Shown here: piece after piece, positions 1-64,000 of the stretch
Layout: every line of letters starts with the position of its first letter
How positions within the stretch are numbered: position 1 is the first letter of the stretch
Source: a virus
DNA: 64,000 nucleotides
Direction: 5' to 3' (one strand)
IMG/VR virus record: IMGVR_UViG_3300031576_000018
Coordinates: 26,840 to 90,839 of that record
Notes under the pieces: generated by a model
What the model was told of the DNA's origin: nothing
Seen by the model: the letters and a program-made list of their open reading frames with translations, nothing else
The model's database searches: none
Translations under genes and position numbers: made by a program

Positions 1-1305
1 TATATTAACCAACAGAAGCCTGTACCCAAAGCCAAACCAGTTAATTTTGAAACCATAGACGGTACGTTGTACGACCAATACTTATTAGGTCCCCCTGTAC
101 AAGGATTTGATTTGGTCTTTTGGAATGAGGGCATGGGTAATAATCTCGTTACCAACTTTGGTACTGACACAGACGTACCTAATCCTGCTGACCCATTCGG
201 TCTTCCTTCTTTGCCTGGGGATAAAACATCGAACGAAACCATTACTAGCAAGTTAGATTATGGAGACGGTACAGAGGGTGTACGGACGTATAAATCCACA
301 CTGAATGTCAGAGGTGAGTTAACAGAGGAAATTACGCTTGTGGTGCAAGCCAAAGAGGTCAGAGATAAAATTGACGTAACTAAGACAACTACAACACCTC
401 TGAGAACGGTTAAAGAGATTAACCATTATGATATTAAAGGTGTTCTTATTAAGACAGACAAAACGACAACGACTAAGCAAGATGACGTTAACGCTCTACA
501 AGGAACAAATGGAACAAGTACCTTAAGGGAAGAGACAGACGAAAATGGTAAAGTAACACTCACCACGACAACCACTTCTCACGATTCTGATTTCTCCCAT
601 GAAACAACAGAAGAACAAAAGCAAGTGATTACCCCCGGTCTTCCTATTATCTCATTTACTAAAAATATAACCAGGGACTTTAAAAACAATACCCAGGTAA
701 CAGTCTTTACTGAAACCGTTAAGAATACCGATGGTGATGATAAAACAACTACCTGGACAGAAGAACTACCTATCAATGCAAATAAGACAACCTCAGAAGA
801 AATTACAGAAAAAAAAGACGAAGCCATTATTGATGACGTAGTGGTAGGAAGACTGATTACTGAGTACAGACTGTCTGGAGAATTATTAGAGAGAACACAA
901 GCCTTTAAAATAATGAACAAATATATTGAGCATCAACACGCTTGGGCTATGTTTAATTTCTTAGGTCAACAATTAGAACTTGGAGAAAGGTTGGCTCCCA
1001 AAGATAGAAAGTCACTCTTTGAACAACAGATGAGAATCTTTACCGCAGAGCTTTTAGTCGGGGAGACAGAAATTAGGCAAGGACCTGTTCTTGATAGAAT
1101 TGAACTAGAGTGCAACGGAGAAACGCAATTGGGTGTTGTCTTCGCACCTAACGCTGGATTTGATTTAGAGTGGATAGATGGAACAGATGGATATTACCGC
1201 TGGACGATTAATGTTCAAACCTATTCCAATGTGGTTGTAGAAGAACCCGGTGCGATTGGTGAAGATACCTTAGGCGGTGTTTATATTCGATATGAGGAAA
1301 CCTAG
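1..1305 (+). CDS. Putative virion/tail protein, Thr-rich, 5' truncated by window edge
   Basis: Frame is open from base 1 to TAG 1303-1305; Thr-rich beta-type repeats; coupled to the downstream hub-like gene. Confidence 0.5.
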   Translation, partial: YINQQKPVPKAKPVNFETIDGTLYDQYLLGPPVQGFDLVFWNEGMGNNLVTNFGTDTDVPNPADPFGLPSLPGDKTSNETITSKLDYGDGTEGVRTYKSTLNVRGELTEEITLVVQAKEVRDKIDVTKTTTTPLRTVKEINHYDIKGVLIKTDKTTTTKQDDVNALQGTNGTSTLREETDENGKVTLTTTTTSHDSDFSHETTEEQKQVITPGLPIISFTKNITRDFKNNTQVTVFTETVKNTDGDDKTTTWTEELPINANKTTSEEITEKKDEAIIDDVVVGRLITEYRLSGELLERTQAFKIMNKYIEHQHAWAMFNFLGQQLELGERLAPKDRKSLFEQQMRIFTAELLVGETEIRQGPVLDRIELECNGETQLGVVFAPNAGFDLEWIDGTDGYYRWTINVQTYSNVVVEEPGAIGEDTLGGVYIRYEET

Positions 1306-3749
1306 TGGCAGTTAAGTTAACTAAGATAATTCCTGATGCAACGCTGGATAACTGGAGAAAATCAGTCTTTGTAGCCTTAGATATCTTCGATGGGTTGTCG
1401 CCTTCTGTTATTGGCTCATTTAATTTAAACATGAGTCAAAATGGAGGAACGTTTACCCTTGTTCTAGAGAATCAATTTAATTCCCATACGTATGTAAAGA
1501 ACCAATTTGTTACTGTTTTTAGAAGAGGCTCCTTAGAGTACACTGGTACAATCAATGAGTTAATTCCTGGTCGAACAAAGGGCGGTGTAGCGTTAACGAT
1601 TACAGGTACGGTTAACCCACCTGCGATTAAGTACATCAGCAAGTGTACATTTATGTCCAATCAGAAATTTACCGTCCCTGACTTTCCCACAACAACAGCA
1701 TTGGCAAATGACAAGACAGCCTTTGAAGATGACGAAACTATTAAGTTTTTAGGGAATTCTAACTTTTCTCCTACCGTAGCCGAAGTCATGCAGAACATAG
1801 CGGCGTTTAGTGGAGTGGCAATCAATGTTGATCAAGTCATCGAGTTACCACAACAACTTAATTATAAAGTCTACCGCTATGTTTTGGGTGCCAACAATGT
1901 CTTCGATGCCTTAGAAGAACTGGCTAAAGCCTGTGGATGTAATGCGGTTACACGTATGATTTCTCCAGGTGTTTTTGGAGTATTTATTGTAGACCACCAA
2001 CGCAGAGTGTTTAATCATACCTACGAGTTCAGTGACACTTTAGACGGATTAGAACCAGCCTCGACAGTTACTGACTTTACTGGTTTGGTTATTCATGGTT
2101 CTTCGGATATTACGCCTTACAATTCCTCATATGCAGGTGTACCCGAATCAGTAGGAACGATTTCTTTCGAGTCTGGTCCGGTGGCGTTAATCGATTTTTC
2201 AAAAGGTGAGGGTGTTGTACAGAAGCAGGATCAATGGGAATTTCCAGAAGAAGAAACTCAGAATAAATGGTCACAAATTACGATTGACCCAACAGCGGAG
2301 CATACATTTACTGAGATTTCTAGGAATCTTCCAGTTACACAGTGTTGGGATTATAAGTTAGTCAGTGAAAACCCTGTTACTTTTTCTTCGCTGACTAATC
2401 AGTTTTTAAGCAACTTTACCATAACAGGTGTTAACCCATCTGCACCAAAGCCCGATAGTAACGTGCTAACACGAAGAGTGTTTAAGTATTTGGTTTCTTG
2501 GGCAAAGGCTGTCTACACACTCAAGCAAGTAGGAGATATTTACCCAAAGGTTTTAGTTATTCCGAGAGATGCCCCAGATATGGTTGAGCGTTTTGATATT
2601 CCCGATAACGAATTTAATACTAAATTATTCTCCTACAGCGTGTTTGCAGGGAACACCCTTAACGCAAATTTGCCGAGTAAACTTAGTCTTATCACGCCCA
2701 GTGGCTATTCCATCAATGTATTTAAGAATAAAAACTTAACACAAATGGGTTTCACTCAAGACGGGGGTTGCTATATTGGTTTAATTCCAAGGTCACGACA
2801 AGTTTTAGGGTTACCTGTGTACCCACAGTTACAGATGGTACAGACATCGGTCACAGAGATTACAGGGGTTCAGTTTGATACGGTGGATTTTACTTTAGGA
2901 TCAGACGTTGTTGTAGTAACCAGTGCCAATTACGTTGCCGTTGACGGTTTTGTTACTTTAGCTAGTTTTCTTAGAGGGAAAAGAAATCCCAACCTCACTA
3001 CAGAGTATTCAATTGTTAGAGCAACCTCCTCTAAAACGGCTGATCCTAACAACTATACAATTAGAGAAATTCTTGAGGAAACTTTGCCCGATGGCACTCA
3101 GAATAAAGACAAAGCCCTTATAAAAATAGCCAATAAAGCCCGTAAGACAACCACAGGGGATAAGTTCTATTTCGCCAAAGCGGATAGCGTGGGTTTAAAT
3201 CAAGAGTCTCTACGGGAACTAGTTAATCCCAATAACAATAAAGTATTGATTCTGGATTCGGGGGTTGTTCAACAAAATAGAGAAAGCCTAAAAGGAGAGT
3301 GGACGTTATACGGGTTTAGAAGAAAAGTTTATACACCTACTCTTGTGGCTAGCCTGTCTACTCCTGGTATGTATTTTCTATACGACATTGACGATCCCAA
3401 CGACTCGTTAACTAATGCCCAGAAGATAGAACAAGTAGCTGGCTTTAACCCCAGAGAAATAAGTTCATCTCTGATTACAGATTTCTTAGCACCTTTAGAG
3501 TTTTTCACACACCTCTCCCAATTAGCCTTGAAAATTAAAGAAATACTCAACACAGAATACTTTATGTTCTCTCCAACTTTTATGGACAGAGGGCAACCCA
3601 TTCCAGAGGTAGGAGATTCATTAACTATTAACAACGGACTTGCTCAAGGTCAAGCGATTACAAGTAAGGTAATTGGATGGAACCTGAGTGTTTCTAGACA
3701 AGGTGGCTCTAGGATAACAATTAACTGTGGAAGGTTGCCTATCCTATGA
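1305..3749 (+). CDS. Putative baseplate hub / tail-tip protein (gp27/GpD-like)
   Basis: 814 aa; N-terminal FTLVL..YTGTINE and C-terminal PIPEVGDSLTI..KVIGWNLSVS..GSRITI resemble hub proteins; position in tail module. Confidence 0.55.
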   Translation: MAVKLTKIIPDATLDNWRKSVFVALDIFDGLSPSVIGSFNLNMSQNGGTFTLVLENQFNSHTYVKNQFVTVFRRGSLEYTGTINELIPGRTKGGVALTITGTVNPPAIKYISKCTFMSNQKFTVPDFPTTTALANDKTAFEDDETIKFLGNSNFSPTVAEVMQNIAAFSGVAINVDQVIELPQQLNYKVYRYVLGANNVFDALEELAKACGCNAVTRMISPGVFGVFIVDHQRRVFNHTYEFSDTLDGLEPASTVTDFTGLVIHGSSDITPYNSSYAGVPESVGTISFESGPVALIDFSKGEGVVQKQDQWEFPEEETQNKWSQITIDPTAEHTFTEISRNLPVTQCWDYKLVSENPVTFSSLTNQFLSNFTITGVNPSAPKPDSNVLTRRVFKYLVSWAKAVYTLKQVGDIYPKVLVIPRDAPDMVERFDIPDNEFNTKLFSYSVFAGNTLNANLPSKLSLITPSGYSINVFKNKNLTQMGFTQDGGCYIGLIPRSRQVLGLPVYPQLQMVQTSVTEITGVQFDTVDFTLGSDVVVVTSANYVAVDGFVTLASFLRGKRNPNLTTEYSIVRATSSKTADPNNYTIREILEETLPDGTQNKDKALIKIANKARKTTTGDKFYFAKADSVGLNQESLRELVNPNNNKVLILDSGVVQQNRESLKGEWTLYGFRRKVYTPTLVASLSTPGMYFLYDIDDPNDSLTNAQKIEQVAGFNPREISSSLITDFLAPLEFFTHLSQLALKIKEILNTEYFMFSPTFMDRGQPIPEVGDSLTINNGLAQGQAITSKVIGWNLSVSRQGGSRITINCGRLPIL

Positions 3750-3901
3750 TTGTAGACGTGTTGATTAAGTCAATTAATTCCGATGGCACAGTGAATATCG
3801 AATTTCAAGGTGTTGTTGTTCCTAAAGTAGCAGGAAAGCCTAATGTTTCTTTAGGCTCTGCCAAAGCGTTCAAACAAGGCAATTCGTTTAAATTGATATG
3901 A
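3746..3901 (+). CDS. Unannotated 51-aa protein, mini-paralog of the N-terminal domain of the next gene
   Basis: ATGA overlaps at both ends; MIVDVLIKSINSDGTVNIEFQGVVVPKV shares IKSINSDGTVN with 3898..5022. Confidence 0.75.
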   Translation: MIVDVLIKSINSDGTVNIEFQGVVVPKVAGKPNVSLGSAKAFKQGNSFKLI

Positions 3902-5022
3902 CCTTTAACCCGTCAGATGTAAACATAGAAGGTATTACCCCAAGTGGTAAGAGTTTTATTGATGTCTTTACAGAAGGGCTTCGAGAACTTGCAAGGTCTA
4001 GGCAAGATGAGCTTTATCCAGGGGTTATTAAGTCAATCAATTCTGACGGTACGGTTAATGTCTCTGTAAAAGGAACGACAGTTCCAAGATTACCCGTTAA
4101 CGGTCTAGCCAAATTAGGTGGGGATGTTTTAGTAACTGCTCAGAATATGCTTGTTCTCTCTAACCTCCCCAACAAAGTTATTAAGGCATCAAAACTTCCA
4201 GTAACAAAACCTAGACATGTTTTCGCATCGCAAAGGGATATTCCTTTTGAAAGAACGCACAGTGTGTCGATAACTCAAGGGGAGTACTTCTTTGATTTCT
4301 TTCCTACCGCCGCAGGAGATGGGGTTCTTACGGCGTATATGACAATAAACGGTAAGTTGTTAGCCGCTTTAATCAACTATGACTTTCCTGACGCTGTATT
4401 TGATCCTTATCCACACAGAGCGTTGGAAAATTTCTTGAACTACAACCATGACCTACCCCTCCCTCTCATGGCTAACCCACCTGACGCTGTGGATATCCCT
4501 TTAGGGACTAAAACAGTATTCGGTTTCCCCACAGGTGAAGTTGGTACACACACTTTGATTATAGGTGATCCTTTACTAGTTTCTTCTGGTGTATTGGATG
4601 CTTTTGTTATTGGTAGTCAGCTCCCGTCTAACGTCAACCCAATAGGTTCAGGTGAAGGAGCAGGTGTTAGCCCAAATGGGTTAAGTCTTGTAACAGGAAC
4701 ACCATCGTTTGTTCCGGCTCCTTACTTACCATCGCCTGAATCAGGAAGCCTGTTTCATCGAATTGACATTACCCCGTACGTCTCCGTAGGACAGGAAAAT
4801 TGTGGTGTTTTTCAAATAACAACAATTCACAATACGTCCCATTTCGATATTACATTTGATTTTAGAATTGTAAGAAAAGTTAATGGTACAGAGGTTACTA
4901 TTTTGAGTGATAATGATACAATGTTCTACAATAGTGGAACGCCTAGCGAAACTAAAATAGCTTACTTTAGAGAGTTTTGTTTCACAGGTACGACTGTTAA
5001 TAAAGACCCTTCAGATTGGTAG
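3898..5022 (+). CDS. Putative baseplate spike/tail-tip protein with OB-like N-terminal domain
   Basis: GVIKSINSDGTVNVSV..LGGDVLV pattern typical of gp5/gpV-like N-termini; follows hub-like gene. Confidence 0.45.
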   Translation: MTFNPSDVNIEGITPSGKSFIDVFTEGLRELARSRQDELYPGVIKSINSDGTVNVSVKGTTVPRLPVNGLAKLGGDVLVTAQNMLVLSNLPNKVIKASKLPVTKPRHVFASQRDIPFERTHSVSITQGEYFFDFFPTAAGDGVLTAYMTINGKLLAALINYDFPDAVFDPYPHRALENFLNYNHDLPLPLMANPPDAVDIPLGTKTVFGFPTGEVGTHTLIIGDPLLVSSGVLDAFVIGSQLPSNVNPIGSGEGAGVSPNGLSLVTGTPSFVPAPYLPSPESGSLFHRIDITPYVSVGQENCGVFQITTIHNTSHFDITFDFRIVRKVNGTEVTILSDNDTMFYNSGTPSETKIAYFREFCFTGTTVNKDPSDW

Positions 5023-5032
5023 GTAAGAAAGC

Positions 5033-5791
5033 ATGACGGTACCCCAGAATGTTATAGCGTACGCTAAGAAAGAGTTAGGATACGGTGAGTACCCATCGGG
5101 ATCTAATAACTGTAAATTTAACACATGGTACGGAGGAAATGGGTATCCTTGGTGTGCAACGTTTGTTAGCTATTGCTTCTTTATGGCGGGTCTTCCACTA
5201 CCTGCGTCAACACCTAAAGGATTTTCTTACTGCCCTGCTGGTGTTGATTGGTTTAGGAAAAAAAACGCCTATCACACAACACCCGTAGTAGGGGATGTCG
5301 TTTTCTTTGATTGGTATAAGGGAACAGGAAAAAGTGGAGCCTATCATGTAGGTATTGTCTCTGCTGTAAACAACGATGGCACTATCTTAGCCATTGAGGG
5401 TAATACGTCTAACGTTAGTCAAGATAACGGCGGTCAAGTGATGGAGAAAAAGCGATCTCCTGTGAACTATCACGGATTTGGAAGACCAGTATATTCAGGG
5501 AGTACCCCTGTTCTTACGCAGCCCGTTATTTTAGCACCTGTTGAGGGATACCCAGAGTGGGACGGTACTTATTATTACCTAACCTCTCCTAATATGAATA
5601 GAGACAAACTAAAACAGTGGAAACTAAGGATGAAACAGAGAGGTTGGAACATAGATACAGAACCCCTGTCAGTATATGGTGAGTTCTGTGCGAAAGTAGT
5701 TAAAGACTTCCAACTAGAAAAGGGTCTAGAGGCGGATGGTGTTCTAGGACCGCTCACCTGGAAGATGGCTTGGGAAGCACCAATAACATAA
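5033..5791 (+). CDS. Endolysin: CHAP amidase plus C-terminal PG_binding_1 domain
   Basis: PWCATFVS (Cys), HVGIV (His), IEGNT; C-terminal VKDFQ..GLEADGVLGPLTW. Confidence 0.92.
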   Translation: MTVPQNVIAYAKKELGYGEYPSGSNNCKFNTWYGGNGYPWCATFVSYCFFMAGLPLPASTPKGFSYCPAGVDWFRKKNAYHTTPVVGDVVFFDWYKGTGKSGAYHVGIVSAVNNDGTILAIEGNTSNVSQDNGGQVMEKKRSPVNYHGFGRPVYSGSTPVLTQPVILAPVEGYPEWDGTYYYLTSPNMNRDKLKQWKLRMKQRGWNIDTEPLSVYGEFCAKVVKDFQLEKGLEADGVLGPLTWKMAWEAPIT

Positions 5792-5889
5792 TAATGTTCT
5801 ACCATTAAACTATAGCTGTGCTTCGGCTTGATGTCAGGAAACTGACATCTTTTTTGTTTAGTAGTATACTTAAAAAAGAGGTAACTAAA

Positions 5890-6285
5890 ATGGCTCAGCA
5901 ACCTAAAGATTCGAGAAACACCTCCAGTGTTCAAAACATATTAAATGACTCTAGACCAAGTAAGTTGTTGGGTTGGACACAAAATTGTCTACCGAACACG
6001 CAGACGACTATCAATATACCGGTTAATGGGGGGAGCTTCTTCTTTAGCATATTCTTTAAAGACGCGGCAACAACTAATACGGCGGCTCCAGTGTGGATTT
6101 CAGATACTTCAGGCAACGTGCTACCTTCTGCAAACGGCACAGCAACGATAGCTCAGAATGAAAAATCAATTTGGTTTGAAGGTGGAAGATTAACGTTTAC
6201 CGTGGAGAAAGAAATTAAGGCACTTTACGTTTGTCCAGTTGATCCCGCTCAAACGGTAACTGCTCATTTTATAATTGGAGATTAA
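5890..6285 (+). CDS. Hypothetical virion protein
   Basis: ATG 5890 preceded by GAGGT; beta-rich ORF in structural module. Confidence 0.55.
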   Translation: MAQQPKDSRNTSSVQNILNDSRPSKLLGWTQNCLPNTQTTINIPVNGGSFFFSIFFKDAATTNTAAPVWISDTSGNVLPSANGTATIAQNEKSIWFEGGRLTFTVEKEIKALYVCPVDPAQTVTAHFIIGD

Positions 6286-6288
6286 CCT

Positions 6289-7281
6289 GTGTTACTTAAT
6301 ACTACTAATTTTTATACAGGTGGAGGAGAAGGTGGGTCTGGGGCTAGCCCACCAATTCCAGCTATTCCCCCACCCCCTTCAAATTTGCCCGTATTTCCGC
6401 CTACTGTTGGTTTAATGACTTTTTTGGCTATTGGGGACAATGTTTCCATTTTCTATAAGTATAATGCAGGAACACATGAGCAGTACTACCACAACTTCTT
6501 CCTCGTAGACCCCTTCCTAGCGGGTGGGTTTTTGGATTTACCACACACGCCCCTTGTGGTTTCTGAGGTTACGGTTCAGACTGCGGGTGGGGTTGTGTTA
6601 GAGTATGGGGTACACTACACTATTGTATTAGACGGAGCAAACAATCAAAGGAGATTTCTTTGGAATCCTGCCTATGTGATTGCTGGGTTAACCCAGACTG
6701 AGTTTACTGAAATTGCGTTTACTGGATTAGGAGTTGTGGGTGGTTTAAGTTACTTTGACTTACCTTTTATTCCTGCTTACCCCTTACAAACGTACTTACA
6801 ATTTCCTAATGGCACAATTGCAGTTCCTGGGGCTGACTTTACAGTTGTCGAGGATGGTGCAGGAAATCAGAGAAGAATTACTTGGAATCCTCTGTACGCA
6901 GGAACACCTACTCCCAATGGGCTACCCACAGTTGGCTTAATGGTGCTAGCCAATGTGGGGGATACACTGATTGCTTTTTATGAAAAATCAGTGTTGACTG
7001 TTACACAGTCTGTGGAGATAGAAACATTTTTAGTAGACCCTTTCTTAGTTTCTGGGTCTGTTCCTCTTACGTATGCTGTTAGTTCTGCGAGTAATATCTT
7101 GTTACTACACGTTGGGGCTGTGGCTATGAAAATGGGGGTTAACTATAGTGTTGTTAACGACATATCAGCTCAATTGAAACAAGTAACTTGGAATCCAGCA
7201 GTAGACCCAAGTTTGTCCGGTTTAATGAGTTACTTTTCTGCTGGGGATAAAATTATTGCTATTTATAAAAGAACAATTTAG
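6289..7281 (+). CDS. Virion protein with internal repeats
   Basis: Repeated FLVDPFL, WNP and GLM..(V/A/I)GD..I.(F/I)Y units. Confidence 0.55.
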   Translation: MLLNTTNFYTGGGEGGSGASPPIPAIPPPPSNLPVFPPTVGLMTFLAIGDNVSIFYKYNAGTHEQYYHNFFLVDPFLAGGFLDLPHTPLVVSEVTVQTAGGVVLEYGVHYTIVLDGANNQRRFLWNPAYVIAGLTQTEFTEIAFTGLGVVGGLSYFDLPFIPAYPLQTYLQFPNGTIAVPGADFTVVEDGAGNQRRITWNPLYAGTPTPNGLPTVGLMVLANVGDTLIAFYEKSVLTVTQSVEIETFLVDPFLVSGSVPLTYAVSSASNILLLHVGAVAMKMGVNYSVVNDISAQLKQVTWNPAVDPSLSGLMSYFSAGDKIIAIYKRTI

Positions 7282-7301
7282 GACTATAAGAGAGGGTCAC
7301 T

Positions 7302-9080
7302 ATGACAATTTTAAAAGAGAAATCGCTAACAGTGGAGTCTATCCATACAAATAAGAATACGTCGCAGACTGAGCCAGTATCCAGCCTTCCGTATAACACG
7401 TTTTCTACGGGTGCTAATACTAAGCTAGACCTAGGCACTGGTTTTATTACCAATGCTGGAACACCTACTACTGGACAGACTACTCGATTAGCCAACGTCC
7501 AGTTCGTGCTTGACCAGATTGCGTTAGCTGCTACTACGGGTGGTCAGATGAAAGAGGCAGTCTTATGTGCCGGTCAGCTAGATAATACAGAAGGTATTCT
7601 TCCTGCTTTTGGGTTTTATATCACAGGTAGTATTGGTGCGGCACACGCAGGCACCATTATAGGGTTTGATTCTAGTGCAACCGCTGCCATAACTTTTAAA
7701 GAAACAGCTACTCCTTCTGTAGATGGGGATTGGTCTAAGGTTAACGGTAACGCGGTTACTTCTATGACTAACCTTGTTACAGCTATGAACGCCCACCCAA
7801 CATTTTCAGCCGCCTATGTTGCTGATTTTAGACCACAGCCAGAGCTTAATACTATCGGTGCGGGCGCTGGTGTTATTGTTATCTATGCTAAGGCACAGGC
7901 GACAACACAAATGAGGATATGGGCAACTATTAACACATCTAATATATTTCAGGTAATTAGTTATATAGCTGAGGCGAACTATGAGTATCCCAACGCAAAT
8001 TTTTTAGCTGCGGCTACATCAGACCCCGGTGTAGCGGGCTACCAAGGATTCTCTAGAGATGTGGCTTCTCTTTTGGAACCAGAAGTTCACGCTACTTTAG
8101 CTGAAAACTCTTGGCATTCTTGGGATACTGACGATCAGGTTTGGAATTTTATGGCTTCGTTCTCCCATGGTATTCCTTTTGGTAATGATGGAACACCCGG
8201 TATCGTAGCTCCCAAAGAGAAGCAGTTCACAGTTAATCAAACTACAGGGGAACTAATTATTAACTTGGGGGATGGTTTAATCGAGTCACCTTCTGAAGAC
8301 TACGTGCAAGTGGATCTTGAGGCTCCAGGTGCAGGTACCGGTGGTCTCGAGTTTAATGGTTTAGGCATAGGACTAAAGAAAATTAAGGTTAGCACAGATG
8401 AAGCAAGGGGTCTTTCTCTAACTGATAACGGACTTGGTTTAGATATTGGAACGGATACAGGACTCCTTTTTAATGCTAACGCTTTAGAGGTTGCTCCTGG
8501 TGATGGTATAGCCCTTAGTGCTAATGGAGTAGATGCTGATTTAGAAGCAGTTGCTACTGGAAGTTTGGAATTTTCAGGTTCTAGCCCTAATAAGAAGATT
8601 CGTGCGGCTGTAGAGGCCGCTGGGGTTGGGGTAGGGGGTCTTAAAAGAAATGCGACAGGGTTGGCTCTCAACTTTGAGGCAGCAGGGGTGGCTACTGGAG
8701 GTATTTCGTTAACGGCTAACGGTGCGGCTGTCCTTGTAGATGGCACGACTGTTACTAAATCCGCTTCTGGTCTATCGGCTAATCGAGCAGCTTTGTCGCC
8801 CAAGAATCATGTGATCACACTAACAGGTACGGATATAACCAATCAATGGGTTGCTTTACCTGCTGCCGCTTTATCGGCTAATAGTGTATGGGTGGTTCCT
8901 CTTGGGGGTGTTGCTCAGGAACTGGGTGTGGACTTTACAATATCTGGTATACTAGTCACAGACTTTGACAAGCTAGCTTTTGGTACTACTGCCGGGTTGT
9001 TTTCTAACCCCTCTGCTAACGGGTTAAGTTCTCTGCTAGCTTCCGGTGATAAGATTTTAGTTTTCTACGCACATGCGTAA
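7302..9080 (+). CDS. Putative tail fibre protein with Gly-rich shaft repeats
   Basis: GDGL/GLEF/GLxL repeats of beta-spiral-like shaft type; C-terminal domain shared with upstream gene (GLSSLLASGDKILVFY). Confidence 0.65.
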   Translation: MTILKEKSLTVESIHTNKNTSQTEPVSSLPYNTFSTGANTKLDLGTGFITNAGTPTTGQTTRLANVQFVLDQIALAATTGGQMKEAVLCAGQLDNTEGILPAFGFYITGSIGAAHAGTIIGFDSSATAAITFKETATPSVDGDWSKVNGNAVTSMTNLVTAMNAHPTFSAAYVADFRPQPELNTIGAGAGVIVIYAKAQATTQMRIWATINTSNIFQVISYIAEANYEYPNANFLAAATSDPGVAGYQGFSRDVASLLEPEVHATLAENSWHSWDTDDQVWNFMASFSHGIPFGNDGTPGIVAPKEKQFTVNQTTGELIINLGDGLIESPSEDYVQVDLEAPGAGTGGLEFNGLGIGLKKIKVSTDEARGLSLTDNGLGLDIGTDTGLLFNANALEVAPGDGIALSANGVDADLEAVATGSLEFSGSSPNKKIRAAVEAAGVGVGGLKRNATGLALNFEAAGVATGGISLTANGAAVLVDGTTVTKSASGLSANRAALSPKNHVITLTGTDITNQWVALPAAALSANSVWVVPLGGVAQELGVDFTISGILVTDFDKLAFGTTAGLFSNPSANGLSSLLASGDKILVFYAHA

Positions 9081-9093
9081 GTAGGAGTTTAGT

Positions 9094-9363
9094 ATGTCTA
9101 AGGTTAGACCTAAATCATTGCTAGGGGCTTCCCCAACATTGGGGGGGATTCTAGCTGTTCCCTCTTCAGATGCTACCCAATTTCAAGAGATTGACCCTGC
9201 TTCGCTAGGTTCTACCGTGGATATTAGCCCAAGTGCTAACCTTACGTCTAATGGCAGCGATACTTCGGAAATTCAGGCAGGTGCGACTGCTAAGGCTAAC
9301 TTTGGGGCAACAACCTTAGCCTATACGCCACCATCAGGGTACAATGCGGGGGTTTATGTTTGA
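9094..9363 (+). CDS. Short tail-fibre-like protein
   Basis: RBS AGGAG; N-terminus MSKVRPKSLLG resembles MAKLSSKQIVG of the 10159 gene. Confidence 0.5.
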   Translation: MSKVRPKSLLGASPTLGGILAVPSSDATQFQEIDPASLGSTVDISPSANLTSNGSDTSEIQAGATAKANFGATTLAYTPPSGYNAGVYV

Positions 9364-10159
9364 TCTTTGTCATAAATTTTCATTTCCAGATTTAAACGTA
9401 ACCCTTTATAGGCATTATAGGGATGGCTTTCTTGATCTTCTGGGCAACGTAGAACATTGGAAGAGTGTTATTGACCAGTTATTTTTTCAAAACCCCAATA
9501 AGGAACTGTGGTCCGGTGTGCAAATTCATGTATGGGATATTAAACATCCTAAGCTCAAGGAGTACGCTGAACAAAAGAAAGCTCACCTTCTCGATATAGA
9601 TTTTGATAAAGCAGGTGATCAATCTGCTGTCGGGCTTTACTTTGGTGCGGATGGTAAGGAGATTGCTTTAGGTGTCTGGACTGATTGTTCTTATGTGGGT
9701 TACCACCCGTATGAGTGGTCTTCTCTGGCATTGTCACATGAGCTCGGTCATCTTGTTCAAGACCTGTGCCAGTTAAATGAAGGCAGAACAGAGACAATTT
9801 ATAAACTTCTTTCTAGTCAGTGGGAAACGCTCAGACCAAAAAAGACTGAAAACGTTTATGAAGATTTTGCAGAATGTTACCGTGCTATCTTAGGGGATAA
9901 TCGAGTGAGGGGTTCTTATTCAGACGGTGTTTCTTTTCCTAACGCAGGTAAAGTGATTACATTTGTAACCCTGTGCTATTGGCTATCTACTAATTTAAGG
10001 AACAAAGAAATTTCTCAGCTAACCATTCAGGACTCTTGGATTGAGTGGGTTGAGGTGTCTTGGTTTTGGATATTTTCATTCAAAACAAGGTATGCTATTA
10101 ATAGGAACGTGGAGATGTTTAAAGATCAGAATATGAATTTTTCTTGGAGAAAGATGTAA
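9356..10159 (+). CDS. Zinc metallopeptidase-like protein (zincin)
   Basis: LSHELGH (HExxH) plus downstream YEDFAE; alternative start 9344. Confidence 0.7.
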   Translation: MFDLCHKFSFPDLNVTLYRHYRDGFLDLLGNVEHWKSVIDQLFFQNPNKELWSGVQIHVWDIKHPKLKEYAEQKKAHLLDIDFDKAGDQSAVGLYFGADGKEIALGVWTDCSYVGYHPYEWSSLALSHELGHLVQDLCQLNEGRTETIYKLLSSQWETLRPKKTENVYEDFAECYRAILGDNRVRGSYSDGVSFPNAGKVITFVTLCYWLSTNLRNKEISQLTIQDSWIEWVEVSWFWIFSFKTRYAINRNVEMFKDQNMNFSWRKM

Positions 10160-11628
10160 TGGCTAAACTAAGTTCTAAACAAATCGTAGGGTCTCAAGTA
10201 GATGAGAGGCTTATCTCTAAAACGGTAGGGTCTTCTGACTTATCTTATTCTACTTGTGAGGCGACTACATCAGGAGTGCTTAGAGTTCTAAACGCCTTGG
10301 CTATTAACAAAGGCTCTGGTGTTAACCCTAACAGACGAATTGACATCACATGTGGTGCTTCTGATGCTTTTTATGCCGAGGGTGCGGGTGAACAGGCAAA
10401 CGTTACATTAAAAAGAACAGGCACGGTGGGAACTGGTGTTAACCCTTACTTTCAAATGGGTAGGATTCAACCCTCTCCTGTAGCTGAAGCACAAATGAGT
10501 ACGTTTTTCGAGGACGATAACTCCGGTGGTCAAAAGAAAGTTTTCTCTGTGGAAAGTACAGGCACATTTGCTTCGATCACCCGTGGTGTTAGACGTTCTT
10601 GTTTTGAGAGTTTTATTACAGACGGGGATGATGAGCCTGTCTTTAGGTTAAACTCCTACGGTCATTCTGGTGAGATGGCTCTAGAGTTTGGTTCAGGGGG
10701 ATTAAACACTCCGGCTACCTACGACAAGTCTACTGATATTATGCTTCAAAGAAATCCTTCTGGGCATAAGATAGATATTATAACTGGAATTTATTCTTCT
10801 CCCAATACGACAAGGTATACCCGAATGGCTTTAGGGTCTACAGGAATGGATTTTTATCAGAATTCTACAGACCCTGCCCCCACCAGTACCTCTGCCAGAT
10901 TTTGGGATGACGGAAATACCAACTATGTGGGCTTAAAAGCTCCTTCGACAATAGCTTCTAATTTTGACCTTACCCTCCCTAGTTCGGCAGGTAGTGTGGG
11001 GGATTCTTTGACTCTGACAGGTGCTACTACATTTGGTTTCATAGCTAAGGCGAACGCCACACACACACACGCAACGACGGATATAACGTCGGGTACTTTT
11101 GCGGATGCACGTATTGCTTTCAGTAATGTTACACAGCATGTACCTATCTACCTAGAAGTCATAGCAGCGGATCAATTTATCACTGTTTCAGGATCAGACT
11201 GGCTTGTGAACGCAGGTGCTACACTTCAGAACGACGCAACAAACGCTGCTCTCTTAGTCAGGGCTTTTGACGATACGACTGACGAGGGCGTTGGCTTTTG
11301 GTTAGATGTTCCTAGTAACGCAACAAGCATTATTTTCAAAACAAGGGGTAGGGCTGCGACTGCATCGACTTCTGTGGTAAAACCTTTATTCGCTAAAAGG
11401 GGTATCCCCGATAATGGGGCTGTGGGTGCGTGGGCGAGTGTTGCCTTAGGGGACATTAACATCCCTAACAATACTCTTTTCCAAACAGATTCTACTACGC
11501 TAACCTTGGCAGCGGCTGGTTTGACAGCAGGGGCGCTCAGCCAGTGTCAACTCATACGAGATGCAGGTGCTTCTGACACCTTGACTGGGGACTTTATGTT
11601 ACTTTCACTTACAATAGCGTTTGTCTAA
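10159..11628 (+). CDS. Tail fibre protein
   Basis: YVGLKAPSTIASNFDLTLPS and HTHATTDITSGTF motifs typical of phage fibres; ATG overlaps upstream TAA. Confidence 0.7.
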   Translation: MAKLSSKQIVGSQVDERLISKTVGSSDLSYSTCEATTSGVLRVLNALAINKGSGVNPNRRIDITCGASDAFYAEGAGEQANVTLKRTGTVGTGVNPYFQMGRIQPSPVAEAQMSTFFEDDNSGGQKKVFSVESTGTFASITRGVRRSCFESFITDGDDEPVFRLNSYGHSGEMALEFGSGGLNTPATYDKSTDIMLQRNPSGHKIDIITGIYSSPNTTRYTRMALGSTGMDFYQNSTDPAPTSTSARFWDDGNTNYVGLKAPSTIASNFDLTLPSSAGSVGDSLTLTGATTFGFIAKANATHTHATTDITSGTFADARIAFSNVTQHVPIYLEVIAADQFITVSGSDWLVNAGATLQNDATNAALLVRAFDDTTDEGVGFWLDVPSNATSIIFKTRGRAATASTSVVKPLFAKRGIPDNGAVGAWASVALGDINIPNNTLFQTDSTTLTLAAAGLTAGALSQCQLIRDAGASDTLTGDFMLLSLTIAFV

Positions 11629-11632
11629 AGAT

Positions 11633-12268
11633 ATGAGTGCTGAATTTAACGATTCGGATAATGAGCGATTTGACTCTGCTTCTAATATTGCTCCACCTAG
11701 CTCTGGGACGGTTATGTTCTGGCTTTACGCTAGGAGTGTCACCGGTAATAGGCGAATTTCCGGTGGTGAAACTACTTTTGAGTGTAGGCTGAATGGTGCA
11801 AGTATGCTCCATGAATTTTTTTCTAACAACGCCACTAACCCGACAGGACAAACGGCAACCATTAATACTTGGGAACACTGGGCGTTTACTTGGAATGGAA
11901 CAAACAAGAGTGTTTACAGGAATGGGGTTCAAGTATACTCTGCGACTAACACACACGGATCCCCAGTAACGGGTATATTCTGTATTGGTACTTCTCAACA
12001 CGACCTTGGTGGAACAAACTACTTTTATGGGGCTATTGACGATTACCGAGTTTATAACAGTGCTGTGTCCGCATCTATTATTCAGTCCATACACGCCGCC
12101 AAAGGTGGCGACTCCGTAAGAACTAGTCTTATTCATCAATGGCTTATGCGTGGTGGGGCGTTTGGGGCTGTTATGACCAACCAAGTTGACCATGCGGGTT
12201 CTGTAACTATGAATGTAGTGGGTAATCCTAATTACGGGGAGCTTATTTCTAATGGGAGGAGAAGGTAA
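11633..12268 (+). CDS. LamG/concanavalin A-like lectin domain protein
   Basis: TVMFW..NTWEHWAFTWNG..VYRNG..FYGAIDDYRVYN. Confidence 0.85.
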   Translation: MSAEFNDSDNERFDSASNIAPPSSGTVMFWLYARSVTGNRRISGGETTFECRLNGASMLHEFFSNNATNPTGQTATINTWEHWAFTWNGTNKSVYRNGVQVYSATNTHGSPVTGIFCIGTSQHDLGGTNYFYGAIDDYRVYNSAVSASIIQSIHAAKGGDSVRTSLIHQWLMRGGAFGAVMTNQVDHAGSVTMNVVGNPNYGELISNGRRR

Positions 12269-12729
12269 TGGCAGATGTTTTAAATAGGACAACTAAGCAA
12301 TTCTTGAGTAGTGTGAATACACCTGAGTACGCAGTTGAGGATTGGGTTATAAATCCAGATATGTCTTCAGTTGATGGTGTTCGTCAGGAGTACTTGAAGA
12401 TCTCTGGAGATTCAGTCTCTGAGATGACACAAGAGGAAAAGAACGCCTACGATAGTTCCGTCGAAGAGCATGTTCCTTTGTTTGAGGTAGAGGTTTCTTT
12501 TAAGGGCAAGATTCAGACTAAGACATGGTACGGGCTAGATAACGGAAATGGAACATATGCTAATAAGGCGAGTAGTATCACGAATATTTGGTCTGAGAGT
12601 AAGGTAACTTCAGAAGTCCATAGGTCATTTTTTAAGGACGGCTCGGTAAAATCCGAGGTTACTTACACTCTTTACACCAACCAAGTTGATAGTTCCACTA
12701 AACATCTAATTAGAAAGAAGGCAGTTTAA
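12268..12729 (+). CDS. Hypothetical virion-associated protein
   Basis: Coupled ORF in tail module. Confidence 0.5.
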   Translation: MADVLNRTTKQFLSSVNTPEYAVEDWVINPDMSSVDGVRQEYLKISGDSVSEMTQEEKNAYDSSVEEHVPLFEVEVSFKGKIQTKTWYGLDNGNGTYANKASSITNIWSESKVTSEVHRSFFKDGSVKSEVTYTLYTNQVDSSTKHLIRKKAV

Positions 12730-12730
12730 A

Positions 12731-13672
12731 ATGGAAGTCCAAGGTTTCCAGACAAGTAACTATGATTCTGAAGGGGCATTAGTTGTCTCCGAACCATCTA
12801 AGGCTGGTATGAGTGGCAGTAATGGGCTAGACTTCCTGACTCCTAACATTTGTGATCAAACTACTTGGTATCAGCAAGCGACTCTTTCTGAGGATGTAAC
12901 ACTTTCTGAGATTTCGTCCACTGTCTTTAGGGATAACGCTAATACCACACATGTATGGATTAACCCATTTAAGCTAGCGGGTAGGGATTATAGGTTACTA
13001 TGGCTAGATGGTACGTTCAAGAGTTTACTAGATTTTCGACCTGAGTTCACAGCAAACGACACACCCGTCGCTTGGACAGATATAGCGAATGTTAACTTTC
13101 TTACTAGGGAAGTCACTTTTAGAACGTCCAAGTCTGGGCAGACTATAAAATTCACAGGGTTTAAGGTTCTTTCCACAAGTCACTTCCAATTTCTTCTTGT
13201 TCCGCCTGCTACAAAGATTTATGAGGTTAGCTATGTGGAGTGCCAATTTAGTCCTGACATAGGTTTTGAACAATTAAAACAATTTTTACGTTTTGAGGTC
13301 TTAATCGGAGCATTTTCCCAGACACCTTTTACTGATTTAGACTTTGATACGCGTTTCTGGGATGAGACTTGCTTCATGGCTAATGGTGGATCGCAAGGTC
13401 TTGCGTTTAGGCAATCTTTTACAGACCCCTATGCTTATGAGAGCGTGGGTAATCGGGGTGTTGGGAGTATCCCAGATTGGGGAGGAAAAGGACACACCTC
13501 TTTAGTGTTTCCGTTTAACTACGGGCAGTCTGTTAACCTTAAGTCTTCTGCTTTAATGGGCTTAAGATTACATGTTATAGACTCTGTGGATGCACTTGGT
13601 ACTGACTCTTCTGGTGCGTTGCAGGGTACTTTTGCTACAACTACTTTCTACGGTTATCTAAAGGATATGTAA
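12731..13672 (+). CDS. Hypothetical virion-associated protein
   Basis: 313-aa ORF in tail module. Confidence 0.5.
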   Translation: MEVQGFQTSNYDSEGALVVSEPSKAGMSGSNGLDFLTPNICDQTTWYQQATLSEDVTLSEISSTVFRDNANTTHVWINPFKLAGRDYRLLWLDGTFKSLLDFRPEFTANDTPVAWTDIANVNFLTREVTFRTSKSGQTIKFTGFKVLSTSHFQFLLVPPATKIYEVSYVECQFSPDIGFEQLKQFLRFEVLIGAFSQTPFTDLDFDTRFWDETCFMANGGSQGLAFRQSFTDPYAYESVGNRGVGSIPDWGGKGHTSLVFPFNYGQSVNLKSSALMGLRLHVIDSVDALGTDSSGALQGTFATTTFYGYLKDM

Positions 13673-13675
13673 CAC

Positions 13676-14269
13676 ATGGTAGCCACGGTAAACTTCAATG
13701 CTTTTTCTGTTAAGGGTTGTATCGTATTCGAGAGTAATAGAGCTTCTCTTGTGGGTCATGCTATTAATGCTGTTACTCAAGGAGAGTTTAGTCATACTTT
13801 TATTTTTACAGGAATCGAGAAGGGAAAGAGTATTTTCGAGGCTAATGAACGTGGGGTTGTGTTTGACACTTTTGACCGTTATAGTTCTGTGGATCATAGG
13901 TTAGAGGTTTACGCACCTTATTCCCCTCACAGTAAAGTTCTTGAGTCACTAAGTGCATTGTACTTCGTTTACCAGCAAAAGCCAGAAGGCTATGGGTGGT
14001 TTGAGGTTTTAGGTAATGCCACAGCTAGGCTTGCTCAGGCTATAGGTTGTAAGAACTTTCGGAATCCCATAGATGTTGGGAAGATCTGTGTAGAGGTCGT
14101 CTTTGATTACCTTGAACTGCTAGACCTTATGGATGAGGAGATGTTAGAAGGTTTTTCTACTGACGTTTACTCCCCAACTGACTTGCTGAACTATGTTAAG
14201 TCTCGTCCTGATAGTTTTTATAAAATTCTGGACAAACCCTATGGCGTTAGTGGTGTTTACTCAGAGTAA
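13676..14269 (+). CDS. Permuted papain-like amidase (YaeF/YiiX-type NlpC/P60)
   Basis: FSH before C order (FSHTFI..FEAN..ICVEVV) and terminal SPTDL. Confidence 0.75.
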   Translation: MVATVNFNAFSVKGCIVFESNRASLVGHAINAVTQGEFSHTFIFTGIEKGKSIFEANERGVVFDTFDRYSSVDHRLEVYAPYSPHSKVLESLSALYFVYQQKPEGYGWFEVLGNATARLAQAIGCKNFRNPIDVGKICVEVVFDYLELLDLMDEEMLEGFSTDVYSPTDLLNYVKSRPDSFYKILDKPYGVSGVYSE

Positions 14270-14303
14270 CTAATTTGTATCTATAATTTTAAGAGGTATC
14301 TAT

Positions 14304-14642
14304 ATGGACACATTAAATCAAGAGGCTATAAATCACCTGACTTCTATAGCCACAGCAGAAGTAGTTAAGTTAGAGTTAGAAGAAAAAGCCAAGCCTGAAT
14401 CTGAACAACTTTCTGGTGAACTTAAAAAAAAGTTGGTTATCGCAGGTCTAAAGGAAACTCTTAATCAGTATGAGAAAACAGGTTTAGCGTTATACCACAC
14501 GGTAGACCAAAAAATTATAAAATTTCCACCGATTGTTACGCTTGTGGTAGATAACCTAATCCCTTACTTAAGTGACATTGTAGAGTGGGGTTATTTACAG
14601 GCTAATTCCATTCCTTGGTTTAATAGACATAAGAAGAGGTAA
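14304..14642 (+). CDS. Holin-like / lysis-associated protein
   Basis: LSGELKKKLV resembles the soluble part of LL-H-type holins, but no clear TM helix is seen. Confidence 0.35.
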   Translation: MDTLNQEAINHLTSIATAEVVKLELEEKAKPESEQLSGELKKKLVIAGLKETLNQYEKTGLALYHTVDQKIIKFPPIVTLVVDNLIPYLSDIVEWGYLQANSIPWFNRHKKR

Positions 14643-14676
14643 AAGGTCTTTTCTCAGTTAATGTTATAATTCAATT

Positions 14677-15483
14677 ATGACTTTTTCCTTGAGTGCAAAC
14701 ATACAAAATTATACAGATGCTTTGGCGTTCTTCCAGACGAAACTATTACTGGGAAACTGGAGCCAATTAGCCGATTTAGGTGGGGCGAGGCGTTATCGAA
14801 TTAAAACGCCTTTCAATACCGCAGGTCTTACTGACGAAGAGTACATGGACTTAATTATTTATGACAATCCCACAAACCTTACACTTTCTGCAGCCAAAGG
14901 GATGTCAGCAGGTGCGAATGACACAGAGACGCCTGCACCCAATAGAATTGTAATAGGCTCTTTATCTTTTCCTGTTATCGCTACCATACTAGTTACCAAC
15001 TCAAAAGTAGTACTCAGTCTGCAAGATTCTCAGGGTGTTGTTAAATCAGCGTTTCTCTGCGCTGTTAATTACCAACTACTTGACCTGCCTGGTATTACGA
15101 ATCCAACAAACTTATTTAATCTACAGAATAACTGTCACCTTATTGGAGACCCAGGGAATATTCCAGGCACAGCCTTTCTTCTCTACTACGGGGATAACTC
15201 GAATCCCAATCAGTTTAATAGCACAGCTAATGTAAAAGCAGTTGGTCCAGATAGAGCAATTATGCCAAATATTCAAAATAACAGGTATTGGTGTTCGACT
15301 GTGTTCGTAGGCAAGACGTTAGCAGGAAACTTCCAACAATCCATTTACGGTCTTTTAGACGGTGTAGTCACAAGTAACTCACCTGTTTTCTTCAACTATG
15401 ACATTTGTCCAGATCAAAATGGGGCTGAGTATAGAGCATACCGGAATCCAAGTTCGCAGACTGTGGGGATATTTAAAACATGA
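14677..15483 (+). CDS. Putative tail protein, paralog array member 1
   Basis: Aligns by eye with 15480 gene (EEY, GLLDGV/GFLNGV, YRAYRN/YRGFKN). Confidence 0.55.
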   Translation: MTFSLSANIQNYTDALAFFQTKLLLGNWSQLADLGGARRYRIKTPFNTAGLTDEEYMDLIIYDNPTNLTLSAAKGMSAGANDTETPAPNRIVIGSLSFPVIATILVTNSKVVLSLQDSQGVVKSAFLCAVNYQLLDLPGITNPTNLFNLQNNCHLIGDPGNIPGTAFLLYYGDNSNPNQFNSTANVKAVGPDRAIMPNIQNNRYWCSTVFVGKTLAGNFQQSIYGLLDGVVTSNSPVFFNYDICPDQNGAEYRAYRNPSSQTVGIFKT

Positions 15484-16283
15484 GCTTTGCAGGATTTTTA
15501 AACAACAATAACCTAGGCGTTATACTCGATCAGATAAAAGTAGAAATGCAAGCGGGTCCTACTCCGTGGACATTTGTTTATGATGGGACTGCTTCTTCAA
15601 TCTCTGCAAACCGTGTATTGATTATGAAAACTAAGTCAGCAGTTAATAGCGCAGGAGCAGGAACGGAAGAATATTTTTACATCTGCTTAGAAATCACTCT
15701 TACGGGACCAGATATTTTACTTAGACTGTGTAAGACAGCTACAGGAGCGGGTGTGGTCACAGGGTTTACACCAACAATAGATGCACAGGGTCTTGGAAAG
15801 ATTACTCCCGTTGGAGCCCCTTACCATGCCTACATCGTGTTTAGTGCTAATCGCTTTGCTTTATTTATTGAGTCGTTCTCCGGAAGTGAGGGTGTTTTCG
15901 CTTGTTCAATGTTGACTATGATTCCTACAGGACAATCTGCTAGGAACTTTGCCCATTGTATGGGAAAGACAGATAATTCAAATAAGGTATGGGCTTTAGA
16001 CGCGCCTACTTTCTATACAGCAGACGATTATGATATTTTTGTTCCTGTAGAAGCAGACCAATTGAGTGTTCAAGGAACAGTACCTTTTCTTCATTACTGG
16101 GTGCAACACGCAGCCGTTTATAAGACAGCCCAGAATACGATGATTGGATTTCTAAACGGTGTCCATTTCATAACTGACCCTGCGGTCAATTTATTAGACA
16201 ACTTTACAATGCCCAATTTAGATAACTACAGGGGATTTAAAAATCTAGGCTCCCCAACAACCGTTGTTATAAAGGAGACTTAA
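15480..16283 (+). CDS. Putative tail protein, paralog array member 2
   Basis: Paralog of 14677 gene; ATGA-coupled. Confidence 0.55.
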   Translation: MSFAGFLNNNNLGVILDQIKVEMQAGPTPWTFVYDGTASSISANRVLIMKTKSAVNSAGAGTEEYFYICLEITLTGPDILLRLCKTATGAGVVTGFTPTIDAQGLGKITPVGAPYHAYIVFSANRFALFIESFSGSEGVFACSMLTMIPTGQSARNFAHCMGKTDNSNKVWALDAPTFYTADDYDIFVPVEADQLSVQGTVPFLHYWVQHAAVYKTAQNTMIGFLNGVHFITDPAVNLLDNFTMPNLDNYRGFKNLGSPTTVVIKET

Positions 16284-16284
16284 G

Positions 16285-18255
16285 ATGACTGTTTATGGAC
16301 CAATTGCCTTAGCAACCCCTGTATCCCTTTTCGATGGCATAGTTAATAGCATAGACGCAATTCGTAGTGGTAATGCCACGGGTTGGCATATTACCAAAGA
16401 TGCCAGAGATCCAGCCAGAGTTCCTATTGTTGCGGGTACGCCCAACCCCACAGGTCCTATAACACTAGCTAGAAATAGTGGAGTAGAGCAGTTAACTAAT
16501 TTTGAAGCGATATACCCCGCATTTAACCAGTTTGAAATTTTGGATGCTGTGAAAGACGGTGGTGGTGTTATTCACGCATTTATGCGGAGAGTTAACGGAA
16601 CCACGGTTGTTACAGATATCTTGCGAATAACATCCACAGATGGTGGGCATACGTTTTCTCCTTGGCAAACAGCTACACCGATTAACTTTGTGAGTCCTCC
16701 AATAGCGGGTGTACCTGTATCGATGAAGTTTTTTAAAAGGGTAGACCCAACACCCGGAGGTTGGGGTATTATTATAGGCTGGGCTGATTCTCCTACAGGT
16801 GTTCAAAAAAGAATATTCTTTGGAGAGACGCCTAATTTAACTTCGGTTAGTTTTTTTAATACGCCTCTTATTGTAGACGCGGGCGGAGGTTTTTTTAATC
16901 AGGACTTCGGTGGTTATTACTTTGTTAACCCTTCTTCTGTTGCGTATGTTTACACGATACACGGAGGTAGCATAAAAAGAATGACTATTACAGGAGATAC
17001 TATTTTAGGGGGAGTAACCGTAGGGCCTTTAACCCATTTTCAAAATTTAGGAAGTATACCCGGTATAGGGTTTCCAGTAACTAGTAGAATAGATGCTATT
17101 TGGATAGACGCAGGGAATGTTAAATTTATTGTCGCCTCAACAAAGGGTTCTTCTGCAACTGAATCTGGCTGTCATACTCTGACTACACCCAATTTGGAAT
17201 TAACCGAATCAATGACTCTTGTGCCAGGTGGGAGGGTATTTACAGGATTTTTAGATGGAACGGCTACAGCATCTGACAATCTTAACGCACCTTCAGCCGC
17301 ATTAAAAATTAGTAATAACACTGTAGAGAAATTATTTTGTACAAATAAGCGTTTCGCTTTAGGAAAATTTAGACTCATCATAAAGGACTTAAATCTCCCA
17401 GGCGACTTAGACGGCCTTCCCGATTTAGCAGGTAATAACTATGAACTGGTGGTATTAAAGTCAGATTACGTTTCTCCTATCGGTGGAGAATATAGCCTGG
17501 TTCTCCTCTACCCAGTAACTGTACCGGCTAACACAGATGCCTACACAGCTAGTAAACGACCTATCTTTATGCGTCCTGTTAGACGTTGGGCAGTTGGCGT
17601 GCCAGACAATATTAAACGTTTTTACTTTGAACCACACGCACTACCTAATGATGCCTATGGGCCTTCTATAGAAAGCCAGCCTACAGTAGGCGATTCCCAT
17701 CAACTTCACCTAAGAGTTGAGCAGCGAGTTATTCACGCGTATGTGGAAAGTTCTTTGAGTTTAAAGAAACAAATACTGCATTACAACATTCTCGATACTG
17801 AGATTGGAATGAATACAGGCAACGCAGAGTATAACCAGGATAATATTGTTACTTTAGCTATGGGAAGTGACCAAGGCGCTCAGTGCATTTATTTAGGGCG
17901 CAGTGGGGGTGTAGAAACTTCTGGGTTAAGAGGAACGGGTTATAGTTTTTATCCGTTAGGAACAATTGAGAGTTATCAGGGTGTCTTATCAGATAACAAC
18001 TTAGTAGATGGAATCGAATATGTGTTCGTTCCTTATGTGGCTGACAACGAAGGGACGTTTGTTACAGCTCCCAATAAAAACCTAATCTATGTTGCAGGAA
18101 GAATGAAAGATGTTTTTCTTCTAGGTACAACAAGTCCTAACTTATCTATTGTTTCCGTAGCTGGTGTGAGTTATAAACTATTTACCCCTTCGACAAATCC
18201 CGGTTCTAATTTTGCAGCTTGCTTGCCCAGTCATTTGTTAGTTCGGTGGGATTAA
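16285..18255 (+). CDS. Putative receptor-binding protein, array member 3, with inserted BNR/propeller-like domain
   Basis: Asp-box STDGGHTF; N- and C-termini conserved with 18256 gene. Confidence 0.55.
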   Translation: MTVYGPIALATPVSLFDGIVNSIDAIRSGNATGWHITKDARDPARVPIVAGTPNPTGPITLARNSGVEQLTNFEAIYPAFNQFEILDAVKDGGGVIHAFMRRVNGTTVVTDILRITSTDGGHTFSPWQTATPINFVSPPIAGVPVSMKFFKRVDPTPGGWGIIIGWADSPTGVQKRIFFGETPNLTSVSFFNTPLIVDAGGGFFNQDFGGYYFVNPSSVAYVYTIHGGSIKRMTITGDTILGGVTVGPLTHFQNLGSIPGIGFPVTSRIDAIWIDAGNVKFIVASTKGSSATESGCHTLTTPNLELTESMTLVPGGRVFTGFLDGTATASDNLNAPSAALKISNNTVEKLFCTNKRFALGKFRLIIKDLNLPGDLDGLPDLAGNNYELVVLKSDYVSPIGGEYSLVLLYPVTVPANTDAYTASKRPIFMRPVRRWAVGVPDNIKRFYFEPHALPNDAYGPSIESQPTVGDSHQLHLRVEQRVIHAYVESSLSLKKQILHYNILDTEIGMNTGNAEYNQDNIVTLAMGSDQGAQCIYLGRSGGVETSGLRGTGYSFYPLGTIESYQGVLSDNNLVDGIEYVFVPYVADNEGTFVTAPNKNLIYVAGRMKDVFLLGTTSPNLSIVSVAGVSYKLFTPSTNPGSNFAACLPSHLLVRWD

Positions 18256-20208
18256 GTGGTAGCACATCAAGTTAAATCTGGGCTAGTTTCTTCGAGGCTG
18301 TGGGATCATATTTGCAACTCTATAGACGCTACCCGTAGTGGTTTGGCTACCGGTTGGGCTATTTGGAGAGACTGCCGGAATCCTAATCGATTAACAATAA
18401 ATGAGAGTAGCCCCAATGCACCGCAGGTTGGTAAAGAACCTGTAGGCTTTAGACCAATAGCCAGAAGAACCAAACAAATCAGCTACACCAATATCTTTAC
18501 AACGACAAATCCTGTTCCAATTGTTTGTGGTTTCCATAAGACTAATATCTTTCCAGGCATTTATAAATTACTTTATAAAAGAGGGAATAATATTTATGTT
18601 TCTGAATCGGATGAAGGTTGCTTTTATAGGAATGAAGTCGTTACTTTAGACCCTCTGTTGGGAAATAGCTATTCAGGGATGAGTTTAATTCCCTCTAAAT
18701 ACCTTGATGGTTTCTATGAAATGTACACAGGGTACGTCATTAAAAATGGTGTAATGACCGAAGTGGGTTCTAACTATTTATCCACTTTTGCTTTCTTTAA
18801 CACAGATCCATTAGCAGAGCCTGTCCCTATGGATTCTACTTTATGCACTTATAAGTTTGTAGTCAATGAATTTACCGTGTTTTACGTAAATAGTGGCTAC
18901 GGCGCTGTGTTCTTCAGAACAGCCACAGGAGATGGAGCCGGACAGGGAGCACTTGCTATTTTTATGGACTTAACCGATTTAAATTCGCCCAGCGCACCTG
19001 TCTTGACAGTAGCACAAGCCGGTGGAGATATTAATAAACTGTTGGGTATTTCTGGGATATTTTTTAACGGAGGTGCTTATGAAGTTTTAGTTAACGTAGT
19101 ACTTTTGACTGGGGAGAGGATGGTAATTAAGTTCACAACCCCTAATCCTAAAACGCCTGGTTCTTACACCAGGGTAGCCGATGATATAGGTGTAGGATAC
19201 TTTCCCAATAAGGTTTATCAGACCTATTTACAAACAACGGCTTCATCTTCGTTTAATAACTTCAGTCACACGATAACCAATCAATTTTATGCCAACTCAA
19301 CTTGGGATGGAACGCCTAGTATTCCTACCGAAGGTAGGGTATTTATACAAAATCTACAAGACCATACCCGTGTAAATGGTTTACCTGATTACTCGTTTAA
19401 TCAATATGAATATGTTGTTTTTAAATCCACAGCGTCTATTCCACAGCACTTAGTCTTACTGTATCCCAACACAACTAATTCAGATGCCAGTATAAACTCG
19501 CTGAAACCTATCTTTATGAGAATGGCTAAAGACTGGGTACTAGGTACAACACTCAACGGAAAGAATGATACCCCCGACAGGTTTTTCTTTGACCCAGTAA
19601 TACCCAGTGATATTATGCCTCTGGCAGATGAGGGGTGGTTCCCTGCGATAGAGACTAATCCTGGAGGAACAATTGACGCGTCAAAAGTATGGCTTCGCAC
19701 AACATCTTCAACAGTCTTTATAGGTACACAAACGGCGATAACTAATAAACGACAATGGCTCCTATTTTCAGATACGGGAGGAACCGTTCCTGTCCAGTTT
19801 TCTATTATAATGGGTAAAGGAAGCGATAAAGGAGGAGGTTGCTGTTTTCTCAACAACGCCAACTTTACCCCATTTCCTTTTCGCTTTGGTTTAGAAGAGT
19901 TCTACTATTTAGGAGGAACCGCTTCTTATGCCTTGTGTGTAGAAGGAGTCAATACCGTGACACAACAGGAGCACGCTTTTGATTTAAGAGTATTTATGAA
20001 TACGGGAGGTTTTTCTGGTGTACCTCACTTGAGTACTATTTTCTCAGCAGGAAAAATACCAGACTGTTTCTCTCTGCCAGTCAATATTAATATGTTTGGG
20101 GATTTAAAAACAATTTTGGGTAATGAGTATTTAGAATTTTTACCCTCTACCTCTGCAAGTCCCTTCGATGGTATTGTAGAACCTTTTCTTTTAGTGCGGT
20201 GGGCGTAA
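18256..20208 (+). CDS. Putative receptor-binding protein, array member 4
   Basis: NSIDAxRSGxATGW, PIFMR and LLVRW shared with 16285 gene; divergent middle. Confidence 0.55.
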   Translation: MVAHQVKSGLVSSRLWDHICNSIDATRSGLATGWAIWRDCRNPNRLTINESSPNAPQVGKEPVGFRPIARRTKQISYTNIFTTTNPVPIVCGFHKTNIFPGIYKLLYKRGNNIYVSESDEGCFYRNEVVTLDPLLGNSYSGMSLIPSKYLDGFYEMYTGYVIKNGVMTEVGSNYLSTFAFFNTDPLAEPVPMDSTLCTYKFVVNEFTVFYVNSGYGAVFFRTATGDGAGQGALAIFMDLTDLNSPSAPVLTVAQAGGDINKLLGISGIFFNGGAYEVLVNVVLLTGERMVIKFTTPNPKTPGSYTRVADDIGVGYFPNKVYQTYLQTTASSSFNNFSHTITNQFYANSTWDGTPSIPTEGRVFIQNLQDHTRVNGLPDYSFNQYEYVVFKSTASIPQHLVLLYPNTTNSDASINSLKPIFMRMAKDWVLGTTLNGKNDTPDRFFFDPVIPSDIMPLADEGWFPAIETNPGGTIDASKVWLRTTSSTVFIGTQTAITNKRQWLLFSDTGGTVPVQFSIIMGKGSDKGGGCCFLNNANFTPFPFRFGLEEFYYLGGTASYALCVEGVNTVTQQEHAFDLRVFMNTGGFSGVPHLSTIFSAGKIPDCFSLPVNINMFGDLKTILGNEYLEFLPSTSASPFDGIVEPFLLVRWA

Positions 20209-21348
20209 GTGTTAATTCCTGCGTCCTTTACTGTAAACTACGCACCGGGAGCTACCCCTTATTTATTTACTGGGCAAAATGCTTACACGATTTTTGTAAC
20301 CAGTCTTGTTTCTACTGGTTGGACATACACACACGGAGCGGGTAGCTTATCAAACACCAGAATCTATCAAAAGACGATTAATGGTGTTTTAAAGTATCTG
20401 AGCATAGCGCTTAGCTTCAACACCGGTAGTTTCGCTTCTGTAGATACTTCGGTGGTTGGTTCTACCTGGTTTAGACCTCTGCTTTTTTGGAGACTGGGGG
20501 ATTCTTTTTCTGTCGTAGACGCTAACAACGGATTAGTATCTGCGCCTTTTTTAGCAGGAAACCTCGCTTTAAATTGTGTTAGAACTCAAAACAGCGCACC
20601 TGGTGTTTCCGTAGACCCTGATGATCCTGGAGTGGTTTTTATAAACAGATTCTTCCAGCCTACGCATACCGCCAAGTGGTTTTCTTTCCGTTCTTCTGAT
20701 TCGTATGCAATCGCCTACTGTATTTTTGACAGTCTTAACCAACCCATTTTTATGGATGGTATAATGTTCCATGGTATTAGCTCGTATAACCCCGTATACA
20801 ACGTGTTAAACGTAGCTTGTTTAAACCCACGAACGGGTAATAATTTATTGAGCATTGATACAACAAACGGACCGCAAACGCATCAAAATGTAATTTTTTC
20901 AAGCAAACCTCCTTTTCCAGGCGGAAACCTTTTTCTTGTGGGAAATACTGATATTGACTCTATTTTCTCTGCACCGGATATCTCAAAAAAGAATACGCTA
21001 GAAAGACCACCGAACACTGTGTTTAGGGCTTATCCAAGGATAGCTGCAACCCCTAGTCTAAATAGTCCAAAGGCTTGTAAGATTGTAGAGAACTACATGG
21101 TTATACAAGAACCAGACGCAGGTATCGCACGGCCCGGAGTTATTACTTTGAGCGATCATACTTTGTCAGGAGTTATAAACTATCTTCTTGTGTTTGGTCA
21201 TACTAACGGTATTGTCTCTGACTTTTCTTTAGCTTTATCTACGAGTCCTGCATTTGCAGACTTTTATAACAGCGCGTTTGGGGCTAGACTACCTATTACA
21301 GGTAGCCCTGTATACAACGTATCTTACATGATTGGACCCAGTATATAA
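20209..21348 (+). CDS. Putative tail protein, array member 5 (distant)
   Basis: N-terminal helix + GWT pattern; abuts previous gene. Confidence 0.45.
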   Translation: MLIPASFTVNYAPGATPYLFTGQNAYTIFVTSLVSTGWTYTHGAGSLSNTRIYQKTINGVLKYLSIALSFNTGSFASVDTSVVGSTWFRPLLFWRLGDSFSVVDANNGLVSAPFLAGNLALNCVRTQNSAPGVSVDPDDPGVVFINRFFQPTHTAKWFSFRSSDSYAIAYCIFDSLNQPIFMDGIMFHGISSYNPVYNVLNVACLNPRTGNNLLSIDTTNGPQTHQNVIFSSKPPFPGGNLFLVGNTDIDSIFSAPDISKKNTLERPPNTVFRAYPRIAATPSLNSPKACKIVENYMVIQEPDAGIARPGVITLSDHTLSGVINYLLVFGHTNGIVSDFSLALSTSPAFADFYNSAFGARLPITGSPVYNVSYMIGPSI

Positions 21349-22109
21349 TGGCAACATTTAGACACATAGGATTTTTCGCTAAAGATTTGCATTTTAAGCT
21401 ACTTCAAGTGCTAACAGGCATTCATTTTATTACAACGTCTAATACTTTAGTTAATGGGTTTGGAGAAACACTACACGAACCTATATCTGATTTGCAGCCG
21501 TTTAAGTTGAGGATAAGAAGTCAGGCTGGGCCGGCTGGTGGAATTAACCTCTCTATCGGTTTTGACGGGTCTACAGCGGTTGCCCAAAACTACCAAATTC
21601 TGCTAGCAGGAACGGGTTTAAATCTTTACGGATTCGTGGGTCTGAACGCTGACAATAAGATACTGTTCTGGTTTACACTTTTTAACCTCAATCAAGTTAT
21701 AGGCCCTTACACATTTGTCTTACAGAATGTTTATGAAAAGTTCTATGCCAGTGATTTAGGGCTAGTTATAATCAATAGCAACTTCCGTTCTAACGAGATA
21801 TGGGGAGATCCCGCAGGCGTACAATACCCAACCACAGCAGGAAATATGACTTTACTTAACAATGTCTCTAGTATTTCTGGGGTAGGTAATGTAGATGGTG
21901 TGGGTCAGCACGCCGCTTTTGTAGGTGTAATAAGTAGAGATGCGGCTTTATCCAATGCAGGCGCGAGAGGATTAACTCAGGATGATACTTTTTTCCTCTT
22001 TGGACAAAACACAGAGTTGGTTAACCTCAGTCAAATTCAAGTGGATGGACAACCCTGTTTAATTGTTCCTATCGCCGCAGGCAAACAAGCTGCAGTTTAT
22101 TTCCCTTAA
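21348..22109 (+). CDS. Putative tail protein, array member 6 (distant)
   Basis: C-terminal RG..D.F..NLSQIQVDG resembles the C-terminus of the 16285 gene. Confidence 0.45.
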   Translation: MATFRHIGFFAKDLHFKLLQVLTGIHFITTSNTLVNGFGETLHEPISDLQPFKLRIRSQAGPAGGINLSIGFDGSTAVAQNYQILLAGTGLNLYGFVGLNADNKILFWFTLFNLNQVIGPYTFVLQNVYEKFYASDLGLVIINSNFRSNEIWGDPAGVQYPTTAGNMTLLNNVSSISGVGNVDGVGQHAAFVGVISRDAALSNAGARGLTQDDTFFLFGQNTELVNLSQIQVDGQPCLIVPIAAGKQAAVYFP

Positions 22110-22144
22110 ATTAACTCAACTATTTTCTTGACACCTATTAACCC

Positions 22145-22184
22145 ATTTATTTTGTTTACAATTTAGTCTTTTTATGGTATAATA
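22145..22184 (+). promoter_or_regulatory. Repeated sigma70-type promoter P1
   Basis: TTTATTTTG-TTTACA(22155-60)-17 bp-TGG TATAAT(22178-83). Confidence 0.9.
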
Positions 22185-22216
22185 TTAGCTGTTACCAACA
22201 AAGTATTAACCATTTT

Positions 22217-22247
22217 AAATAGTGTGGGAAATTTCCCACACTATTTT
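22217..22247 (+). terminator. 30-bp perfect palindrome, terminator/attenuator-like
   Basis: AAATAGTGTGGGAAA|TTTCCCACACTATTT just downstream of P1. Confidence 0.6.
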
Positions 22248-22264
22248 AGTTAGAGGAGAAAGTT

Positions 22265-22477
22265 ATGCACGCACATTTATTTCTTACAAAGGTCTTTTTA
22301 TGTGTTCAGGATTTTTATACAGTTAACTCAATTCTGCCTACTTTTGGGTTGTCTGCCCATTATGAAGCTACTCGAACACTAACCCCAGACGGGGATATGT
22401 ACGTAATTAAACTAAGTAATAAAAGCCACTGGTTTACTCCAGAGGAGTTTAAGGTCTACTTTCAGGAGGTCAAATGA
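22265..22477 (+). CDS. Hypothetical early protein
   Basis: RBS GAGGAG; first ORF after P1. Confidence 0.7.
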   Translation: MHAHLFLTKVFLCVQDFYTVNSILPTFGLSAHYEATRTLTPDGDMYVIKLSNKSHWFTPEEFKVYFQEVK

Positions 22478-22755
22478 AAACAATTTCTTCAGAAGAGTGG
22501 GAAGAATCTTATGGGATTCATCTAGACGAGTGGGGTAATCCAAAACCTTACGAAACGTACGGGGATGACCTGCAGGTTGTATTGGAGAATAGGAACAAAG
22601 TTTGGACAATGCTAGAAACTGATAATGAAGAATCAGACGAGAATGGTTATGTAGACAATACTTTAGTTGTTAGTGGCTATCATTGGGTAAATCGTATTCA
22701 TCATTTCATAGGTACAAAAGATGTTCCAGCAGAAGATATACAAGTAGATTGGTAG
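22474..22755 (+). CDS. Hypothetical acidic phage protein
   Basis: RBS GGAGG; YETYG..VWT..SGYHWVNR. Confidence 0.75.
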   Translation: MKTISSEEWEESYGIHLDEWGNPKPYETYGDDLQVVLENRNKVWTMLETDNEESDENGYVDNTLVVSGYHWVNRIHHFIGTKDVPAEDIQVDW

Positions 22756-22764
22756 AAAAAGATT

Positions 22765-22998
22765 ATGGAAGAAGAATTTCAAAGTTTAACAATAAGACAA
22801 TTTGCAGAGCAAGAAGACGTTGATTTAGATGAAACAATCTATAGGCTATGTACGCACGACTTTTTACTGGCTTTGGATCAAATGGAATTTTCAGAAAAGT
22901 TAAATAAAAAGGTATTGGGTAAGTTTAGTCCCAATTTAATCTCAGGTAAATTGCAATTCAAGACTTCATTAGATACCGAATGGTTTAAAGCTGTTTAA
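22765..22998 (+). CDS. Hypothetical protein
   Basis: ORF in operon. Confidence 0.6.
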   Translation: MEEEFQSLTIRQFAEQEDVDLDETIYRLCTHDFLLALDQMEFSEKLNKKVLGKFSPNLISGKLQFKTSLDTEWFKAV

Positions 22999-23020
22999 GT
23001 TGAAGAAATAACCTAAGTGG

Positions 23021-23080
23021 TTAACTCAGCTAATCTATTCATTTATTTTGTTTACAATTATAGGTTTATATGGTATAATA
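23021..23080 (+). promoter_or_regulatory. Repeated sigma70-type promoter P2
   Basis: TTAACTCAGCTAATCTA..TTTATTTTG-TTTACA(23051-56)-17-TATAAT(23074-79). Confidence 0.9.
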
Positions 23081-23138
23081 TAGACTATCTTTAGGATATT
23101 TTCCTTTAGATTTTTAGGCAATTTTTATTTTACGTTAG

Positions 23139-23174
23139 TTAGGTGTAGGGAGTTTTCCCACACCTAATTTTTTT
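23139..23174 (+). terminator. Intrinsic terminator within P2 leader
   Basis: TTAGGTGT-aGGGA gttt TCCC-ACACCTAA followed by T7. Confidence 0.7.
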
Positions 23175-23197
23175 ACTTTAATGGGAGAAAAGATAAT

Positions 23198-23428
23198 ATG
23201 AAAAATAACTTAAAAGCTATTTTTGCTCTAGGGCAAATGTTACAACACATTTCAAGCAGCGATACGCATAGGGCTGTGACAGAAAACAAACCAGCTTCAC
23301 ACACTTTTTATCCAGACGGAGTTCCTTTTATGTCCGAATTGTTACCACAAAAAAGAAAGCGTAAAAAGAAAGATAAACTAAGTAGGTCTGAGAGAAAGAA
23401 AAAAAAGACAAGTGGTCAGCTCAAATGA
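23198..23428 (+). CDS. Hypothetical protein with basic C-terminal tail
   Basis: RBS GGGAG; Lys/Arg-rich end. Confidence 0.6.
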   Translation: MKNNLKAIFALGQMLQHISSSDTHRAVTENKPASHTFYPDGVPFMSELLPQKRKRKKKDKLSRSERKKKKTSGQLK

Positions 23429-23655
23429 ATGAATTTGACGCAGCGTTAGATAACTTGGCAAAGACTGGAGATGTAACATATCTTCAGGAGTGTAGAGAAT
23501 GGCTTGCTAAAAAACAAAATAGCCTGGGGTGTAACCACGATGACTTAGAAGAGTTGGATAAACTTGTTAAGATGATTCGTTTTCTAGACGGAACAATTAA
23601 AGTATTTACGAACTTTTCTAATATGGGAAGAGCTGAATGTGGAAATCCAAGATAA
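23425..23655 (+). CDS. Hypothetical protein
   Basis: ATGA-coupled ORF. Confidence 0.6.
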   Translation: MNEFDAALDNLAKTGDVTYLQECREWLAKKQNSLGCNHDDLEELDKLVKMIRFLDGTIKVFTNFSNMGRAECGNPR

Positions 23656-23929
23656 CGACTTATATATCGCTATGACGAGAACGGAGATAAGTTCACATCT
23701 TGTCAAACTATCAGATGAGCTTAGTAAGCTAATATCGGAATTTGTTCTCCTTAAGGATGACCTAGAGGACGTTCTCCAACTAAACAAGACAAATCCGTTT
23801 AGTTTAATCGGTCAGAAAGTAGGTCATAATCTACAGCAAATAGACAATATGTTTAATACAGTTAAACGAGATATCAACCATCTTGGGGATAGACACCGGA
23901 GATGGTGGGAGGAAATAGAAAGTGTTTAA
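23639..23929 (+). CDS. Hypothetical coiled-coil protein
   Basis: Overlapping ORF in operon. Confidence 0.55.
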   Translation: MEIQDNDLYIAMTRTEISSHLVKLSDELSKLISEFVLLKDDLEDVLQLNKTNPFSLIGQKVGHNLQQIDNMFNTVKRDINHLGDRHRRWWEEIESV

Positions 23930-25811
23930 TGAACAACAGTTAGCAGCGATACAACACCGAGAAGGGCCTGCCATTGTTTTAGCTGCAGCAGGGTCTGGTA
24001 AGAGTACATTGATTGTAGGAAGAATAAAAGAGCTTATAGAGAGTGGAGTAAAGCCTGGGCGTATTCTCACCATTACCTTCTCCAAAGCCAGTGTAGAAGA
24101 CCTCAAGAAGAAGTGTGACAAGCTGAACTTAACGGGTGTGGAAATAAGAAGTTTCCACTCTCTGGGCTTTTGGATTGTTCGTACAGAGGTCGAACACTTA
24201 AGACTACTTCCACTATCTTTGCATTACAAGAAGGGAGTAAAAGTATTTACTGAAAATTCCCAAGGTTTCTTTATGCGAAAGTTTATCAAAGATAACGACT
24301 ACAAGGTAGACTTTGGTTCTGCCTTGGGTGTGATTGGAATGTTTAAACGGAATCTGATAACTGTAGAAGAAGTAGGAAGATACTTGGCGGAGCACTATTG
24401 GGAAAATGCCCCGATGTGGCTACACATTTACGAAGCCTACGAAGCATTTAAGCGTGAACAAAATTCCATTGATTTTGATGACATGATTTTCATAGCCGTT
24501 AAACTATTGGGGATTGAGGGGATTCGTAAAAAGTGGCAAACCTTCTTTGACTATATGATGGTGGATGAAGCACAAGATAACTCGTTAATGCAGTTTCAAC
24601 TCCCACAGGCTTTAGCAGGAGAAGAGAATAACATTATGATTGTAGGAGATGACTTCCAGGCTATCTATTCTTTTAACGGGAGTCGAGTAGAACAGTTTTT
24701 AAATTTTCCTAATCTTTCTCCTAAGACACAGGTTTACTTGTTGGAGAAGAACTACCGTTCTGGAGAACCTATTTTGGAGTTGGGCAACAAGTTAGTCCGA
24801 TACATGGATAACCCCTTTCAAAAGCAAGTGCAAGCTACCAGAAATGGACAGGGTGCGTCCATAAACTATCAGCAGTACATTGACTCAGAGGAAGAGGGTT
24901 TGGGGATTGTAGAACAAATTATGATGAGTAGCGAGGATACTCCGTATGAAGACATGTTGTGTCTTTACAGAACCCATGCCCAATCCAGGGCAATAGAAGA
25001 TGCCCTTATCCGTTCTAGAATACCTTATGTGATCGTTGGGGGAATATCCTTTTATCAGAGAAAAGAGGTAAAAGACGTTCTTTCTATGTTGATGATAGCC
25101 TACGACTCTAGAAAGTACGAAGATCATATAGCCAGAGTAGTTAATATTTCTTCAAATGATTTCCCTTATCCTACAAGAAGACTGGGAAAAGAATTTATAG
25201 CTGAAATGAAGGCTTACGCTAAAAAAGAAGGTGTGTCTTACGCAGAGGCGTTAAGTGGAATGAGACTAACTGATTTCCAACGTAAAGGGGTCAGAGATTT
25301 CTCCGCTTTCTTAGGTATGCTTCGCAAAGAAGAAACATTAGCCAAACAGATAGAAGTATTCTTAGATAAGGGATACCTGCGTTATGTTCGTAACGAGTTG
25401 GGTCTACAGGATGACGAAAGCTGTGACCGAATAGAGATGATTAACGAGCTAAAATACTTTGTCTCTCTCTACCCAGACCCAGAAGAATTGTTCAGCTATG
25501 TTGAGCAAATATGGGATGGTTCTCAATCTAAGGATGAGGGAGTACGACTGATGACTTTGCATAAGTCCAAAGGATTAGAAGCCCATACCGTGTTTTTACC
25601 TGGGTTAAATCAGGGAATCTTACCTCACAAGAACGCAGGAAGACTGCAAAAAGGGGAACCTTCTGGTTCTCTTGAAGAAGAGAGAAGATTGTGTTACGTT
25701 GGAGTAACCAGAGCAACGCATAAACTTTATATCAGCCGGTTTCGTTGTAAAGAGGAGAAAGTATTCGCGCCTTCCTACTTTCTTAAAGAAATGGGCTTAA
25801 TAGAATATTAA
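23922..25811 (+). CDS. uvrD: UvrD/PcrA-type SF1 DNA helicase
   Basis: AAAGSGKS, VDEAQD, VGDDFQAIYSF, NYRS, MTLHKSKGLE, EEERRLCYVGVTRA. Confidence 0.97.
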   Translation: MFNEQQLAAIQHREGPAIVLAAAGSGKSTLIVGRIKELIESGVKPGRILTITFSKASVEDLKKKCDKLNLTGVEIRSFHSLGFWIVRTEVEHLRLLPLSLHYKKGVKVFTENSQGFFMRKFIKDNDYKVDFGSALGVIGMFKRNLITVEEVGRYLAEHYWENAPMWLHIYEAYEAFKREQNSIDFDDMIFIAVKLLGIEGIRKKWQTFFDYMMVDEAQDNSLMQFQLPQALAGEENNIMIVGDDFQAIYSFNGSRVEQFLNFPNLSPKTQVYLLEKNYRSGEPILELGNKLVRYMDNPFQKQVQATRNGQGASINYQQYIDSEEEGLGIVEQIMMSSEDTPYEDMLCLYRTHAQSRAIEDALIRSRIPYVIVGGISFYQRKEVKDVLSMLMIAYDSRKYEDHIARVVNISSNDFPYPTRRLGKEFIAEMKAYAKKEGVSYAEALSGMRLTDFQRKGVRDFSAFLGMLRKEETLAKQIEVFLDKGYLRYVRNELGLQDDESCDRIEMINELKYFVSLYPDPEELFSYVEQIWDGSQSKDEGVRLMTLHKSKGLEAHTVFLPGLNQGILPHKNAGRLQKGEPSGSLEEERRLCYVGVTRATHKLYISRFRCKEEKVFAPSYFLKEMGLIEY

Positions 25812-25855
25812 CTCACTCCATGAGCAGACTTTGCTTTCTCCCATTAAACAAGCAC

Positions 25856-25886
25856 AGATGGGGGTTACTCCCCCTCTATTTTTTTT
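25856..25886 (+). terminator. Intrinsic terminator after uvrD
   Basis: AGAtGGGGG ttact CCCCCTCT followed by A and T8. Confidence 0.75.
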
Positions 25887-25893
25887 ATAAACT

Positions 25894-27153
25894 ATGAGAA
25901 GACAACTAAAACTATATAGCTTTCATCCCCACATAATTTATGAACCTGTAGAAACCTTAATCGAGATTCTATCGGTTAATGGGTATGGGGTTAGAAAGAA
26001 TACCCAGAGTGTAAAGGTCAGAGACTTTGTAATTTCTTGGAAACCTGCTTTAAGCGTAGAGATGATTCAAACACAATTCCCCTACACCATCTACTACCCC
26101 TCTGGAGCTGTAGGAGAGGCCACAGAAACAGATATTTGCCAGTTGGTAGAGGAAATACAAGGAGTAGACTATAGTGTTAAACGTAAAGTCTCAGAAGGCA
26201 TTATCCAACATAACCAGGTAGAAGAGTTATTAAATGATACCAAAATGGTACTACTCCCAAAATGTGAAAACCTAAGAGTCTATATTAGCCGTAGAAAGAA
26301 AGTAAAATTTTATCAGGCCGGTAAACATGAAGTGCAATACTGTGACACAGCTATTACAATGGAGCCTGTTTCTGGGAGTGTAGACATTATCGATTGCTTT
26401 CCAGAGTTGAAAGAGGCACTAAGTAAACTGGACAACGATTTAAACTTTATTGTAGAAGGCTGGTTGTATCATCCTAATTACAATCCAAAGGCATTCCTAA
26501 AAACAATCGTTCAGAGAGAGGAAGGAGTCTTTTCTCGTAGAGGTCAGGATTCACCTAAGCTAGTTTTAAGTGACATTCACCTCTACGGAGTAGAAGATTA
26601 CTCTCAATTGAAGTTTAAAGCTAGGAGAGCTATCCTAGAGCATTTCTACAGCCTTCTCGATACAAAGTCAGTCTGGTTGGGAAAAGTTTTATATGAAAAG
26701 GATAAGAAGGATTACTTCAGTAGACACCTAGGTAAGGCATTTAAGTTTGTGTTTGTCGACACCAGAAGGACGCTAGCAGACCAACATATCTTACCTATCT
26801 TTAAATCCTATTGCCACTTCCATGCTGTAGTCTGTGAGGTCAAGTTTGGAGATAAGCCGTTGGCCCAGTCCATTACTTTTGGATTTTACGTGGAGAATAT
26901 GGACACAGTTATCGCGTATATGGAGTTGAAGCTGGATAATTTTTCTGGTATTGATAAACACAAACTCTTAATTAAAACAAATGCCTCCTTCTGGAAGAAC
27001 AGAGTTGTAAAATTAAGAGGCTATGTCACACCACAGTTTGAATTTATAAATATTAAAGTACTGAAGTATTGGGGGATTGAGTATATCAATGACTACAGAG
27101 TCTGTACAATCGAAAGATTTAAGAGAGAATCCGTGGAAGAACGAAGAGGTTAA
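25894..27153 (+). CDS. Degenerate ATP-dependent DNA ligase-like protein
   Basis: PKCENLR (motif I KxDGxR), IVEGWL (III, LDGEL), LSDIHLY..FKARRAILE (IIIa region). Confidence 0.55.
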   Translation: MRRQLKLYSFHPHIIYEPVETLIEILSVNGYGVRKNTQSVKVRDFVISWKPALSVEMIQTQFPYTIYYPSGAVGEATETDICQLVEEIQGVDYSVKRKVSEGIIQHNQVEELLNDTKMVLLPKCENLRVYISRRKKVKFYQAGKHEVQYCDTAITMEPVSGSVDIIDCFPELKEALSKLDNDLNFIVEGWLYHPNYNPKAFLKTIVQREEGVFSRRGQDSPKLVLSDIHLYGVEDYSQLKFKARRAILEHFYSLLDTKSVWLGKVLYEKDKKDYFSRHLGKAFKFVFVDTRRTLADQHILPIFKSYCHFHAVVCEVKFGDKPLAQSITFGFYVENMDTVIAYMELKLDNFSGIDKHKLLIKTNASFWKNRVVKLRGYVTPQFEFINIKVLKYWGIEYINDYRVCTIERFKRESVEERRG

Positions 27154-27478
27154 GACAGAACTCCAGTTTAAAATGTGGCTACAGAACTTTGAGCTTCAGG
27201 CTATCGCAGACGAACTAATTGAGGGGGTGTACAGGGGAAAATGGTGTACCTATATTGCAACAGACTCTAAAATTTACAGATTTAGACCTGTAAGAGGATT
27301 TGAAGGGCCAAAGGTTCGTTGGCGTATCGAAGTCTTTGTAAAACAACTAACTTTTGAAGTTAACGAAGAGCTTTCACAAGTACGAACAGTTGAGAAGGAT
27401 AAACTCATTGCCAATTTTCAAGTCTACGGAAAACACCAAGGATTAAAAACAGCTATAGAGGAGATATTCAAATGTTAA
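27077..27478 (+). CDS. Hypothetical protein
   Basis: ORF in operon; start uncertain. Confidence 0.55.
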   Translation: MSISMTTESVQSKDLRENPWKNEEVKTELQFKMWLQNFELQAIADELIEGVYRGKWCTYIATDSKIYRFRPVRGFEGPKVRWRIEVFVKQLTFEVNEELSQVRTVEKDKLIANFQVYGKHQGLKTAIEEIFKC

Positions 27479-27699
27479 CTTTAGTTGATACAAAAGGGAA
27501 CATGGTTAATTTAGACATTAATATGGTAGAAAGCTTTTTAATTGATAAAGAGAAAACTAAGTTTTCATTACGGGTGTGGCGAATGGACGAACCCACGCTT
27601 ATGAGGTTGCCAACAGACTTTATCATAACAAAGACAGAAGCTAAGATATTCTGTGAAATGTGGGTTCAGTCTCACTTAGTTAGAATAGGGGCTAAATAA
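27472..27699 (+). CDS. Hypothetical protein
   Basis: RBS GAGGAG. Confidence 0.65.
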   Translation: MLTLVDTKGNMVNLDINMVESFLIDKEKTKFSLRVWRMDEPTLMRLPTDFIITKTEAKIFCEMWVQSHLVRIGAK

Positions 27700-27885
27700 A
27701 TGAGGGAGTATCAATTAAACGCGGTTGTTGAAAACTTTGACCAAATTACCGAGTACATTATCCAAGAACTTGTTCCTGTTGTAGTTCTAGAAGAGCAGGT
27801 TAAAAGAATGATCATCTTACCTTGGGAAGATTACTTTACGATAAAATGTAGGCTACTAAAGGTTGAGTTGAAGGAAAATACTTAA
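27700..27885 (+). CDS. Hypothetical protein
   Basis: Abutting ORF. Confidence 0.55.
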   Translation: MREYQLNAVVENFDQITEYIIQELVPVVVLEEQVKRMIILPWEDYFTIKCRLLKVELKENT

Positions 27886-28257
27886 GTGGATAAAATGGAA
27901 CTGCTTAAGCAAGCACAACAGAAAGTAGAGAGAAAGAAGAAAACCCTTTCTAAAAAATCAGCCAAGAAGCAAATATTGAGTTATTTCAGAATGAGGTATA
28001 AAGAACAATACCAAGAAACCTATGTTCCCAGTGCAAATGTACAGTTTACTCTGGAGCACATCTTAGGTTTATTTGATGAAGACTTAACGCTCTTAAAACA
28101 ATCCATTGACTGGTTAATGAAACACTATGAGGAAATGCCAAATATTAATCTAGATGTATTCCCTAGACCGTCTATTGTTGTTTTACATAGGTGGGGAAGC
28201 TATATCTCACAACAGCTAAATAAGCCAGAAATTGATCCAAGATTTGGAATACTATAG
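27886..28257 (+). CDS. Hypothetical protein, possibly initiator C-terminal-domain-like
   Basis: Ends in IDPRFGIL, like the initiator's DYDPKTGIL. Confidence 0.55.
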   Translation: MDKMELLKQAQQKVERKKKTLSKKSAKKQILSYFRMRYKEQYQETYVPSANVQFTLEHILGLFDEDLTLLKQSIDWLMKHYEEMPNINLDVFPRPSIVVLHRWGSYISQQLNKPEIDPRFGIL

Positions 28258-28266
28258 GAGGTTGGT

Positions 28267-28644
28267 ATGAAGAAACAGAAAGTGATAAGAATAGAAAAAC
28301 CAGAAAATTTAATGTCCGGTTTAATATCTGCGTCACAACGCATTAAACGAGTAAGACATTACTTTTATGCGTGTAAAGTCTGAGAACGTTTTGCCTTTCT
28401 CTCTGCCCAAGAAGATATTGAAAAAGAGGTTGTGGGTGAGTTGGTTTCTTTGGGGTTTAAAGAGATAGATACGTGCGGATTAGTAGAAGACAAGTATTAC
28501 CTTATTGTAGACTTTGAGAAAATGAAATTTATGTTTGTTGAAGAAATTTATGAACTAGATGATTTTTCCACGCCTGGTTTTTATCTAGAACAGTTGATAT
28601 TTAACGAGCACACAACAAATTGGGCAAATAACTCAGAAGATTAA
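28267..28644 (+). pseudogene. ORF interrupted by one in-frame TGA (28381-28383)
   Basis: GGAGG RBS + ATG 28267, in frame with track ORF 28432..28644. Confidence 0.6.
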
Positions 28645-28653
28645 GACAGGTAA

Positions 28654-28700
28654 TTAACTCGTTTATTTTGTTTACAATTATACCTTTTTATGGTATAATA
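28654..28700 (+). promoter_or_regulatory. Repeated sigma70-type promoter P3
   Basis: TTAACTCG TTTATTTTG-TTTACA(28671-76)-17-TATAAT(28694-99). Confidence 0.9.
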
Positions 28701-28753
28701 TTTAGACTTTCAGGCAGTTTTAACTAAATTTATTTTAATTGGGAGAATAAAAA

Positions 28754-28996
28754 ATGATGACAACAATTCCGTTTACAGTTTCTATACTGGCAAAACCATT
28801 AAAGGAGATAATCACACAACTTAACTTTGTGAAAGCGCACAAAGCAGTTATCCCAGAGCTAGAGAATGTTGTTTTGGAGAAAGACGATAAAGGTTGTCTA
28901 CAACTTTGTGGAACAGACTTAGAAGTTTACATGACAGTTTCTACTAAAATTCGTGTAGCCGGTGACTTTAAACCAGGAGATAAAAAATATTTGTAA
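28754..28996 (+). CDS. Stand-alone fragment resembling the DNA Pol III beta-clamp N-terminus
   Basis: IPELENVVLE..LQLCGTDLEV matches DnaN LPILGNLLL..LSLTGTDLE; only 80 aa. Confidence 0.7.
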   Translation: MMTTIPFTVSILAKPLKEIITQLNFVKAHKAVIPELENVVLEKDDKGCLQLCGTDLEVYMTVSTKIRVAGDFKPGDKKYL

Positions 28997-29274
28997 TGAA
29001 AGTACAAGACTTAATTAGGATGCTCCACGAAGAATACTTACTTTTAAAGAAGCGGAAGTATAAGATTGAAAACACACCTCAAGTCTCTGTATACGAAGTT
29101 TGCGGCCAAGACGAAAAGAATATTCTGATCAGCCTAATTAACTTGTCTTCGGATGACTTAGACCGAATTTTCCATATTGACCTACCTTGTGTTGAAGATT
29201 TTGTATGGGAATTTCAAGAAAGAGATAAACTAACTATTCATCAATTACCGCACAAACAACGTAAACTAGAGTAA
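28996..29274 (+). CDS. Hypothetical protein
   Basis: TAATG-coupled. Confidence 0.6.
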   Translation: MKVQDLIRMLHEEYLLLKKRKYKIENTPQVSVYEVCGQDEKNILISLINLSSDDLDRIFHIDLPCVEDFVWEFQERDKLTIHQLPHKQRKLE

Positions 29275-29299
29275 TTAAATTTTAAAAGAGGACTTACTT

Positions 29300-29590
29300 A
29301 TGTTTACACAACTTGCGCTGATTACACTTACAACCGTTTCTTTTTACGCAGATAAATTTGAAGGAAAGCGAACAGCTTCTGGAGAAATCTTTCACCAGGA
29401 GTCTTATTATGCTGCCCATAGAACACTTCCCTTTGGAACCTGGGTACAGTTGAATCATAAAGGGAGGATTGTATTTGTTCAGGTAGTAGACCGTTGTAAT
29501 TGTAAAGGGATTGATATTTCTAAACGTGCTTTTCGAGCCTTGGGCTTACTAGAACAAGGTGTTTTGAAAGATGTTCAATTAACTTATTAA
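29300..29590 (+). CDS. rlpA: RlpA-like double-psi beta-barrel lytic transglycosylase
   Basis: SFY..GKRTASGE..AAHRTLPFGT.V..V.DR..IDISKRAF. Confidence 0.9.
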   Translation: MFTQLALITLTTVSFYADKFEGKRTASGEIFHQESYYAAHRTLPFGTWVQLNHKGRIVFVQVVDRCNCKGIDISKRAFRALGLLEQGVLKDVQLTY

Positions 29591-29603
29591 AAGGAAAAAG
29601 ATT

Positions 29604-29957
29604 ATGCAAATAGATTTAAAAGAAAATAGCGTCATTATTGACGGAATTGAGTATGAAAAGAAACAGCCGCCTCTATCTGATTTTTGTATTATACGCACCT
29701 ATTCAGCGGGTGTGTTCGCAGGGTATGTAAAAGAAAAACGAGGACACGAACTAGATTTAACAGACGTAATTCGACTTCACTACTGGGGAGGGGCTTGCAG
29801 CCTAAGTCAGTTGTCTCAAGAAGGAGTAAAGGAGCCGAACGTGTGCAGATTCTCGGTGGTTGTTCCTTTTCAAACAGTTAACGGCTGGATTGAAATTATA
29901 CCTTGCACCGCTGCCGCAGAAAAAAATATTAAGGGAGTAAAGACGTGGAAAAGTTGA
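29604..29957 (+). CDS. Conserved phage protein (DUF6948-like)
   Basis: IIRTYSAGVFAG..LHYWGGACSLSQL..G..EIIPC. Confidence 0.7.
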   Translation: MQIDLKENSVIIDGIEYEKKQPPLSDFCIIRTYSAGVFAGYVKEKRGHELDLTDVIRLHYWGGACSLSQLSQEGVKEPNVCRFSVVVPFQTVNGWIEIIPCTAAAEKNIKGVKTWKS

Positions 29958-30199
29958 CGAATCCTTTTTTCAATCATACTTACACAGGCGATGGCTGTGG
30001 CAGTGGCAGTGGCGATGGCAGTGGCGATGGCAGTGGCTATTATGGCAGTGGCGATGGCTGTGGCTGTGGCAGTGGCTGTGGCAGTGGCTGTGGCAGTGGC
30101 GATGGCAGTGGCGATGGCAGTGGCTATGGCAGTGGCTATGGCGATGGCTATGGCAGTGGCGATGGCGATGGCTATGGCAGTGGCTGTGGCTATGGTTAA
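29945..30199 (+). CDS. Glycine-repeat microprotein (G-[SDCY])n
   Basis: GTG with GGGAG RBS; overlaps upstream stop. Confidence 0.65.
   Translation: MEKLTNPFFNHTYTGDGCGSGSGDGSGDGSGYYGSGDGCGCGSGCGSGCGSGDGSGDGSGYGSGYGDGYGSGDGDGYGSGCGYG
29987..30196 (+). repeat. Hexamer tandem repeat GGC(AGT/GAT/TGT/TAT), ~35 units
   Basis: Seen directly in the sequence. Confidence 0.95.
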
Positions 30200-30268
30200 A
30201 AAAAGGAATTTGTCACCCCCCCCCCTGTTAGCCAAGGAACAAAGCATATTTAGGTAAAGGAGAAATTA

Positions 30269-30601
30269 ATGGGAGTTGTACAAGCAAGTAAAGTAGATGT
30301 GACTAAAGAATTAATAGGGAAGATGGAGAAGCACGTTAAACGTGTTTTGGAAAACTTCGCCTCTGACTTCTATGACCACGATGTGAAAGAAATAGAGGAG
30401 TATGCTAAGGAGGCCGAACCGCCTAAACTTTTGTGGAGTATTAGGGAATCTGGAACCTGGTTAATTCCGCTTATACCAGAGCAGGAAGAGAGGATAGAAC
30501 AGATTAAAGAGCAATATAAAGACCACAGGGTAATTGAGTATTTCATAGTCGATGTGAAAAAAGGAACACTTAAAAAGATTTATTTTTACAATTCACAATA
30601 G
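30269..30601 (+). CDS. Hypothetical protein
   Basis: RBS AAGGAG. Confidence 0.7.
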   Translation: MGVVQASKVDVTKELIGKMEKHVKRVLENFASDFYDHDVKEIEEYAKEAEPPKLLWSIRESGTWLIPLIPEQEERIEQIKEQYKDHRVIEYFIVDVKKGTLKKIYFYNSQ

Positions 30602-30612
30602 GGAGGTTTACC

Positions 30613-31137
30613 ATGATCGTCAATTTAAGAGACTTTTTAAGCACCTATGTACAAGAGGCAGTAGGGGAGTGGCTAGAAGTACAGGATATCCCGCAAAGTA
30701 AGCATGAACTCTTTTATAGCGTGCTTAGAAAGAAAATTCAGGAAAGGGTTGAAGGATTTCTTCACCGTAACGCGATTATAGCTACGGCAATTGAAATAGC
30801 CAGACATGACGAGTTTAAACCAGATAAATTAAAGCTAGTGTGGCAAAATTCTCAAATAGGCGAAATAGTCTTAGCGGGAAAGGTTATTGGGCAAGCAAGA
30901 ACATTCCCAATAAACGGTATGAGCACAAACATTTATATCTTGGATAAAATTTCAGACGCTTTAATTGTGGAGGTGGATAGTTTTTACTCAGGAAACGAAC
31001 CAGAGAAACCTGAGTTTGTTATTGTCCATCCCAACAAGGGTCAGTCTAAATACAGTTACAGTCTTATCTTCACTCAGTGGGAAGATGTACAAAAGGTCGT
31101 AGATGGATTTTTTAACGTAAAAGAGTGGGGTAAGTAG
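30613..31137 (+). CDS. Hypothetical protein
   Basis: RBS GGAGG. Confidence 0.7.
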   Translation: MIVNLRDFLSTYVQEAVGEWLEVQDIPQSKHELFYSVLRKKIQERVEGFLHRNAIIATAIEIARHDEFKPDKLKLVWQNSQIGEIVLAGKVIGQARTFPINGMSTNIYILDKISDALIVEVDSFYSGNEPEKPEFVIVHPNKGQSKYSYSLIFTQWEDVQKVVDGFFNVKEWGK

Positions 31138-31139
31138 AT

Positions 31140-31508
31140 ATGTCTAAAACCTACCCACTTCTTAAGCCTTTAAACAATGAAGTTGTTATTTTAGTTCCTC
31201 CTTTACTTGCCAAAGAAATTGGTGTGTTAGAAGCTATCTTTTTACAACAAGTTCATGAGTGGTTAGAAGCAATAGAGAAAGTTGACCCAGAGACAGAAGA
31301 AAACCCAGTTAATTATATTCGCAGACCTAAAAAAGTGTGGCTGAGCGAACTACCTTTTATAACTTTTTCAGAGTATGACCGAGTAATTGCAAGTCTACAC
31401 CCTAAAGGATTATTGACTTTTAAGAATGATTATGACCATTTAACTATGCGGATTGATTATGAGAAATTGGCTACCTACAAAGGTCATTTGGTGAGCACAG
31501 AGCGTTAG
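31140..31508 (+). CDS. Winged-helix protein paralogous to the initiator N-terminus
   Basis: LAKEIGVLEAIFLQQVHEW vs LAKYLGLLDAIFLQQVHFW; ELPF shared. Confidence 0.75.
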   Translation: MSKTYPLLKPLNNEVVILVPPLLAKEIGVLEAIFLQQVHEWLEAIEKVDPETEENPVNYIRRPKKVWLSELPFITFSEYDRVIASLHPKGLLTFKNDYDHLTMRIDYEKLATYKGHLVSTER

Positions 31509-31587
31509 ATAAAAAAATAGCCCCACTGTTTTTCAATATGTTACAATGGGGAAATAAATCTTTTTTGAATTGGAGATATTGTACCTC

Positions 31588-32436
31588 ATGTCTAAGACTT
31601 TAATCAATGAAGCCCCCTTATTAATTCCCCGCACTTTAGCTAAATACCTTGGTTTATTGGATGCTATTTTCCTACAACAAGTTCATTTCTGGGTAGAAAT
31701 TAACAAACAAGCAGGAAGAAATCTAAAAAAAGGTGATTATTGGATGTATCTCTCCTCAGAAGGCTGGATAGAAGAACTTCCCTTCTTGTGTGAAAAAACA
31801 ATAAAAAATATTATTGTTAGACTAAAGAAATTAAATTTGTTAATTGTTGACCATTTAGATAAGAATCATTTTAATCGCACAAATTGGTTTCGTGTTAACT
31901 ATGAAGAGCTAGAAAGATTAGAAGTTTCTTGGTTAGAAGAGAAAGAAGAGAAAGCCAGATTAAAATTTTTTGCACTCGCTGTTAAAGAAGTGGAAGAAGA
32001 ATTAGAAGAGTCAATGGGTTCTAAAATACCAGATAGATTGGGTAAATTTACCCAATGCATTAGTGAACCAAATACCCAATCAGAAAGGGTAACTGACGCA
32101 CAATCTAAACAGAGAGTAACAGAGATAACAAAAACAACTTCTTCCGAAGAAAAAGATTACCCAATGGATATAGAGGAAGAGGACAAAGAACTACGAGAAG
32201 ATTTTGAGTTAGTGTGGGGAGATTTTCCTAAGAAAGATTCTCATAAGGAAAAGCACTGGTTAAGATATAAACAGCTCAAACCAAAAATAAAACTAGTTAA
32301 ATTAGCTTTAGACCTTTTAGAAGAACAAACAAACGGACAAGTAAAATTCTATCCCAACTTTGATAACTTTCTTACTTCTTTTGTAGCTAAGAAAACCAGT
32401 TCTGATGACTACGACCCTAAAACAGGGATTCTTTAG
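31588..32436 (+). CDS. Phage replication initiator (N-terminal wHTH)
   Basis: LLIPRTLAKYLGL..AIFLQQVHFW..NRTNWFRVNYE; upstream of a DnaC-like ATPase; internal iteron-like repeats. Confidence 0.8.
   Translation: MSKTLINEAPLLIPRTLAKYLGLLDAIFLQQVHFWVEINKQAGRNLKKGDYWMYLSSEGWIEELPFLCEKTIKNIIVRLKKLNLLIVDHLDKNHFNRTNWFRVNYEELERLEVSWLEEKEEKARLKFFALAVKEVEEELEESMGSKIPDRLGKFTQCISEPNTQSERVTDAQSKQRVTEITKTTSSEEKDYPMDIEEEDKELREDFELVWGDFPKKDSHKEKHWLRYKQLKPKIKLVKLALDLLEEQTNGQVKFYPNFDNFLTSFVAKKTSSDDYDPKTGIL
32013..32104. repeat. Iteron-like degenerate palindromes (candidate origin)
   Basis: Perfect 20-bp palindrome ATTGGGTAAATTTACCCAAT 32037-32056 flanked by degenerate copies at ~22-24 bp spacing. Confidence 0.6.
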
Positions 32437-32438
32437 TT

Positions 32439-32684
32439 ATGCCAAATATATTACCGTTTCCTACAGGGGATAGTCTTGAGGGTGTAAGCACTAAAGCACC
32501 TACTGGTGTTAACGTAGACGTGGTTTGTGCGAATTGTAGAGGTGTATTCGTTACAAGTGTTAGCGAAGAAGAGCTGCTCAGAGGCGCATTAAAGGTTCAT
32601 TTGCCTTTTCCTGCTGCGTGTCCTAATTGTGGTGTTATGCGTAAAAAATTTAGACTGCTTGAGGATGATTGGATAGATGAGTGA
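32439..32684 (+). CDS. Zinc-ribbon protein
   Basis: CANC...CPNC. Confidence 0.65.
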   Translation: MPNILPFPTGDSLEGVSTKAPTGVNVDVVCANCRGVFVTSVSEEELLRGALKVHLPFPAACPNCGVMRKKFRLLEDDWIDE

Positions 32685-33213
32685 TGAGATATTAGGTCGA
32701 TATGGAATAGGAAAATCCTATAGAGGTTTACAGCTTCAACACAGTAAATCTGCTTTTGTTGCTTCAGAAGTTTCAAGTTACTTAGAAAGACTTAAAACCC
32801 ATGTTCAAGAAGGAACGGGTTTACTTTTCCAAGGTGCTGGGAATACAGGTAAATCAGCTTTGGCTTCTATAATTTGCCGAGAGGCAATTCTAAAGCATTA
32901 CTATCCTGCTTATTTTATGTCTTTAGATGATCTTCTTCTTTTAGACAACGCTCGTTGGAAGATGAAACAGTACCAAGAAGAGTATTCCAAGAAGGTAGAG
33001 AAGCCTAAGATTTTAGTTTTAGATGACGTACCTTTTGTTTCTAACAAAGCGAAAAGTCCAGAAGAATTAATAAAACAGGTTCTTGCTAAGAGGCTTAGAG
33101 AGAATAATGTAACCATTTTTACAACTAAAAGCCTGAAAAATATTAAAGAGCCTATTCCAGAATTGATGTTGAGAAAGAACAAAATTATAGAGTGTACGGT
33201 GGAATATGTTTGA
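32677..33213 (+). CDS. DnaC/IstB-like AAA+ helicase loader
   Basis: Walker A GAGNTGKS, Walker B LVLDD, TIFTT. Confidence 0.85.
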   Translation: MSDEILGRYGIGKSYRGLQLQHSKSAFVASEVSSYLERLKTHVQEGTGLLFQGAGNTGKSALASIICREAILKHYYPAYFMSLDDLLLLDNARWKMKQYQEEYSKKVEKPKILVLDDVPFVSNKAKSPEELIKQVLAKRLRENNVTIFTTKSLKNIKEPIPELMLRKNKIIECTVEYV

Positions 33214-33661
33214 AGGGAACATTTCTAATCAGCCCGCGGCTACTATAGGCTGGTATTATGATGTACTTCTGATTATTAAGTATCCAAAATTATTTCGATG
33301 GGCTAAAAAAAGTATGCCTTCTATACTTAAGTTTCTTTATCAACGTAACGAATTGGCGATAGCCCAAATGGAATTGTATTTCAAAGACTACAATGTCAAA
33401 GTAGTCGTAGACCATCCAAACCTGAAAAAGATATTTGATGACGAATATAACACAGTAGCGGTAGGACACATCTCACAGCTTAGCCAGTTGCCTTATTTTA
33501 GGGTTTTTACGACAGATAAGCGTTTTATAGGTCTAAGTGGAATTGTACGTTATATTATGCCTTTTAAGCAGTTTATAAAAGAAGACAAACAACTTAAAGA
33601 TAATGTAGCTGGTTTTGCAGAAATGATGATTGAGCTTGGAGAAAGGTTGAAGAAAGAATGA
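33206..33661 (+). CDS. Hypothetical replication-module protein
   Basis: MFEGNISN start resembles, from memory, a phage family found between dnaC and dnaB genes. Confidence 0.5.
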   Translation: MFEGNISNQPAATIGWYYDVLLIIKYPKLFRWAKKSMPSILKFLYQRNELAIAQMELYFKDYNVKVVVDHPNLKKIFDDEYNTVAVGHISQLSQLPYFRVFTTDKRFIGLSGIVRYIMPFKQFIKEDKQLKDNVAGFAEMMIELGERLKKE

Positions 33662-33918
33662 GCTACACCAAAAGAGAAGTACAGAAAGACACATTAGCAA
33701 TTCTAAAAAGCATTAAAGGTTACGAGCTAGTGCAAATTGTTCCTGCCTGTTTTTCAGACCCAGAAAAGGAACAAATGTTTCAGTTTGTTCCATTTAACAA
33801 GATTGAAGACAATGTAATAACCATTTATACCCGCTTTTGTAATGATGAGGTGGTGGAGCAAATAAAAAGAATCCATAAAGAGTTTTATTCGTATTTGTAT
33901 TTGGGACAAAAAGAATGA
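33658..33918 (+). CDS. Hypothetical protein
   Basis: ATGA-coupled. Confidence 0.6.
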   Translation: MSYTKREVQKDTLAILKSIKGYELVQIVPACFSDPEKEQMFQFVPFNKIEDNVITIYTRFCNDEVVEQIKRIHKEFYSYLYLGQKE

Positions 33919-34349
33919 CAGAACATAGAAAGTATAAGCGAATTAAAGAGAACAGAGGTAGAAGTCAAATACTTCGCAGCACTACGTTAAGTATTTCTAG
34001 GTTGTATGGGAAGGGGCTAAGTGTAAAAAGCATATCAAAAAAGTTAGGTATTTCTACAACCACCATATACACGTATATAAAAAGTTTAGGCGTAAAAAAG
34101 GAAAGTTTACTATCGCCACAGCAGCTAGTTTTAAGAAAATGTGTAGCGTCTCTGCTATGTATTAAAATGCCGCCAGCGGCATTGAAAAAAATTCTTAAAT
34201 TGAAACAAACTAAAAAAGTCATTAGAGCTTGGGAGAACCAGTATGGCTATTCCGAGGATTATTTTAACAAGGGTTTAACTTTAATTAAGTATAAGGTACT
34301 ACAAAATCCTCCAAAGAAAAAGGGTAGCAAACGGGTTAAAGAGAGGTGA
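33915..34349 (+). CDS. HTH DNA-binding protein
   Basis: LYGKGLSVKSISKKLGISTTTIYTYI. Confidence 0.75.
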   Translation: MTEHRKYKRIKENRGRSQILRSTTLSISRLYGKGLSVKSISKKLGISTTTIYTYIKSLGVKKESLLSPQQLVLRKCVASLLCIKMPPAALKKILKLKQTKKVIRAWENQYGYSEDYFNKGLTLIKYKVLQNPPKKKGSKRVKER

Positions 34350-35557
34350 GTCTTGACAGAAAATTTATAACAACCCTGATTACTGAGGATGAAGCTCTTC
34401 GTAAAGCCATAGACGCTAATATTCAGGATAACTGGATATTAAAAGAACTTAGACCTGCTTATCAGTGGATTAAATCTTTCTACACAGACTTTGGTAAAAT
34501 ACCCTCAAGGGAATCTCTCATTAAACGCTTTGGTGATATCCTCACCCTATCCGAAGAGAATGTAGCTTTCTATATTTCAGAGATTAGAAACCGTCAGAAG
34601 TTTAGTGTTATGGTCATGACTGCTGAACAAGTTTCTAACCTATTAATGGATGATAAGCAACCCGATAAGACCAAAGCCTTAGAAGAAGCCGAGAAGTTAT
34701 TTAATTCTGCTCATAAGCAACTCTATACAGAACTGAATACCTCTAAGGTAGTTAACATTGCTAAAAAGGCTACAGACAGGTATGACCAGTATCTTCATAG
34801 AAAATCCAATAAAATCACAGGGGTTATAACCCCATGGGAACCATTAACCGAAGAAACAATGGGTTGGCAACCAGGAGAGTTTGCCCTTTTTGTAGGACGT
34901 AGAGGTTTAGGAAAGACCTTAACACTTCTTCTTAATCTCTCCAAAGCCTACCAAGCTGGGTATAAACCATTACTCTTTACCCACGAAATGGGTGTAAAAC
35001 CAATCAGTTTAAGACTAGATGCTATTTTAGGGCAATTTGATTACGAAGCCTTGAGAAAAGGTAAGCTAGACCTCTCTGAGGAAAGAGCCTACTTAGAATA
35101 TCTTAAACGTATGGAAGAATCAGAGATGGTTTTGGAGGTAGCCGAAGGTGCAGGAAGAAAAGGAGTAGAAACTATTTATGCGTATTGCAGGACATTAAAA
35201 CCAGATATTGTCTTTGTAGATTCTGCGTACCTCTTCGCTAAATCGTATGACTGGAAAGACCAGTATGCTTTTTCAGCAGACTTAAGAGCAATGGCTGAAT
35301 CTTTAAAGATACCTATTATTATCTCTTTACAGGAGAAAAAAGACGGTGTAGCCATAGCGAAAGCCTATGAGAATGATGCGACGTGTATGTTCAGGCAGTA
35401 TAAGGATAAAGACATGGAAGAATTACCGTTTATGTGTTTTGAGACTCGGAAAATTAGAGAAGGAGAACCCATTCGTTGGGTATCCCATTGGGATTTTAAG
35501 TCTATGAACTTTACTTGGAACCCCCAAGTAGACCCACAGGAATATATAGATATATAA
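34346..35557 (+). CDS. dnaB: DnaB-like replicative helicase
   Basis: GVITPW..TMGWQPGE, Walker A GRRGLGKT, HEM, VFVDSAY, KIREG. Confidence 0.9.
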   Translation: MSLDRKFITTLITEDEALRKAIDANIQDNWILKELRPAYQWIKSFYTDFGKIPSRESLIKRFGDILTLSEENVAFYISEIRNRQKFSVMVMTAEQVSNLLMDDKQPDKTKALEEAEKLFNSAHKQLYTELNTSKVVNIAKKATDRYDQYLHRKSNKITGVITPWEPLTEETMGWQPGEFALFVGRRGLGKTLTLLLNLSKAYQAGYKPLLFTHEMGVKPISLRLDAILGQFDYEALRKGKLDLSEERAYLEYLKRMEESEMVLEVAEGAGRKGVETIYAYCRTLKPDIVFVDSAYLFAKSYDWKDQYAFSADLRAMAESLKIPIIISLQEKKDGVAIAKAYENDATCMFRQYKDKDMEELPFMCFETRKIREGEPIRWVSHWDFKSMNFTWNPQVDPQEYIDI

Positions 35558-35558
35558 A

Positions 35559-36515
35559 ATGTTAGACACGACTGCTCTGGTAATAGCTCTTCAATCCGCA
35601 GGCATTAAGAAGATTAAAGTATGGAAAGACGAAGTTAAATTTTGCTGTCCTTTTCATGCTGATAGAACACCCAGTGCTTTCCTTAACGTTTCCAAAGTCG
35701 TCTATAAATGCTTTTCGTGTGGGAGAGGAGAATCAGCGTATAGCTTTCTTCACTTAATAGGTATTCAACCTTACTCTTTAGAAATAGAGTCCATAGTTGA
35801 CTTTGTCAGCTCAAAAGTTAATAAGGTAGTACAGAAAAGGAAATCTAAAACGTATGATCAGTTTATGGGACGTGTTGTTTCTCAAAGTATGCAAGAAGGA
35901 CTCCTTATTTGGGAACAAAGTGTACCTACTTTTACGGTAGACCCTGTAGAGGAGTATATAAAGAATCGAACAGGAAATGCGTTTACACCTATTCCGGTTG
36001 CTTATCATCCTCAACGGTACTCACTGGTTTTTAAGACAGAATTTAATATTGTTGAACGCTTCTTTAAATGTCGGTCGCAGAAGATTACTGTTCCTTCTAT
36101 GGTCTATGGAGAAAAGCATCTCTTTACACACGACTTTAAGAGCAAATCAGACACAGTTTACTTGGTAGAGGGGTTATTCGATTACTTGAACCTTTATCAA
36201 GCAGGATTTAAAAACTGTGCGGCTTTACTAGGTAGCTCTGTCTCTGATATTAACCAGGTAGAGATAGATTCTCTAGGAGAAGACGTTACTCTAATACCAG
36301 ATAGTGACAAAGCAGGATTAAACAGTCTAAAACCAAATGCAAAGAAATTAACTGAACTCGGTAAAAGAGTGTATGTGATTTACCCAAAACCAGAGAAAGA
36401 TTTTGGAGCCATGACACACGAACAAATTAGAGAAAATATTTTTAACGGGAGAACAGCGTATGGTAACAGGATATCTGGGGGCAACCTTGAAGATTGCCTT
36501 AGCCGATTCGGATAA
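35559..36515 (+). CDS. DNA primase (CHC2 zinc finger + Toprim)
   Basis: CPFHADRTPS..CFSCG; LVEGLFD; PDSDKAG. Confidence 0.9.
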   Translation: MLDTTALVIALQSAGIKKIKVWKDEVKFCCPFHADRTPSAFLNVSKVVYKCFSCGRGESAYSFLHLIGIQPYSLEIESIVDFVSSKVNKVVQKRKSKTYDQFMGRVVSQSMQEGLLIWEQSVPTFTVDPVEEYIKNRTGNAFTPIPVAYHPQRYSLVFKTEFNIVERFFKCRSQKITVPSMVYGEKHLFTHDFKSKSDTVYLVEGLFDYLNLYQAGFKNCAALLGSSVSDINQVEIDSLGEDVTLIPDSDKAGLNSLKPNAKKLTELGKRVYVIYPKPEKDFGAMTHEQIRENIFNGRTAYGNRISGGNLEDCLSRFG

Positions 36516-37818
36516 GATTAATTTAGACTTATGGAAAGTCCCCAATTCAGCCCCAGCTAAAAACAGCTTTGGAGAATTTATTCCTCTCTATTACGAAGAA
36601 GCTGGTTGGGTACACTTCCCAAGAAACAATATGCCTGAATTAGAGTGCATAATAGAGGAAAGGAATTATACATCCTCAATAGAAACTGGTTATTTCTTTC
36701 ATCAAGAGTATAGAGACTATCAAGTTGAGGTAGTAGATAAAGCACTTAAATTTATGAGGAGGAGTATTCGTTTAGGAATAGCCAGAGATGTTATTATTTG
36801 TGCACCATGCGCCAGCGGTAAAACCCACATGGCGTTCTATGCAATTGACCAATTGGCTGTAAAAACTTTAATCGCCGTCCCAACAGAGCCTCTATTTAAA
36901 CAGTGGGTAGAACGGTTAACTGACTGGACGGGTGAAGAGCCGGGTATGTTTACAGGTAGAAAAAAGAGTTTCAAAAATATTACAGTGGCGCTAGTGCCTT
37001 CTTTAATCTCTAAATTAGCGAAAAAGTATCAGCACGAATTGAATAAGTTCGCCTTGCTGATTAATGATGAAGTACATAGGCTAGGCGCTGATAAATGGTC
37101 AAAGGCGGTATGCCGTATACCGGCAGGCTATAGACTGTCTTTTTCAGCTACTCCCAAGAGAGGAGACGGACTAGACATTATTATGTTCTCTCACTGTGGA
37201 CAAGTCGTAGCAGAAGTTTCTAGGAAGCAGTTGATAGAAGAAGGGTATATAAAAAATCCTAAAGTCTTTATCTTTGAGAGAACCATTCCAACGTTGATTC
37301 AACGTTGGAATGGTTTTAACTGGGCAGCAACCTGTACGAAGATTGCGAGGCACTCTGTAGTTATCTCAGATGTTCAACATATTATCAAACAGTCCCTCAA
37401 CAAGGGTAAGAAGACGATGGTTTTAACTAACCGGCTAGAGTTAATACAGCCCCTAAAAGAGTTATTTCCAGATGCTTTTCTTCTCGTAGGTGTAAGCAAC
37501 TTAGAAGAGGCTATCGACAGAGAGAAGCTATTTAAAGCCCAGCTTATCTTAGCCATAGATAAATTAGCGACTACAGGGATAGAACTTCCTGCCTTAAGCA
37601 CAATGATTTCAGTAACACCCTATGCAGATCCTTCTGTTATTGAACAAATGTTGGGTAGGAACTCCAGACCAGATTCTATAGACCCTGTGTTTGTAGATTA
37701 TTATATTCATGAACCGAAGACGGATAAGAAGGATTTTCTAAAATTTATGTTCCAATCACGCCTAAAAGTGTATGAGTCTTTAGAGTGCGAAGTAACTTAT
37801 GTCAGGAGAGAGGAATGA
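36460..37818 (+). CDS. SF2 DExH helicase (UvsW/SSL2-like)
   Basis: RDYQ, APCASGKT, DEVH, SATP, QMLGR. Confidence 0.9.
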   Translation: MVTGYLGATLKIALADSDKINLDLWKVPNSAPAKNSFGEFIPLYYEEAGWVHFPRNNMPELECIIEERNYTSSIETGYFFHQEYRDYQVEVVDKALKFMRRSIRLGIARDVIICAPCASGKTHMAFYAIDQLAVKTLIAVPTEPLFKQWVERLTDWTGEEPGMFTGRKKSFKNITVALVPSLISKLAKKYQHELNKFALLINDEVHRLGADKWSKAVCRIPAGYRLSFSATPKRGDGLDIIMFSHCGQVVAEVSRKQLIEEGYIKNPKVFIFERTIPTLIQRWNGFNWAATCTKIARHSVVISDVQHIIKQSLNKGKKTMVLTNRLELIQPLKELFPDAFLLVGVSNLEEAIDREKLFKAQLILAIDKLATTGIELPALSTMISVTPYADPSVIEQMLGRNSRPDSIDPVFVDYYIHEPKTDKKDFLKFMFQSRLKVYESLECEVTYVRREE

Positions 37819-38141
37819 AAAAAAGAATTAAAGAAATGATTAAATTGCTGAAGTCTTTTGACAAGGCAATTTTAATGAAAGAAAGGCACAATGTTTTAGA
37901 AGAAGACGAAGCGGAAGCCAGAATAGCGGTTGAGGAATCTCCGTTCGAGAGGACAGAGATTGTTTGTACCAAGGGTAATAACTTTCAATTGTTTTTCTAC
38001 GAGTTAAACAAAATGGCAGATGGCTACGATTTGGTGAAAGATATTCCCCACATTCTGACAGAAGATAAGCTAATGGACAAGTTGGTCAGTGATTTAAAAG
38101 AAGAAAAGAAAATCTCTTTAGAGCTCTATTTTAACTCTTGA
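37815..38141 (+). CDS. Hypothetical protein
   Basis: ATGA-coupled; RBS AGGAG. Confidence 0.6.
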   Translation: MKKRIKEMIKLLKSFDKAILMKERHNVLEEDEAEARIAVEESPFERTEIVCTKGNNFQLFFYELNKMADGYDLVKDIPHILTEDKLMDKLVSDLKEEKKISLELYFNS

Positions 38142-38166
38142 CAAAGATATAAAAGGGATATACATT
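38131..38166 (+). promoter_or_regulatory. Sigma70-type promoter
   Basis: TTAACTC-TTGACA(38138-43)-17-TACATT(38161-66). Confidence 0.7.
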
Positions 38167-38173
38167 ATATATC

Positions 38174-38314
38174 ATGAGTGCAATTAGAAAATTAATTTCT
38201 TTACCAAAAGAATCCTGGGATTGGCTTTTAGAACAAGCTACCCTCCAAGGTATTTCTGTAAACGCATTAGTGGCAACCATTATCTATCAGGAAAAATGTT
38301 CAAGGAAGAAGTAG
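38174..38314 (+). CDS. Unannotated 46-aa ribbon-helix-helix (Arc/CopG-like) regulator
   Basis: MSAIRKLISLPKESWDWLLEQATLQGISVNALVATII fits the RHH pattern; ATG 8 nt after the -10 box. Confidence 0.75.
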   Translation: MSAIRKLISLPKESWDWLLEQATLQGISVNALVATIIYQEKCSRKK

Positions 38315-38640
38315 ACAAGTTCTTATTTAAAGATTTAAAGAAAAGAGAACTGGGTTTATACAGCTATGGACAAGTTGCCAAAGAATGCCAAATCAAATTC
38401 AAAACGTTAAAGTGGTTATTTAAAAAGAAAATATTTGAGAAAGGGGAGCAGTTTTCAAAGAAGACTTACCGTCTTTATCTCACCGAACGAGAAAGAGAGC
38501 TAATTACTACTACCTTTAGACTAGCAAGAAAGGAGGCTCTAGAGAACTCAGACAGAAGAGATTCAGAAGGTAACTACGTGTACAACCTATCCTATGAACG
38601 TGTAGGACAAATTTATAAACAGTTGAAGGAGAAAATATGA
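38296..38640 (+). CDS. MerR-like HTH protein
   Basis: LYSYGQVAKECQIKFKTLKWL..YRLY; ATG 38296 preferred to TTG 38221. Confidence 0.55.
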   Translation: MFKEEVDKFLFKDLKKRELGLYSYGQVAKECQIKFKTLKWLFKKKIFEKGEQFSKKTYRLYLTERERELITTTFRLARKEALENSDRRDSEGNYVYNLSYERVGQIYKQLKEKI

Positions 38641-39329
38641 GTTTTTTTACAGTTGGTTTTGAAGCAGTTGTTGAGGAAGCAAAAAGGCAAGAAGACGCCA
38701 GAGCGGCTTACTCGGATTATGACGAACTTTACCTAAACAAGGCTAAAAGCGGAAATGATGAGTGTAAAGTATTCTTTATGAGTACTGAGCCTACTAATTT
38801 TCATATCCATGATTTTGGAGAAGTGACAAAGGACAGATCAGATAAGTTTTTATGCACTGACCCCGTTAATGGGTGTGACATTTGTAAGTATATGGAAAAA
38901 CCCAATAAGTACTTTAAGTCTATGTGGCCTGTTTATGTTCCGCACCATATCTACAGAGCTGTGTCTGAAAAGGGCAAGGATAAGGAGTACAATAATGTTA
39001 TTTCCTATCTTATTTTTCCTGCTAAACACGCTGCTACTTTGGGAGCCAAAGCTACTAAATGGGGTTCATTGACTGACTTTAGAATAGACATTATGAAAGC
39101 AGGGGACGGGGGTTCTTATCAGTTTGAGAAGACCTCTGTGCCAACACCAGAGGATGTGTTAAAGATGCGTATCCCTAAACCAGAGGAGTTTATTGTTCCT
39201 CCCTCTAAAGAAAAGGTAGCTGCTTTTATTAAGAAGTATGCAGGGAAAACCCTTCATGTTGATAAGGTTTCTCTGAGTGCTCCAAAGGAGCCAACACCCG
39301 TACCAGAAAATTTTGAAATAGATTTCTAA
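38637..39329 (+). CDS. Putative single-stranded DNA-binding protein (gp32-like)
   Basis: H..C..CDIC zinc motif, acidic-aromatic C-terminus ENFEIDF, adjacent to polymerase. Confidence 0.7.
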   Translation: MSFFTVGFEAVVEEAKRQEDARAAYSDYDELYLNKAKSGNDECKVFFMSTEPTNFHIHDFGEVTKDRSDKFLCTDPVNGCDICKYMEKPNKYFKSMWPVYVPHHIYRAVSEKGKDKEYNNVISYLIFPAKHAATLGAKATKWGSLTDFRIDIMKAGDGGSYQFEKTSVPTPEDVLKMRIPKPEEFIVPPSKEKVAAFIKKYAGKTLHVDKVSLSAPKEPTPVPENFEIDF

Positions 39330-39370
39330 GTAACTTAGGGCTAGGTTTTTACCCTAGCCCTAAGTTACTT
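39328..39370. terminator. 18-bp perfect inverted repeat between ssb and pol
   Basis: AAGTAACTTAGGGCTAGG tttttac CCTAGCCCTAAGTTACTT. Confidence 0.65.
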
Positions 39371-39433
39371 GTGTACGGACGGTATAGCCCTACGTTCAAT
39401 AAAAATTTAGCTTTTCTTATTATAGGTTATTAA

Positions 39434-41299
39434 ATGATAGTTGACAATTTAGATAAGTTTGAACAATTCTGTGAGTTCCTTTCCCAAGAGCCTTTCATGG
39501 CATTTGATACAGAGACGGATAATCTACACGGTGATATCGTAGGTATGAGTTTTGCCAAGTCTTCCTCAAAAGGTTGGTACATTCCAATAGCGCACGCACC
39601 AAACTTTGTCGATGGGGATAGAAACATTCCCAAAGAAAAAGTTATCGAACTGATGAAGCCTATCTTTGAAGCCAAGCACACACAATGGTTGTGTTGGAAT
39701 TTACAGTACGAGTACTACACCTTACGGCACTGGTTGGGTATTGAAATGGCAACTGGAGAAGATGCCCAGATTATGTACTGGCTTCTTAACTCTGAAGGAA
39801 ATCTACGACTAAAACATAGAGCTGTGGTTGACTTAGGTTTATCTGGAGCCACAACCTATGAGGATATGGCAAAGGGAAAATCCCCAATGTATTCCCCAGT
39901 CGATGAGTGTGGTGAGTACGCCATTCAAGATGCTCGTTTTACTTGGGAACTCTATTGGAAGTATTTACCGCTGCTCAAAGTCAAGGGTAATTGCTACAAT
40001 GTCTACAAAGGAATACACCTACCACTTGTTGTTGTCTTAGATTCAATGTTTGAAAGAGGTATTCGTATTGATCGACAAGCTCTAAACGAGGTGAAAATCT
40101 ATTGCCAAACTAGTATGCTTAGTTTGGCTGAAGAAATGTACTCTGTGGCAAAGCGTTACTTTAATCCTAACTCCGGTTCACAGGTAAGAGATTTATTTGT
40201 TAATCAGCTTAAATTACCTGTTATTAGTTGGACTAAGGGGGGTAAGAGTGGAAATTCTCAACCATCGGTGGATCAGAATGCACTAAGTCACTATGCTAAG
40301 GAAGCGGAAGGGGAAGCGAGTTTACTTGCTAAAAAGGTGTTGGCGTACAGAGAGCTTGGAAAGATTTTGTCTACGTACACGGATTCTATTCTACAAAAAG
40401 CAGACCATTCAGATCGTATACATTCCTCATTTAACCAGACAGGAACGGTAGGCGGTCGGTTTTCTAGCCGTAACCCTAACTTTCAGAATATACCCGCCCG
40501 TTCGGAAGTAGGTAAGGCTATACGGAAGGTATTTATAGCCAGGGAAGGGTACAAACTAGTTTGTGCTGACTTCTCCCAACTAGAGCTTCGTATTTTGGCA
40601 CATTTTACTAAGGACCCTATCCTGTGTGAAGCGTTCGCTACTGGTAAAGACCCGCACTCTGCAACAGCGGCTATGCTAATGTCCATGCCGTATGAAGAGT
40701 TCTTTAGTGCGTATAAAAAACAGAAGGCAAAAGATAAAGAAATTGTTGAATTATGGTTGGCAGAGTACGGGTTTACACCTGAAGATATGCGAGGACGGTC
40801 TAAAACGGTAAATTTTGGTATTGCGTACGGCAAAAATACCGATTTAGATTTAGGGATAACCAAAGACTTCCTTGATCAATGGAAGTCTATTCATAAAGTA
40901 GTGGTTAAGTATATACAAGGCGAACACAAACAACTCCTTAATCAAGGGTTCGTCAATACTGTTCTTGGTAGGTTTAGACATTCAGAAAAAGTGTTTTCTC
41001 CTAGTTGGGAAGAAAGGGAAGCCGCTTTAAGAGAACTTTTCAATACGAAAATTCAAGGAACTGCGGCTGATCTGGCTAATATGAGTATGATTATGATTCA
41101 TGGAGAGTTTCAGACGAGAGGTCTAGACGCTTTCCTTATTGCTCAAGTACATGATGAGATTATAGCCGAGGCTAGAGAACAGCAAGCACAAGAGGTATCA
41201 GATATTATGAAACACTGTATGGAAACATGTTATCCACTAAGTATTGTTTTAGAGGTGGAACCAGGGATAGGAAACAATTGGGTAGAGGCAAAAGGATAA
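39434..41299 (+). CDS. polA: Family A DNA polymerase with 3'-5' exonuclease
   Basis: FDTET, GRFSSRNPNFQNIP, ADFSQLELRILAH, KTVNFGIAYG, QVHDE. Confidence 0.97.
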   Translation: MIVDNLDKFEQFCEFLSQEPFMAFDTETDNLHGDIVGMSFAKSSSKGWYIPIAHAPNFVDGDRNIPKEKVIELMKPIFEAKHTQWLCWNLQYEYYTLRHWLGIEMATGEDAQIMYWLLNSEGNLRLKHRAVVDLGLSGATTYEDMAKGKSPMYSPVDECGEYAIQDARFTWELYWKYLPLLKVKGNCYNVYKGIHLPLVVVLDSMFERGIRIDRQALNEVKIYCQTSMLSLAEEMYSVAKRYFNPNSGSQVRDLFVNQLKLPVISWTKGGKSGNSQPSVDQNALSHYAKEAEGEASLLAKKVLAYRELGKILSTYTDSILQKADHSDRIHSSFNQTGTVGGRFSSRNPNFQNIPARSEVGKAIRKVFIAREGYKLVCADFSQLELRILAHFTKDPILCEAFATGKDPHSATAAMLMSMPYEEFFSAYKKQKAKDKEIVELWLAEYGFTPEDMRGRSKTVNFGIAYGKNTDLDLGITKDFLDQWKSIHKVVVKYIQGEHKQLLNQGFVNTVLGRFRHSEKVFSPSWEEREAALRELFNTKIQGTAADLANMSMIMIHGEFQTRGLDAFLIAQVHDEIIAEAREQQAQEVSDIMKHCMETCYPLSIVLEVEPGIGNNWVEAKG

Positions 41300-42555
41300 T
41301 GGCAACAAATATAAAGAAAAAAGAAGAGAATAAAAAGTCTAAGGTTCTGCAACCAAAAACGTTGCAGGAAGTTTTAGATACAATGAACAAATCAAGACCG
41401 GGAACAATTTTTACAGGTGCGGACTTGGAGAGGGCTAAGAATAAAAGGGCAAGCGTCGGTATACCTAGCGTAGATAGAATTTTAGGGGGCGGTATGGTTA
41501 GAGGGGGAAAAGTACACATTTATGGGAAATCAGGAACTGGTAAATCTACGCTCACTATACAGACAGGGGCAAATATTCAAAGGATGGATAAATTCGCCAC
41601 AGGCGCTGTAGTTAACTTAGAGGGGTTTTGGAGGACAGAAGGTATTCAGTACGCTAAAAAGTTTGGAATGGACCCAGAAAGAGTAATTATATTAGAAATG
41701 GGGGAAAACGAGGGTTCTGAAAATGTATTGGACACCGCAATTCAACTAGTAAAAACTAGAGCATTGGATTTTCTTATTGTCGATTCTATAGCGGGTATAA
41801 TAACAAGAGATGAGCTAGAGAAGTCTATGGACGAAAATGAGAAGATTGCTTTTCAAGCAAACCTAGTAAAAAAATTTCTTTTGCGATTAAATGCGGTTAC
41901 AGCCCCTCGTATAGAAAATGGTGAGGTTCTTGTGCATCCCTGTGCAATTATGATAATCAATCAGCTAAGAGCGGGTGGTTTGGGTTATGTGTTAGCGGAT
42001 AAGAATACGCCTGGTGGCTCGGCCTTGCATTTTTTTTCTGATATTGAAGTGCATGCGTCTAGGGTTGATCCTATATTTTATAAGGTGCAGAAAGACCAAC
42101 TAGACCTACTTTCTGACTCTTTAGAGCGTAGAGAGTTAGAGAAGGGATGGGCAATAGGGCATAGCACACAATACAAAATCCATAAGAACCGAACTGCTCC
42201 CACAGAGGATAAAGCCACTGTGATTGATTTTTACCGAAGTAAAATTGAAATACCTTCTCCCACAGGTTTTACAGGCTTTGGGTTTGATTTAGTAGGTGAT
42301 ACCTTTGATACAGCCGTCTTAGCTGGGATTATTCCTACAAGCGGAGCATACCGTACAATAGAAGGGAAGACTTATCAAGGAAGAGAGAAAGCGCTTACCT
42401 TCTTTAGGTCTTCTCCTGAAGTCTATCAACGGACACTTAAACAATTGGAGGATATTGGTAAAGATGACACACGAAATAAAGAAGTTAAAAGCAAAGTCTC
42501 GAAGAAACGAGAAAATGTTGTCGAAGGAATTGGACATGATGTTAACACCAGGTAG
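41299..42555 (+). CDS. recA: RecA/UvsX-like recombinase
   Basis: GIPSVDRILGGG, GKSGTGKS, IVDSIA, INQLR, TPGG.AL, KNRTAP. Confidence 0.93.
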   Translation: MATNIKKKEENKKSKVLQPKTLQEVLDTMNKSRPGTIFTGADLERAKNKRASVGIPSVDRILGGGMVRGGKVHIYGKSGTGKSTLTIQTGANIQRMDKFATGAVVNLEGFWRTEGIQYAKKFGMDPERVIILEMGENEGSENVLDTAIQLVKTRALDFLIVDSIAGIITRDELEKSMDENEKIAFQANLVKKFLLRLNAVTAPRIENGEVLVHPCAIMIINQLRAGGLGYVLADKNTPGGSALHFFSDIEVHASRVDPIFYKVQKDQLDLLSDSLERRELEKGWAIGHSTQYKIHKNRTAPTEDKATVIDFYRSKIEIPSPTGFTGFGFDLVGDTFDTAVLAGIIPTSGAYRTIEGKTYQGREKALTFFRSSPEVYQRTLKQLEDIGKDDTRNKEVKSKVSKKRENVVEGIGHDVNTR

Positions 42556-43063
42556 TGGCTCAGGAAGGAAAAAAGGAGATTTACAAACAAATCCAACAAA
42601 CAGTATTGGCTTTATGGTTGAATTGAAAGAAACTAAGTATGCGGCTATTACTTTCCAGACAGAGTGGGTTTACAAAGTGTACAGAGAAGCTCAGAAGGAA
42701 GATAAGATACCAGCGTTTTGCCTAGACTTTAATGGTAGAAAAATTTACTTGATTACCTTATACGATTGGCAGCATATGACCAGTAAGTCTAAGCCAGAGT
42801 CTAGTCGGGCGTTGAATGGGTTAACTACAACTCTTTATGCTACTGAATTACAAGAGGGATTAGAGCTAAAAATTCCTAATGGACATTATGCACCCTTGGT
42901 AGTTACGTCTGCCTTTGACTTTAAAAACTACAAGAACAAACTCGAACAAGGAGGTTTTCTAGATGGATTGGCAGAGCCTGTGGAAGTTATTGGAGAACAA
43001 GAATATCGAGAAGAGAATGTTGAAAGCCCAATCGAAGGGGGAAGTGAAATTACTCCTGATTGA
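42455..43063 (+). CDS. Holliday junction resolvase-like PD-(D/E)XK nuclease
   Basis: E..TPGSGS..KGD..VELKET. Confidence 0.75.
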   Translation: MVKMTHEIKKLKAKSRRNEKMLSKELDMMLTPGSGSGRKKGDLQTNPTNSIGFMVELKETKYAAITFQTEWVYKVYREAQKEDKIPAFCLDFNGRKIYLITLYDWQHMTSKSKPESSRALNGLTTTLYATELQEGLELKIPNGHYAPLVVTSAFDFKNYKNKLEQGGFLDGLAEPVEVIGEQEYREENVESPIEGGSEITPD

Positions 43064-43298
43064 GATTATTTCTTGTTTTAGAGCGATAGGGCAAAAAGAT
43101 TATGTTAACCCCCTAAAAGAAGCGTGTCTAGAAGTCTTTATGCGACTCCAGAGCAATGAATTATTTTCAATAACTTTGCTTCACACCTTAGAGCTATTAG
43201 AAGAGCTAGACCAGATGGTGACTAATTTTAAAAATTCTTCTTCTAAAGAAGAGCAAAAGTTTTGGTACAACAAAATGAAGATAGAACAATACCTGTAG
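42963..43298 (+). CDS. Hypothetical protein
   Basis: GGAGG RBS inside upstream gene. Confidence 0.55.
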   Translation: MDWQSLWKLLENKNIEKRMLKAQSKGEVKLLLIEIISCFRAIGQKDYVNPLKEACLEVFMRLQSNELFSITLLHTLELLEELDQMVTNFKNSSSKEEQKFWYNKMKIEQYL

Positions 43299-43307
43299 GA
43301 GGTTTTT

Positions 43308-43592
43308 ATGTACATTATTCCCTATATGACCGTGATGGACTCTGGAAGAGGTTCGTTTTCTGGTTACAGTGGAACAAAATTTCTAGGCTCTTTGTCTGAT
43401 GTAAAAGATTGGATAAAGAGCAATTGTGGTGTCAATCACGCACTTGAGCTGATTAACAATAAAGGGGTTACTCAGGATATCTTACCCGTCTTTTACCAAA
43501 AGATGTCAGACAGTAGTTACAAAGCTAAGTTTAATTATCTGGATGAAGACAATGAAATTGTACTTTGGGAGAGTGACAAAGAAGATGAGTAG
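43308..43592 (+). CDS. Hypothetical protein
   Basis: RBS AGGAGG. Confidence 0.7.
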   Translation: MYIIPYMTVMDSGRGSFSGYSGTKFLGSLSDVKDWIKSNCGVNHALELINNKGVTQDILPVFYQKMSDSSYKAKFNYLDEDNEIVLWESDKEDE

Positions 43593-44076
43593 CGAGGAGC
43601 AGCGATTTAAGGTGATTTCTGATACTGTGGATTATATTCTACCCGGCTTTAATAAGATGCCAGAGATAACGATAGATAGTCTGGGTATTCCCTATGACTT
43701 AACACAATGTAGTCTAGAGGAGTTGGGTATGTTTTCTTCTTCTCTACGCTCTTTGGTATCTTATGCGGAAGGTAAGCGTAGTGAGATTTCTGTGAGAAAG
43801 TTGATTATAAAAGATACGATTGACCAGGAAGAGTCTTTTCACTTTAATAAGATTAGAGAAGAAAATTCCCAAGGTAAAAAGTGTATTTTAGGCGCCACCG
43901 AGTTAAAAGCAGCGGCAAGAGAAAAAGTACTGGACAATTACACACGGCTGACTATCTTAACAGGGCAGGGAAAGCTAATAGATGCTCGTGTTAACTCAGC
44001 CAATGAGACAATAAAAACGATCTCAAGAGAAATATCAAACAGGGCGTTACAGTTAGAATATGCGAAACTTAAATAG
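43585..44076 (+). CDS. Helical protein, possible UvsY-like recombination mediator
   Basis: All-helical; C-terminal KTISREISNR; lies between recA and ruvC-like genes. Confidence 0.45.
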   Translation: MSSEEQRFKVISDTVDYILPGFNKMPEITIDSLGIPYDLTQCSLEELGMFSSSLRSLVSYAEGKRSEISVRKLIIKDTIDQEESFHFNKIREENSQGKKCILGATELKAAAREKVLDNYTRLTILTGQGKLIDARVNSANETIKTISREISNRALQLEYAKLK

Positions 44077-44770
44077 TGAAATTTCTATTTTAAAAATAGA
44101 CCCTAAAAAAATTAGAGCGTACACTGTTTTTCCTTGGACGCAAATATTGGATTACTTTGAGGAAGACGAAACGGTAACGACTCAATTTCCTTCTATTTTA
44201 GGATTAGATCCCAGCTTAACAAATTTGGGGTTTGCTTCTATAAGCAGTAAAAGTAAAACAGAAATCTCTATCCCAGAGGTTGGAACAATCTCTCTAAAGT
44301 CTAAAAGTACAGATAGACTAAAGCATTTTGTGTCAATACTGCCTTACCTATTATTAAAATATATGCCGAATGTCGTTGTAGTTGAGGACTATGCTTATGG
44401 TGCTAGTAATAAATCGCATCAAATTGGTGAATTAGGTGGCTTGGTTAGATTGGTGATTGCTGAGTATTCGGAAGTAATTAATCAGTTTTGTTTAAGCATA
44501 TTCTTGTCTCCAACACAGGTAAAAAAGTTTGCCACTGGGGTAGGTAACTCTAAAAAGAATATTATGTTGATGCACATGTTTAAACAGTTCGGTATTGAGT
44601 TAAAAGATGACAATCAGGCAGACGCTTTTTATCTTGCAGCTATGGGAAGTTTAAAGACGTACAAGAGTTTGTTAGGACATAAGTTAAAAGATCTGGAATT
44701 AACAGAGAGTCAGCAGAAGATAATTTCAGACCTCAGATTTAATAAACAAGAGGAACCCGTAAGCATATGA
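44060..44770 (+). CDS. RuvC-like Holliday junction resolvase
   Basis: LGLDPSLTNLG, VVEDY, ELGG, PTQVKKFATG.GN..K, DNQADA. Confidence 0.9.
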   Translation: MRNLNSEISILKIDPKKIRAYTVFPWTQILDYFEEDETVTTQFPSILGLDPSLTNLGFASISSKSKTEISIPEVGTISLKSKSTDRLKHFVSILPYLLLKYMPNVVVVEDYAYGASNKSHQIGELGGLVRLVIAEYSEVINQFCLSIFLSPTQVKKFATGVGNSKKNIMLMHMFKQFGIELKDDNQADAFYLAAMGSLKTYKSLLGHKLKDLELTESQQKIISDLRFNKQEEPVSI

Positions 44771-45183
44771 CAATCTATAAATTTCTTGACGTGACTGATC
44801 AAGAGTTAGTTTCTCAGGTTCCCCTCTTCTTTGAAGAACAAAGACCTATATTCGTGTTGGACGCCGCAGGCGTAGAAAGAATTATTAAGGACTTTGATAG
44901 TCCTGTTCATTACCGTAAGAATAGCTTTTTTATCAAACCATACCCACTGGTGGAGAAGTACAACCTTCTAATATTTCCCTATCAGGACAATAACAACAAT
45001 TTGATTAGACGAGTTACAAAGCTGTTTAATAGAGCATACGCAGGGTGTATGGTGGTTATCTTTGGCTATAAAGAAGACGTGATAGAAACGTCAAGACTCG
45101 TTAAAGATTATTGTGACCCCATCTCTTGTGTGTTTAACGTTGATAAATCTATTTGGACGGGTGTTAAACTAGATGGACTTTAA
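44767..45183 (+). CDS. Hypothetical protein, possible degenerate D12/Dam methyltransferase C-terminal fragment
   Basis: IIKDFDSP..SFFIKPYP and VVIFGY loosely resemble D12 IKRYDSP..FYLDPPY and VMLSGY. Confidence 0.35.
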   Translation: MTIYKFLDVTDQELVSQVPLFFEEQRPIFVLDAAGVERIIKDFDSPVHYRKNSFFIKPYPLVEKYNLLIFPYQDNNNNLIRRVTKLFNRAYAGCMVVIFGYKEDVIETSRLVKDYCDPISCVFNVDKSIWTGVKLDGL

Positions 45184-46666
45184 CCGCAATTGGTCACGTA
45201 TGAAAACCTGTCTTGACCCTATTTATGGAAAGTTGATTCTTTTTTCAGGAGTAGACCAGGAGAAAGATCAAGACCTTTTACGTTCCATGGAAGTAGAAGA
45301 CGTGATGCTGTCTTACTACCACCTAAGAAAACGCGGTAAGAAATCACTAGAGAAAACATTTGCCAACTTTAGAATTATCGGACTTTATAGTGGTATCCAA
45401 ACCTATCACAACGGGTTAAAGCGTTCTGGTGGAGCTGGGCTACAAGAAGAGCTAGAAGCCTATTGTAGAGACTATATTGAGTTTTGTGATCTCTGGGCTA
45501 ATCAACTATCCTTTGTTATTAGTACAGATGCAGAGGACCTGGTAGGAGCAGAGTTTAATGACGCTGTGTGTGAAGAACTCCGTGATAGAGAAGTAAGAGC
45601 CTATCCAGTCATAACCTATGGCAATATCGAACACAATCTCAAAGTAGGAAAGCTAAAGTGTAAAGAGGTTTGCTTTGCAGGAGAATTGGTAAAAGGCTTC
45701 ACCATAGACAGTAAAGAAATCATAGACTTCTGCGTTCGCAATAAGATTATTACCCATGCTTTAGCAGCTAAAGACGCAATGGCAGCTTCCTCTGCCAATC
45801 TGTTTTCTATCGACACAGGAGCCTGGTTAAACGCAGTCAAGTATGGAACGACTTATATCTTTAAAGGCGGAGCCTTACGAACATACGATAAAAACTCTAA
45901 ATCTATTCGCACTTTATCCAAGAAAGAGTATATGGACGCAGGAATAGACTGGAGAGGGGTTGAGTTAGAAAAACGTAAAGAAGTTTCCCAGATTAATATC
46001 TTAGCTTGGAGAAGGTACAAAGAGCATGTAGCTCAAGATATTTCCCAAGCCTACTGGCTTTCTAATTATGAAAAGGCAGAAGCTGCAGATTACTTTAGAC
46101 AACGCAACGGGCTAAGCCATACTCAGGAAGACATGACGAAGCAGTTACAAGATATGGCTCGTTCTCCAGATAACTACCGTCCTCATGTGATTAGTAACCA
46201 GAGAGATATTATTCAACTTCTTAGCCCTCAAGTGACAGAACCTTTAAAGTGTAATACCTGTGACATACAAAGAAGCTGTGCTCATTTTAAACCTAACATG
46301 GCCTGTTATTACAACACAATGGTAGCCATTAATGGTCTTGACGATGCGAAAACAGTAACAGGTCTTATGTTGTCTGTACAGGCCAATCGAATAAATCGCT
46401 TTGCCAACTTTGAAGCCCAGAGAGGTGGTAGCCCAGATCCTCAAATTGCTAAAGAGATGAGAGAGTTTAGACAAATGAGTAAAGGTTATACCGATATCGT
46501 AGAAGCAGCAAAACCCCAGTTTGGAGATTTACCTGCAGCTACTGTAACCGAAGAAGGTAAAAAGGGTGGAGATAGAGTGATGAACGCTATTTTCTCAGAA
46601 GTTGTAGAAGAGGGTGATGAAGAGGGAGAACAAATTACAGAGGAGATGAATAGTTATGGACCCTAA
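45173..46666 (+). CDS. Degenerate TGT/DpdA-like transglycosylase fold with C-terminal Cys4 domain
   Basis: MLSYY, LYSG (for LDSG), YIEF, YPV, HALA (for HGFG), SIDTGAW..KYG; Cx2Cx4Cx8C. Confidence 0.6.
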   Translation: MDFNRNWSRMKTCLDPIYGKLILFSGVDQEKDQDLLRSMEVEDVMLSYYHLRKRGKKSLEKTFANFRIIGLYSGIQTYHNGLKRSGGAGLQEELEAYCRDYIEFCDLWANQLSFVISTDAEDLVGAEFNDAVCEELRDREVRAYPVITYGNIEHNLKVGKLKCKEVCFAGELVKGFTIDSKEIIDFCVRNKIITHALAAKDAMAASSANLFSIDTGAWLNAVKYGTTYIFKGGALRTYDKNSKSIRTLSKKEYMDAGIDWRGVELEKRKEVSQINILAWRRYKEHVAQDISQAYWLSNYEKAEAADYFRQRNGLSHTQEDMTKQLQDMARSPDNYRPHVISNQRDIIQLLSPQVTEPLKCNTCDIQRSCAHFKPNMACYYNTMVAINGLDDAKTVTGLMLSVQANRINRFANFEAQRGGSPDPQIAKEMREFRQMSKGYTDIVEAAKPQFGDLPAATVTEEGKKGGDRVMNAIFSEVVEEGDEEGEQITEEMNSYGP

Positions 46667-46949
46667 ACATATCGTAACTGCTGTTACTCTGTATAAGGAA
46701 ATTATTAACAAAATTCTCATACATGGAGAATTTAGTATTTACCCGTTTACTGTGCGCTTTAAAGACGGCTACTTTGTGGTTAGTAGAGTTTTGTACACTG
46801 ACAGACTGGCTGGAAATAAAATTGACTCGTCAACTTGTTCTCCTTTTGAGTTTAAAAGTGAGTTCATAGAACAATTTTTAATACCAATAATAGCTGAGCG
46901 AGAGTTAGAGATGTTAAAAGCGGGTGTATTTAACCAGCTCGATAGTTAG
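46656..46949 (+). CDS. Hypothetical protein
   Basis: Overlapping ORF. Confidence 0.6.
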   Translation: MDPKHIVTAVTLYKEIINKILIHGEFSIYPFTVRFKDGYFVVSRVLYTDRLAGNKIDSSTCSPFEFKSEFIEQFLIPIIAERELEMLKAGVFNQLDS

Positions 46950-46961
46950 GAATAGTTCGTA

Positions 46962-47723
46962 GTGGAGAATAAGGGGTTTAAAGTAGTCTCTGGTAAAATC
47001 AATATTCCAGATTCTCTTACCATTCACTATATCAACCCCGGTGTTAAATCAACAGTTGTTTCCAAGTACACACTAAAGCATAAAGAGGAAAAGGAAGTTC
47101 CCAGACACGCAGGGCGGCAGACATTAGACCCTGAGAAAGTGTATAAAGCCTTACTTAAGGGAAAGAATAATAAAGTCTCTGGAACCTTTCTCAACATATT
47201 TAAAAAATTTAAAAAAGTGCCTACACATAAAATTAGTAAGTCTGTCTTCTTTGAAAAGATTTATGCGTTACCTACTGTCTTGTGCAGTAAGTGTTCATAC
47301 AAAAGTGATTGTCCTTATTACAACGAAGAGTTTGCCTGTAGCTTTGCAACCTCGCCTTTATTTCTTCCAAGAGATTTACGCTTTACTGAGCGTTGGATAT
47401 TAATGTATATGAACAGGCAATTATGGACAACAGCCGTATTCACAAATAGAGCCTCATTTCTAGACAATTTCGTTATATTCTACGCTACCTATATTTTAGC
47501 TCGTATTCAAGCAGATAAAGAGCTACCAGATGCGAAGATAAAGAAGTACAAAGGTAAAAAATATCAGGAAAGTAAGTACAGAGTTTCTTTACAGGAAGGG
47601 AAGATAAACATAGGGAATAAGTACAGTAACCAGAGTAACTATTTTATAAAAACAAAACTCGATAAACGAGAAAACAGAAAATCATTATTAGGATTCAAAT
47701 CAGGAGAAAAACATGCGCAATGA
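46962..47723 (+). CDS. Basic protein with Cx2Cx4Cx8C motif
   Basis: CSKCSYKSDCPYYNEEFAC. Confidence 0.6.
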   Translation: MENKGFKVVSGKINIPDSLTIHYINPGVKSTVVSKYTLKHKEEKEVPRHAGRQTLDPEKVYKALLKGKNNKVSGTFLNIFKKFKKVPTHKISKSVFFEKIYALPTVLCSKCSYKSDCPYYNEEFACSFATSPLFLPRDLRFTERWILMYMNRQLWTTAVFTNRASFLDNFVIFYATYILARIQADKELPDAKIKKYKGKKYQESKYRVSLQEGKINIGNKYSNQSNYFIKTKLDKRENRKSLLGFKSGEKHAQ

Positions 47724-48021
47724 AAAGTTAGTTCAGTTCCACAGTTCACATTTATTAGCAGACATCCACATTAGACCACTGGGAAAGATTAGACAAGTTG
47801 TTTTACGTTTTATCACCGGGAGCTACCTAGGGTCAGAGATAGAAACAGTAGAGGAAATAGACGACCCAGAGTTATCAGAGCAAATTGTTATTGAATCTTA
47901 CAGCACACCTTCAGAAGCCTTTAACCGTTTAGCAGAACTAATAAAGCAATTCGACTTGGTTATTATAACCACACCTTCTTTCTGGCGGTCACCTTATGAC
48001 GGTGGTAACTCAGGCGATTAG
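47713..48021 (+). CDS. Hypothetical protein
   Basis: RBS AGGAG. Confidence 0.6.
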   Translation: MRNEKLVQFHSSHLLADIHIRPLGKIRQVVLRFITGSYLGSEIETVEEIDDPELSEQIVIESYSTPSEAFNRLAELIKQFDLVIITTPSFWRSPYDGGNSGD

Positions 48022-48050
48022 CTGAGCTTTTTAGCGTAGAGAATTAAGTC

Positions 48051-48090
48051 ATTTATTTTGTTTACAAAGTATACAAAATATGGTATAATA
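48051..48090 (+). promoter_or_regulatory. Repeated sigma70-type promoter P4
   Basis: ATTTATTTTG-TTTACA(48061-66)-17-TATAAT(48084-89). Confidence 0.9.
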
Positions 48091-48155
48091 GTAGTATATG
48101 AGGCATCCTATGCCTTGCGTAAAAAACTGCTATAAAAATATAAGGAGATAAACAA

Positions 48156-49298
48156 ATGACTACATTAATTCAGAAAAAAAACTACAATAAACAACTTGGA
48201 AGATTGGGTTTAACAATCAACCCAGCTAAGTACGATATTTACATAACTCAAGATTGTATTTCACTTCTAGAAGTGGAACCAATCTTTAAAACACATTGGA
48301 ACGGCGATAGCCTTAAACAAGCTATTCCTGTAATGAATACAGTGTGTACAGTTATTAATTGGCTCTCTCCAAAATTTGAAACTCCAGAAACTGTACACTA
48401 TATGAGAAGAGAGAGAATAAGAAAGTTTAAGAAAGTAGACAAAGCAAACTATGAACCAGATCCCTTTAAAAGAGAAATGGTAGCTAAGTTAAGAAGTATT
48501 TTTGGACAGAAGGAAGAAAAGGCACAACAAGAAACATCTACCAATTCCCAATATGAGGAAATTGTAAGTGGGGGTGAACAGTTCAGAGCAACAAGAGCGG
48601 AAGTTCAAGTAGTTGTGCACGTTGGGTTTAAACAACTAGCGTTTGGTACAGACAAACCATATAAGTTAAACAACATACCCAACTTGTTTTGTGACCCAAG
48701 CAAAATGAATTTCCAGAACGTAGAAGGTAGTCCAGTAACTTACCTAAACGAAGATGGTAAGAATAAAGATTTAATTTGTAGCGAAACTGTAGAGAATGCA
48801 ATCGGTATAGGAACTTCTGACGCTTGGTTTGCGTTTAATCAATCTTTAGAGAGAGTTGCTATACAATCAGGTGTTGCTACTTACGAAGTATTAGAGAAGT
48901 TAAGAGAAAATTGGAAACAGTTAGGATTAGGTAAGAAGATAGGAGCAAAACCTAAGTTTCTTAATCCAGAGCAACTTTGGACATTAACCAACTTTTTAAA
49001 CTTTATATGTAACAATGTAGAAACTTTAAAAGAAGTTAAGAAAGATATTATTCTACTCACACGGTTTTACAATAAACCAAGCGTAGAAAGTGCCTTCGCA
49101 ATAAAAGAAGGTATTTCAGGTAACATTAGAGAAGATAAAGCTGTAAAGGAAGTCATTAACCTAGCGAAACAAGGTAAGCATATAACAGACATGCAAAGTA
49201 TGTTGTGTTGTATGAGAGTACAAGGCTTAATAGACGAGTTGTTAGAGTCCAAAGATAGCATGAATATATATATATATGATGAACTCTGTAAACTGTAA
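48156..49298 (+). CDS. Hypothetical 380-aa protein in its own transcription unit
   Basis: P4 promoter, TAAGGAG RBS, downstream terminator. Confidence 0.75.
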   Translation: MTTLIQKKNYNKQLGRLGLTINPAKYDIYITQDCISLLEVEPIFKTHWNGDSLKQAIPVMNTVCTVINWLSPKFETPETVHYMRRERIRKFKKVDKANYEPDPFKREMVAKLRSIFGQKEEKAQQETSTNSQYEEIVSGGEQFRATRAEVQVVVHVGFKQLAFGTDKPYKLNNIPNLFCDPSKMNFQNVEGSPVTYLNEDGKNKDLICSETVENAIGIGTSDAWFAFNQSLERVAIQSGVATYEVLEKLRENWKQLGLGKKIGAKPKFLNPEQLWTLTNFLNFICNNVETLKEVKKDIILLTRFYNKPSVESAFAIKEGISGNIREDKAVKEVINLAKQGKHITDMQSMLCCMRVQGLIDELLESKDSMNIYIYDELCKL

Positions 49299-49313
49299 CA
49301 AGGTATAATCCTT

Positions 49314-49341
49314 AGACTATCCGCAAGGGTAGTCTTTTTTT
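49314..49341 (+). terminator. Intrinsic terminator
   Basis: AGACTATCC GCAA GGGTAGTCT followed by a T-run. Confidence 0.85.
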
Positions 49342-49377
49342 ATGGAAATTTTTAATAAACGGGAAGAGGTATTGTGA

Positions 49378-49632
49378 GTGAAGGTAAAAAGGACACACGG
49401 TTATGACGGGTATTGTTGGTGTGAGACACGGTTTACTTTATTTGGTAACGCCAATGAACAGGTTACTAAGGTAATAAACCCATACAGCACAACGGAGCTT
49501 AAATTTTCCATTATGTCCTCCACACCTCCAAGCTACCATTTAGAGCTTAAGGAATACTTTAATTCCAATAACTGGCAAGAAATAAGCAAAGTCCTAGACG
49601 ATATGTACCCGTCCAGAAAAGTAAGTTACTAA
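49378..49632 (+). CDS. Hypothetical protein
   Basis: ORF with GAGGT upstream. Confidence 0.55.
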   Translation: MKVKRTHGYDGYCWCETRFTLFGNANEQVTKVINPYSTTELKFSIMSSTPPSYHLELKEYFNSNNWQEISKVLDDMYPSRKVSY

Positions 49633-49651
49633 TTAAAGGAGAGAGTGAAAA

Positions 49652-50302
49652 ATGGAAATTAAAGAGAAGCCACAGGTAAAAGAAATTAAAATCCTCTGGA
49701 TTGAGGGAGACGACAGACAGCTAAAGTTAGAGAGTAGAGTATTTACACAGTACTTTGCTATTAATTGGGAATTGTCTCAAGTCCTCCAAAGGATGAGAAC
49801 AGATAAAACACAGGGCTACAACAAATGTAAACTTGAAGTAACTTTTGAAAATGGGCGTACGTTTGTCTTTCGTTATGATATTGGAGATTACGAGAAAGTA
49901 GATATTAGAGAATATTTGTTTGACTTGTGTATGCTTTATGCAGGTTTTAAAAAAACAAGAGGAGTTACAGAAGAAGAGTGGTTGGCAGAGCCATTAAATC
50001 AGAAATATGTAGAATTTCTACGAAACTATAATGTCGCTTGTAGTCAAATAGCCGCATGGTTAGAAGTAGAAACAATCACATACTGGTGTGAGCCTCAACG
50101 CATACCAAAGATGTTGAAACTTCTAGATGGCAACACCATTAATATTTTTGGTTGTTTGGGTAGAGAAGTTTGGGAGAGAGGAGATTTAGAACCACGCTTG
50201 GGTATGGACGCTTTAGTCTTTACTAACACTGAGAACGGCTACCAGCTCAAACAAATAAAAAAGTATGTAGATTTAGCAAACAGTTTAGTTAGTCTAGTTT
50301 AA
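49652..50302 (+). CDS. Protein with LPD25-like (polyvalent-protein) domain
   Basis: IKILWIEG..GYNKCKLEVTF..RYDIG. Confidence 0.5.
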   Translation: MEIKEKPQVKEIKILWIEGDDRQLKLESRVFTQYFAINWELSQVLQRMRTDKTQGYNKCKLEVTFENGRTFVFRYDIGDYEKVDIREYLFDLCMLYAGFKKTRGVTEEEWLAEPLNQKYVEFLRNYNVACSQIAAWLEVETITYWCEPQRIPKMLKLLDGNTINIFGCLGREVWERGDLEPRLGMDALVFTNTENGYQLKQIKKYVDLANSLVSLV

Positions 50303-50316
50303 AAATAAAGTGGGAA

Positions 50317-50538
50317 GTGAGGAGTAAGTATTTGGAAGGTAGCGCTAACACGATTAACCTTTCCATGCCTGAAAGTATAGAATGCTATGAATTGGAATTA
50401 GAAAAGGCAATCCATAGACACGAAGGGCTTAAGAGTGGAGAAATACCAAGAGGTCATAGTTACTCTCTGACCTATGCCAAAAAGGATAGAAACGAATTAG
50501 AGAAAAAAGTAAAATTAGCCAAGATTATTTGGGGTTAA
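50317..50538 (+). CDS. Hypothetical protein
   Basis: HEGLKSGEIPRGHSYSLTYAKK. Confidence 0.55.
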   Translation: MRSKYLEGSANTINLSMPESIECYELELEKAIHRHEGLKSGEIPRGHSYSLTYAKKDRNELEKKVKLAKIIWG

Positions 50539-50549
50539 GGAGAAAACAT

Positions 50550-50780
50550 ATGTTAGATACTAGGGAAGCTAGGCTGAAAGAGAAAGGCTTTGACGAATTT
50601 TGGCAACAAGAGTTTTCTGAACATTATTTCCAACTGACCGGAATAAGGTTTATAAAATCTCTAGTTAGTTGGGTAGCTATAGAAGAAAGATGCTTAGAGG
50701 GTAAAACCCCCGAGCAAGCCGCTCAATGGTCTGCCGAATTAAATTACACCTATAAGAAAGAAAGACGAGAAAAAAGGTAA
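50550..50780 (+). CDS. Hypothetical protein
   Basis: RBS AAGGAG. Confidence 0.6.
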   Translation: MLDTREARLKEKGFDEFWQQEFSEHYFQLTGIRFIKSLVSWVAIEERCLEGKTPEQAAQWSAELNYTYKKERREKR

Positions 50781-51826
50781 TGACAGAAGAAGTAGTTAAA
50801 GAAACCAAAGAAAGACAAAAGCTAACACCCAAGTTTGTAGAGGGATTAATTAGTCCTCTGGGCTATAAATTGGATCGAATACTAGCCTTATTAACGGGCG
50901 CTTACGATAAGCCGATCCCATTTAAAGCGGAAATGTTAGACAACACTACTATTCTGTGTTCAACAGAACAAGCGCCATCCCCACTTGAATTTGCGGATGA
51001 AAAAGACGTAGAACAGCTACCGTTCGTAGTCGGAGATGGGGGACTTATAACTCCCCGTACAATTCAATTAATTGACCCGTACTCAGAGAAGTTTAAACTA
51101 GCCAAGTCTTTAGCAGATGCCAATAGAAAAGAGCTGTACATAACGATTGAGGAGCAAAAGAAACAATTGGATATGTTGGGGGAAAGAGTTGTTTCTCAAT
51201 ATAAAGAACTCAACGAACGTGCTGAAGCTATGAAGAAGCAAGAGGAACGAGTTGTTGAATTAGAAACAACAATGGAAGAGACTATAGGAATACCTGTACC
51301 AGAACCTGTTCGAGATCTGAAGAAACAAGTTATTTCGCTAGAAGATAAGATTGTTGTTTTAGAGGAAGTGGAAGCAGAGTATAAACAACTGGTTTCCAAA
51401 CAGGCAGAAGAGATAAGAAGTCTTCTCCTGACAAATAAACTACAGGATGACCACGTTGAACAAAGTACCGAAGAAAAGAGACTGACCCAGAGGGTAAGAG
51501 AGATCGAGAGTTTATATGAAGACGCCAAGGAAGAACTTAGCGCAGTGGAAGAAGAAAACGGTAGACTTTCTGAGGAAATAGAGGAGTTAAAAGAGCAGTT
51601 AAGGGGTATTGTAATTTCTCCTCCAGATGCTTTAGGTAATGACCCACTACCGATAGACAGACCTCTAGTAGAGAGAATAAGTAAGTTTATCTCTTACGCT
51701 ATCAAAACCTTTCAGAGTAAGTTACCTAATGACCCTCATACCGATGTAGCTGTATATAAGTGTTTAGCTTTACAAAGTGATATTGAAATAATTGCAAGAG
51801 AACATCGACTAATTTTACCAAATTAG
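50780..51826 (+). CDS. Coiled-coil protein
   Basis: Long Glu/Lys/Leu heptads. Confidence 0.7.
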   Translation: MTEEVVKETKERQKLTPKFVEGLISPLGYKLDRILALLTGAYDKPIPFKAEMLDNTTILCSTEQAPSPLEFADEKDVEQLPFVVGDGGLITPRTIQLIDPYSEKFKLAKSLADANRKELYITIEEQKKQLDMLGERVVSQYKELNERAEAMKKQEERVVELETTMEETIGIPVPEPVRDLKKQVISLEDKIVVLEEVEAEYKQLVSKQAEEIRSLLLTNKLQDDHVEQSTEEKRLTQRVREIESLYEDAKEELSAVEEENGRLSEEIEELKEQLRGIVISPPDALGNDPLPIDRPLVERISKFISYAIKTFQSKLPNDPHTDVAVYKCLALQSDIEIIAREHRLILPN

Positions 51827-51839
51827 ATATAATGCGGAT

Positions 51840-52103
51840 ATGCGTTTACCGACACAAAATGAAGAGCTATCTGACAAGCAAAAGTTTTATAAACTTTTAG
51901 TCACGACAATTAGTGATAACGTTTCTTATCAAGAGTTACCAAGGAACAAACAACTTAAAGTAGCCTGTTCAATTTGTGAGAATGTAGATAAAGAGTTTAA
52001 GCGTCTCTTTAGAGACTGGAAAAAACCACCAATAAATAAAAGATTATACCGAGGATTAAGCAGTGGACAAAGAAAAAGTAAGAGAAATGATAACGGCACA
52101 TAG
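51840..52103 (+). CDS. Hypothetical protein
   Basis: ORF in operon. Confidence 0.55.
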   Translation: MRLPTQNEELSDKQKFYKLLVTTISDNVSYQELPRNKQLKVACSICENVDKEFKRLFRDWKKPPINKRLYRGLSSGQRKSKRNDNGT

Positions 52104-52470
52104 CCAAGCGTATTTTCAAGTCATCCGAAAGTTAAGTGAGGACGAACTACGGATCGTCCTCACACACATTGTTAGCCAAACTCTACCTGTTGTGTTGTAC
52201 AGTAAGGACGCAAAGGATGTATCGAGAGGTATTTCCAATGTTCTAGCGACTAGCCTATTTTTCCGTGTCATTGACGATGAAAAGTTTGCACAGGTTCTTA
52301 AAAATCCAAATGAGAAAGTACAACCCAGTGATGAAGAAAAAGAAAGAATTAATGTTCTTACCTCACAGGTGGTACAATACTTAGATGTCGTCCTTAACCA
52401 ACCCCCACCGACTCCCTCAAAAATACATATTCCGACAAGTATTATTCAAGGGTCAACAAACAGGAACTAG
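52063..52470 (+). CDS. Hypothetical protein
   Basis: GAGG RBS, GTG start. Confidence 0.6.
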   Translation: MDKEKVREMITAHSQAYFQVIRKLSEDELRIVLTHIVSQTLPVVLYSKDAKDVSRGISNVLATSLFFRVIDDEKFAQVLKNPNEKVQPSDEEKERINVLTSQVVQYLDVVLNQPPPTPSKIHIPTSIIQGSTNRN

Positions 52471-52726
52471 ATTGTATGTCCAGTTGAGAGACGGTACAGT
52501 AGAGGCTTCTTTCCCTCGTAATGTAGGATTAAGCCTGTACAAAGCTAAAATACACTTGATTGATATTCTACAAGGCTACGTACTTGTCTCTCAAGCTGAA
52601 CAGCTTAAGTCAATTATTGTTTTCTTAACGGATGAAGAGCGCAAGGTATTAAATAGACGTTGTAAAGCAGGTCTTAGAAGACTCGAACACGTAGAACCTA
52701 TTAAAATAGTAAAGAGGAAAAAATGA
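52385..52726 (+). CDS. Hypothetical protein (start uncertain)
   Basis: ORF ends in ATGA overlap with next gene. Confidence 0.5.
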   Translation: MSSLTNPHRLPQKYIFRQVLFKGQQTGTRLYVQLRDGTVEASFPRNVGLSLYKAKIHLIDILQGYVLVSQAEQLKSIIVFLTDEERKVLNRRCKAGLRRLEHVEPIKIVKRKK

Positions 52727-53190
52727 AAAGAATGTGGTGTGTACACCCACGCTATTTACCAGACCATATTTTAGTGGAATCTTGGAAGTATTGTATTAAG
52801 CTACAGAAGGATATGATATTTGGAGGTGTTCCTAGACAGGAAGATCCTTTACTCCACGAGCTATTCCAACAGGACTACCCAATGGAGTACCTAGGGGATT
52901 ACCTGATGTCTCTCCTTGAAGAAGGAAGGGTTAGAGGGATTGGATTTACTTTAGCTGAAATTCATACGTCAGAAAGAAATCCCAACCTGACAAAGTTCTA
53001 CATTAAGACAGATGAGCTAAGAACTGACTTTTTGACTTTGCGTGAAAGGGCTACTAAAGAGGGAGCTAAAACAGGCGCTATCTTAGGAGTTAAAGAAGAG
53101 AAAGGGGGTAGCTTTAACTACTTAATAGCCCTTAACCCTGTTTTTACATTAACACCGATTGCGGAGGAAAGTAATGACCAAGAAAGTTAA
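52723..53190 (+). CDS. Pyrimidine-dimer DNA glycosylase / endonuclease V-like protein (divergent)
   Basis: MKRMWCVHPRYL..L..W and YL..L.EEG..RG..F match the Pyr_excise family. Confidence 0.7.
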   Translation: MKRMWCVHPRYLPDHILVESWKYCIKLQKDMIFGGVPRQEDPLLHELFQQDYPMEYLGDYLMSLLEEGRVRGIGFTLAEIHTSERNPNLTKFYIKTDELRTDFLTLRERATKEGAKTGAILGVKEEKGGSFNYLIALNPVFTLTPIAEESNDQES

Positions 53191-53596
53191 ACAACCCACA
53201 CCCAAAGAACTTATTAAAAGAACTAAGTCTGTGGGTCTTCAAAATGCCAAGAAAGAGAATCCAAGAAGCGAGTTTATTCGTGTTCGTCTATCAACTGAAC
53301 AGCTTAATAAGCTGTTAGCTGTTTTCTCAATAGAGTCTACTCAGGTAAGGGAGAAGATTAGAGATTTGTTACTTTCTCAGAGTGAGAAGTTAAATCTCGA
53401 TAAAGTAGAAAAAAGAACTTATGTGTATGGCACAGAAGGATATACACAGTACTTTTCTATAAGAGTGACTAAAGCCGGTAAAAAGAAGTGCTTTCTGTTT
53501 AAGCCTAAAGCGTATACAGAGGCAGAATATATAAGAAAGGTGATCGAGTATGCCTGTAGCGGAAGAGAAGTACCGGTACAAGCTAGCACTGACTAG
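53174..53596 (+). CDS. Tandem ribbon-helix-helix (MobC-like) DNA-binding protein
   Basis: RSEFIRVRLS..IRDLL and YFSIRVT..TEAEYIRKVI. Confidence 0.5.
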   Translation: MTKKVKQPTPKELIKRTKSVGLQNAKKENPRSEFIRVRLSTEQLNKLLAVFSIESTQVREKIRDLLLSQSEKLNLDKVEKRTYVYGTEGYTQYFSIRVTKAGKKKCFLFKPKAYTEAEYIRKVIEYACSGREVPVQASTD

Positions 53597-53765
53597 CTGT
53601 CCAGAGTGTAGCCTCCCTACCTATGAAGTATTAGAACACTTGGGAGAGAGTAATAAGTTTATTAAGCTAATTGACGTTCAACTGTTAAAACCAGCTATAC
53701 CCTTTATTGATTACCAGGAGCATGAATGTGAAGAAGAGCAAGAAGAAAATACTCAACCAGATTAA
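53550..53765 (+). CDS. Small zinc-binding-like protein
   Basis: CPEC...HEC. Confidence 0.5.
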   Translation: MPVAEEKYRYKLALTSCPECSLPTYEVLEHLGESNKFIKLIDVQLLKPAIPFIDYQEHECEEEQEENTQPD

Positions 53766-54468
53766 GAATCTTTTACAGTTGGGAACCTCACCTAATCAAA
53801 ATGAAGCAGAAGCCGCTTTGGCTAAAGCCTATGAGTTAATGGAGAGGTATAACTTCTCTGAAGACCAGGTACAAGGTAGTTCAATCTCACACACTGACGT
53901 GGCTACCTTTGAAACGGTTCCCATTTTTCTCCCATTTATTGCAGAGCTGCTTAGAAACTTTTTCTTTACTGAAGTTCTGGTAAATAAAGAGGCTCCACAT
54001 AGAGTCTGTGTTCTGTGTGAGAGCAAATATACCGCTGGTTCAACACAGTTCTTTAAGTATTTGGTAGAAACGCTAGAGACAAATATTCCACAGACAGTGG
54101 ACGTGTTCTCTCAAGTTAATATAGCATTTGCACTATTTCAGCACAGCCCTCTTTATAGAGAAGAAATTAATAGTGGGTCTAATTTTAGGACTACTTTAGA
54201 GGCAGAGAAACTATCGTATCTTGTGGGATTTTTTCAGGCACTTACGGCTAAGTTCTCACAAGTTAAGCAGGATCTACGCAAAGAAGGGCTTGTCCTGGTG
54301 AATAGGTCTCCAGAAGTAGAAGCGGTTATGGAAAAGGTAGGCAGAAAAGATTTTAATAGTGTTGGGCAACAGAAACAAATAGGCGATACAGCGATGCTGA
54401 TGAGGGGCTATAGGGATGGAAACAAAATGAGTATAAACCAGCAAATAGGAGCTAAACGTGGATTATAA
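53722..54468 (+). CDS. DUF2786-domain protein
   Basis: IKNLLQLGTSPNQNEAEAALAKAYELMERYN; C-terminal GYRDG. Confidence 0.8.
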   Translation: MNVKKSKKKILNQIKNLLQLGTSPNQNEAEAALAKAYELMERYNFSEDQVQGSSISHTDVATFETVPIFLPFIAELLRNFFFTEVLVNKEAPHRVCVLCESKYTAGSTQFFKYLVETLETNIPQTVDVFSQVNIAFALFQHSPLYREEINSGSNFRTTLEAEKLSYLVGFFQALTAKFSQVKQDLRKEGLVLVNRSPEVEAVMEKVGRKDFNSVGQQKQIGDTAMLMRGYRDGNKMSINQQIGAKRGL

Positions 54469-54742
54469 AGTAATTATGGTATTTCCAACACCCGTTGTGT
54501 TTGGGTTTACCGATGAAATGCAGTTGAGACAAGTTATTGTAAAAGCGATAAATAGTATGGCTACGCTGAAGAGCGACCTTACAATATACAACAATAGAAA
54601 CATTCACTTTCCCCTTACTACCTTTTTTCCAGAGCGGGTAGAGAGAGTGCTTAGAAATATTATTTTCTGTTCCTTTAGACCTACTAGTGTCACACTTAGT
54701 CAGTTTAAAGCAGACAAAACAGAAATGAGTTTTGCCCCATGA
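54458..54742 (+). CDS. Hypothetical protein
   Basis: RBS AGGAG, GTG start. Confidence 0.6.
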   Translation: MDYKVIMVFPTPVVFGFTDEMQLRQVIVKAINSMATLKSDLTIYNNRNIHFPLTTFFPERVERVLRNIIFCSFRPTSVTLSQFKADKTEMSFAP

Positions 54743-55077
54743 CAGTGTGGATTCCTGTAAGTCAAGAATTACCCCCAAAAGATCAAAGTAACTTGAACAC
54801 GTCTATAGAAGTTTTGGTTACAAGGAATTTTTCGCATAGCGGGTCTGACATTTACATAGCCAATTTTTCTTTTGCCAAGAATTTATGGGTAGACCAACTT
54901 AATTTAATAGTAGATAACGTAGTGGCTTGGGCTTATTTGCCAGAACCATACACAAAAGATGTTTTTCACCAAGAAATATCTTTAAAAGAGCAACACGCTC
55001 AGTTAACCCTAGAATTGTATAAAAACGCTGCGATAAGGAATAGGCTATTTTATGAAAAAATTAGAGGAAACGACTGA
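54739..55077 (+). CDS. DUF551-like phage protein
   Basis: WIPVSQELP..VLV..VVAWAYLPEPY. Confidence 0.8.
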   Translation: MTVWIPVSQELPPKDQSNLNTSIEVLVTRNFSHSGSDIYIANFSFAKNLWVDQLNLIVDNVVAWAYLPEPYTKDVFHQEISLKEQHAQLTLELYKNAAIRNRLFYEKIRGND

Positions 55078-55100
55078 GTAAAGATGAGTTTTGCACCATA

Positions 55101-55802
55101 ATGGGATTACACTTTACACCCGAAGAGAAGGCTTATGTTTCTGCAAATTTTTCCTGGGGAAAAGGAATTATAAAAGAGATAACTAAGGACTTAAACCGGC
55201 AGTTTAATCTTAATAGAAAACCAGACAGTGTTAGGAGAGTTGCTAAAAGTTTGGGTGTTACCAGAGGGATAGTAAAATTACCTTGGCATTATTCTCAATC
55301 CTATATTGAACAAAAAAGTCATTTCCCACAAGATAGAATATCTAGGCTGGTTATCAAAGGTACAGTTCCTTCTGTACCCTATCAAAGGTTTGTTCACGTT
55401 GATTTTTTAGCACTTAGACGATACGTAATTAGCGAACCCGTTTTGTACGGATATAAAAGGTATCAATGCTTAGTGTGCGCGGTCCCACTGCAAGGAGATT
55501 TATTGTGTACCTTTCACATCCCTGTAGAAGAACCAAAACCCAGTAAGCCAAGAGACAGCATTAATCTAAAGCTAGAGCCCACGACTCATATTGATGCGAT
55601 AGGGAGTCTTTTAAGGCAGATTAGAGAGTCTAGAGGGTTAACACTCAGGGAATTAGAAGCCAAGTCGGGTTATGACAGGGACGTTTTATCAAAGTTAGAG
55701 AGAAACCAAAACAACGCTTATGTCCACTTTACCCATTTGTTAGACATAGCGACTGCCTTGGGGTACGAAGTCAGTTTAAGACTAGACAAGAAAAAGAAAT
55801 AA
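55101..55802 (+). CDS. XRE-family HTH regulator with N-terminal extension and zinc motif
   Basis: IGSLLRQIRESRGLTLRELEAKSG..LSKLER..IATALG; CLVC..CTFH. Confidence 0.8.
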   Translation: MGLHFTPEEKAYVSANFSWGKGIIKEITKDLNRQFNLNRKPDSVRRVAKSLGVTRGIVKLPWHYSQSYIEQKSHFPQDRISRLVIKGTVPSVPYQRFVHVDFLALRRYVISEPVLYGYKRYQCLVCAVPLQGDLLCTFHIPVEEPKPSKPRDSINLKLEPTTHIDAIGSLLRQIRESRGLTLRELEAKSGYDRDVLSKLERNQNNAYVHFTHLLDIATALGYEVSLRLDKKKK

Positions 55803-55846
55803 GTTTAACTTAGTTATCAAATAAGGAGAAGAAGGTACAACAGTTT

Positions 55847-56023
55847 ATGAACGAACCCAGAAGATTAAAAAAAACCACTCAAGAGAAGAAAGTAACTATT
55901 GAGGAAATTCCTCTTGGAAGTACAAAGCCAAAGGAAGCCGAAACCAAAGAACAGTTCCAAAAGCGAATGGGAGTTAATCAGCCTAGTAACCTAGTGGTTA
56001 AAGTCAGAGGTGGAACACGTTAA
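55847..56023 (+). CDS. Unannotated 58-aa basic protein
   Basis: MNEPRRLKKTTQEKK..GGTR*; fills the gap before P5. Confidence 0.5.
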   Translation: MNEPRRLKKTTQEKKVTIEEIPLGSTKPKEAETKEQFQKRMGVNQPSNLVVKVRGGTR

Positions 56024-56037
56024 ATTAAGCCAGAAGA

Positions 56038-56097
56038 TTAACTCAGCTAATCTACTCGTTTATTTTGTTTACAATTATACCTTTTTATGGTATAATA
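56038..56097 (+). promoter_or_regulatory. Repeated sigma70-type promoter P5
   Basis: TTAACTCAGCTAATCTACTCG TTTATTTTG-TTTACA(56068-73)-17-TATAAT(56091-96). Confidence 0.9.
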
Positions 56098-56154
56098 TAA
56101 GGTATCTTTTGAATGATTTCCTTATTCATTAGGTAGATTTTTAAAGCAATTTTT

Positions 56155-56193
56155 AATTAAGCAGGTAGACAGTCTACCTGCTTAATTTTTTTT
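56155..56193 (+). terminator. Intrinsic terminator within P5 leader
   Basis: 16-bp perfect IR AATTAAGCAGGTAGAC a GTCTACCTGCTTAATT followed by a T-run. Confidence 0.8.
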
Positions 56194-56213
56194 ACATCAA
56201 TGGGAGTGAAACA

Positions 56214-56456
56214 ATGAACCAATATTGGGAGAACACACTAATTATAAAGAGTAAGTACTTTGAGAAGTTTATACTCTACCTGGCCGCCGTAGACTTAAAA
56301 CCAATGGGAATAAGATTCCTTGTCTTCTCCAACAACAGAGTAGACCAAGACTGGGTGTGTTGGTCACACCCACTAACAAAACTAGAAGATGCCAAAGAAG
56401 AATTTAAAAAGACCATTGAACAAATTAAGTCAATTGAAAAAGAACAAGTTACATAA
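56214..56456 (+). CDS. Hypothetical protein
   Basis: RBS GGGAG. Confidence 0.65.
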   Translation: MNQYWENTLIIKSKYFEKFILYLAAVDLKPMGIRFLVFSNNRVDQDWVCWSHPLTKLEDAKEEFKKTIEQIKSIEKEQVT

Positions 56457-56488
56457 TTTTAATAATAAAAGAAAAGGATTAGCCAATT

Positions 56489-57079
56489 ATGGAAAGTACA
56501 GAAAAACAAACAAAGTCTTGGGATGTTTTATTTGGGGAATCTGAGGGGTATACAATTACCTTCGATGCTCCACAGAATATTAATATTAATCAGCAAATAG
56601 AAGCAGTCAACACAGTGGCCCCTGTCTACTTTAAGACAGCCTACACAGGATTTCAATGTATTTTACGTTCCGAAAACCCCGATGGGTATAAGTTTAAAGG
56701 TGCATTTTATACACAATCTTTTCTCCTACTTAAAAACTTTGGTAGGGAGATAGATTTAAGTACACTCAAAGGCACAGCGGTTAACTTAACTCTTCCTCAA
56801 ACGCTGTTTAAGATGACGTTTATTGAGTTAATGAACAAAGGTGAATTACCACATTTAAAAGAAGTGGTTGCCCAATGGAAAAAGGATAGAAAGTCAGAAG
56901 TAGACCCACTAAACTTTGCGGCTATTCACCAGGAAGTTATTAACTTGGAGGAGAAAGTTAAAAAAGTTATGGTGACAGAGATTACTAAGTTTTTAAATAG
57001 GCAATCAAAAGAGTTTAAGGACTTAAATCTAGTTGTGGAAGCCACAGTACCCAAGATAACAGCGTTGGTGGAAGGCTAG
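56489..57079 (+). CDS. Hypothetical protein
   Basis: RBS AAGGA. Confidence 0.65.
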   Translation: MESTEKQTKSWDVLFGESEGYTITFDAPQNININQQIEAVNTVAPVYFKTAYTGFQCILRSENPDGYKFKGAFYTQSFLLLKNFGREIDLSTLKGTAVNLTLPQTLFKMTFIELMNKGELPHLKEVVAQWKKDRKSEVDPLNFAAIHQEVINLEEKVKKVMVTEITKFLNRQSKEFKDLNLVVEATVPKITALVEG

Positions 57080-57883
57080 TGAAGCACATTATTATGTACT
57101 CCGGCGGTCTTGTAAGTTTTGGTGCTGCCAAAGTAGTTATTGATTTATATGGCAGAGAGAATGCCTACGCTCTCTTCGCTGATGTAAAGAACGAACACCC
57201 AGATTCGTACAGATTTCTAGAAGAGTCCACAGACAAATTGGGTATTCCGCTCGTAAAGATTGAAGACGGTCGAGATGTTTGGACATTGTTTATGGATCAG
57301 AAGTTTGTAGGTAACAGCCTAGTAGACCTCTGTTCTCGCATTTTAAAACGAGAGTTAATGGATAAACACCTATTCGCCCACTTTAAGCCGCATGAGTGTA
57401 TTTCTCATGTGGGTATTGATATTTCAGAGATTCATAGGTACGAGAGGTTACGACCCAGAAAACTTCCTTATTATTTTGATGCCCCTTTATTAACCACAGA
57501 GGAGTATGAAGAAGATAAGAAGTTTAAATTTAAGACCAAGGACTTAATTCCAAACTGGCTTAACTCTCTTTCTAGAGCCACCTGCGTTGTACAAGTATGG
57601 CTTTCCCAACAACAACTGTTGGGGAGCCTGTGTAAAAGCAGGTTTAGGACAATGGCGTTTGGTTTGGAAATTCTTTCCAGCCGTTTATATCAACTCTGAG
57701 AGCAGAGAGCAAGACTTTATTCGTAATGTCAGTGCAAACCATAAAGGTTTCCTACATAAGCAAATTAAAAATAAAAAAGGTTACTTAACATTAAAGCAGT
57801 ACAGAGAAGATTATCTAGAGAAAGGAAAGGTATCTAAAGAAGAGCAGCTAGACTATGGCGGTTGTGGCTGCGCTTTAGAATAA
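57079..57883 (+). pseudogene. PAPS-reductase-like (PP-loop) gene split by a +1 frameshift near 57570
   Basis: YSGG..S, CSRILKRE in frame 0; LEPPALYKYGFPNNNCWGACVKAG..GGCGC in the +1 frame. Confidence 0.75.
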
Positions 57884-57885
57884 TT

Positions 57886-58134
57886 ATGAGAATACTAAAA
57901 TCGGAAGATAGCTTTTATATTGATTGTTCAACTATTTACGCTATGCAGCACGATAAGGAAGAGGAACTTTTAAAACTCTACTTTGGAAGTTCAGAAACAG
58001 TTATCATCATCCACTGTAAAGAGAAAGACTTTATTCCAAAGCGGTTGTTCACCATTTTAAAAGCAACCTGTATAACATCGGAGGTTTTAACCTACCAAGA
58101 ATTAGAAAGTCTAATAGCACTGGGGGAATATTAG
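57886..58134 (+). CDS. Hypothetical protein
   Basis: ORF in operon. Confidence 0.55.
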   Translation: MRILKSEDSFYIDCSTIYAMQHDKEEELLKLYFGSSETVIIIHCKEKDFIPKRLFTILKATCITSEVLTYQELESLIALGEY

Positions 58135-58136
58135 TA

Positions 58137-58319
58137 GTGGAAGATTTCTTGAATAAGAACCCGGTTTGTGCGTGGGCTTTAACAGTTGTCGCTGTTTACT
58201 TAGCGACAACTATTTTGTTTCTATCCTGTCTACTTACACTTGTAAGTTGGATATGGTTGGGTGAACACATTGCGGAGTTTTTTAATTTACCAATAGAGAT
58301 ATTTTGTTTAAAGGAGTGA
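58137..58319 (+). CDS. Small membrane protein
   Basis: Long hydrophobic stretch. Confidence 0.55.
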   Translation: MEDFLNKNPVCAWALTVVAVYLATTILFLSCLLTLVSWIWLGEHIAEFFNLPIEIFCLKE

Positions 58320-58322
58320 ACT

Positions 58323-58934
58323 ATGAATTTCTTTGGCTTTTGTCCTCTTTGTAACATACGAGGCATTACTGGGTTTTGGTACGACCAACACGATATGCAA
58401 AATCAATTCAGAGAATGGGTGATCGGTTATAAAGTAGACACCGATCCTTACTTAGAAGGTCACGAAGTCGCTGCTTACCTAGGTGATTGTGAGAATAGTC
58501 TGCTCGACAGAGAAAGGATAAAGAGAAGCATACAAGATTGTATGCTAATGCCCTTCAACAATATTGTAGAGGCTAGAAAATCAAGTTTATCACCAAAAGA
58601 GATTCGATGTATTTCTTGTAGTAAAGATGGTGTTGTCGGGAGTGGGTTTCAGTTTATGTACGGAGATGCAGAGAAAAGTGTATTTCAGTGTAATACCTGT
58701 TACCTAAAAAGACCTACCCCACTACCAAGAATAGGACATGATTTATTAGAAGTGCTGCCGATTAAAGAGATACTTACATCTTTTAGGCATCTGAACAGGC
58801 AGAAGCAGGAGTTAGAAACTAAGCTGGTTGAAATAGATGCACTTATGCGTGAATTAGCTAATGCAGCTAGGAAACATTTACCCAATGCAGATTGGAAAGA
58901 TTTACTCGAAGAAGAAAAGAGGACAGAACTATGA
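58323..58934 (+). CDS. Cys-rich zinc-finger / coiled-coil protein
   Basis: CPLC, CISC, CNTC; RBS AAGGAG. Confidence 0.65.
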   Translation: MNFFGFCPLCNIRGITGFWYDQHDMQNQFREWVIGYKVDTDPYLEGHEVAAYLGDCENSLLDRERIKRSIQDCMLMPFNNIVEARKSSLSPKEIRCISCSKDGVVGSGFQFMYGDAEKSVFQCNTCYLKRPTPLPRIGHDLLEVLPIKEILTSFRHLNRQKQELETKLVEIDALMRELANAARKHLPNADWKDLLEEEKRTEL

Positions 58935-59206
58935 TATTAGACAACACTAAATATTTGGAGAAGGAAAGCGTAAAGAAACCTCTCCAGACGAGTGTAACGA
59001 TAGATTATGAGGTCGGTTTTATAGTCATTAGTATTCCACAACATCTTCCTATAGGAAGTGAGTCAGATTTTGAAAACAAGTTATTGAAGATAAGCATAAA
59101 AATGGATAATCCAGAGATTAAACTCAAAGGAAGAGAAAAGGTAACCTGTCCATTTAACGCATTAACAGATATAGAAATTAGGGAGAGAAGAAATGACAGA
59201 GGATAA
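58931..59206 (+). CDS. Hypothetical protein
   Basis: ATGA-coupled. Confidence 0.55.
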   Translation: MILDNTKYLEKESVKKPLQTSVTIDYEVGFIVISIPQHLPIGSESDFENKLLKISIKMDNPEIKLKGREKVTCPFNALTDIEIRERRNDRG

Positions 59207-59402
59207 GTTATTTTGTGAACTATCTTGGGATAAGCACAAACTTACAACGGAAGAAAGAGAGAAAAGGCTTCAGGCGTTAAGAGAGCACTACAAGATGACT
59301 GACGAAGAGATGGTCACACGGTTTAAAAATGGTATTGGGTCGTGGGGATCTGGTATAACCGAGTGGTTAGTTTTAATTGGCAGAGGCGATTTGGTGCTTT
59401 GA
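59193..59402 (+). CDS. Hypothetical protein
   Basis: RBS GGGAG. Confidence 0.55.
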   Translation: MTEDKLFCELSWDKHKLTTEEREKRLQALREHYKMTDEEMVTRFKNGIGSWGSGITEWLVLIGRGDLVL

Positions 59403-59450
59403 CTAGAGAGTGATAAAAAATATGAAAGAGGACGAGGAGAGTTATAGACA

Positions 59451-59639
59451 ATGAAATTAAGTAAAGCAAACATTAAGAACCATCACAAAGCAGAGGAACT
59501 GTTAAAACGAGGAGACTTAACCAGCGATGAAAAACTATTTGTTTTCTCTCACTGGAGAGAGGATTATTACAATGTGGTTGCGCCAGTAGGCACTTTTTTA
59601 CGCCTGTTCAGTAGAACCTGTTTATCATACCTGTGGTAG
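59451..59639 (+). pseudogene. Truncated N-terminus of a SAM-dependent DNA methyltransferase-like gene
   Basis: MKLSK..H.KAEELLK..LT.DEK.FV..W.E; adding one T to the T6 run at 59594-99 restores GTFFTP, then a stop follows. Confidence 0.55.
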
Positions 59640-59763
59640 AAACTGTGAGATAGAAGAGTGCACAGGAAGTGGAAATAAGTATTTTATGGAGCAAGAGATT
59701 AATTGCTTAGATGAGGTGTTGAGCTGTATAGAGACTTATAAATAGTTTAAAGGGGTAAGATAA

Positions 59764-60004
59764 ATGTTTATGGATTTAAAAGAATTGATAGTGTTTAATG
59801 CGTTAGCTAGTGAGATAGGTTAAAGAAAAGCCTTCTTGTTAAAGGATATCTATCTTAGAACGAGTTATCCCTCAGCTCCAGATGCTTAAGAGAATAAACA
59901 TTACCCAGTTGTATACCATGTTAGGAGAACTCATAGAGGATAATTTAATAGCCTGTACTAAACTTTTTAAGGGGCAAGCATACGGGTATAGAATTAATTG
60001 GTAG
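59764..60004 (+). pseudogene. Decayed third paralog of the initiator wHTH domain
   Basis: ALASEIG*RKAFLL then +1 frame LYTMLGELIEDNLI..YRINW. Confidence 0.5.
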
Positions 60005-60267
60005 TCTAATCCGTATAAACATTAGATAAGGGTAAACTGAGAGTGTGCTAGAATCTTACTATGTTTTAGACAGCTACTTACGTAGCCTTATTAGCTGTGG
60101 ATAGGAATAAGGAAACCAGTGGGTTTTGGAGAGTGCTTTAGGAATGGAATTTGGCGGAAAGTAGAAGAATTTAGAAGTGCCCAGAGGGCTTTCAAAAACA
60201 CAAGGGAAATCTGCAAATTTTCATTCCTCCTTGCCGTAGTATAAGCTAGAATAGCCTACCTTTCTTT

Positions 60268-60296
60268 AGAATACAGCAATCAACCAACTTTGTCAA
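60268..60296 (-). promoter_or_regulatory. Minus-strand sigma70-like promoter
   Basis: TTGACA-17-TATTCT on the reverse strand. Confidence 0.5.
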
Positions 60297-61460
60297 GCAA
60301 ATTAGCGCACTTTCAGAATACACCCTCTTTAAAAGTGTGCGGAACGCACTGACGACCAGGATGGAGAGCCTGAAGCTATCCGTGTTATTCCTTCCACTTT
60401 ACCCCCCGTGGGGAAGAAACCTAGTACTAGTCATTACCAAATTTTTATTTACTTGATATAGAACTAGAAGAGATAAATCAGGGGAAAAAGCCTGAAAACA
60501 GGAAAACATTTTTTTATAAAATGGACGAATTTGATTTTTGATTTCTTACTTTTGGTAGTAGAAATTTAGTCAATCCTGTTGGTTCCTATTATAAGATATG
60601 CCTTAATTATACAAGAAAATGGCAGGAAAAGAAAGATAAAAGTGCCATTTCTAAGGGTATATTTTAATCAAATATGTAGGATATAACCAGGTTTTTGTAG
60701 TATACAGAGGAATATTGTAAATAAGCCCTTTTTCACTTTATCTCATAAAGTAGAATTGGAAAGGACAAAAAGTAAAAATGGTTATATTCTTTAGTTTTCT
60801 AACATATCTGGCAGAGGTTCTCAGAACGAAATCCCTCATGCTAACTGTAAATACAAAACACGTCTAGATTCAGCGGCTTTAGCTAATGAAGATTTGTAAA
60901 GTACCTAAAAAATTGATATTAAGAGTAGAGGCTAGCTTTACGAAGATATAACGAGTAATCAAGAGAGAATCACTTAACCCCAAAAAAGGGGTAGGAATAA
61001 ATGGTGCTATCAGTAGAGAAAGCTGTGCCACAATTACCGTTTGACAGAATACAACAGAATACACGTGTGTAAAACGTAAACCGTCCCGACTTTTTTACAT
61101 TTCTTTACAATTAAAGAGACAGGAATTTACTTTGTGGGTTAAAGTTATAAATAGAGAAGTACGATACTCACAGAATAACTGAAATCTGTACCATACCAAC
61201 ATTTGACAGGTGTATAGCGTAGGCGTACAGGGTAAACGTGTAACGTAGATGTAGAAAATGGGGGAAATTTTGAAATAAAATCCTTACCGGAGAACAGGGC
61301 TCCCGCCTGTTCTCCCCCAGGAAATTCCCAGCCTAAAATTCCCCTTCCCAGAAATTGGCAGTGGGTGTGATAGGGCTTCGCCTAGTGAAATGTTTCCAGA
61401 CTCCCTTTCCTCAAATTGTCAGCTTCTTTGAAGCTCTTTTCTTTAACCTTTCATATTTAT

Positions 61461-61490
61461 ATTATAACTCATTACGTGCTACAAAGTCAA
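61461..61490 (-). promoter_or_regulatory. Minus-strand sigma70 promoter with no downstream ORF
   Basis: TTGACT-18-TATAAT on the reverse strand. Confidence 0.7.
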
Positions 61491-61511
61491 TAGCTAAATG
61501 AGTTATTTTTG

Positions 61512-61553
61512 AAAAAAAAAATAAAAAAAATTAGAGGGTATCCCCTACCCTCT
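61512..61553 (-). terminator. Minus-strand intrinsic terminator
   Basis: AGAGGGTA gggga TACCCTCT followed by long U-runs on the reverse strand. Confidence 0.8.
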
Positions 61554-61566
61554 GGAAATTTTGAGG

Positions 61567-61707
61567 TTAACTTACTGCTCTCAGAGCTACGATTAGCTCT
61601 TGAGTTGTTAGCCCTTGCGCTGCCAACATAGCGACAATTGTAGCTATGGGTGCGAGGGTTTCATTTCCCAAGTGTATGATTTCTTGTACAATTTCTTGTT
61701 TGCTCAT
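61567..61707 (-). CDS. Unannotated 46-aa microprotein
   Basis: MSKQEIVQEIIHLGNETLAPIATIVAMLAAQGLTTQELIVALRAVS; AAGGA RBS, TGcTACAAT -10 upstream, terminator downstream. Confidence 0.75.
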   Translation of the reverse strand: MSKQEIVQEIIHLGNETLAPIATIVAMLAAQGLTTQELIVALRAVS

Positions 61708-62191
61708 TTGTTTTGTTTCCTTTTTATTTTACGTTTTATACCTATATTGTAGCACGAAATAAACAAAACTTGCTACCAATTTTGTATTTAGTTTGTGTTA
61801 AATTTGTTTAACAAACCTTCTCTCAATCTCTACCGGTTTGCCCTACACTTTTTACCTACAAAATTAGCCTATGCTCTTGAGACTCGTTTAAATCCATTTC
61901 TAGCCATGTTTCTAACTTGTGGTACTAAATCATTACTTGCTCTCAAACTCTATACTCCGCATGAACACTATGTTTGAGACTCATAACAAATCATTAACAG
62001 TTAAACCCCCATGCTAAAAAACGCTTATATATAGATGTTTAGAGAAAGTGCCTCAAACCCAGTAATAGCACCATTTTTTAAGTTTCCAGACAAATAATCG
62101 AACATTGATGAAAAAGGCTAATTGTAAGAGAACAGAAGAGAACACTACTGATTATGTGCTACAAATAAACAAGTATGGCACAATATGAGAC

Positions 62192-62220
62192 TAGACAATG
62201 ATACCATTTTGATATATGAT
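62192..62220 (+). promoter_or_regulatory. Plus-strand sigma70-like promoter
   Basis: TAGACA-17-TATGAT. Confidence 0.6.
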
Positions 62221-62226
62221 AGCTAT

Positions 62227-62365
62227 ATCGAAAGACAAACAAATCGAAGCGATTCTAACAAGAGTCATCGAAGCGACTTTCTAGTTTAATCTTACTAGCT
62301 GTGAGCATAACACAGTATTGAAAAAAACAATGCGAGTGTTATAGATTGTCACTCAATACAATCTA
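62227..62365 (+). ncRNA. Candidate structured RNA/leader: five hairpins plus H-type pseudoknot
   Basis: Consecutive stems seen by eye directly after the promoter. Confidence 0.45.
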
Positions 62366-62390
62366 AATAAATAGGTTATAGGTAATTGTT

Positions 62391-62636
62391 ATGATGTGTG
62401 CCCCTGAATTAAGAAAAAATGCTACTAGATACACGATTGGTACTAATACATCTGTTTTAGATTTGTTTAGAACAGATAATTTTGAGGATGTTAAAAAATA
62501 CTTCAAAGATAATTTCAGTACCGATTCTAGTATGATTTTTACTAAAAATTTAGGAGAACGTACAGACAATCATTTTCATCTCAATACTGATGAAATCTGT
62601 TGTTACAAAACAGTTACACATTACTATAACTACTAG
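62391..62636 (+). CDS. Hypothetical protein
   Basis: ORF after the structured leader. Confidence 0.5.
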   Translation: MMCAPELRKNATRYTIGTNTSVLDLFRTDNFEDVKKYFKDNFSTDSSMIFTKNLGERTDNHFHLNTDEICCYKTVTHYYNY

Positions 62637-62686
62637 TTTTATAAAATTGCTAAAAATCTATAAAATTAAAAAGGAAATTATTTATA

Positions 62687-63463
62687 ATGTCTATGAATTT
62701 TACAAATTTTGGTTCACTTCTTAAAGCCGGTATTGAATCTGTGACAGGTGTACCCGCTAAGGTAGCGGGTACACGTTCTGTTAGTGATAACTTAGTGTTT
62801 ATTCCCGCCATTGGGTTAATGGGTAACTACCCTGTGTTAACTGCCTATTTTGGCTCTGCCTTTGCCGATAGTCTATTATCAGGTGATCCTAATTTTTCCC
62901 TAATCGATCAAAATAGTATTGTTGCTCGTGTTTCTACTAAAGACAGTAACGGAAAACCTGATTTTACAAGAGGTAAAAGCAATGGCAAACCTGCTAGTAA
63001 AGCGGGTAGAATCGTTGAAGCATTGACTATGGTTATTCAAGGACAAGAAGCTATTAAGAACTATAAACACCTCAACACCTATTTTAAGTCTTTTTTATCT
63101 CACAATGATTCAAAGTCTAGAAAGTGGAAAGTCTGTAACAATTTCATTGAAACACTGGAAAGTAACCTTGTGTTAATATCTGAAAAAACTGTGTGTTCTA
63201 GTGAAGACATCGCTGTTTTAGATGGATTACTAACTATGATGAATCATTGGGATTCAAACACGGTTAATGAGGGTATTCTTAGTAACTCTCTTAATGTTAG
63301 AAGTCTTGTATTCACAGCCGATAAGGATGATTTGAAAGTTAATCAGGACAAAGTAAACTATGTGTTTACTGGTAGTTTAAAAGAACATAACATTGTTGTC
63401 GGTGATATTCTGCCTATCAATGATGTGTATGAGATCCTATTTGAACGTGAATTGAAATTCTAG
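62687..63463 (+). CDS. Hypothetical protein
   Basis: 258 aa, RBS AAGGA. Confidence 0.75.
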   Translation: MSMNFTNFGSLLKAGIESVTGVPAKVAGTRSVSDNLVFIPAIGLMGNYPVLTAYFGSAFADSLLSGDPNFSLIDQNSIVARVSTKDSNGKPDFTRGKSNGKPASKAGRIVEALTMVIQGQEAIKNYKHLNTYFKSFLSHNDSKSRKWKVCNNFIETLESNLVLISEKTVCSSEDIAVLDGLLTMMNHWDSNTVNEGILSNSLNVRSLVFTADKDDLKVNQDKVNYVFTGSLKEHNIVVGDILPINDVYEILFERELKF

Positions 63464-63612
63464 GCAATGAACGCACCCTTTCAGGTGTCAGCGGTTGGTA
63501 CACTGATTATCTTTCTCATGATCTGTATGCTGTCACAGTGTAGCGTATAGAACAAGAGTTTGTAGGTTCTCATCAAAAACCTATACCTTCTCTAAACAAA
63601 CTAATAAATCTA

Positions 63613-63903
63613 ATGGGAGCTAATAAAACAATGAGTAACACAGTTTATATGATAGGTGAAAGTTTAAGTATCAATGTTCATAGAGTGCGTTCAAAGGAAC
63701 TCAAAGCAGTCATCAAGGAGCTAAACAAAATAGCAAAGCACAAGGCAAAGATTGAGAAAGCGGAGTACTATCGCAACACGGCGATACTCAATATTGAGTA
63801 CAAGGCAGAAAAAAGAGAGCATAGCTATAAACTTTTTGCCACTTCTTTTGATGACCTCCCGCTAGTAGAGGATTATAAAGAGGAAAGGTCAAACATTATC
63901 TAG
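63613..63903 (+). CDS. Hypothetical protein
   Basis: Probable true start at MSNTV after GGGAG. Confidence 0.6.
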   Translation: MGANKTMSNTVYMIGESLSINVHRVRSKELKAVIKELNKIAKHKAKIEKAEYYRNTAILNIEYKAEKREHSYKLFATSFDDLPLVEDYKEERSNII

Positions 63904-63917
63904 GCTGTCATTCAATT

Positions 63918-63951
63918 AAAAAGACCTGCTAATTTTAGTAGGTCTTTTTTT
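63918..63951 (+). terminator. Intrinsic (possibly bidirectional) terminator
   Basis: AAAAAGACCTGCTAA tt TTAGTAGGTCTTTTTTT. Confidence 0.85.
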
Positions 63952-64000
63952 ATGTCTGGAAATATTTGAATTAACGCTACAACGTAGGCTACTACTAGGC

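Follow-up and report, generated by a model that had tools for sequence, protein, structure and literature searches.

A duplicated promoter-leader-terminator cassette in an uncultured phage genome, a candidate source of terminated leader RNAs with antisense partners at two Shine-Dalgarno sites

The locus and the phage genome

The locus is centered on a + strand promoter that we term P2, followed by a leader of about 90 nt with two hairpins, and then by the ribosome binding site (RBS) and start codon of a gene for a protein of 76 amino acids. It lies within a window of 64,000 nucleotides, corresponding to bases 26,840-90,839 of a complete virus record of 90,839 bp, with 39% G+C and a terminal repeat of 127 bp. 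The phage is of siphovirus type and is uncultured. The genes for the terminase, portal, major head and tail tube proteins are located upstream of the window, and almost all genes are carried on the + strand. The structural block extends as far as 22109, and the non-structural half begins directly after it, at a promoter (P1) of the same family as P2. The strong use of Shine-Dalgarno (SD) sequences and the extended -10 promoters suggest a Bacillota-like host.

Comparison of the major capsid protein and the UvrD-type helicase with GenBank phages and with a collection of 5.8 billion proteins gave a best identity of 33-36%, the nearest being Bacillus phage BCD7, a Bacteroides phage and SPO1-like Bacillus phages. 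The same two proteins gave at most 35% identity by tblastn, and all matches among the 5.8 billion proteins, including those of the 258-amino acid protein discussed below, were at ≤36% identity. A blastn search of 50,697 phage records with the leader region gave zero matches, and no related loci were found in IMG/VR; the cluster mates of the record are the same phage, re-assembled. No relative exceeds 36% protein identity, and there are two full copies of the leader only.

A family of five promoters

The promoter TTTACA-17-TGGTATAAT, together with ~50 nt of common flanking sequence, is present in five copies in the 90,839-bp genome, on the + strand only, and nowhere else. The pattern can also be written TTTATTTTGTTTACAA-N12-ATGGTATAAT, and is again confined to the same five + strand sites, P1 (22155-22183), P2 (23051-23079), P3 (28671-28699), P4 (48061-48089) and P5 (56068-56096). 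Each matches the sigma-70 hexamers at 11 of 12 positions, with a 17-bp spacer and a TG extension. The P2 promoter cassette spans 23003-23079 on the + strand, with the common upstream block TTAACTCAGCTAATCTA at 23021-23037, the -35 element TTTACA at 23051-23056 and the extended -10 element TGGTATAAT at 23071-23079. The P5 cassette lies at 56020-56096 on the same strand, and its promoter block is identical to that of P2 at 55 of 62 positions.

Of the five promoters, three (P1, P2 and P5) lead into a hairpin or terminator within the leader, and the other two (P3 and P4) do not, the P4 leader having a small 5' hairpin only. The hairpin-free copy, P3, stands at the head of the replication module (28754-47723), which encodes a clamp-like fragment, an initiator, DnaC-like and DnaB-like proteins, a primase, a helicase, a PolA-type polymerase, a UvsX-like recombinase and resolvases. 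The replication genes are therefore the unattenuated class.

The -35 region of the family sits within a small dyad, TTGT-TT-ACAA. The gene for a Cro/CI-type HTH_3 protein (E 1e-8) lies at 55101-55802, two genes before P5, and this protein is a candidate for regulating the promoters. Within IMG/VR, 44 unrelated viral contigs (L006-L049), mostly of marine type, contain nearly the same promoter and upstream flank without the leader, in the form GCTCAYTT-TTTTGTTTACAA-N12-ATGGTATAAT, and in some of these (L025 and L031) the promoter occurs in tandem, 87 nt apart. It may represent a widespread type of phage early promoter, or convergence on the consensus.

Anatomy of the leaders

A sequence-only reading of this DNA had described a unit of ~90 nt with a common layout after P2 and P5, and this proved correct to the base. 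Both leaders comprise a hairpin starting at about +1, an unpaired linker, an intrinsic terminator, a U-tract and the RBS. The 5' hairpin has an outer stem of 4-5 bp, separated by a UU/UU internal loop from an inner stem that varies. At P2 (23087-23111, + strand) the outer stem is ATCT/AGAT, and the hairpin includes a -10-like TATCTT and the anti-SD-like UUUUCCUU. At P5 (56103-56135, + strand) the outer stem is TATCT/AGGTA and the terminal loop is UUUCC.

The linker consists of TAGATTTTTA, then G or AA, then GCAATTTTTA, lying on the + strand at 23107-23138 in P2 (core 23107-23127) and at 56134-56156 in P5, and in each case it is predicted to be unpaired with a probability of 0.79. The gapped linker pattern has two exact matches, where 0.00 are expected. 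The earlier reading had also noted a linker variant without a terminator at P3, and this is indeed what we find: the variant TAGACTTTCAGGCAGTTTTA occupies 28703-28722 on the + strand, at about +4 to +23 in the mRNA of the replication operon, with no hairpins. It is unique, against 0.03 expected at ≤3 mismatches. The linker thus starts at +4 in P3, +22 in P2 and +32 in P5.

The terminator hairpins of both leaders are 29 nt long, beginning with TTA and ending with TAA. In P2 (23139-23174, + strand) the hairpin at 23139-23167 has 11 pairs with one bulge and a free energy of -15.9 kcal/mol, and is followed by U7 at 23168-23174. In P5 (56157-56193, + strand) the hairpin at 56157-56185 has 12-15 pairs and -17.8 kcal/mol, and is followed by U8. 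After the U-tract of 7 or 8 U come AC, three bases and AATGGGAG, with the start codon 10-11 nt further on. This segment (AC..AATGGGAG and ATG) lies at 23175-23200 on the + strand in P2, with GGGAG at 23183-23187 and the ATG at 23198; in P5 the GGGAG is at 56202-56206 and the ATG at 56214, also on the + strand.

At the sequence level, a strong promoter and a terminator less than 200 nt apart, as in a terminated-leader small RNA (sRNA), are present at both sites, and the predicted RNAs from about +1 to the end of the U-tract would be 89 nt (P2) and 91 nt (P5) in length. Their folding gives z scores of -6.2 (P2) and -6.8 (P5), with 0/200 shuffles reaching these, and the 5' hairpins alone give -2.3 and -2.9 respectively. 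A search for tRNA and tmRNA was negative.

P1 has a leader hairpin at 22217-22254 (+ strand, ~-18.8 kcal/mol) that is a sequence relative of the P2 terminator, the likeness residing in GTGTGGGA...TCCCACAC, a point beyond the earlier note. Its stem is strong, the tail TTTTAGTT is weak, amounting merely to UUUUAGUU, and there is no linker.

We considered and rejected a leader peptide. The sole ORF is one of seven codons (ATG...TAG, 56113-56136) inside the 5' hairpin of P5, with no SD and absent from P2, and it is probably meaningless.

Terminators and operon context

The leader terminators of P2 and P5 have the canonical form, and rank with the strongest on the + strand of the genome. No terminator was found between the upstream genes and either promoter, and the leader terminator therefore also ends the upstream operon; that of P2 is the first one downstream of the three P1 genes, and that of P5 closes the gene block 49378-56023. 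Neither is there a promoter-like site in the roughly 20 nt between U-tract and RBS at P2 or P5, so that the genes downstream depend on read-through. These are three small ORFs and the helicase behind P2, and small ORFs and a PAPS-reductase-like protein behind P5.

The product of the first P2 gene (23198-23428) has a very basic tail, KRKRKKKDKLSRSERKKKK, and is possibly a nucleic-acid binder.

We sought an alternative antiterminator fold by folding the nascent RNA and by blocking one arm of the terminator, and found none in P5, and a weak, non-conserved one in P2. Because the nascent-RNA folds contain no conserved antiterminator hairpin, this is not a riboswitch-type switch. There was no Rfam match at the gathering score, and chance-level matches only at E up to 10. 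A search of IMG/VR with the linker pattern returned 26 matches, all attributable to chance. The leader element belongs to no described family, although its kind, a promoter-proximal terminated leader RNA, is already known.

Duplication and conservation of the cassette

On sequence comparison a cassette of ~180 bp is duplicated at P2 and P5, and within it only the interior of the terminator is free to differ. The two copies are identical at 17 of the first 21 transcribed nucleotides, and at 18 of 20 from the U-tract to the RBS. The linker is the best conserved segment of the leader, with 20/21 positions identical and one indel, whereas the terminators agree at 12/29 positions while remaining equal in size and place. 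There is no paralogy between the flanking genes of P2 and P5 on either side, and conservation is thus confined to the regulatory cassette. The relationships within the family are those of a mosaic: P1 and P2 have a common hairpin, P2, P5 and P3 a common linker, and P3 and P5 a common spacer.

It had been suggested that structure is conserved here despite change of sequence. The common layout, retained with such divergent terminators, agrees with this, but two copies cannot separate compensatory change from the exchange of a hairpin module. Four of the seven in-register outer pairs of the terminator are changed on both sides between P2 and P5, and the similarity of the P1 and P2 hairpins shows that modules move. 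The 5' hairpins of P2 and P5 are non-homologous pairings around a 10-nt indel; with the insertion in P5 the inner stem is formed by TGAATGA with TTATTCA, and in P2 by AGGA with TCCT. That different pairings produce a hairpin at the same end is weak evidence that a 5' hairpin is selected for.

Antisense copies of the linker at two Shine-Dalgarno sites

The present analysis revealed antisense copies of the linker at the SD sequences of two other genes. In a genome-wide search with the linker in either orientation, the other sense copy was followed by two antisense sites as the best non-self matches, with a score of 16 at 62639-62660 and, for the P5 linker, of 15 at 48121-48142, over a background of ≤13. 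The first is part of a longer site (62639-62686, + strand) that is the reverse-complement paralogue of nucleotides 4-54 of the P5 leader, with ~81% identity. The anti-linker lies 10 nt upstream of the SD AAGGAAA (62671-62677) belonging to the gene 62687-63463, in what would be the 5'UTR of that gene. The second (48121-48147, + strand) is in the 5'UTR of the gene transcribed from P4, where it is complementary to the P5 linker at 18 of 22 positions without a gap, and abuts the SD AAGGAG.

Among the 60-nt upstream regions of 93 + strand genes, the two sites rank first and second with both linkers. Of 400 shuffles that preserved composition, two reached the top score for P5 and one for P2; the second score was reached by none and by one, respectively. 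An accessible seed, unpaired at 0.79, together with target sites ranked 1 and 2 of 93, is what an StxS-type sRNA would present, as far as this can be read from the sequence. The 5' half of the P5 leader matches the antisense genome with a score of 27, compared with 17.4 +/- 1.5 for shuffles (0/150), and that score was reached in one of 150 AT-matched genomic windows. The duplex predicted between P5 and the initiation region of 62687 has a free energy of -31.1 kcal/mol, ranking first of 93 (median -15.8), and the UUUCC loop of the first P5 hairpin faces the SD of this gene. With the linkers alone the duplexes have -16.9 and -16.7 kcal/mol at the 62687 site, and -12.4 and -12.7 kcal/mol at the P4 site. 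The gap inside the core motif varies by 0-2 nt among the five copies, which fits base pairing since it would be tolerated as a bulge.

The antisense match of the P2 5' half overall is not significant (28/300 shuffles), being so for its linker only, and whole-leader duplex energies are noisy, with the top-ranked target of P2 being another gene. Of the six mismatches between P5 and 62687, only two would allow a G-U pair, a number not above chance. The antisense copies could be relics of inverted duplication.

Two further pairings were tried and rejected. Specific pairing of P2 with the P4 UTR and of P5 with the 62687 UTR fails as P5 is the better partner of both. A 14-nt 'anti-RBS' at 25835-25848 in the helicase 3'UTR, the exact reverse complement of the P2 RBS segment, agrees with chance expectation; the window contains 68 inverted pairs with 12-nt seeds, so that a single 14-mer is within chance.

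Both genes that carry these sites are ORFans, 62687-63463 encoding 258 amino acids and the P4 gene (48156-49298) 380, and neither product has a match in Pfam or PHROG. The P4 protein found only itself in an exhaustive HMMER search of 1.84 billion representatives; the 258-amino acid protein gave no homologue among 5.8 billion proteins and no usable match in the ESM Atlas. The P4 unit is monocistronic, served by a strong promoter of its own and closed by a strong terminator at 49314-49335.

The region 59700-62690, immediately before the anti-leader site, is gene-poor, with short and doubtful ORFs only. It contains minus-strand promoter-like and terminator-like sites at 61490-61461, 61553-61533 and 61322-61281 (-23 kcal/mol), and a + strand promoter at 62192-62220 followed by dense hairpins. 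From its sequence this may be a regulatory or non-coding region.

A model for leader function

Promoters, hairpins, terminators, their order, the conservation pattern and the statistics of complementarity were all obtained from sequence and folding, and on this basis we tentatively place first, while holding it to be slightly less probable than its alternatives taken as a whole, a model in which these are attenuating leaders that release 5'UTR-derived sRNAs of ~90 nt, with the linker probably acting as an antisense seed. Host RNA polymerase would start at the near-consensus extended -10 promoter, and the first 26-33 nt of the transcript would fold into the 5'-terminal hairpin, probably a stabilizer that protects the end. 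The U-rich linker of 20-30 nt would be kept unpaired. Most polymerases would then halt at the strong intrinsic terminator, releasing the short RNA, while a minority would read through into the mRNA of the downstream operon, in which the RBS begins ~10 nt past the U-tract; one terminator would also end the operon arriving from upstream. The released leader would be an sRNA of the lambda 6S/StxS kind, in which the linker, and in P5 also the UUUCC loop, would most likely pair directly upstream of the SDs of the 62687 and P4 genes, lowering their translation. Efficient but leaky termination, accumulation of the short RNA and pairing in trans are the inferred elements of this scheme.

The sRNA model is ranked first because an unpaired, best-conserved segment is the standard display of a seed, and antisense partners at SDs are at the standard position for a target. 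The sequence-only reading had proposed abundant sRNAs, for example as protein sponges, or attenuators in the form of an antitermination switch. The RNA-level anatomy, with canonical strong terminators, an unpaired linker and dependence on read-through, agrees with an sRNA and/or an attenuator; the switch form gains no such agreement, and nothing that we found speaks for a sponge.

Processive antitermination, in which the 5' hairpin and linker would be a nut-, put- or LoaP-type site or TATCTT a Q-like pause, strikes us as unlikely. A phage factor from the terminator-free P3 or P4 units would let polymerase pass the leader terminators of P1, P2 and P5, creating immediate and delayed classes of promoter. 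This would explain why identical promoters are divided into three with a leader hairpin or terminator and two without, and it fits downstream genes that can be expressed by read-through alone. The variable position of the linker also suits an RNA site. TATCTT is found at about +1 to +6 of the predicted transcript in P2 and P5 only, a position that would suit a sigma-dependent pause as at lambda PR', and it retains the key A2 and T6 of the -10 hexamer in exactly the two copies with strong terminators, and it is also explained as the outer stem of the 5' hairpin. A conserved RNA segment upstream of a terminator recalls the LoaP-dependent dfn leader (PMC12691694) and lambda nut, but a LoaP system combines a NusG paralogue with a UNCG leader hairpin, and here PF02357 is absent and the loops are UAUUU and UUUCC. 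Profile searches of the complete genome found nothing for Q (PF06530 and PF03589, E up to 1), nor for NusG/LoaP (PF02357) or sigma-70 region 2 (PF04542), with control genomes responding to the Q, NusG/LoaP and sigma profiles. Some 60 proteins compared with Pfam and PHROGs included no antiterminator, and have functions in replication, recombination and modification, with one Cro/CI-type HTH. There is no clear boxA; GAUUUUUAGGCAA is loosely similar to that of E. coli by eye, the consensus being that of E. coli and perhaps not that of the host. P3 has the linker and no terminator to overcome, and the antisense copies beside two SDs would be left unexplained, which favors an sRNA over a nut-like site. 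With no antiterminator fold, no Q, NusG/LoaP or sigma homologue and no Rfam match, the specific antitermination switch that had been proposed is unsupported. N-like proteins are to our knowledge not recognizable by sequence, and since they would escape such profile searches we retain antitermination at this low level of likelihood.

The linker could instead be a DNA operator, bound in either orientation by a phage protein that tunes or shuts off early transcription, with sites a short way past four of the five early promoters and ahead of gene 62687; this we regard as the least probable of the alternatives. All five copies (≤4 mismatches) do lie in promoter-proximal non-coding DNA, in both orientations, and there are genes for HTH proteins immediately before P5 (55101-55802) and at 33915-34349. 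The copy at 62639-62660 overlaps a weak promoter-like TTTATA-17-TAAAAT (at 62638), but this is of a quality expected by chance. The geometry is not that of a fixed operator, as the site is not palindromic and has no dyad symmetry, the gap between half-sites varies by 0-2 bp, which fits pairing and is awkward for a protein, and with respect to the start site the copies are spread from +4 to +53, an arrangement ill suited to blocking initiation. Moreover the similarity at 62639-62686 runs 25 nt past the linker into P5 hairpin sequence, pointing to a duplicated RNA segment rather than a convergent operator. A plainer architecture, which we consider improbable, is that these are ordinary terminators of operons, placed by chance beyond the next promoter, which double as constitutive, leaky attenuators of very strong promoters; the likeness of P2, P5 and P3 and the antisense copies would then be left over from cassette duplication and inversion. 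The leader terminators are the sole ones between consecutive operons, the cassette is clearly a module that has been duplicated, with a mosaic of relationships among its copies, and long-range inverted matches are common in this AT-rich genome, as the 68 pairs noted above illustrate. Against this, the contrast of 20/21 in the linker with 12/29 in the terminator argues for selection on the linker, and the antisense matches beat composition-matched shuffles and fall beside SDs. The various readings are not all mutually exclusive.

If the leader RNAs exist and pair as the sRNA model proposes, a single duplicated cassette would combine termination of the operon before it with throttling of the one after it and release of an RNA that regulates other phage genes. 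Few phage sRNAs have known targets, and this would be a lytic-type, non-lambdoid addition to them, besides providing a compact part of ~180 bp for synthetic biology. The reach of such a conclusion is limited as the phage is an uncultured singleton and the target genes are ORFans. It is conceivable, if doubtful, that the linker copies constitute an RNA-RNA control network among early transcripts with one type of promoter in common. The P2 and P5 leaders, and the P3 mRNA through its 5' end, would supply the two or three sense copies and the 5'UTRs of P4 and 62687 the two antisense ones, with sibling sRNAs formed by leader termination masking the SDs of two ORFan genes. Were this so, and were a target such as the monocistronic P4 product to alter leader read-through, terminator and antisense seed would together make a self-timing feedback loop.

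Relationship to known systems

StxS is made by termination of the PR'-tR' transcript, which is both a substrate for antitermination and a working sRNA (PMC7547250). Like lambda 6S/StxS, the present leaders have a strong promoter running into an intrinsic terminator within ~100-200 nt, downstream genes that need read-through, and a predicted short by-product RNA that would have a U-rich stretch, a hairpin from the terminator and a poly-U tail, and could base-pair in trans. They differ in being present as 2-3 paralogous copies before early-type operons, where lambda and Stx phages have one before the late operon, and in that there is no Q homologue and the candidate targets are phage 5'UTRs.

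In phage 201phi2-1, long-read transcriptomics revealed eight 5'UTR-derived sRNAs arising from premature termination, and 5'UTR-derived RNAs of <250 nt, mostly of unknown function, occur in 201phi2-1, phiKZ and PAK_P3 (PMC11512511). There too transcription stops just downstream of the start, in the 5'UTR of a phage gene. Those RNAs were found by RNA sequencing whereas ours are predicted only; on the other hand the present leaders are paralogous copies and have a conserved unpaired segment with antisense partners.

The CI RNA of phage P4 is a leader-derived antisense RNA. So is c4 of phages P1/P7 (Citron and Schuster 1990, as cited in PMC8198154). In each a small RNA from a phage operon leader pairs with ribosome-binding regions of other phage genes, as suggested here. 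Processing cuts c4 and CI out of the leader, and their action, in the immunity of temperate phages, is confined to the operon that encodes them, whereas here we propose release by termination and action on other transcription units.

Lambda nut (boxA and boxB with N) and HK022 put are likewise conserved RNA elements near the start of an early transcript and upstream of terminators. The present leaders have no convincing boxA, a different order of elements and a different hairpin, and no two-hairpin put fold. In the LoaP leaders of the dfn and mln operons of Bacillus velezensis a leader hairpin is followed by a terminator, and the arrangement is repeated before several operons (PMC12691694). 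The order of promoter, small leader hairpin, intrinsic terminator and operon, in a repeated element, is the same here. In contrast there is no NusG paralogue, the loops are not UNCG, and the terminators are strong with perfect U-tracts, while the dfn terminator is strongly NusA-dependent.

Elsewhere in the genome

The ORF of the terminase large subunit (2301-6176 in genome coordinates) is 1291 amino acids long, and the match to terminase covers residues 434-827 only, with weak extra matches in the C-terminal part. From its sequence this ORF may contain an insertion or an intein, or be a fusion.

Follow-up and report, generated by a model that had tools for sequence, protein, structure and literature searches.

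The stretch at 62227–62365 is best explained, with somewhat less than even confidence, as a structured 5′ untranslated leader, which together with the first cistron would act in cis on the stability, processing or translation of the mRNA of a small phage operon. Its above-chance structure is limited to the last 60 nt, in which two hairpins, A and B, are located about 10 nt upstream of a Shine-Dalgarno sequence. These hairpins would mark the 5′ border of a larger mRNA fold (62225–62690), the core of which would be a three-way junction within the first cistron, orf81. As a leader, the element is ordinary in kind, and the function proposed for it is putative. The main practical value of the analysis, a single-sequence prediction, is that it corrects an initial annotation of five hairpins and a pseudoknot and redirects attention to 62400–62560.

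The window, i.e., the whole stretch of 64,000 nt that was analyzed, comprises bases 26840–90839 of a 90,839-bp IMG/VR record. The record begins and ends with the same 127 bp, suggesting that the assembly is circular or permuted. Almost all genes lie on the + strand, and no tRNA or tmRNA genes were found. The phage is an orphan with a genome of about 90.7 kb, and its family-A DNA polymerase shares at most 28–32% identity with any sequence from GenBank phages or IMG/VR. No ORF of at least 85 codons exists between 59639 and 62391, either with the standard code or with any single stop-codon reassignment, and stop-codon reassignment was discarded as an explanation of the ORF-poor 59.64–62.39 kb. 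A coding signal is absent from all frames of 59640–61500. The ORF at 59451–59639 (+, 62 aa) matches phrog_3820, a 255-position profile of a DNA methyltransferase, at positions 3–52 only (E 1e-6), and the genome lacks the remainder of this gene; 59451–61500 looks like a truncated gene followed by about 1.9 kb of decayed or non-coding DNA.

Transcription of the leader would start near 62227, from a predicted promoter. The TAGACA-17-TATGAT promoter named in the initial annotation was located at 62192–62220 (+), 7 nt upstream of the flagged stretch, with 10 of 12 positions matching and a predicted start near 62227. It is a generic sigma-70-like site and lies outside the conserved TTTACA..TGGTATAAT promoter family of the phage. 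The members of this family, located on the + strand at 22155, 23051, 28671, 48061 and 56068, are strong promoters of almost identical sequence (TTTACA-17-TATAAT and an upstream TG, TGGTATAAT); some 45 nt of the sequence upstream are common to those at 23051, 28671 and 56068. Promoter-like sites are not enriched in 59000–64000, with 19 vs. 16.2 in shuffles. As regards the requirements of a 5′ leader, the downstream ORF has a coding signal, while the transcription start is a prediction from a 10/12 match, which occurs at background frequency.

A GTGCTACAAA box resembling an extended −10 element is located at 62156–62165 (+) and may act ahead of the leader as an operator or as an alternative promoter. 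It is one of three in the control region at 61.4–62.2 kb, the other copies being at 61476–61485 (+) and 61747–61756 (−). The three copies of GTGCTACAA(A/T) are clustered within 700 bp, where they coincide with divergent promoter-like sites or adjoin them, an arrangement that fits a control region. They may serve as extended −10 elements or as operators; GTGCTAGAAT is also present at 60045 (+). In the same region, 61426–61740 ranks third in the window by degree of structure and folds on both strands, with −56.1 kcal/mol and an approximate z of −5.9 on the + strand and a z of −4.2 on the minus strand. A minus-strand ORF of 46 codons at 61567–61707 overlaps this locus; it has a coding-like codon score of 0.267 and a terminator of its own at 61533–61553, and a + strand transcript from the GTGCTACAAA box at 61476 might cross it in antisense.

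No intrinsic terminator is present between 62227 and 62390, and hairpins A and B lack a trailing U-run. Thus, the leader would be read into orf81, and it qualifies neither as an attenuator of the terminator type nor as an sRNA with a defined end. A transcription attenuator or terminator-type riboswitch was accordingly rejected for want of a terminator-like site in the leader. A leader peptide was rejected as well, the sole AUG of the leader opening a 4-codon frame without a Shine-Dalgarno sequence.

The initial annotation had called the stretch densely structured and had proposed a comparison with dinucleotide shuffles. In nested folding against such shuffles, the + strand of 62227–62365 reached an MFE of −31.9 kcal/mol vs. 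−21.3 ± 3.3 kcal/mol for the shuffles (z −3.19), and 2 of 200 shuffles were equally good. The minus strand gave a z of −0.35. The folding signal is strand-specific, being confined to the + strand, and this asymmetry depends on very few G-U pairs. The MFE structure accounts for 9% of the ensemble of the 139-nt stretch, and about 17 nt at the 5′ end are predicted to be single-stranded. The 5′ part (62227–62299, +) contains short hairpins of 4–6 bp, i.e., three of the five hairpins described before, together with both copies of ATCGAAGCGA, and folds at chance level (z −0.76), whereas the 3′ part (62300–62366, + strand) yielded a z of −3.37. Above-chance folding is limited to the 3′ third and to the + strand.

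The main source of the leader folding signal is hairpin A (62307–62342, +). It combines AUAACAC/GUGUUAU (7 bp) and GUAUUG/CAAUGC (6 bp, one G-U) into an interrupted stem of 13 bp with an A7 loop, and when folded alone as 62306–62343, it reached −11.7 kcal/mol with a z of −5.69. Hairpin B (62342–62365, +) is formed by UAGAUUGU and ACAAUCUA (7–8 bp) around the 8-nt loop CACUCAAU; it is weaker (−6.9 kcal/mol, z −1.8) and identical with the second stem of the pseudoknot proposed earlier. Both hairpins were seen in all contexts folded, with pair probabilities of about 0.6–0.7. They abut and would amount to about 20 bp if stacked.

Each of the stem motifs named before was found in the + strand sequence at or near its place: AAUCG (62242) with CGAUU (62250), AGUC (62263) with GACU (62275), CUAGU (62281) with ACUAG (62294), CUGUG (62299) with CACAG (62311), GUAUUG (62315) with CAAUGC (62328), GAGUG (62334) with CACUC (62350), and UAGAUUGU (62342) with ACAAUCUA (62358). 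The five-hairpin architecture built from them did not hold, three of its hairpins being at chance level and two of its stems clashing with hairpin A, which is absent from that model. The 5′ arm of hairpin A overlaps CACAG and thus excludes the CUGUG/CACAG hairpin, and its 3′ arm GUGUUAU overlaps GAGUG and thus excludes the pseudoknot stem GAGUG/CACUC. Moreover, the CACAG and GUAUUG arms of the earlier model share G62315. Its nested part has an energy of −20.0 kcal/mol, i.e., about the shuffle mean of −21.3 kcal/mol, vs. −31.9 kcal/mol for the MFE structure.

The H-type pseudoknot fared similarly. Its two stems with interleaved arms, stem 1 at 62334–62354 (+; GAGUG 62334–38 with CACUC 62350–54) and UAGAUUGU/ACAAUCUA, are present in the sequence. 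Since ViennaRNA cannot score pseudoknots directly, the energy was calculated as the stacking of GAGUG/CACUC (about −8.8 kcal/mol) plus the best compatible nested fold. The knotted fold amounted to −21.8 kcal/mol without penalty, −14.8 kcal/mol with a penalty of 7 and −12.2 kcal/mol with a penalty of 9.6, compared with −17.3 kcal/mol for the knot-free alternative. The pseudoknot would beat the nested conformer only if the penalty were below about 4.5 kcal/mol. Under usual parameter sets, the model does not favour it, and it is a possible minor conformer. When the 20 nt upstream of an 8-nt loop were compared with the loop, 6–7% of shuffled or natural cases had a 5-nt complement. By these estimates, the knot is favoured neither statistically nor energetically. 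Five hairpins and a pseudoknot are not what the sequence favours, and most of this architecture is at chance level.

These results bear on the somewhat unlikely explanation that the locus has no RNA-level function, its leader stems being inverted repeats that occur incidentally in AT-rich intergenic DNA and were picked by eye. The chance-level 5′ half, the earlier model that is no better than shuffled sequences, and the repeat and pseudoknot stem occurring at chance frequency would all be expected on this account. So would the outcome of a structure scan of the whole window in 140-nt windows on both strands (approximate z, calibrated on 391 shuffled windows), in which the flagged stretch ranked 12th among the 25 loci with a z below −3.3, and in which 2.4% of all + strand windows fell below z −3. 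It does not account for hairpin A, which alone has a z of −5.7, for the + strand specificity of the fold, or for the adjoining and far stronger + strand fold that survives synonymous-codon permutation. Five of the 25 most structured loci of the window are located in 61.4–64.0 kb.

The 10-mer ATCGAAGCGA occurs at 62243 and 62267, the sole two exact copies in the 90.8-kb genome. This uniqueness would suit control at the DNA level. A DNA-binding protein of the phage or its host would then use as operators the two palindromes AATCGAAGCGATT and CATCGAAGCGACT, which lie at +16 to +52 with their centres 24 bp apart, as well as the remaining inverted repeats, and these operators would act jointly with the GTGCTACAA boxes in the divergent promoter region. 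Most stems are perfect Watson-Crick inverted repeats and hence symmetric in DNA, and the three GTGCTACAA boxes on divergent promoter-like sites are nearby. This possibility is nevertheless very unlikely. The repeat is rated at chance level because local 10-mer direct repeats were found at 4 loci of the window vs. 2.4 ± 1.6 expected; the boxes do not cover the promoter-like site but follow it downstream; an advantage in folding is seen on the + strand only; and no cognate regulator was found, the neighbouring proteins matching no family. Paired DNA operators were set aside on the repeat frequency and on the lack of a regulator among the neighbouring proteins.

The description of the stretch as a novel ncRNA or leader stood in its second half, because the order of promoter-like site, stretch and ribosome-binding site of a coding ORF fits a leader; the ncRNA half was unsupported. 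A free-standing regulatory RNA is most improbable, whether as an sRNA or protein sponge, as an immunity RNA processed in the manner of P4 CI or P1 c4, or as a ribozyme or riboswitch with a pseudoknot. The promoter-like site directly upstream, the well-defined fold with the MFE structure at 9% of the ensemble, and the pseudoknotted conformer that is possible if the penalty is small would agree with it. Against it, no terminator or other 3′ boundary precedes orf81, the pseudoknot is not favoured and occurs at chance frequency, repeated protein-binding loop motifs are lacking except for one chance-level 10-mer pair, no homologues were found, and the stretch has no Rfam match even at E ≤ 10. An independent small RNA gene was rejected, since only the promoter-like site is present and no terminator lies before orf81, and a CsrA-type sponge was rejected, since the loops lack GGA motifs.

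The initial annotation had recognised no known riboswitch or ribozyme in the stretch, and the Rfam search agreed. With Rfam 15, whose families include riboswitches, ribozymes, 6S, GOLLD/ROOL and the phage pRNA and C4 antisense RNA, the whole window gave 0 matches at gathering thresholds, and at E ≤ 10 nothing overlapped 62227–62365, the weak matches elsewhere being far below thresholds. No paralogue of the leader was found elsewhere in the genome. A blastn search of 59500–64000 against 50,697 phage records returned no match. Exact and gapped DNA patterns in IMG/VR revealed no relative, the 22 matches being unrelated repeats or coding sequence; the scan of JGI metagenome DNA gave 4 matches, all to unrelated coding DNA of higher GC; and two DNA scans of species-representative genomes gave no match. 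For orf81, orf258 and an 814-aa neighbour protein, no relatives were found in IMG/VR or the phage collection, and the neighbour proteins had none among 5.8 billion clustered proteins. In an exhaustive HMMER run, the protein matched only itself, apart from one spurious match caused by repeats. A 4,537-bp Logan contig carries identical genes. The neighbouring proteins matched nothing in PADLOC, Pfam or PHROG, and retron, toxin-antitoxin and defence readings are unsupported without such matches.

According to the preferred reading, i.e., the 5′ leader, the transcription unit would run rightward through orf81, orf258 and orf96 to the terminator at 63918–63949, within a sparsely coding control region. 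The ribosome-binding region at 62374–62393 (+) comprises an AGGU-type Shine-Dalgarno sequence and the AUGAUG start of orf81 (62391–62636, +), an orphan 81-codon gene and the first cistron after the leader. Because 62400–62560 folds so strongly, orf81 was initially suspected to be spurious. With a codon-usage score trained on 49 long genes of this phage, orf81 scored 0.271 in frame vs. 0.056 and −0.104 out of frame, and its structured part scored 0.414 in frame. In comparison, 81-codon segments of real genes scored 0.285 ± 0.093 and minus-strand ORFs −0.03 ± 0.16. By this measure, the coding signal of orf81 appears genuine and typical of the genes of the phage, and the idea of a spurious ORF over an ncRNA was dropped because of the frame-specific codon signal. 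The structure model of the protein was poor (pLDDT 0.39), so that codon usage is the sole argument for the reality of orf81.

Inside orf81, the 161 nt at 62400–62560 (+) form a predicted three-way-junction RNA domain. Its energy of −44.7 kcal/mol compares with −21.5 ± 3.2 kcal/mol for dinucleotide shuffles (z −7.38; 0 of 200 as good). Synonymous-codon permutation, which keeps the protein and the codon usage, gave a z of −4.18 for 62400–62560 (0 of 300 permutations as stable) and of −4.32 for 62366–62690 (0 of 150 as stable). The minus strand of 62400–62560 reached −30.0 kcal/mol (z −3.5). The junction is closed by an irregular helix of 8+2+6+7+9 bp between 62403–62444 and 62517–62554 and bears a 12-bp hairpin at 62450–62477 and an 11-bp hairpin at 62481–62507. 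The fold at 62400–62560 is far stronger than that of the flagged leader and is the better probing target. Taken as a whole, 62225–62690 has a z of −6.0.

In the global fold, the 3′ end of orf81 (62606–62631, +) is predicted to pair with the ribosome-binding region of its own cistron (62374–62393) through helices of 8 + 9 + 2 bp, and the mean unpaired probability of the Shine-Dalgarno bases, about 0.5 in shorter transcripts, is only 0.03 as soon as 62640 is included. With −15.9 vs. −11.9 ± 2.4 kcal/mol, this duplex is marginal (p about 0.05). Since the Shine-Dalgarno sequence would be paired to the 3′ end of orf81 in the full-length fold, initiation may be easy only during mRNA synthesis, i.e., on the nascent mRNA. 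The folded 5′ region would slow 5′-end-dependent decay or give a double-strand processing site and, in addition, would restrict how much of the first cistron is translated into protein. A stronger claim, namely that the approximately 460 nt at 62227–62690 are one regulatory RNA domain selected for its fold, with hairpins, junction and closure of the ribosome-binding site by the 3′ end of the cistron, so that orf81 would be translated only co-transcriptionally or after processing, or the RNA would have a dual function with a non-coding role of its own, is unlikely. If the fold is real, it would illustrate how an operon's first gene is gated post-transcriptionally in a phage lineage without sequenced relatives, and how RNA structure is written into coding sequence strongly enough to survive synonymous-codon permutation.

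Structured 5′ leaders of mRNAs from phages and bacteria are known to stabilise messages or to gate translation, as exemplified by the 5′ UTR hairpins of ompA, the RNase III-processed lambda N leader and the early mRNA sites of T7. The present leader is alike in that it follows a promoter-like site and precedes the first ribosome-binding site, with hairpins close to the Shine-Dalgarno sequence. RNase III accepts about 20 bp or more of double-stranded RNA. Hairpin A has 13 bp, A and B together would reach about 20 bp if stacked, and the long irregular helix at 62403–62554 has 32 bp with small interruptions, i.e., a size that RNase III accepts. Unlike classic 5′-terminal stabiliser hairpins, the leader is preceded by the roughly 17 nt predicted to be single-stranded. 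Rfam revealed no sequence relation to known leaders, and its transcription and processing are putative.

Other systems are less similar. The autoregulatory leader of T4 gene 32 consists of an H-type pseudoknot and an unstructured A/U-rich tract leading to the start codon. If the pseudoknot at 62334–62365 were formed, an A/U-rich tract (AAAUAAAUAGG...) would likewise follow, with the start codon 25 nt downstream, but the pseudoknot is not favoured here, with an occurrence at chance frequency, and the downstream gene is an 81-aa orphan without signs of a single-strand-binding protein. Long-range sequestration of ribosome-binding sites is known from the fold-back inhibition of hok mRNA and the long-distance pairings in MS2 RNA. 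Here, the Shine-Dalgarno region 62374–62390 is predicted to pair with 62609–62631 at the end of the same cistron, with accessibility falling as given above, but the duplex is marginal. Unlike hok, orf81 encodes a polar protein and not a small hydrophobic toxin, and no antisense RNA partner was identified. The phi29-type pRNA, for which Rfam has a family model, is a three-way junction closed by a 5′/3′ helix. The domain at 62400–62560, about 160 nt in length, is likewise predicted to be a three-way junction, in which two hairpins project from a long closing helix; in contrast to pRNA, it gave no Rfam match and lies inside a coding frame, and the genome has 90 kb vs. about 20 kb in phi29-like phages.

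Downstream of orf81, the second cistron, orf258 (62687–63463, +), and the third, orf96 (63613–63903, +), are orphans with codon scores of 0.315 and 0.262, respectively. They are followed by a strong intrinsic terminator at 63918–63949 (+) with a 14-pair stem and a T-run, which is likely the end of the transcription unit. The interior of orf258 contains a near-perfect 12-bp palindrome, GTGTACCCGCTA-AGG-TAGCGGGTACAC, at 62748–62774 (+), and a related half-copy is found at 62989–63008. Elsewhere in the window, dense tandem TGGCAGTGGC-type repeats of 6/12 nt occupy 29998–30185 (+) in the small ORF 29991–30257, and the structure signal of this locus (−67.9 kcal/mol) is due to these repeats. The most structured locus of the window, 39236–39445, with an approximate z of −6.5 on both strands, lies across the gap that immediately precedes the DNA polymerase gene (39434).
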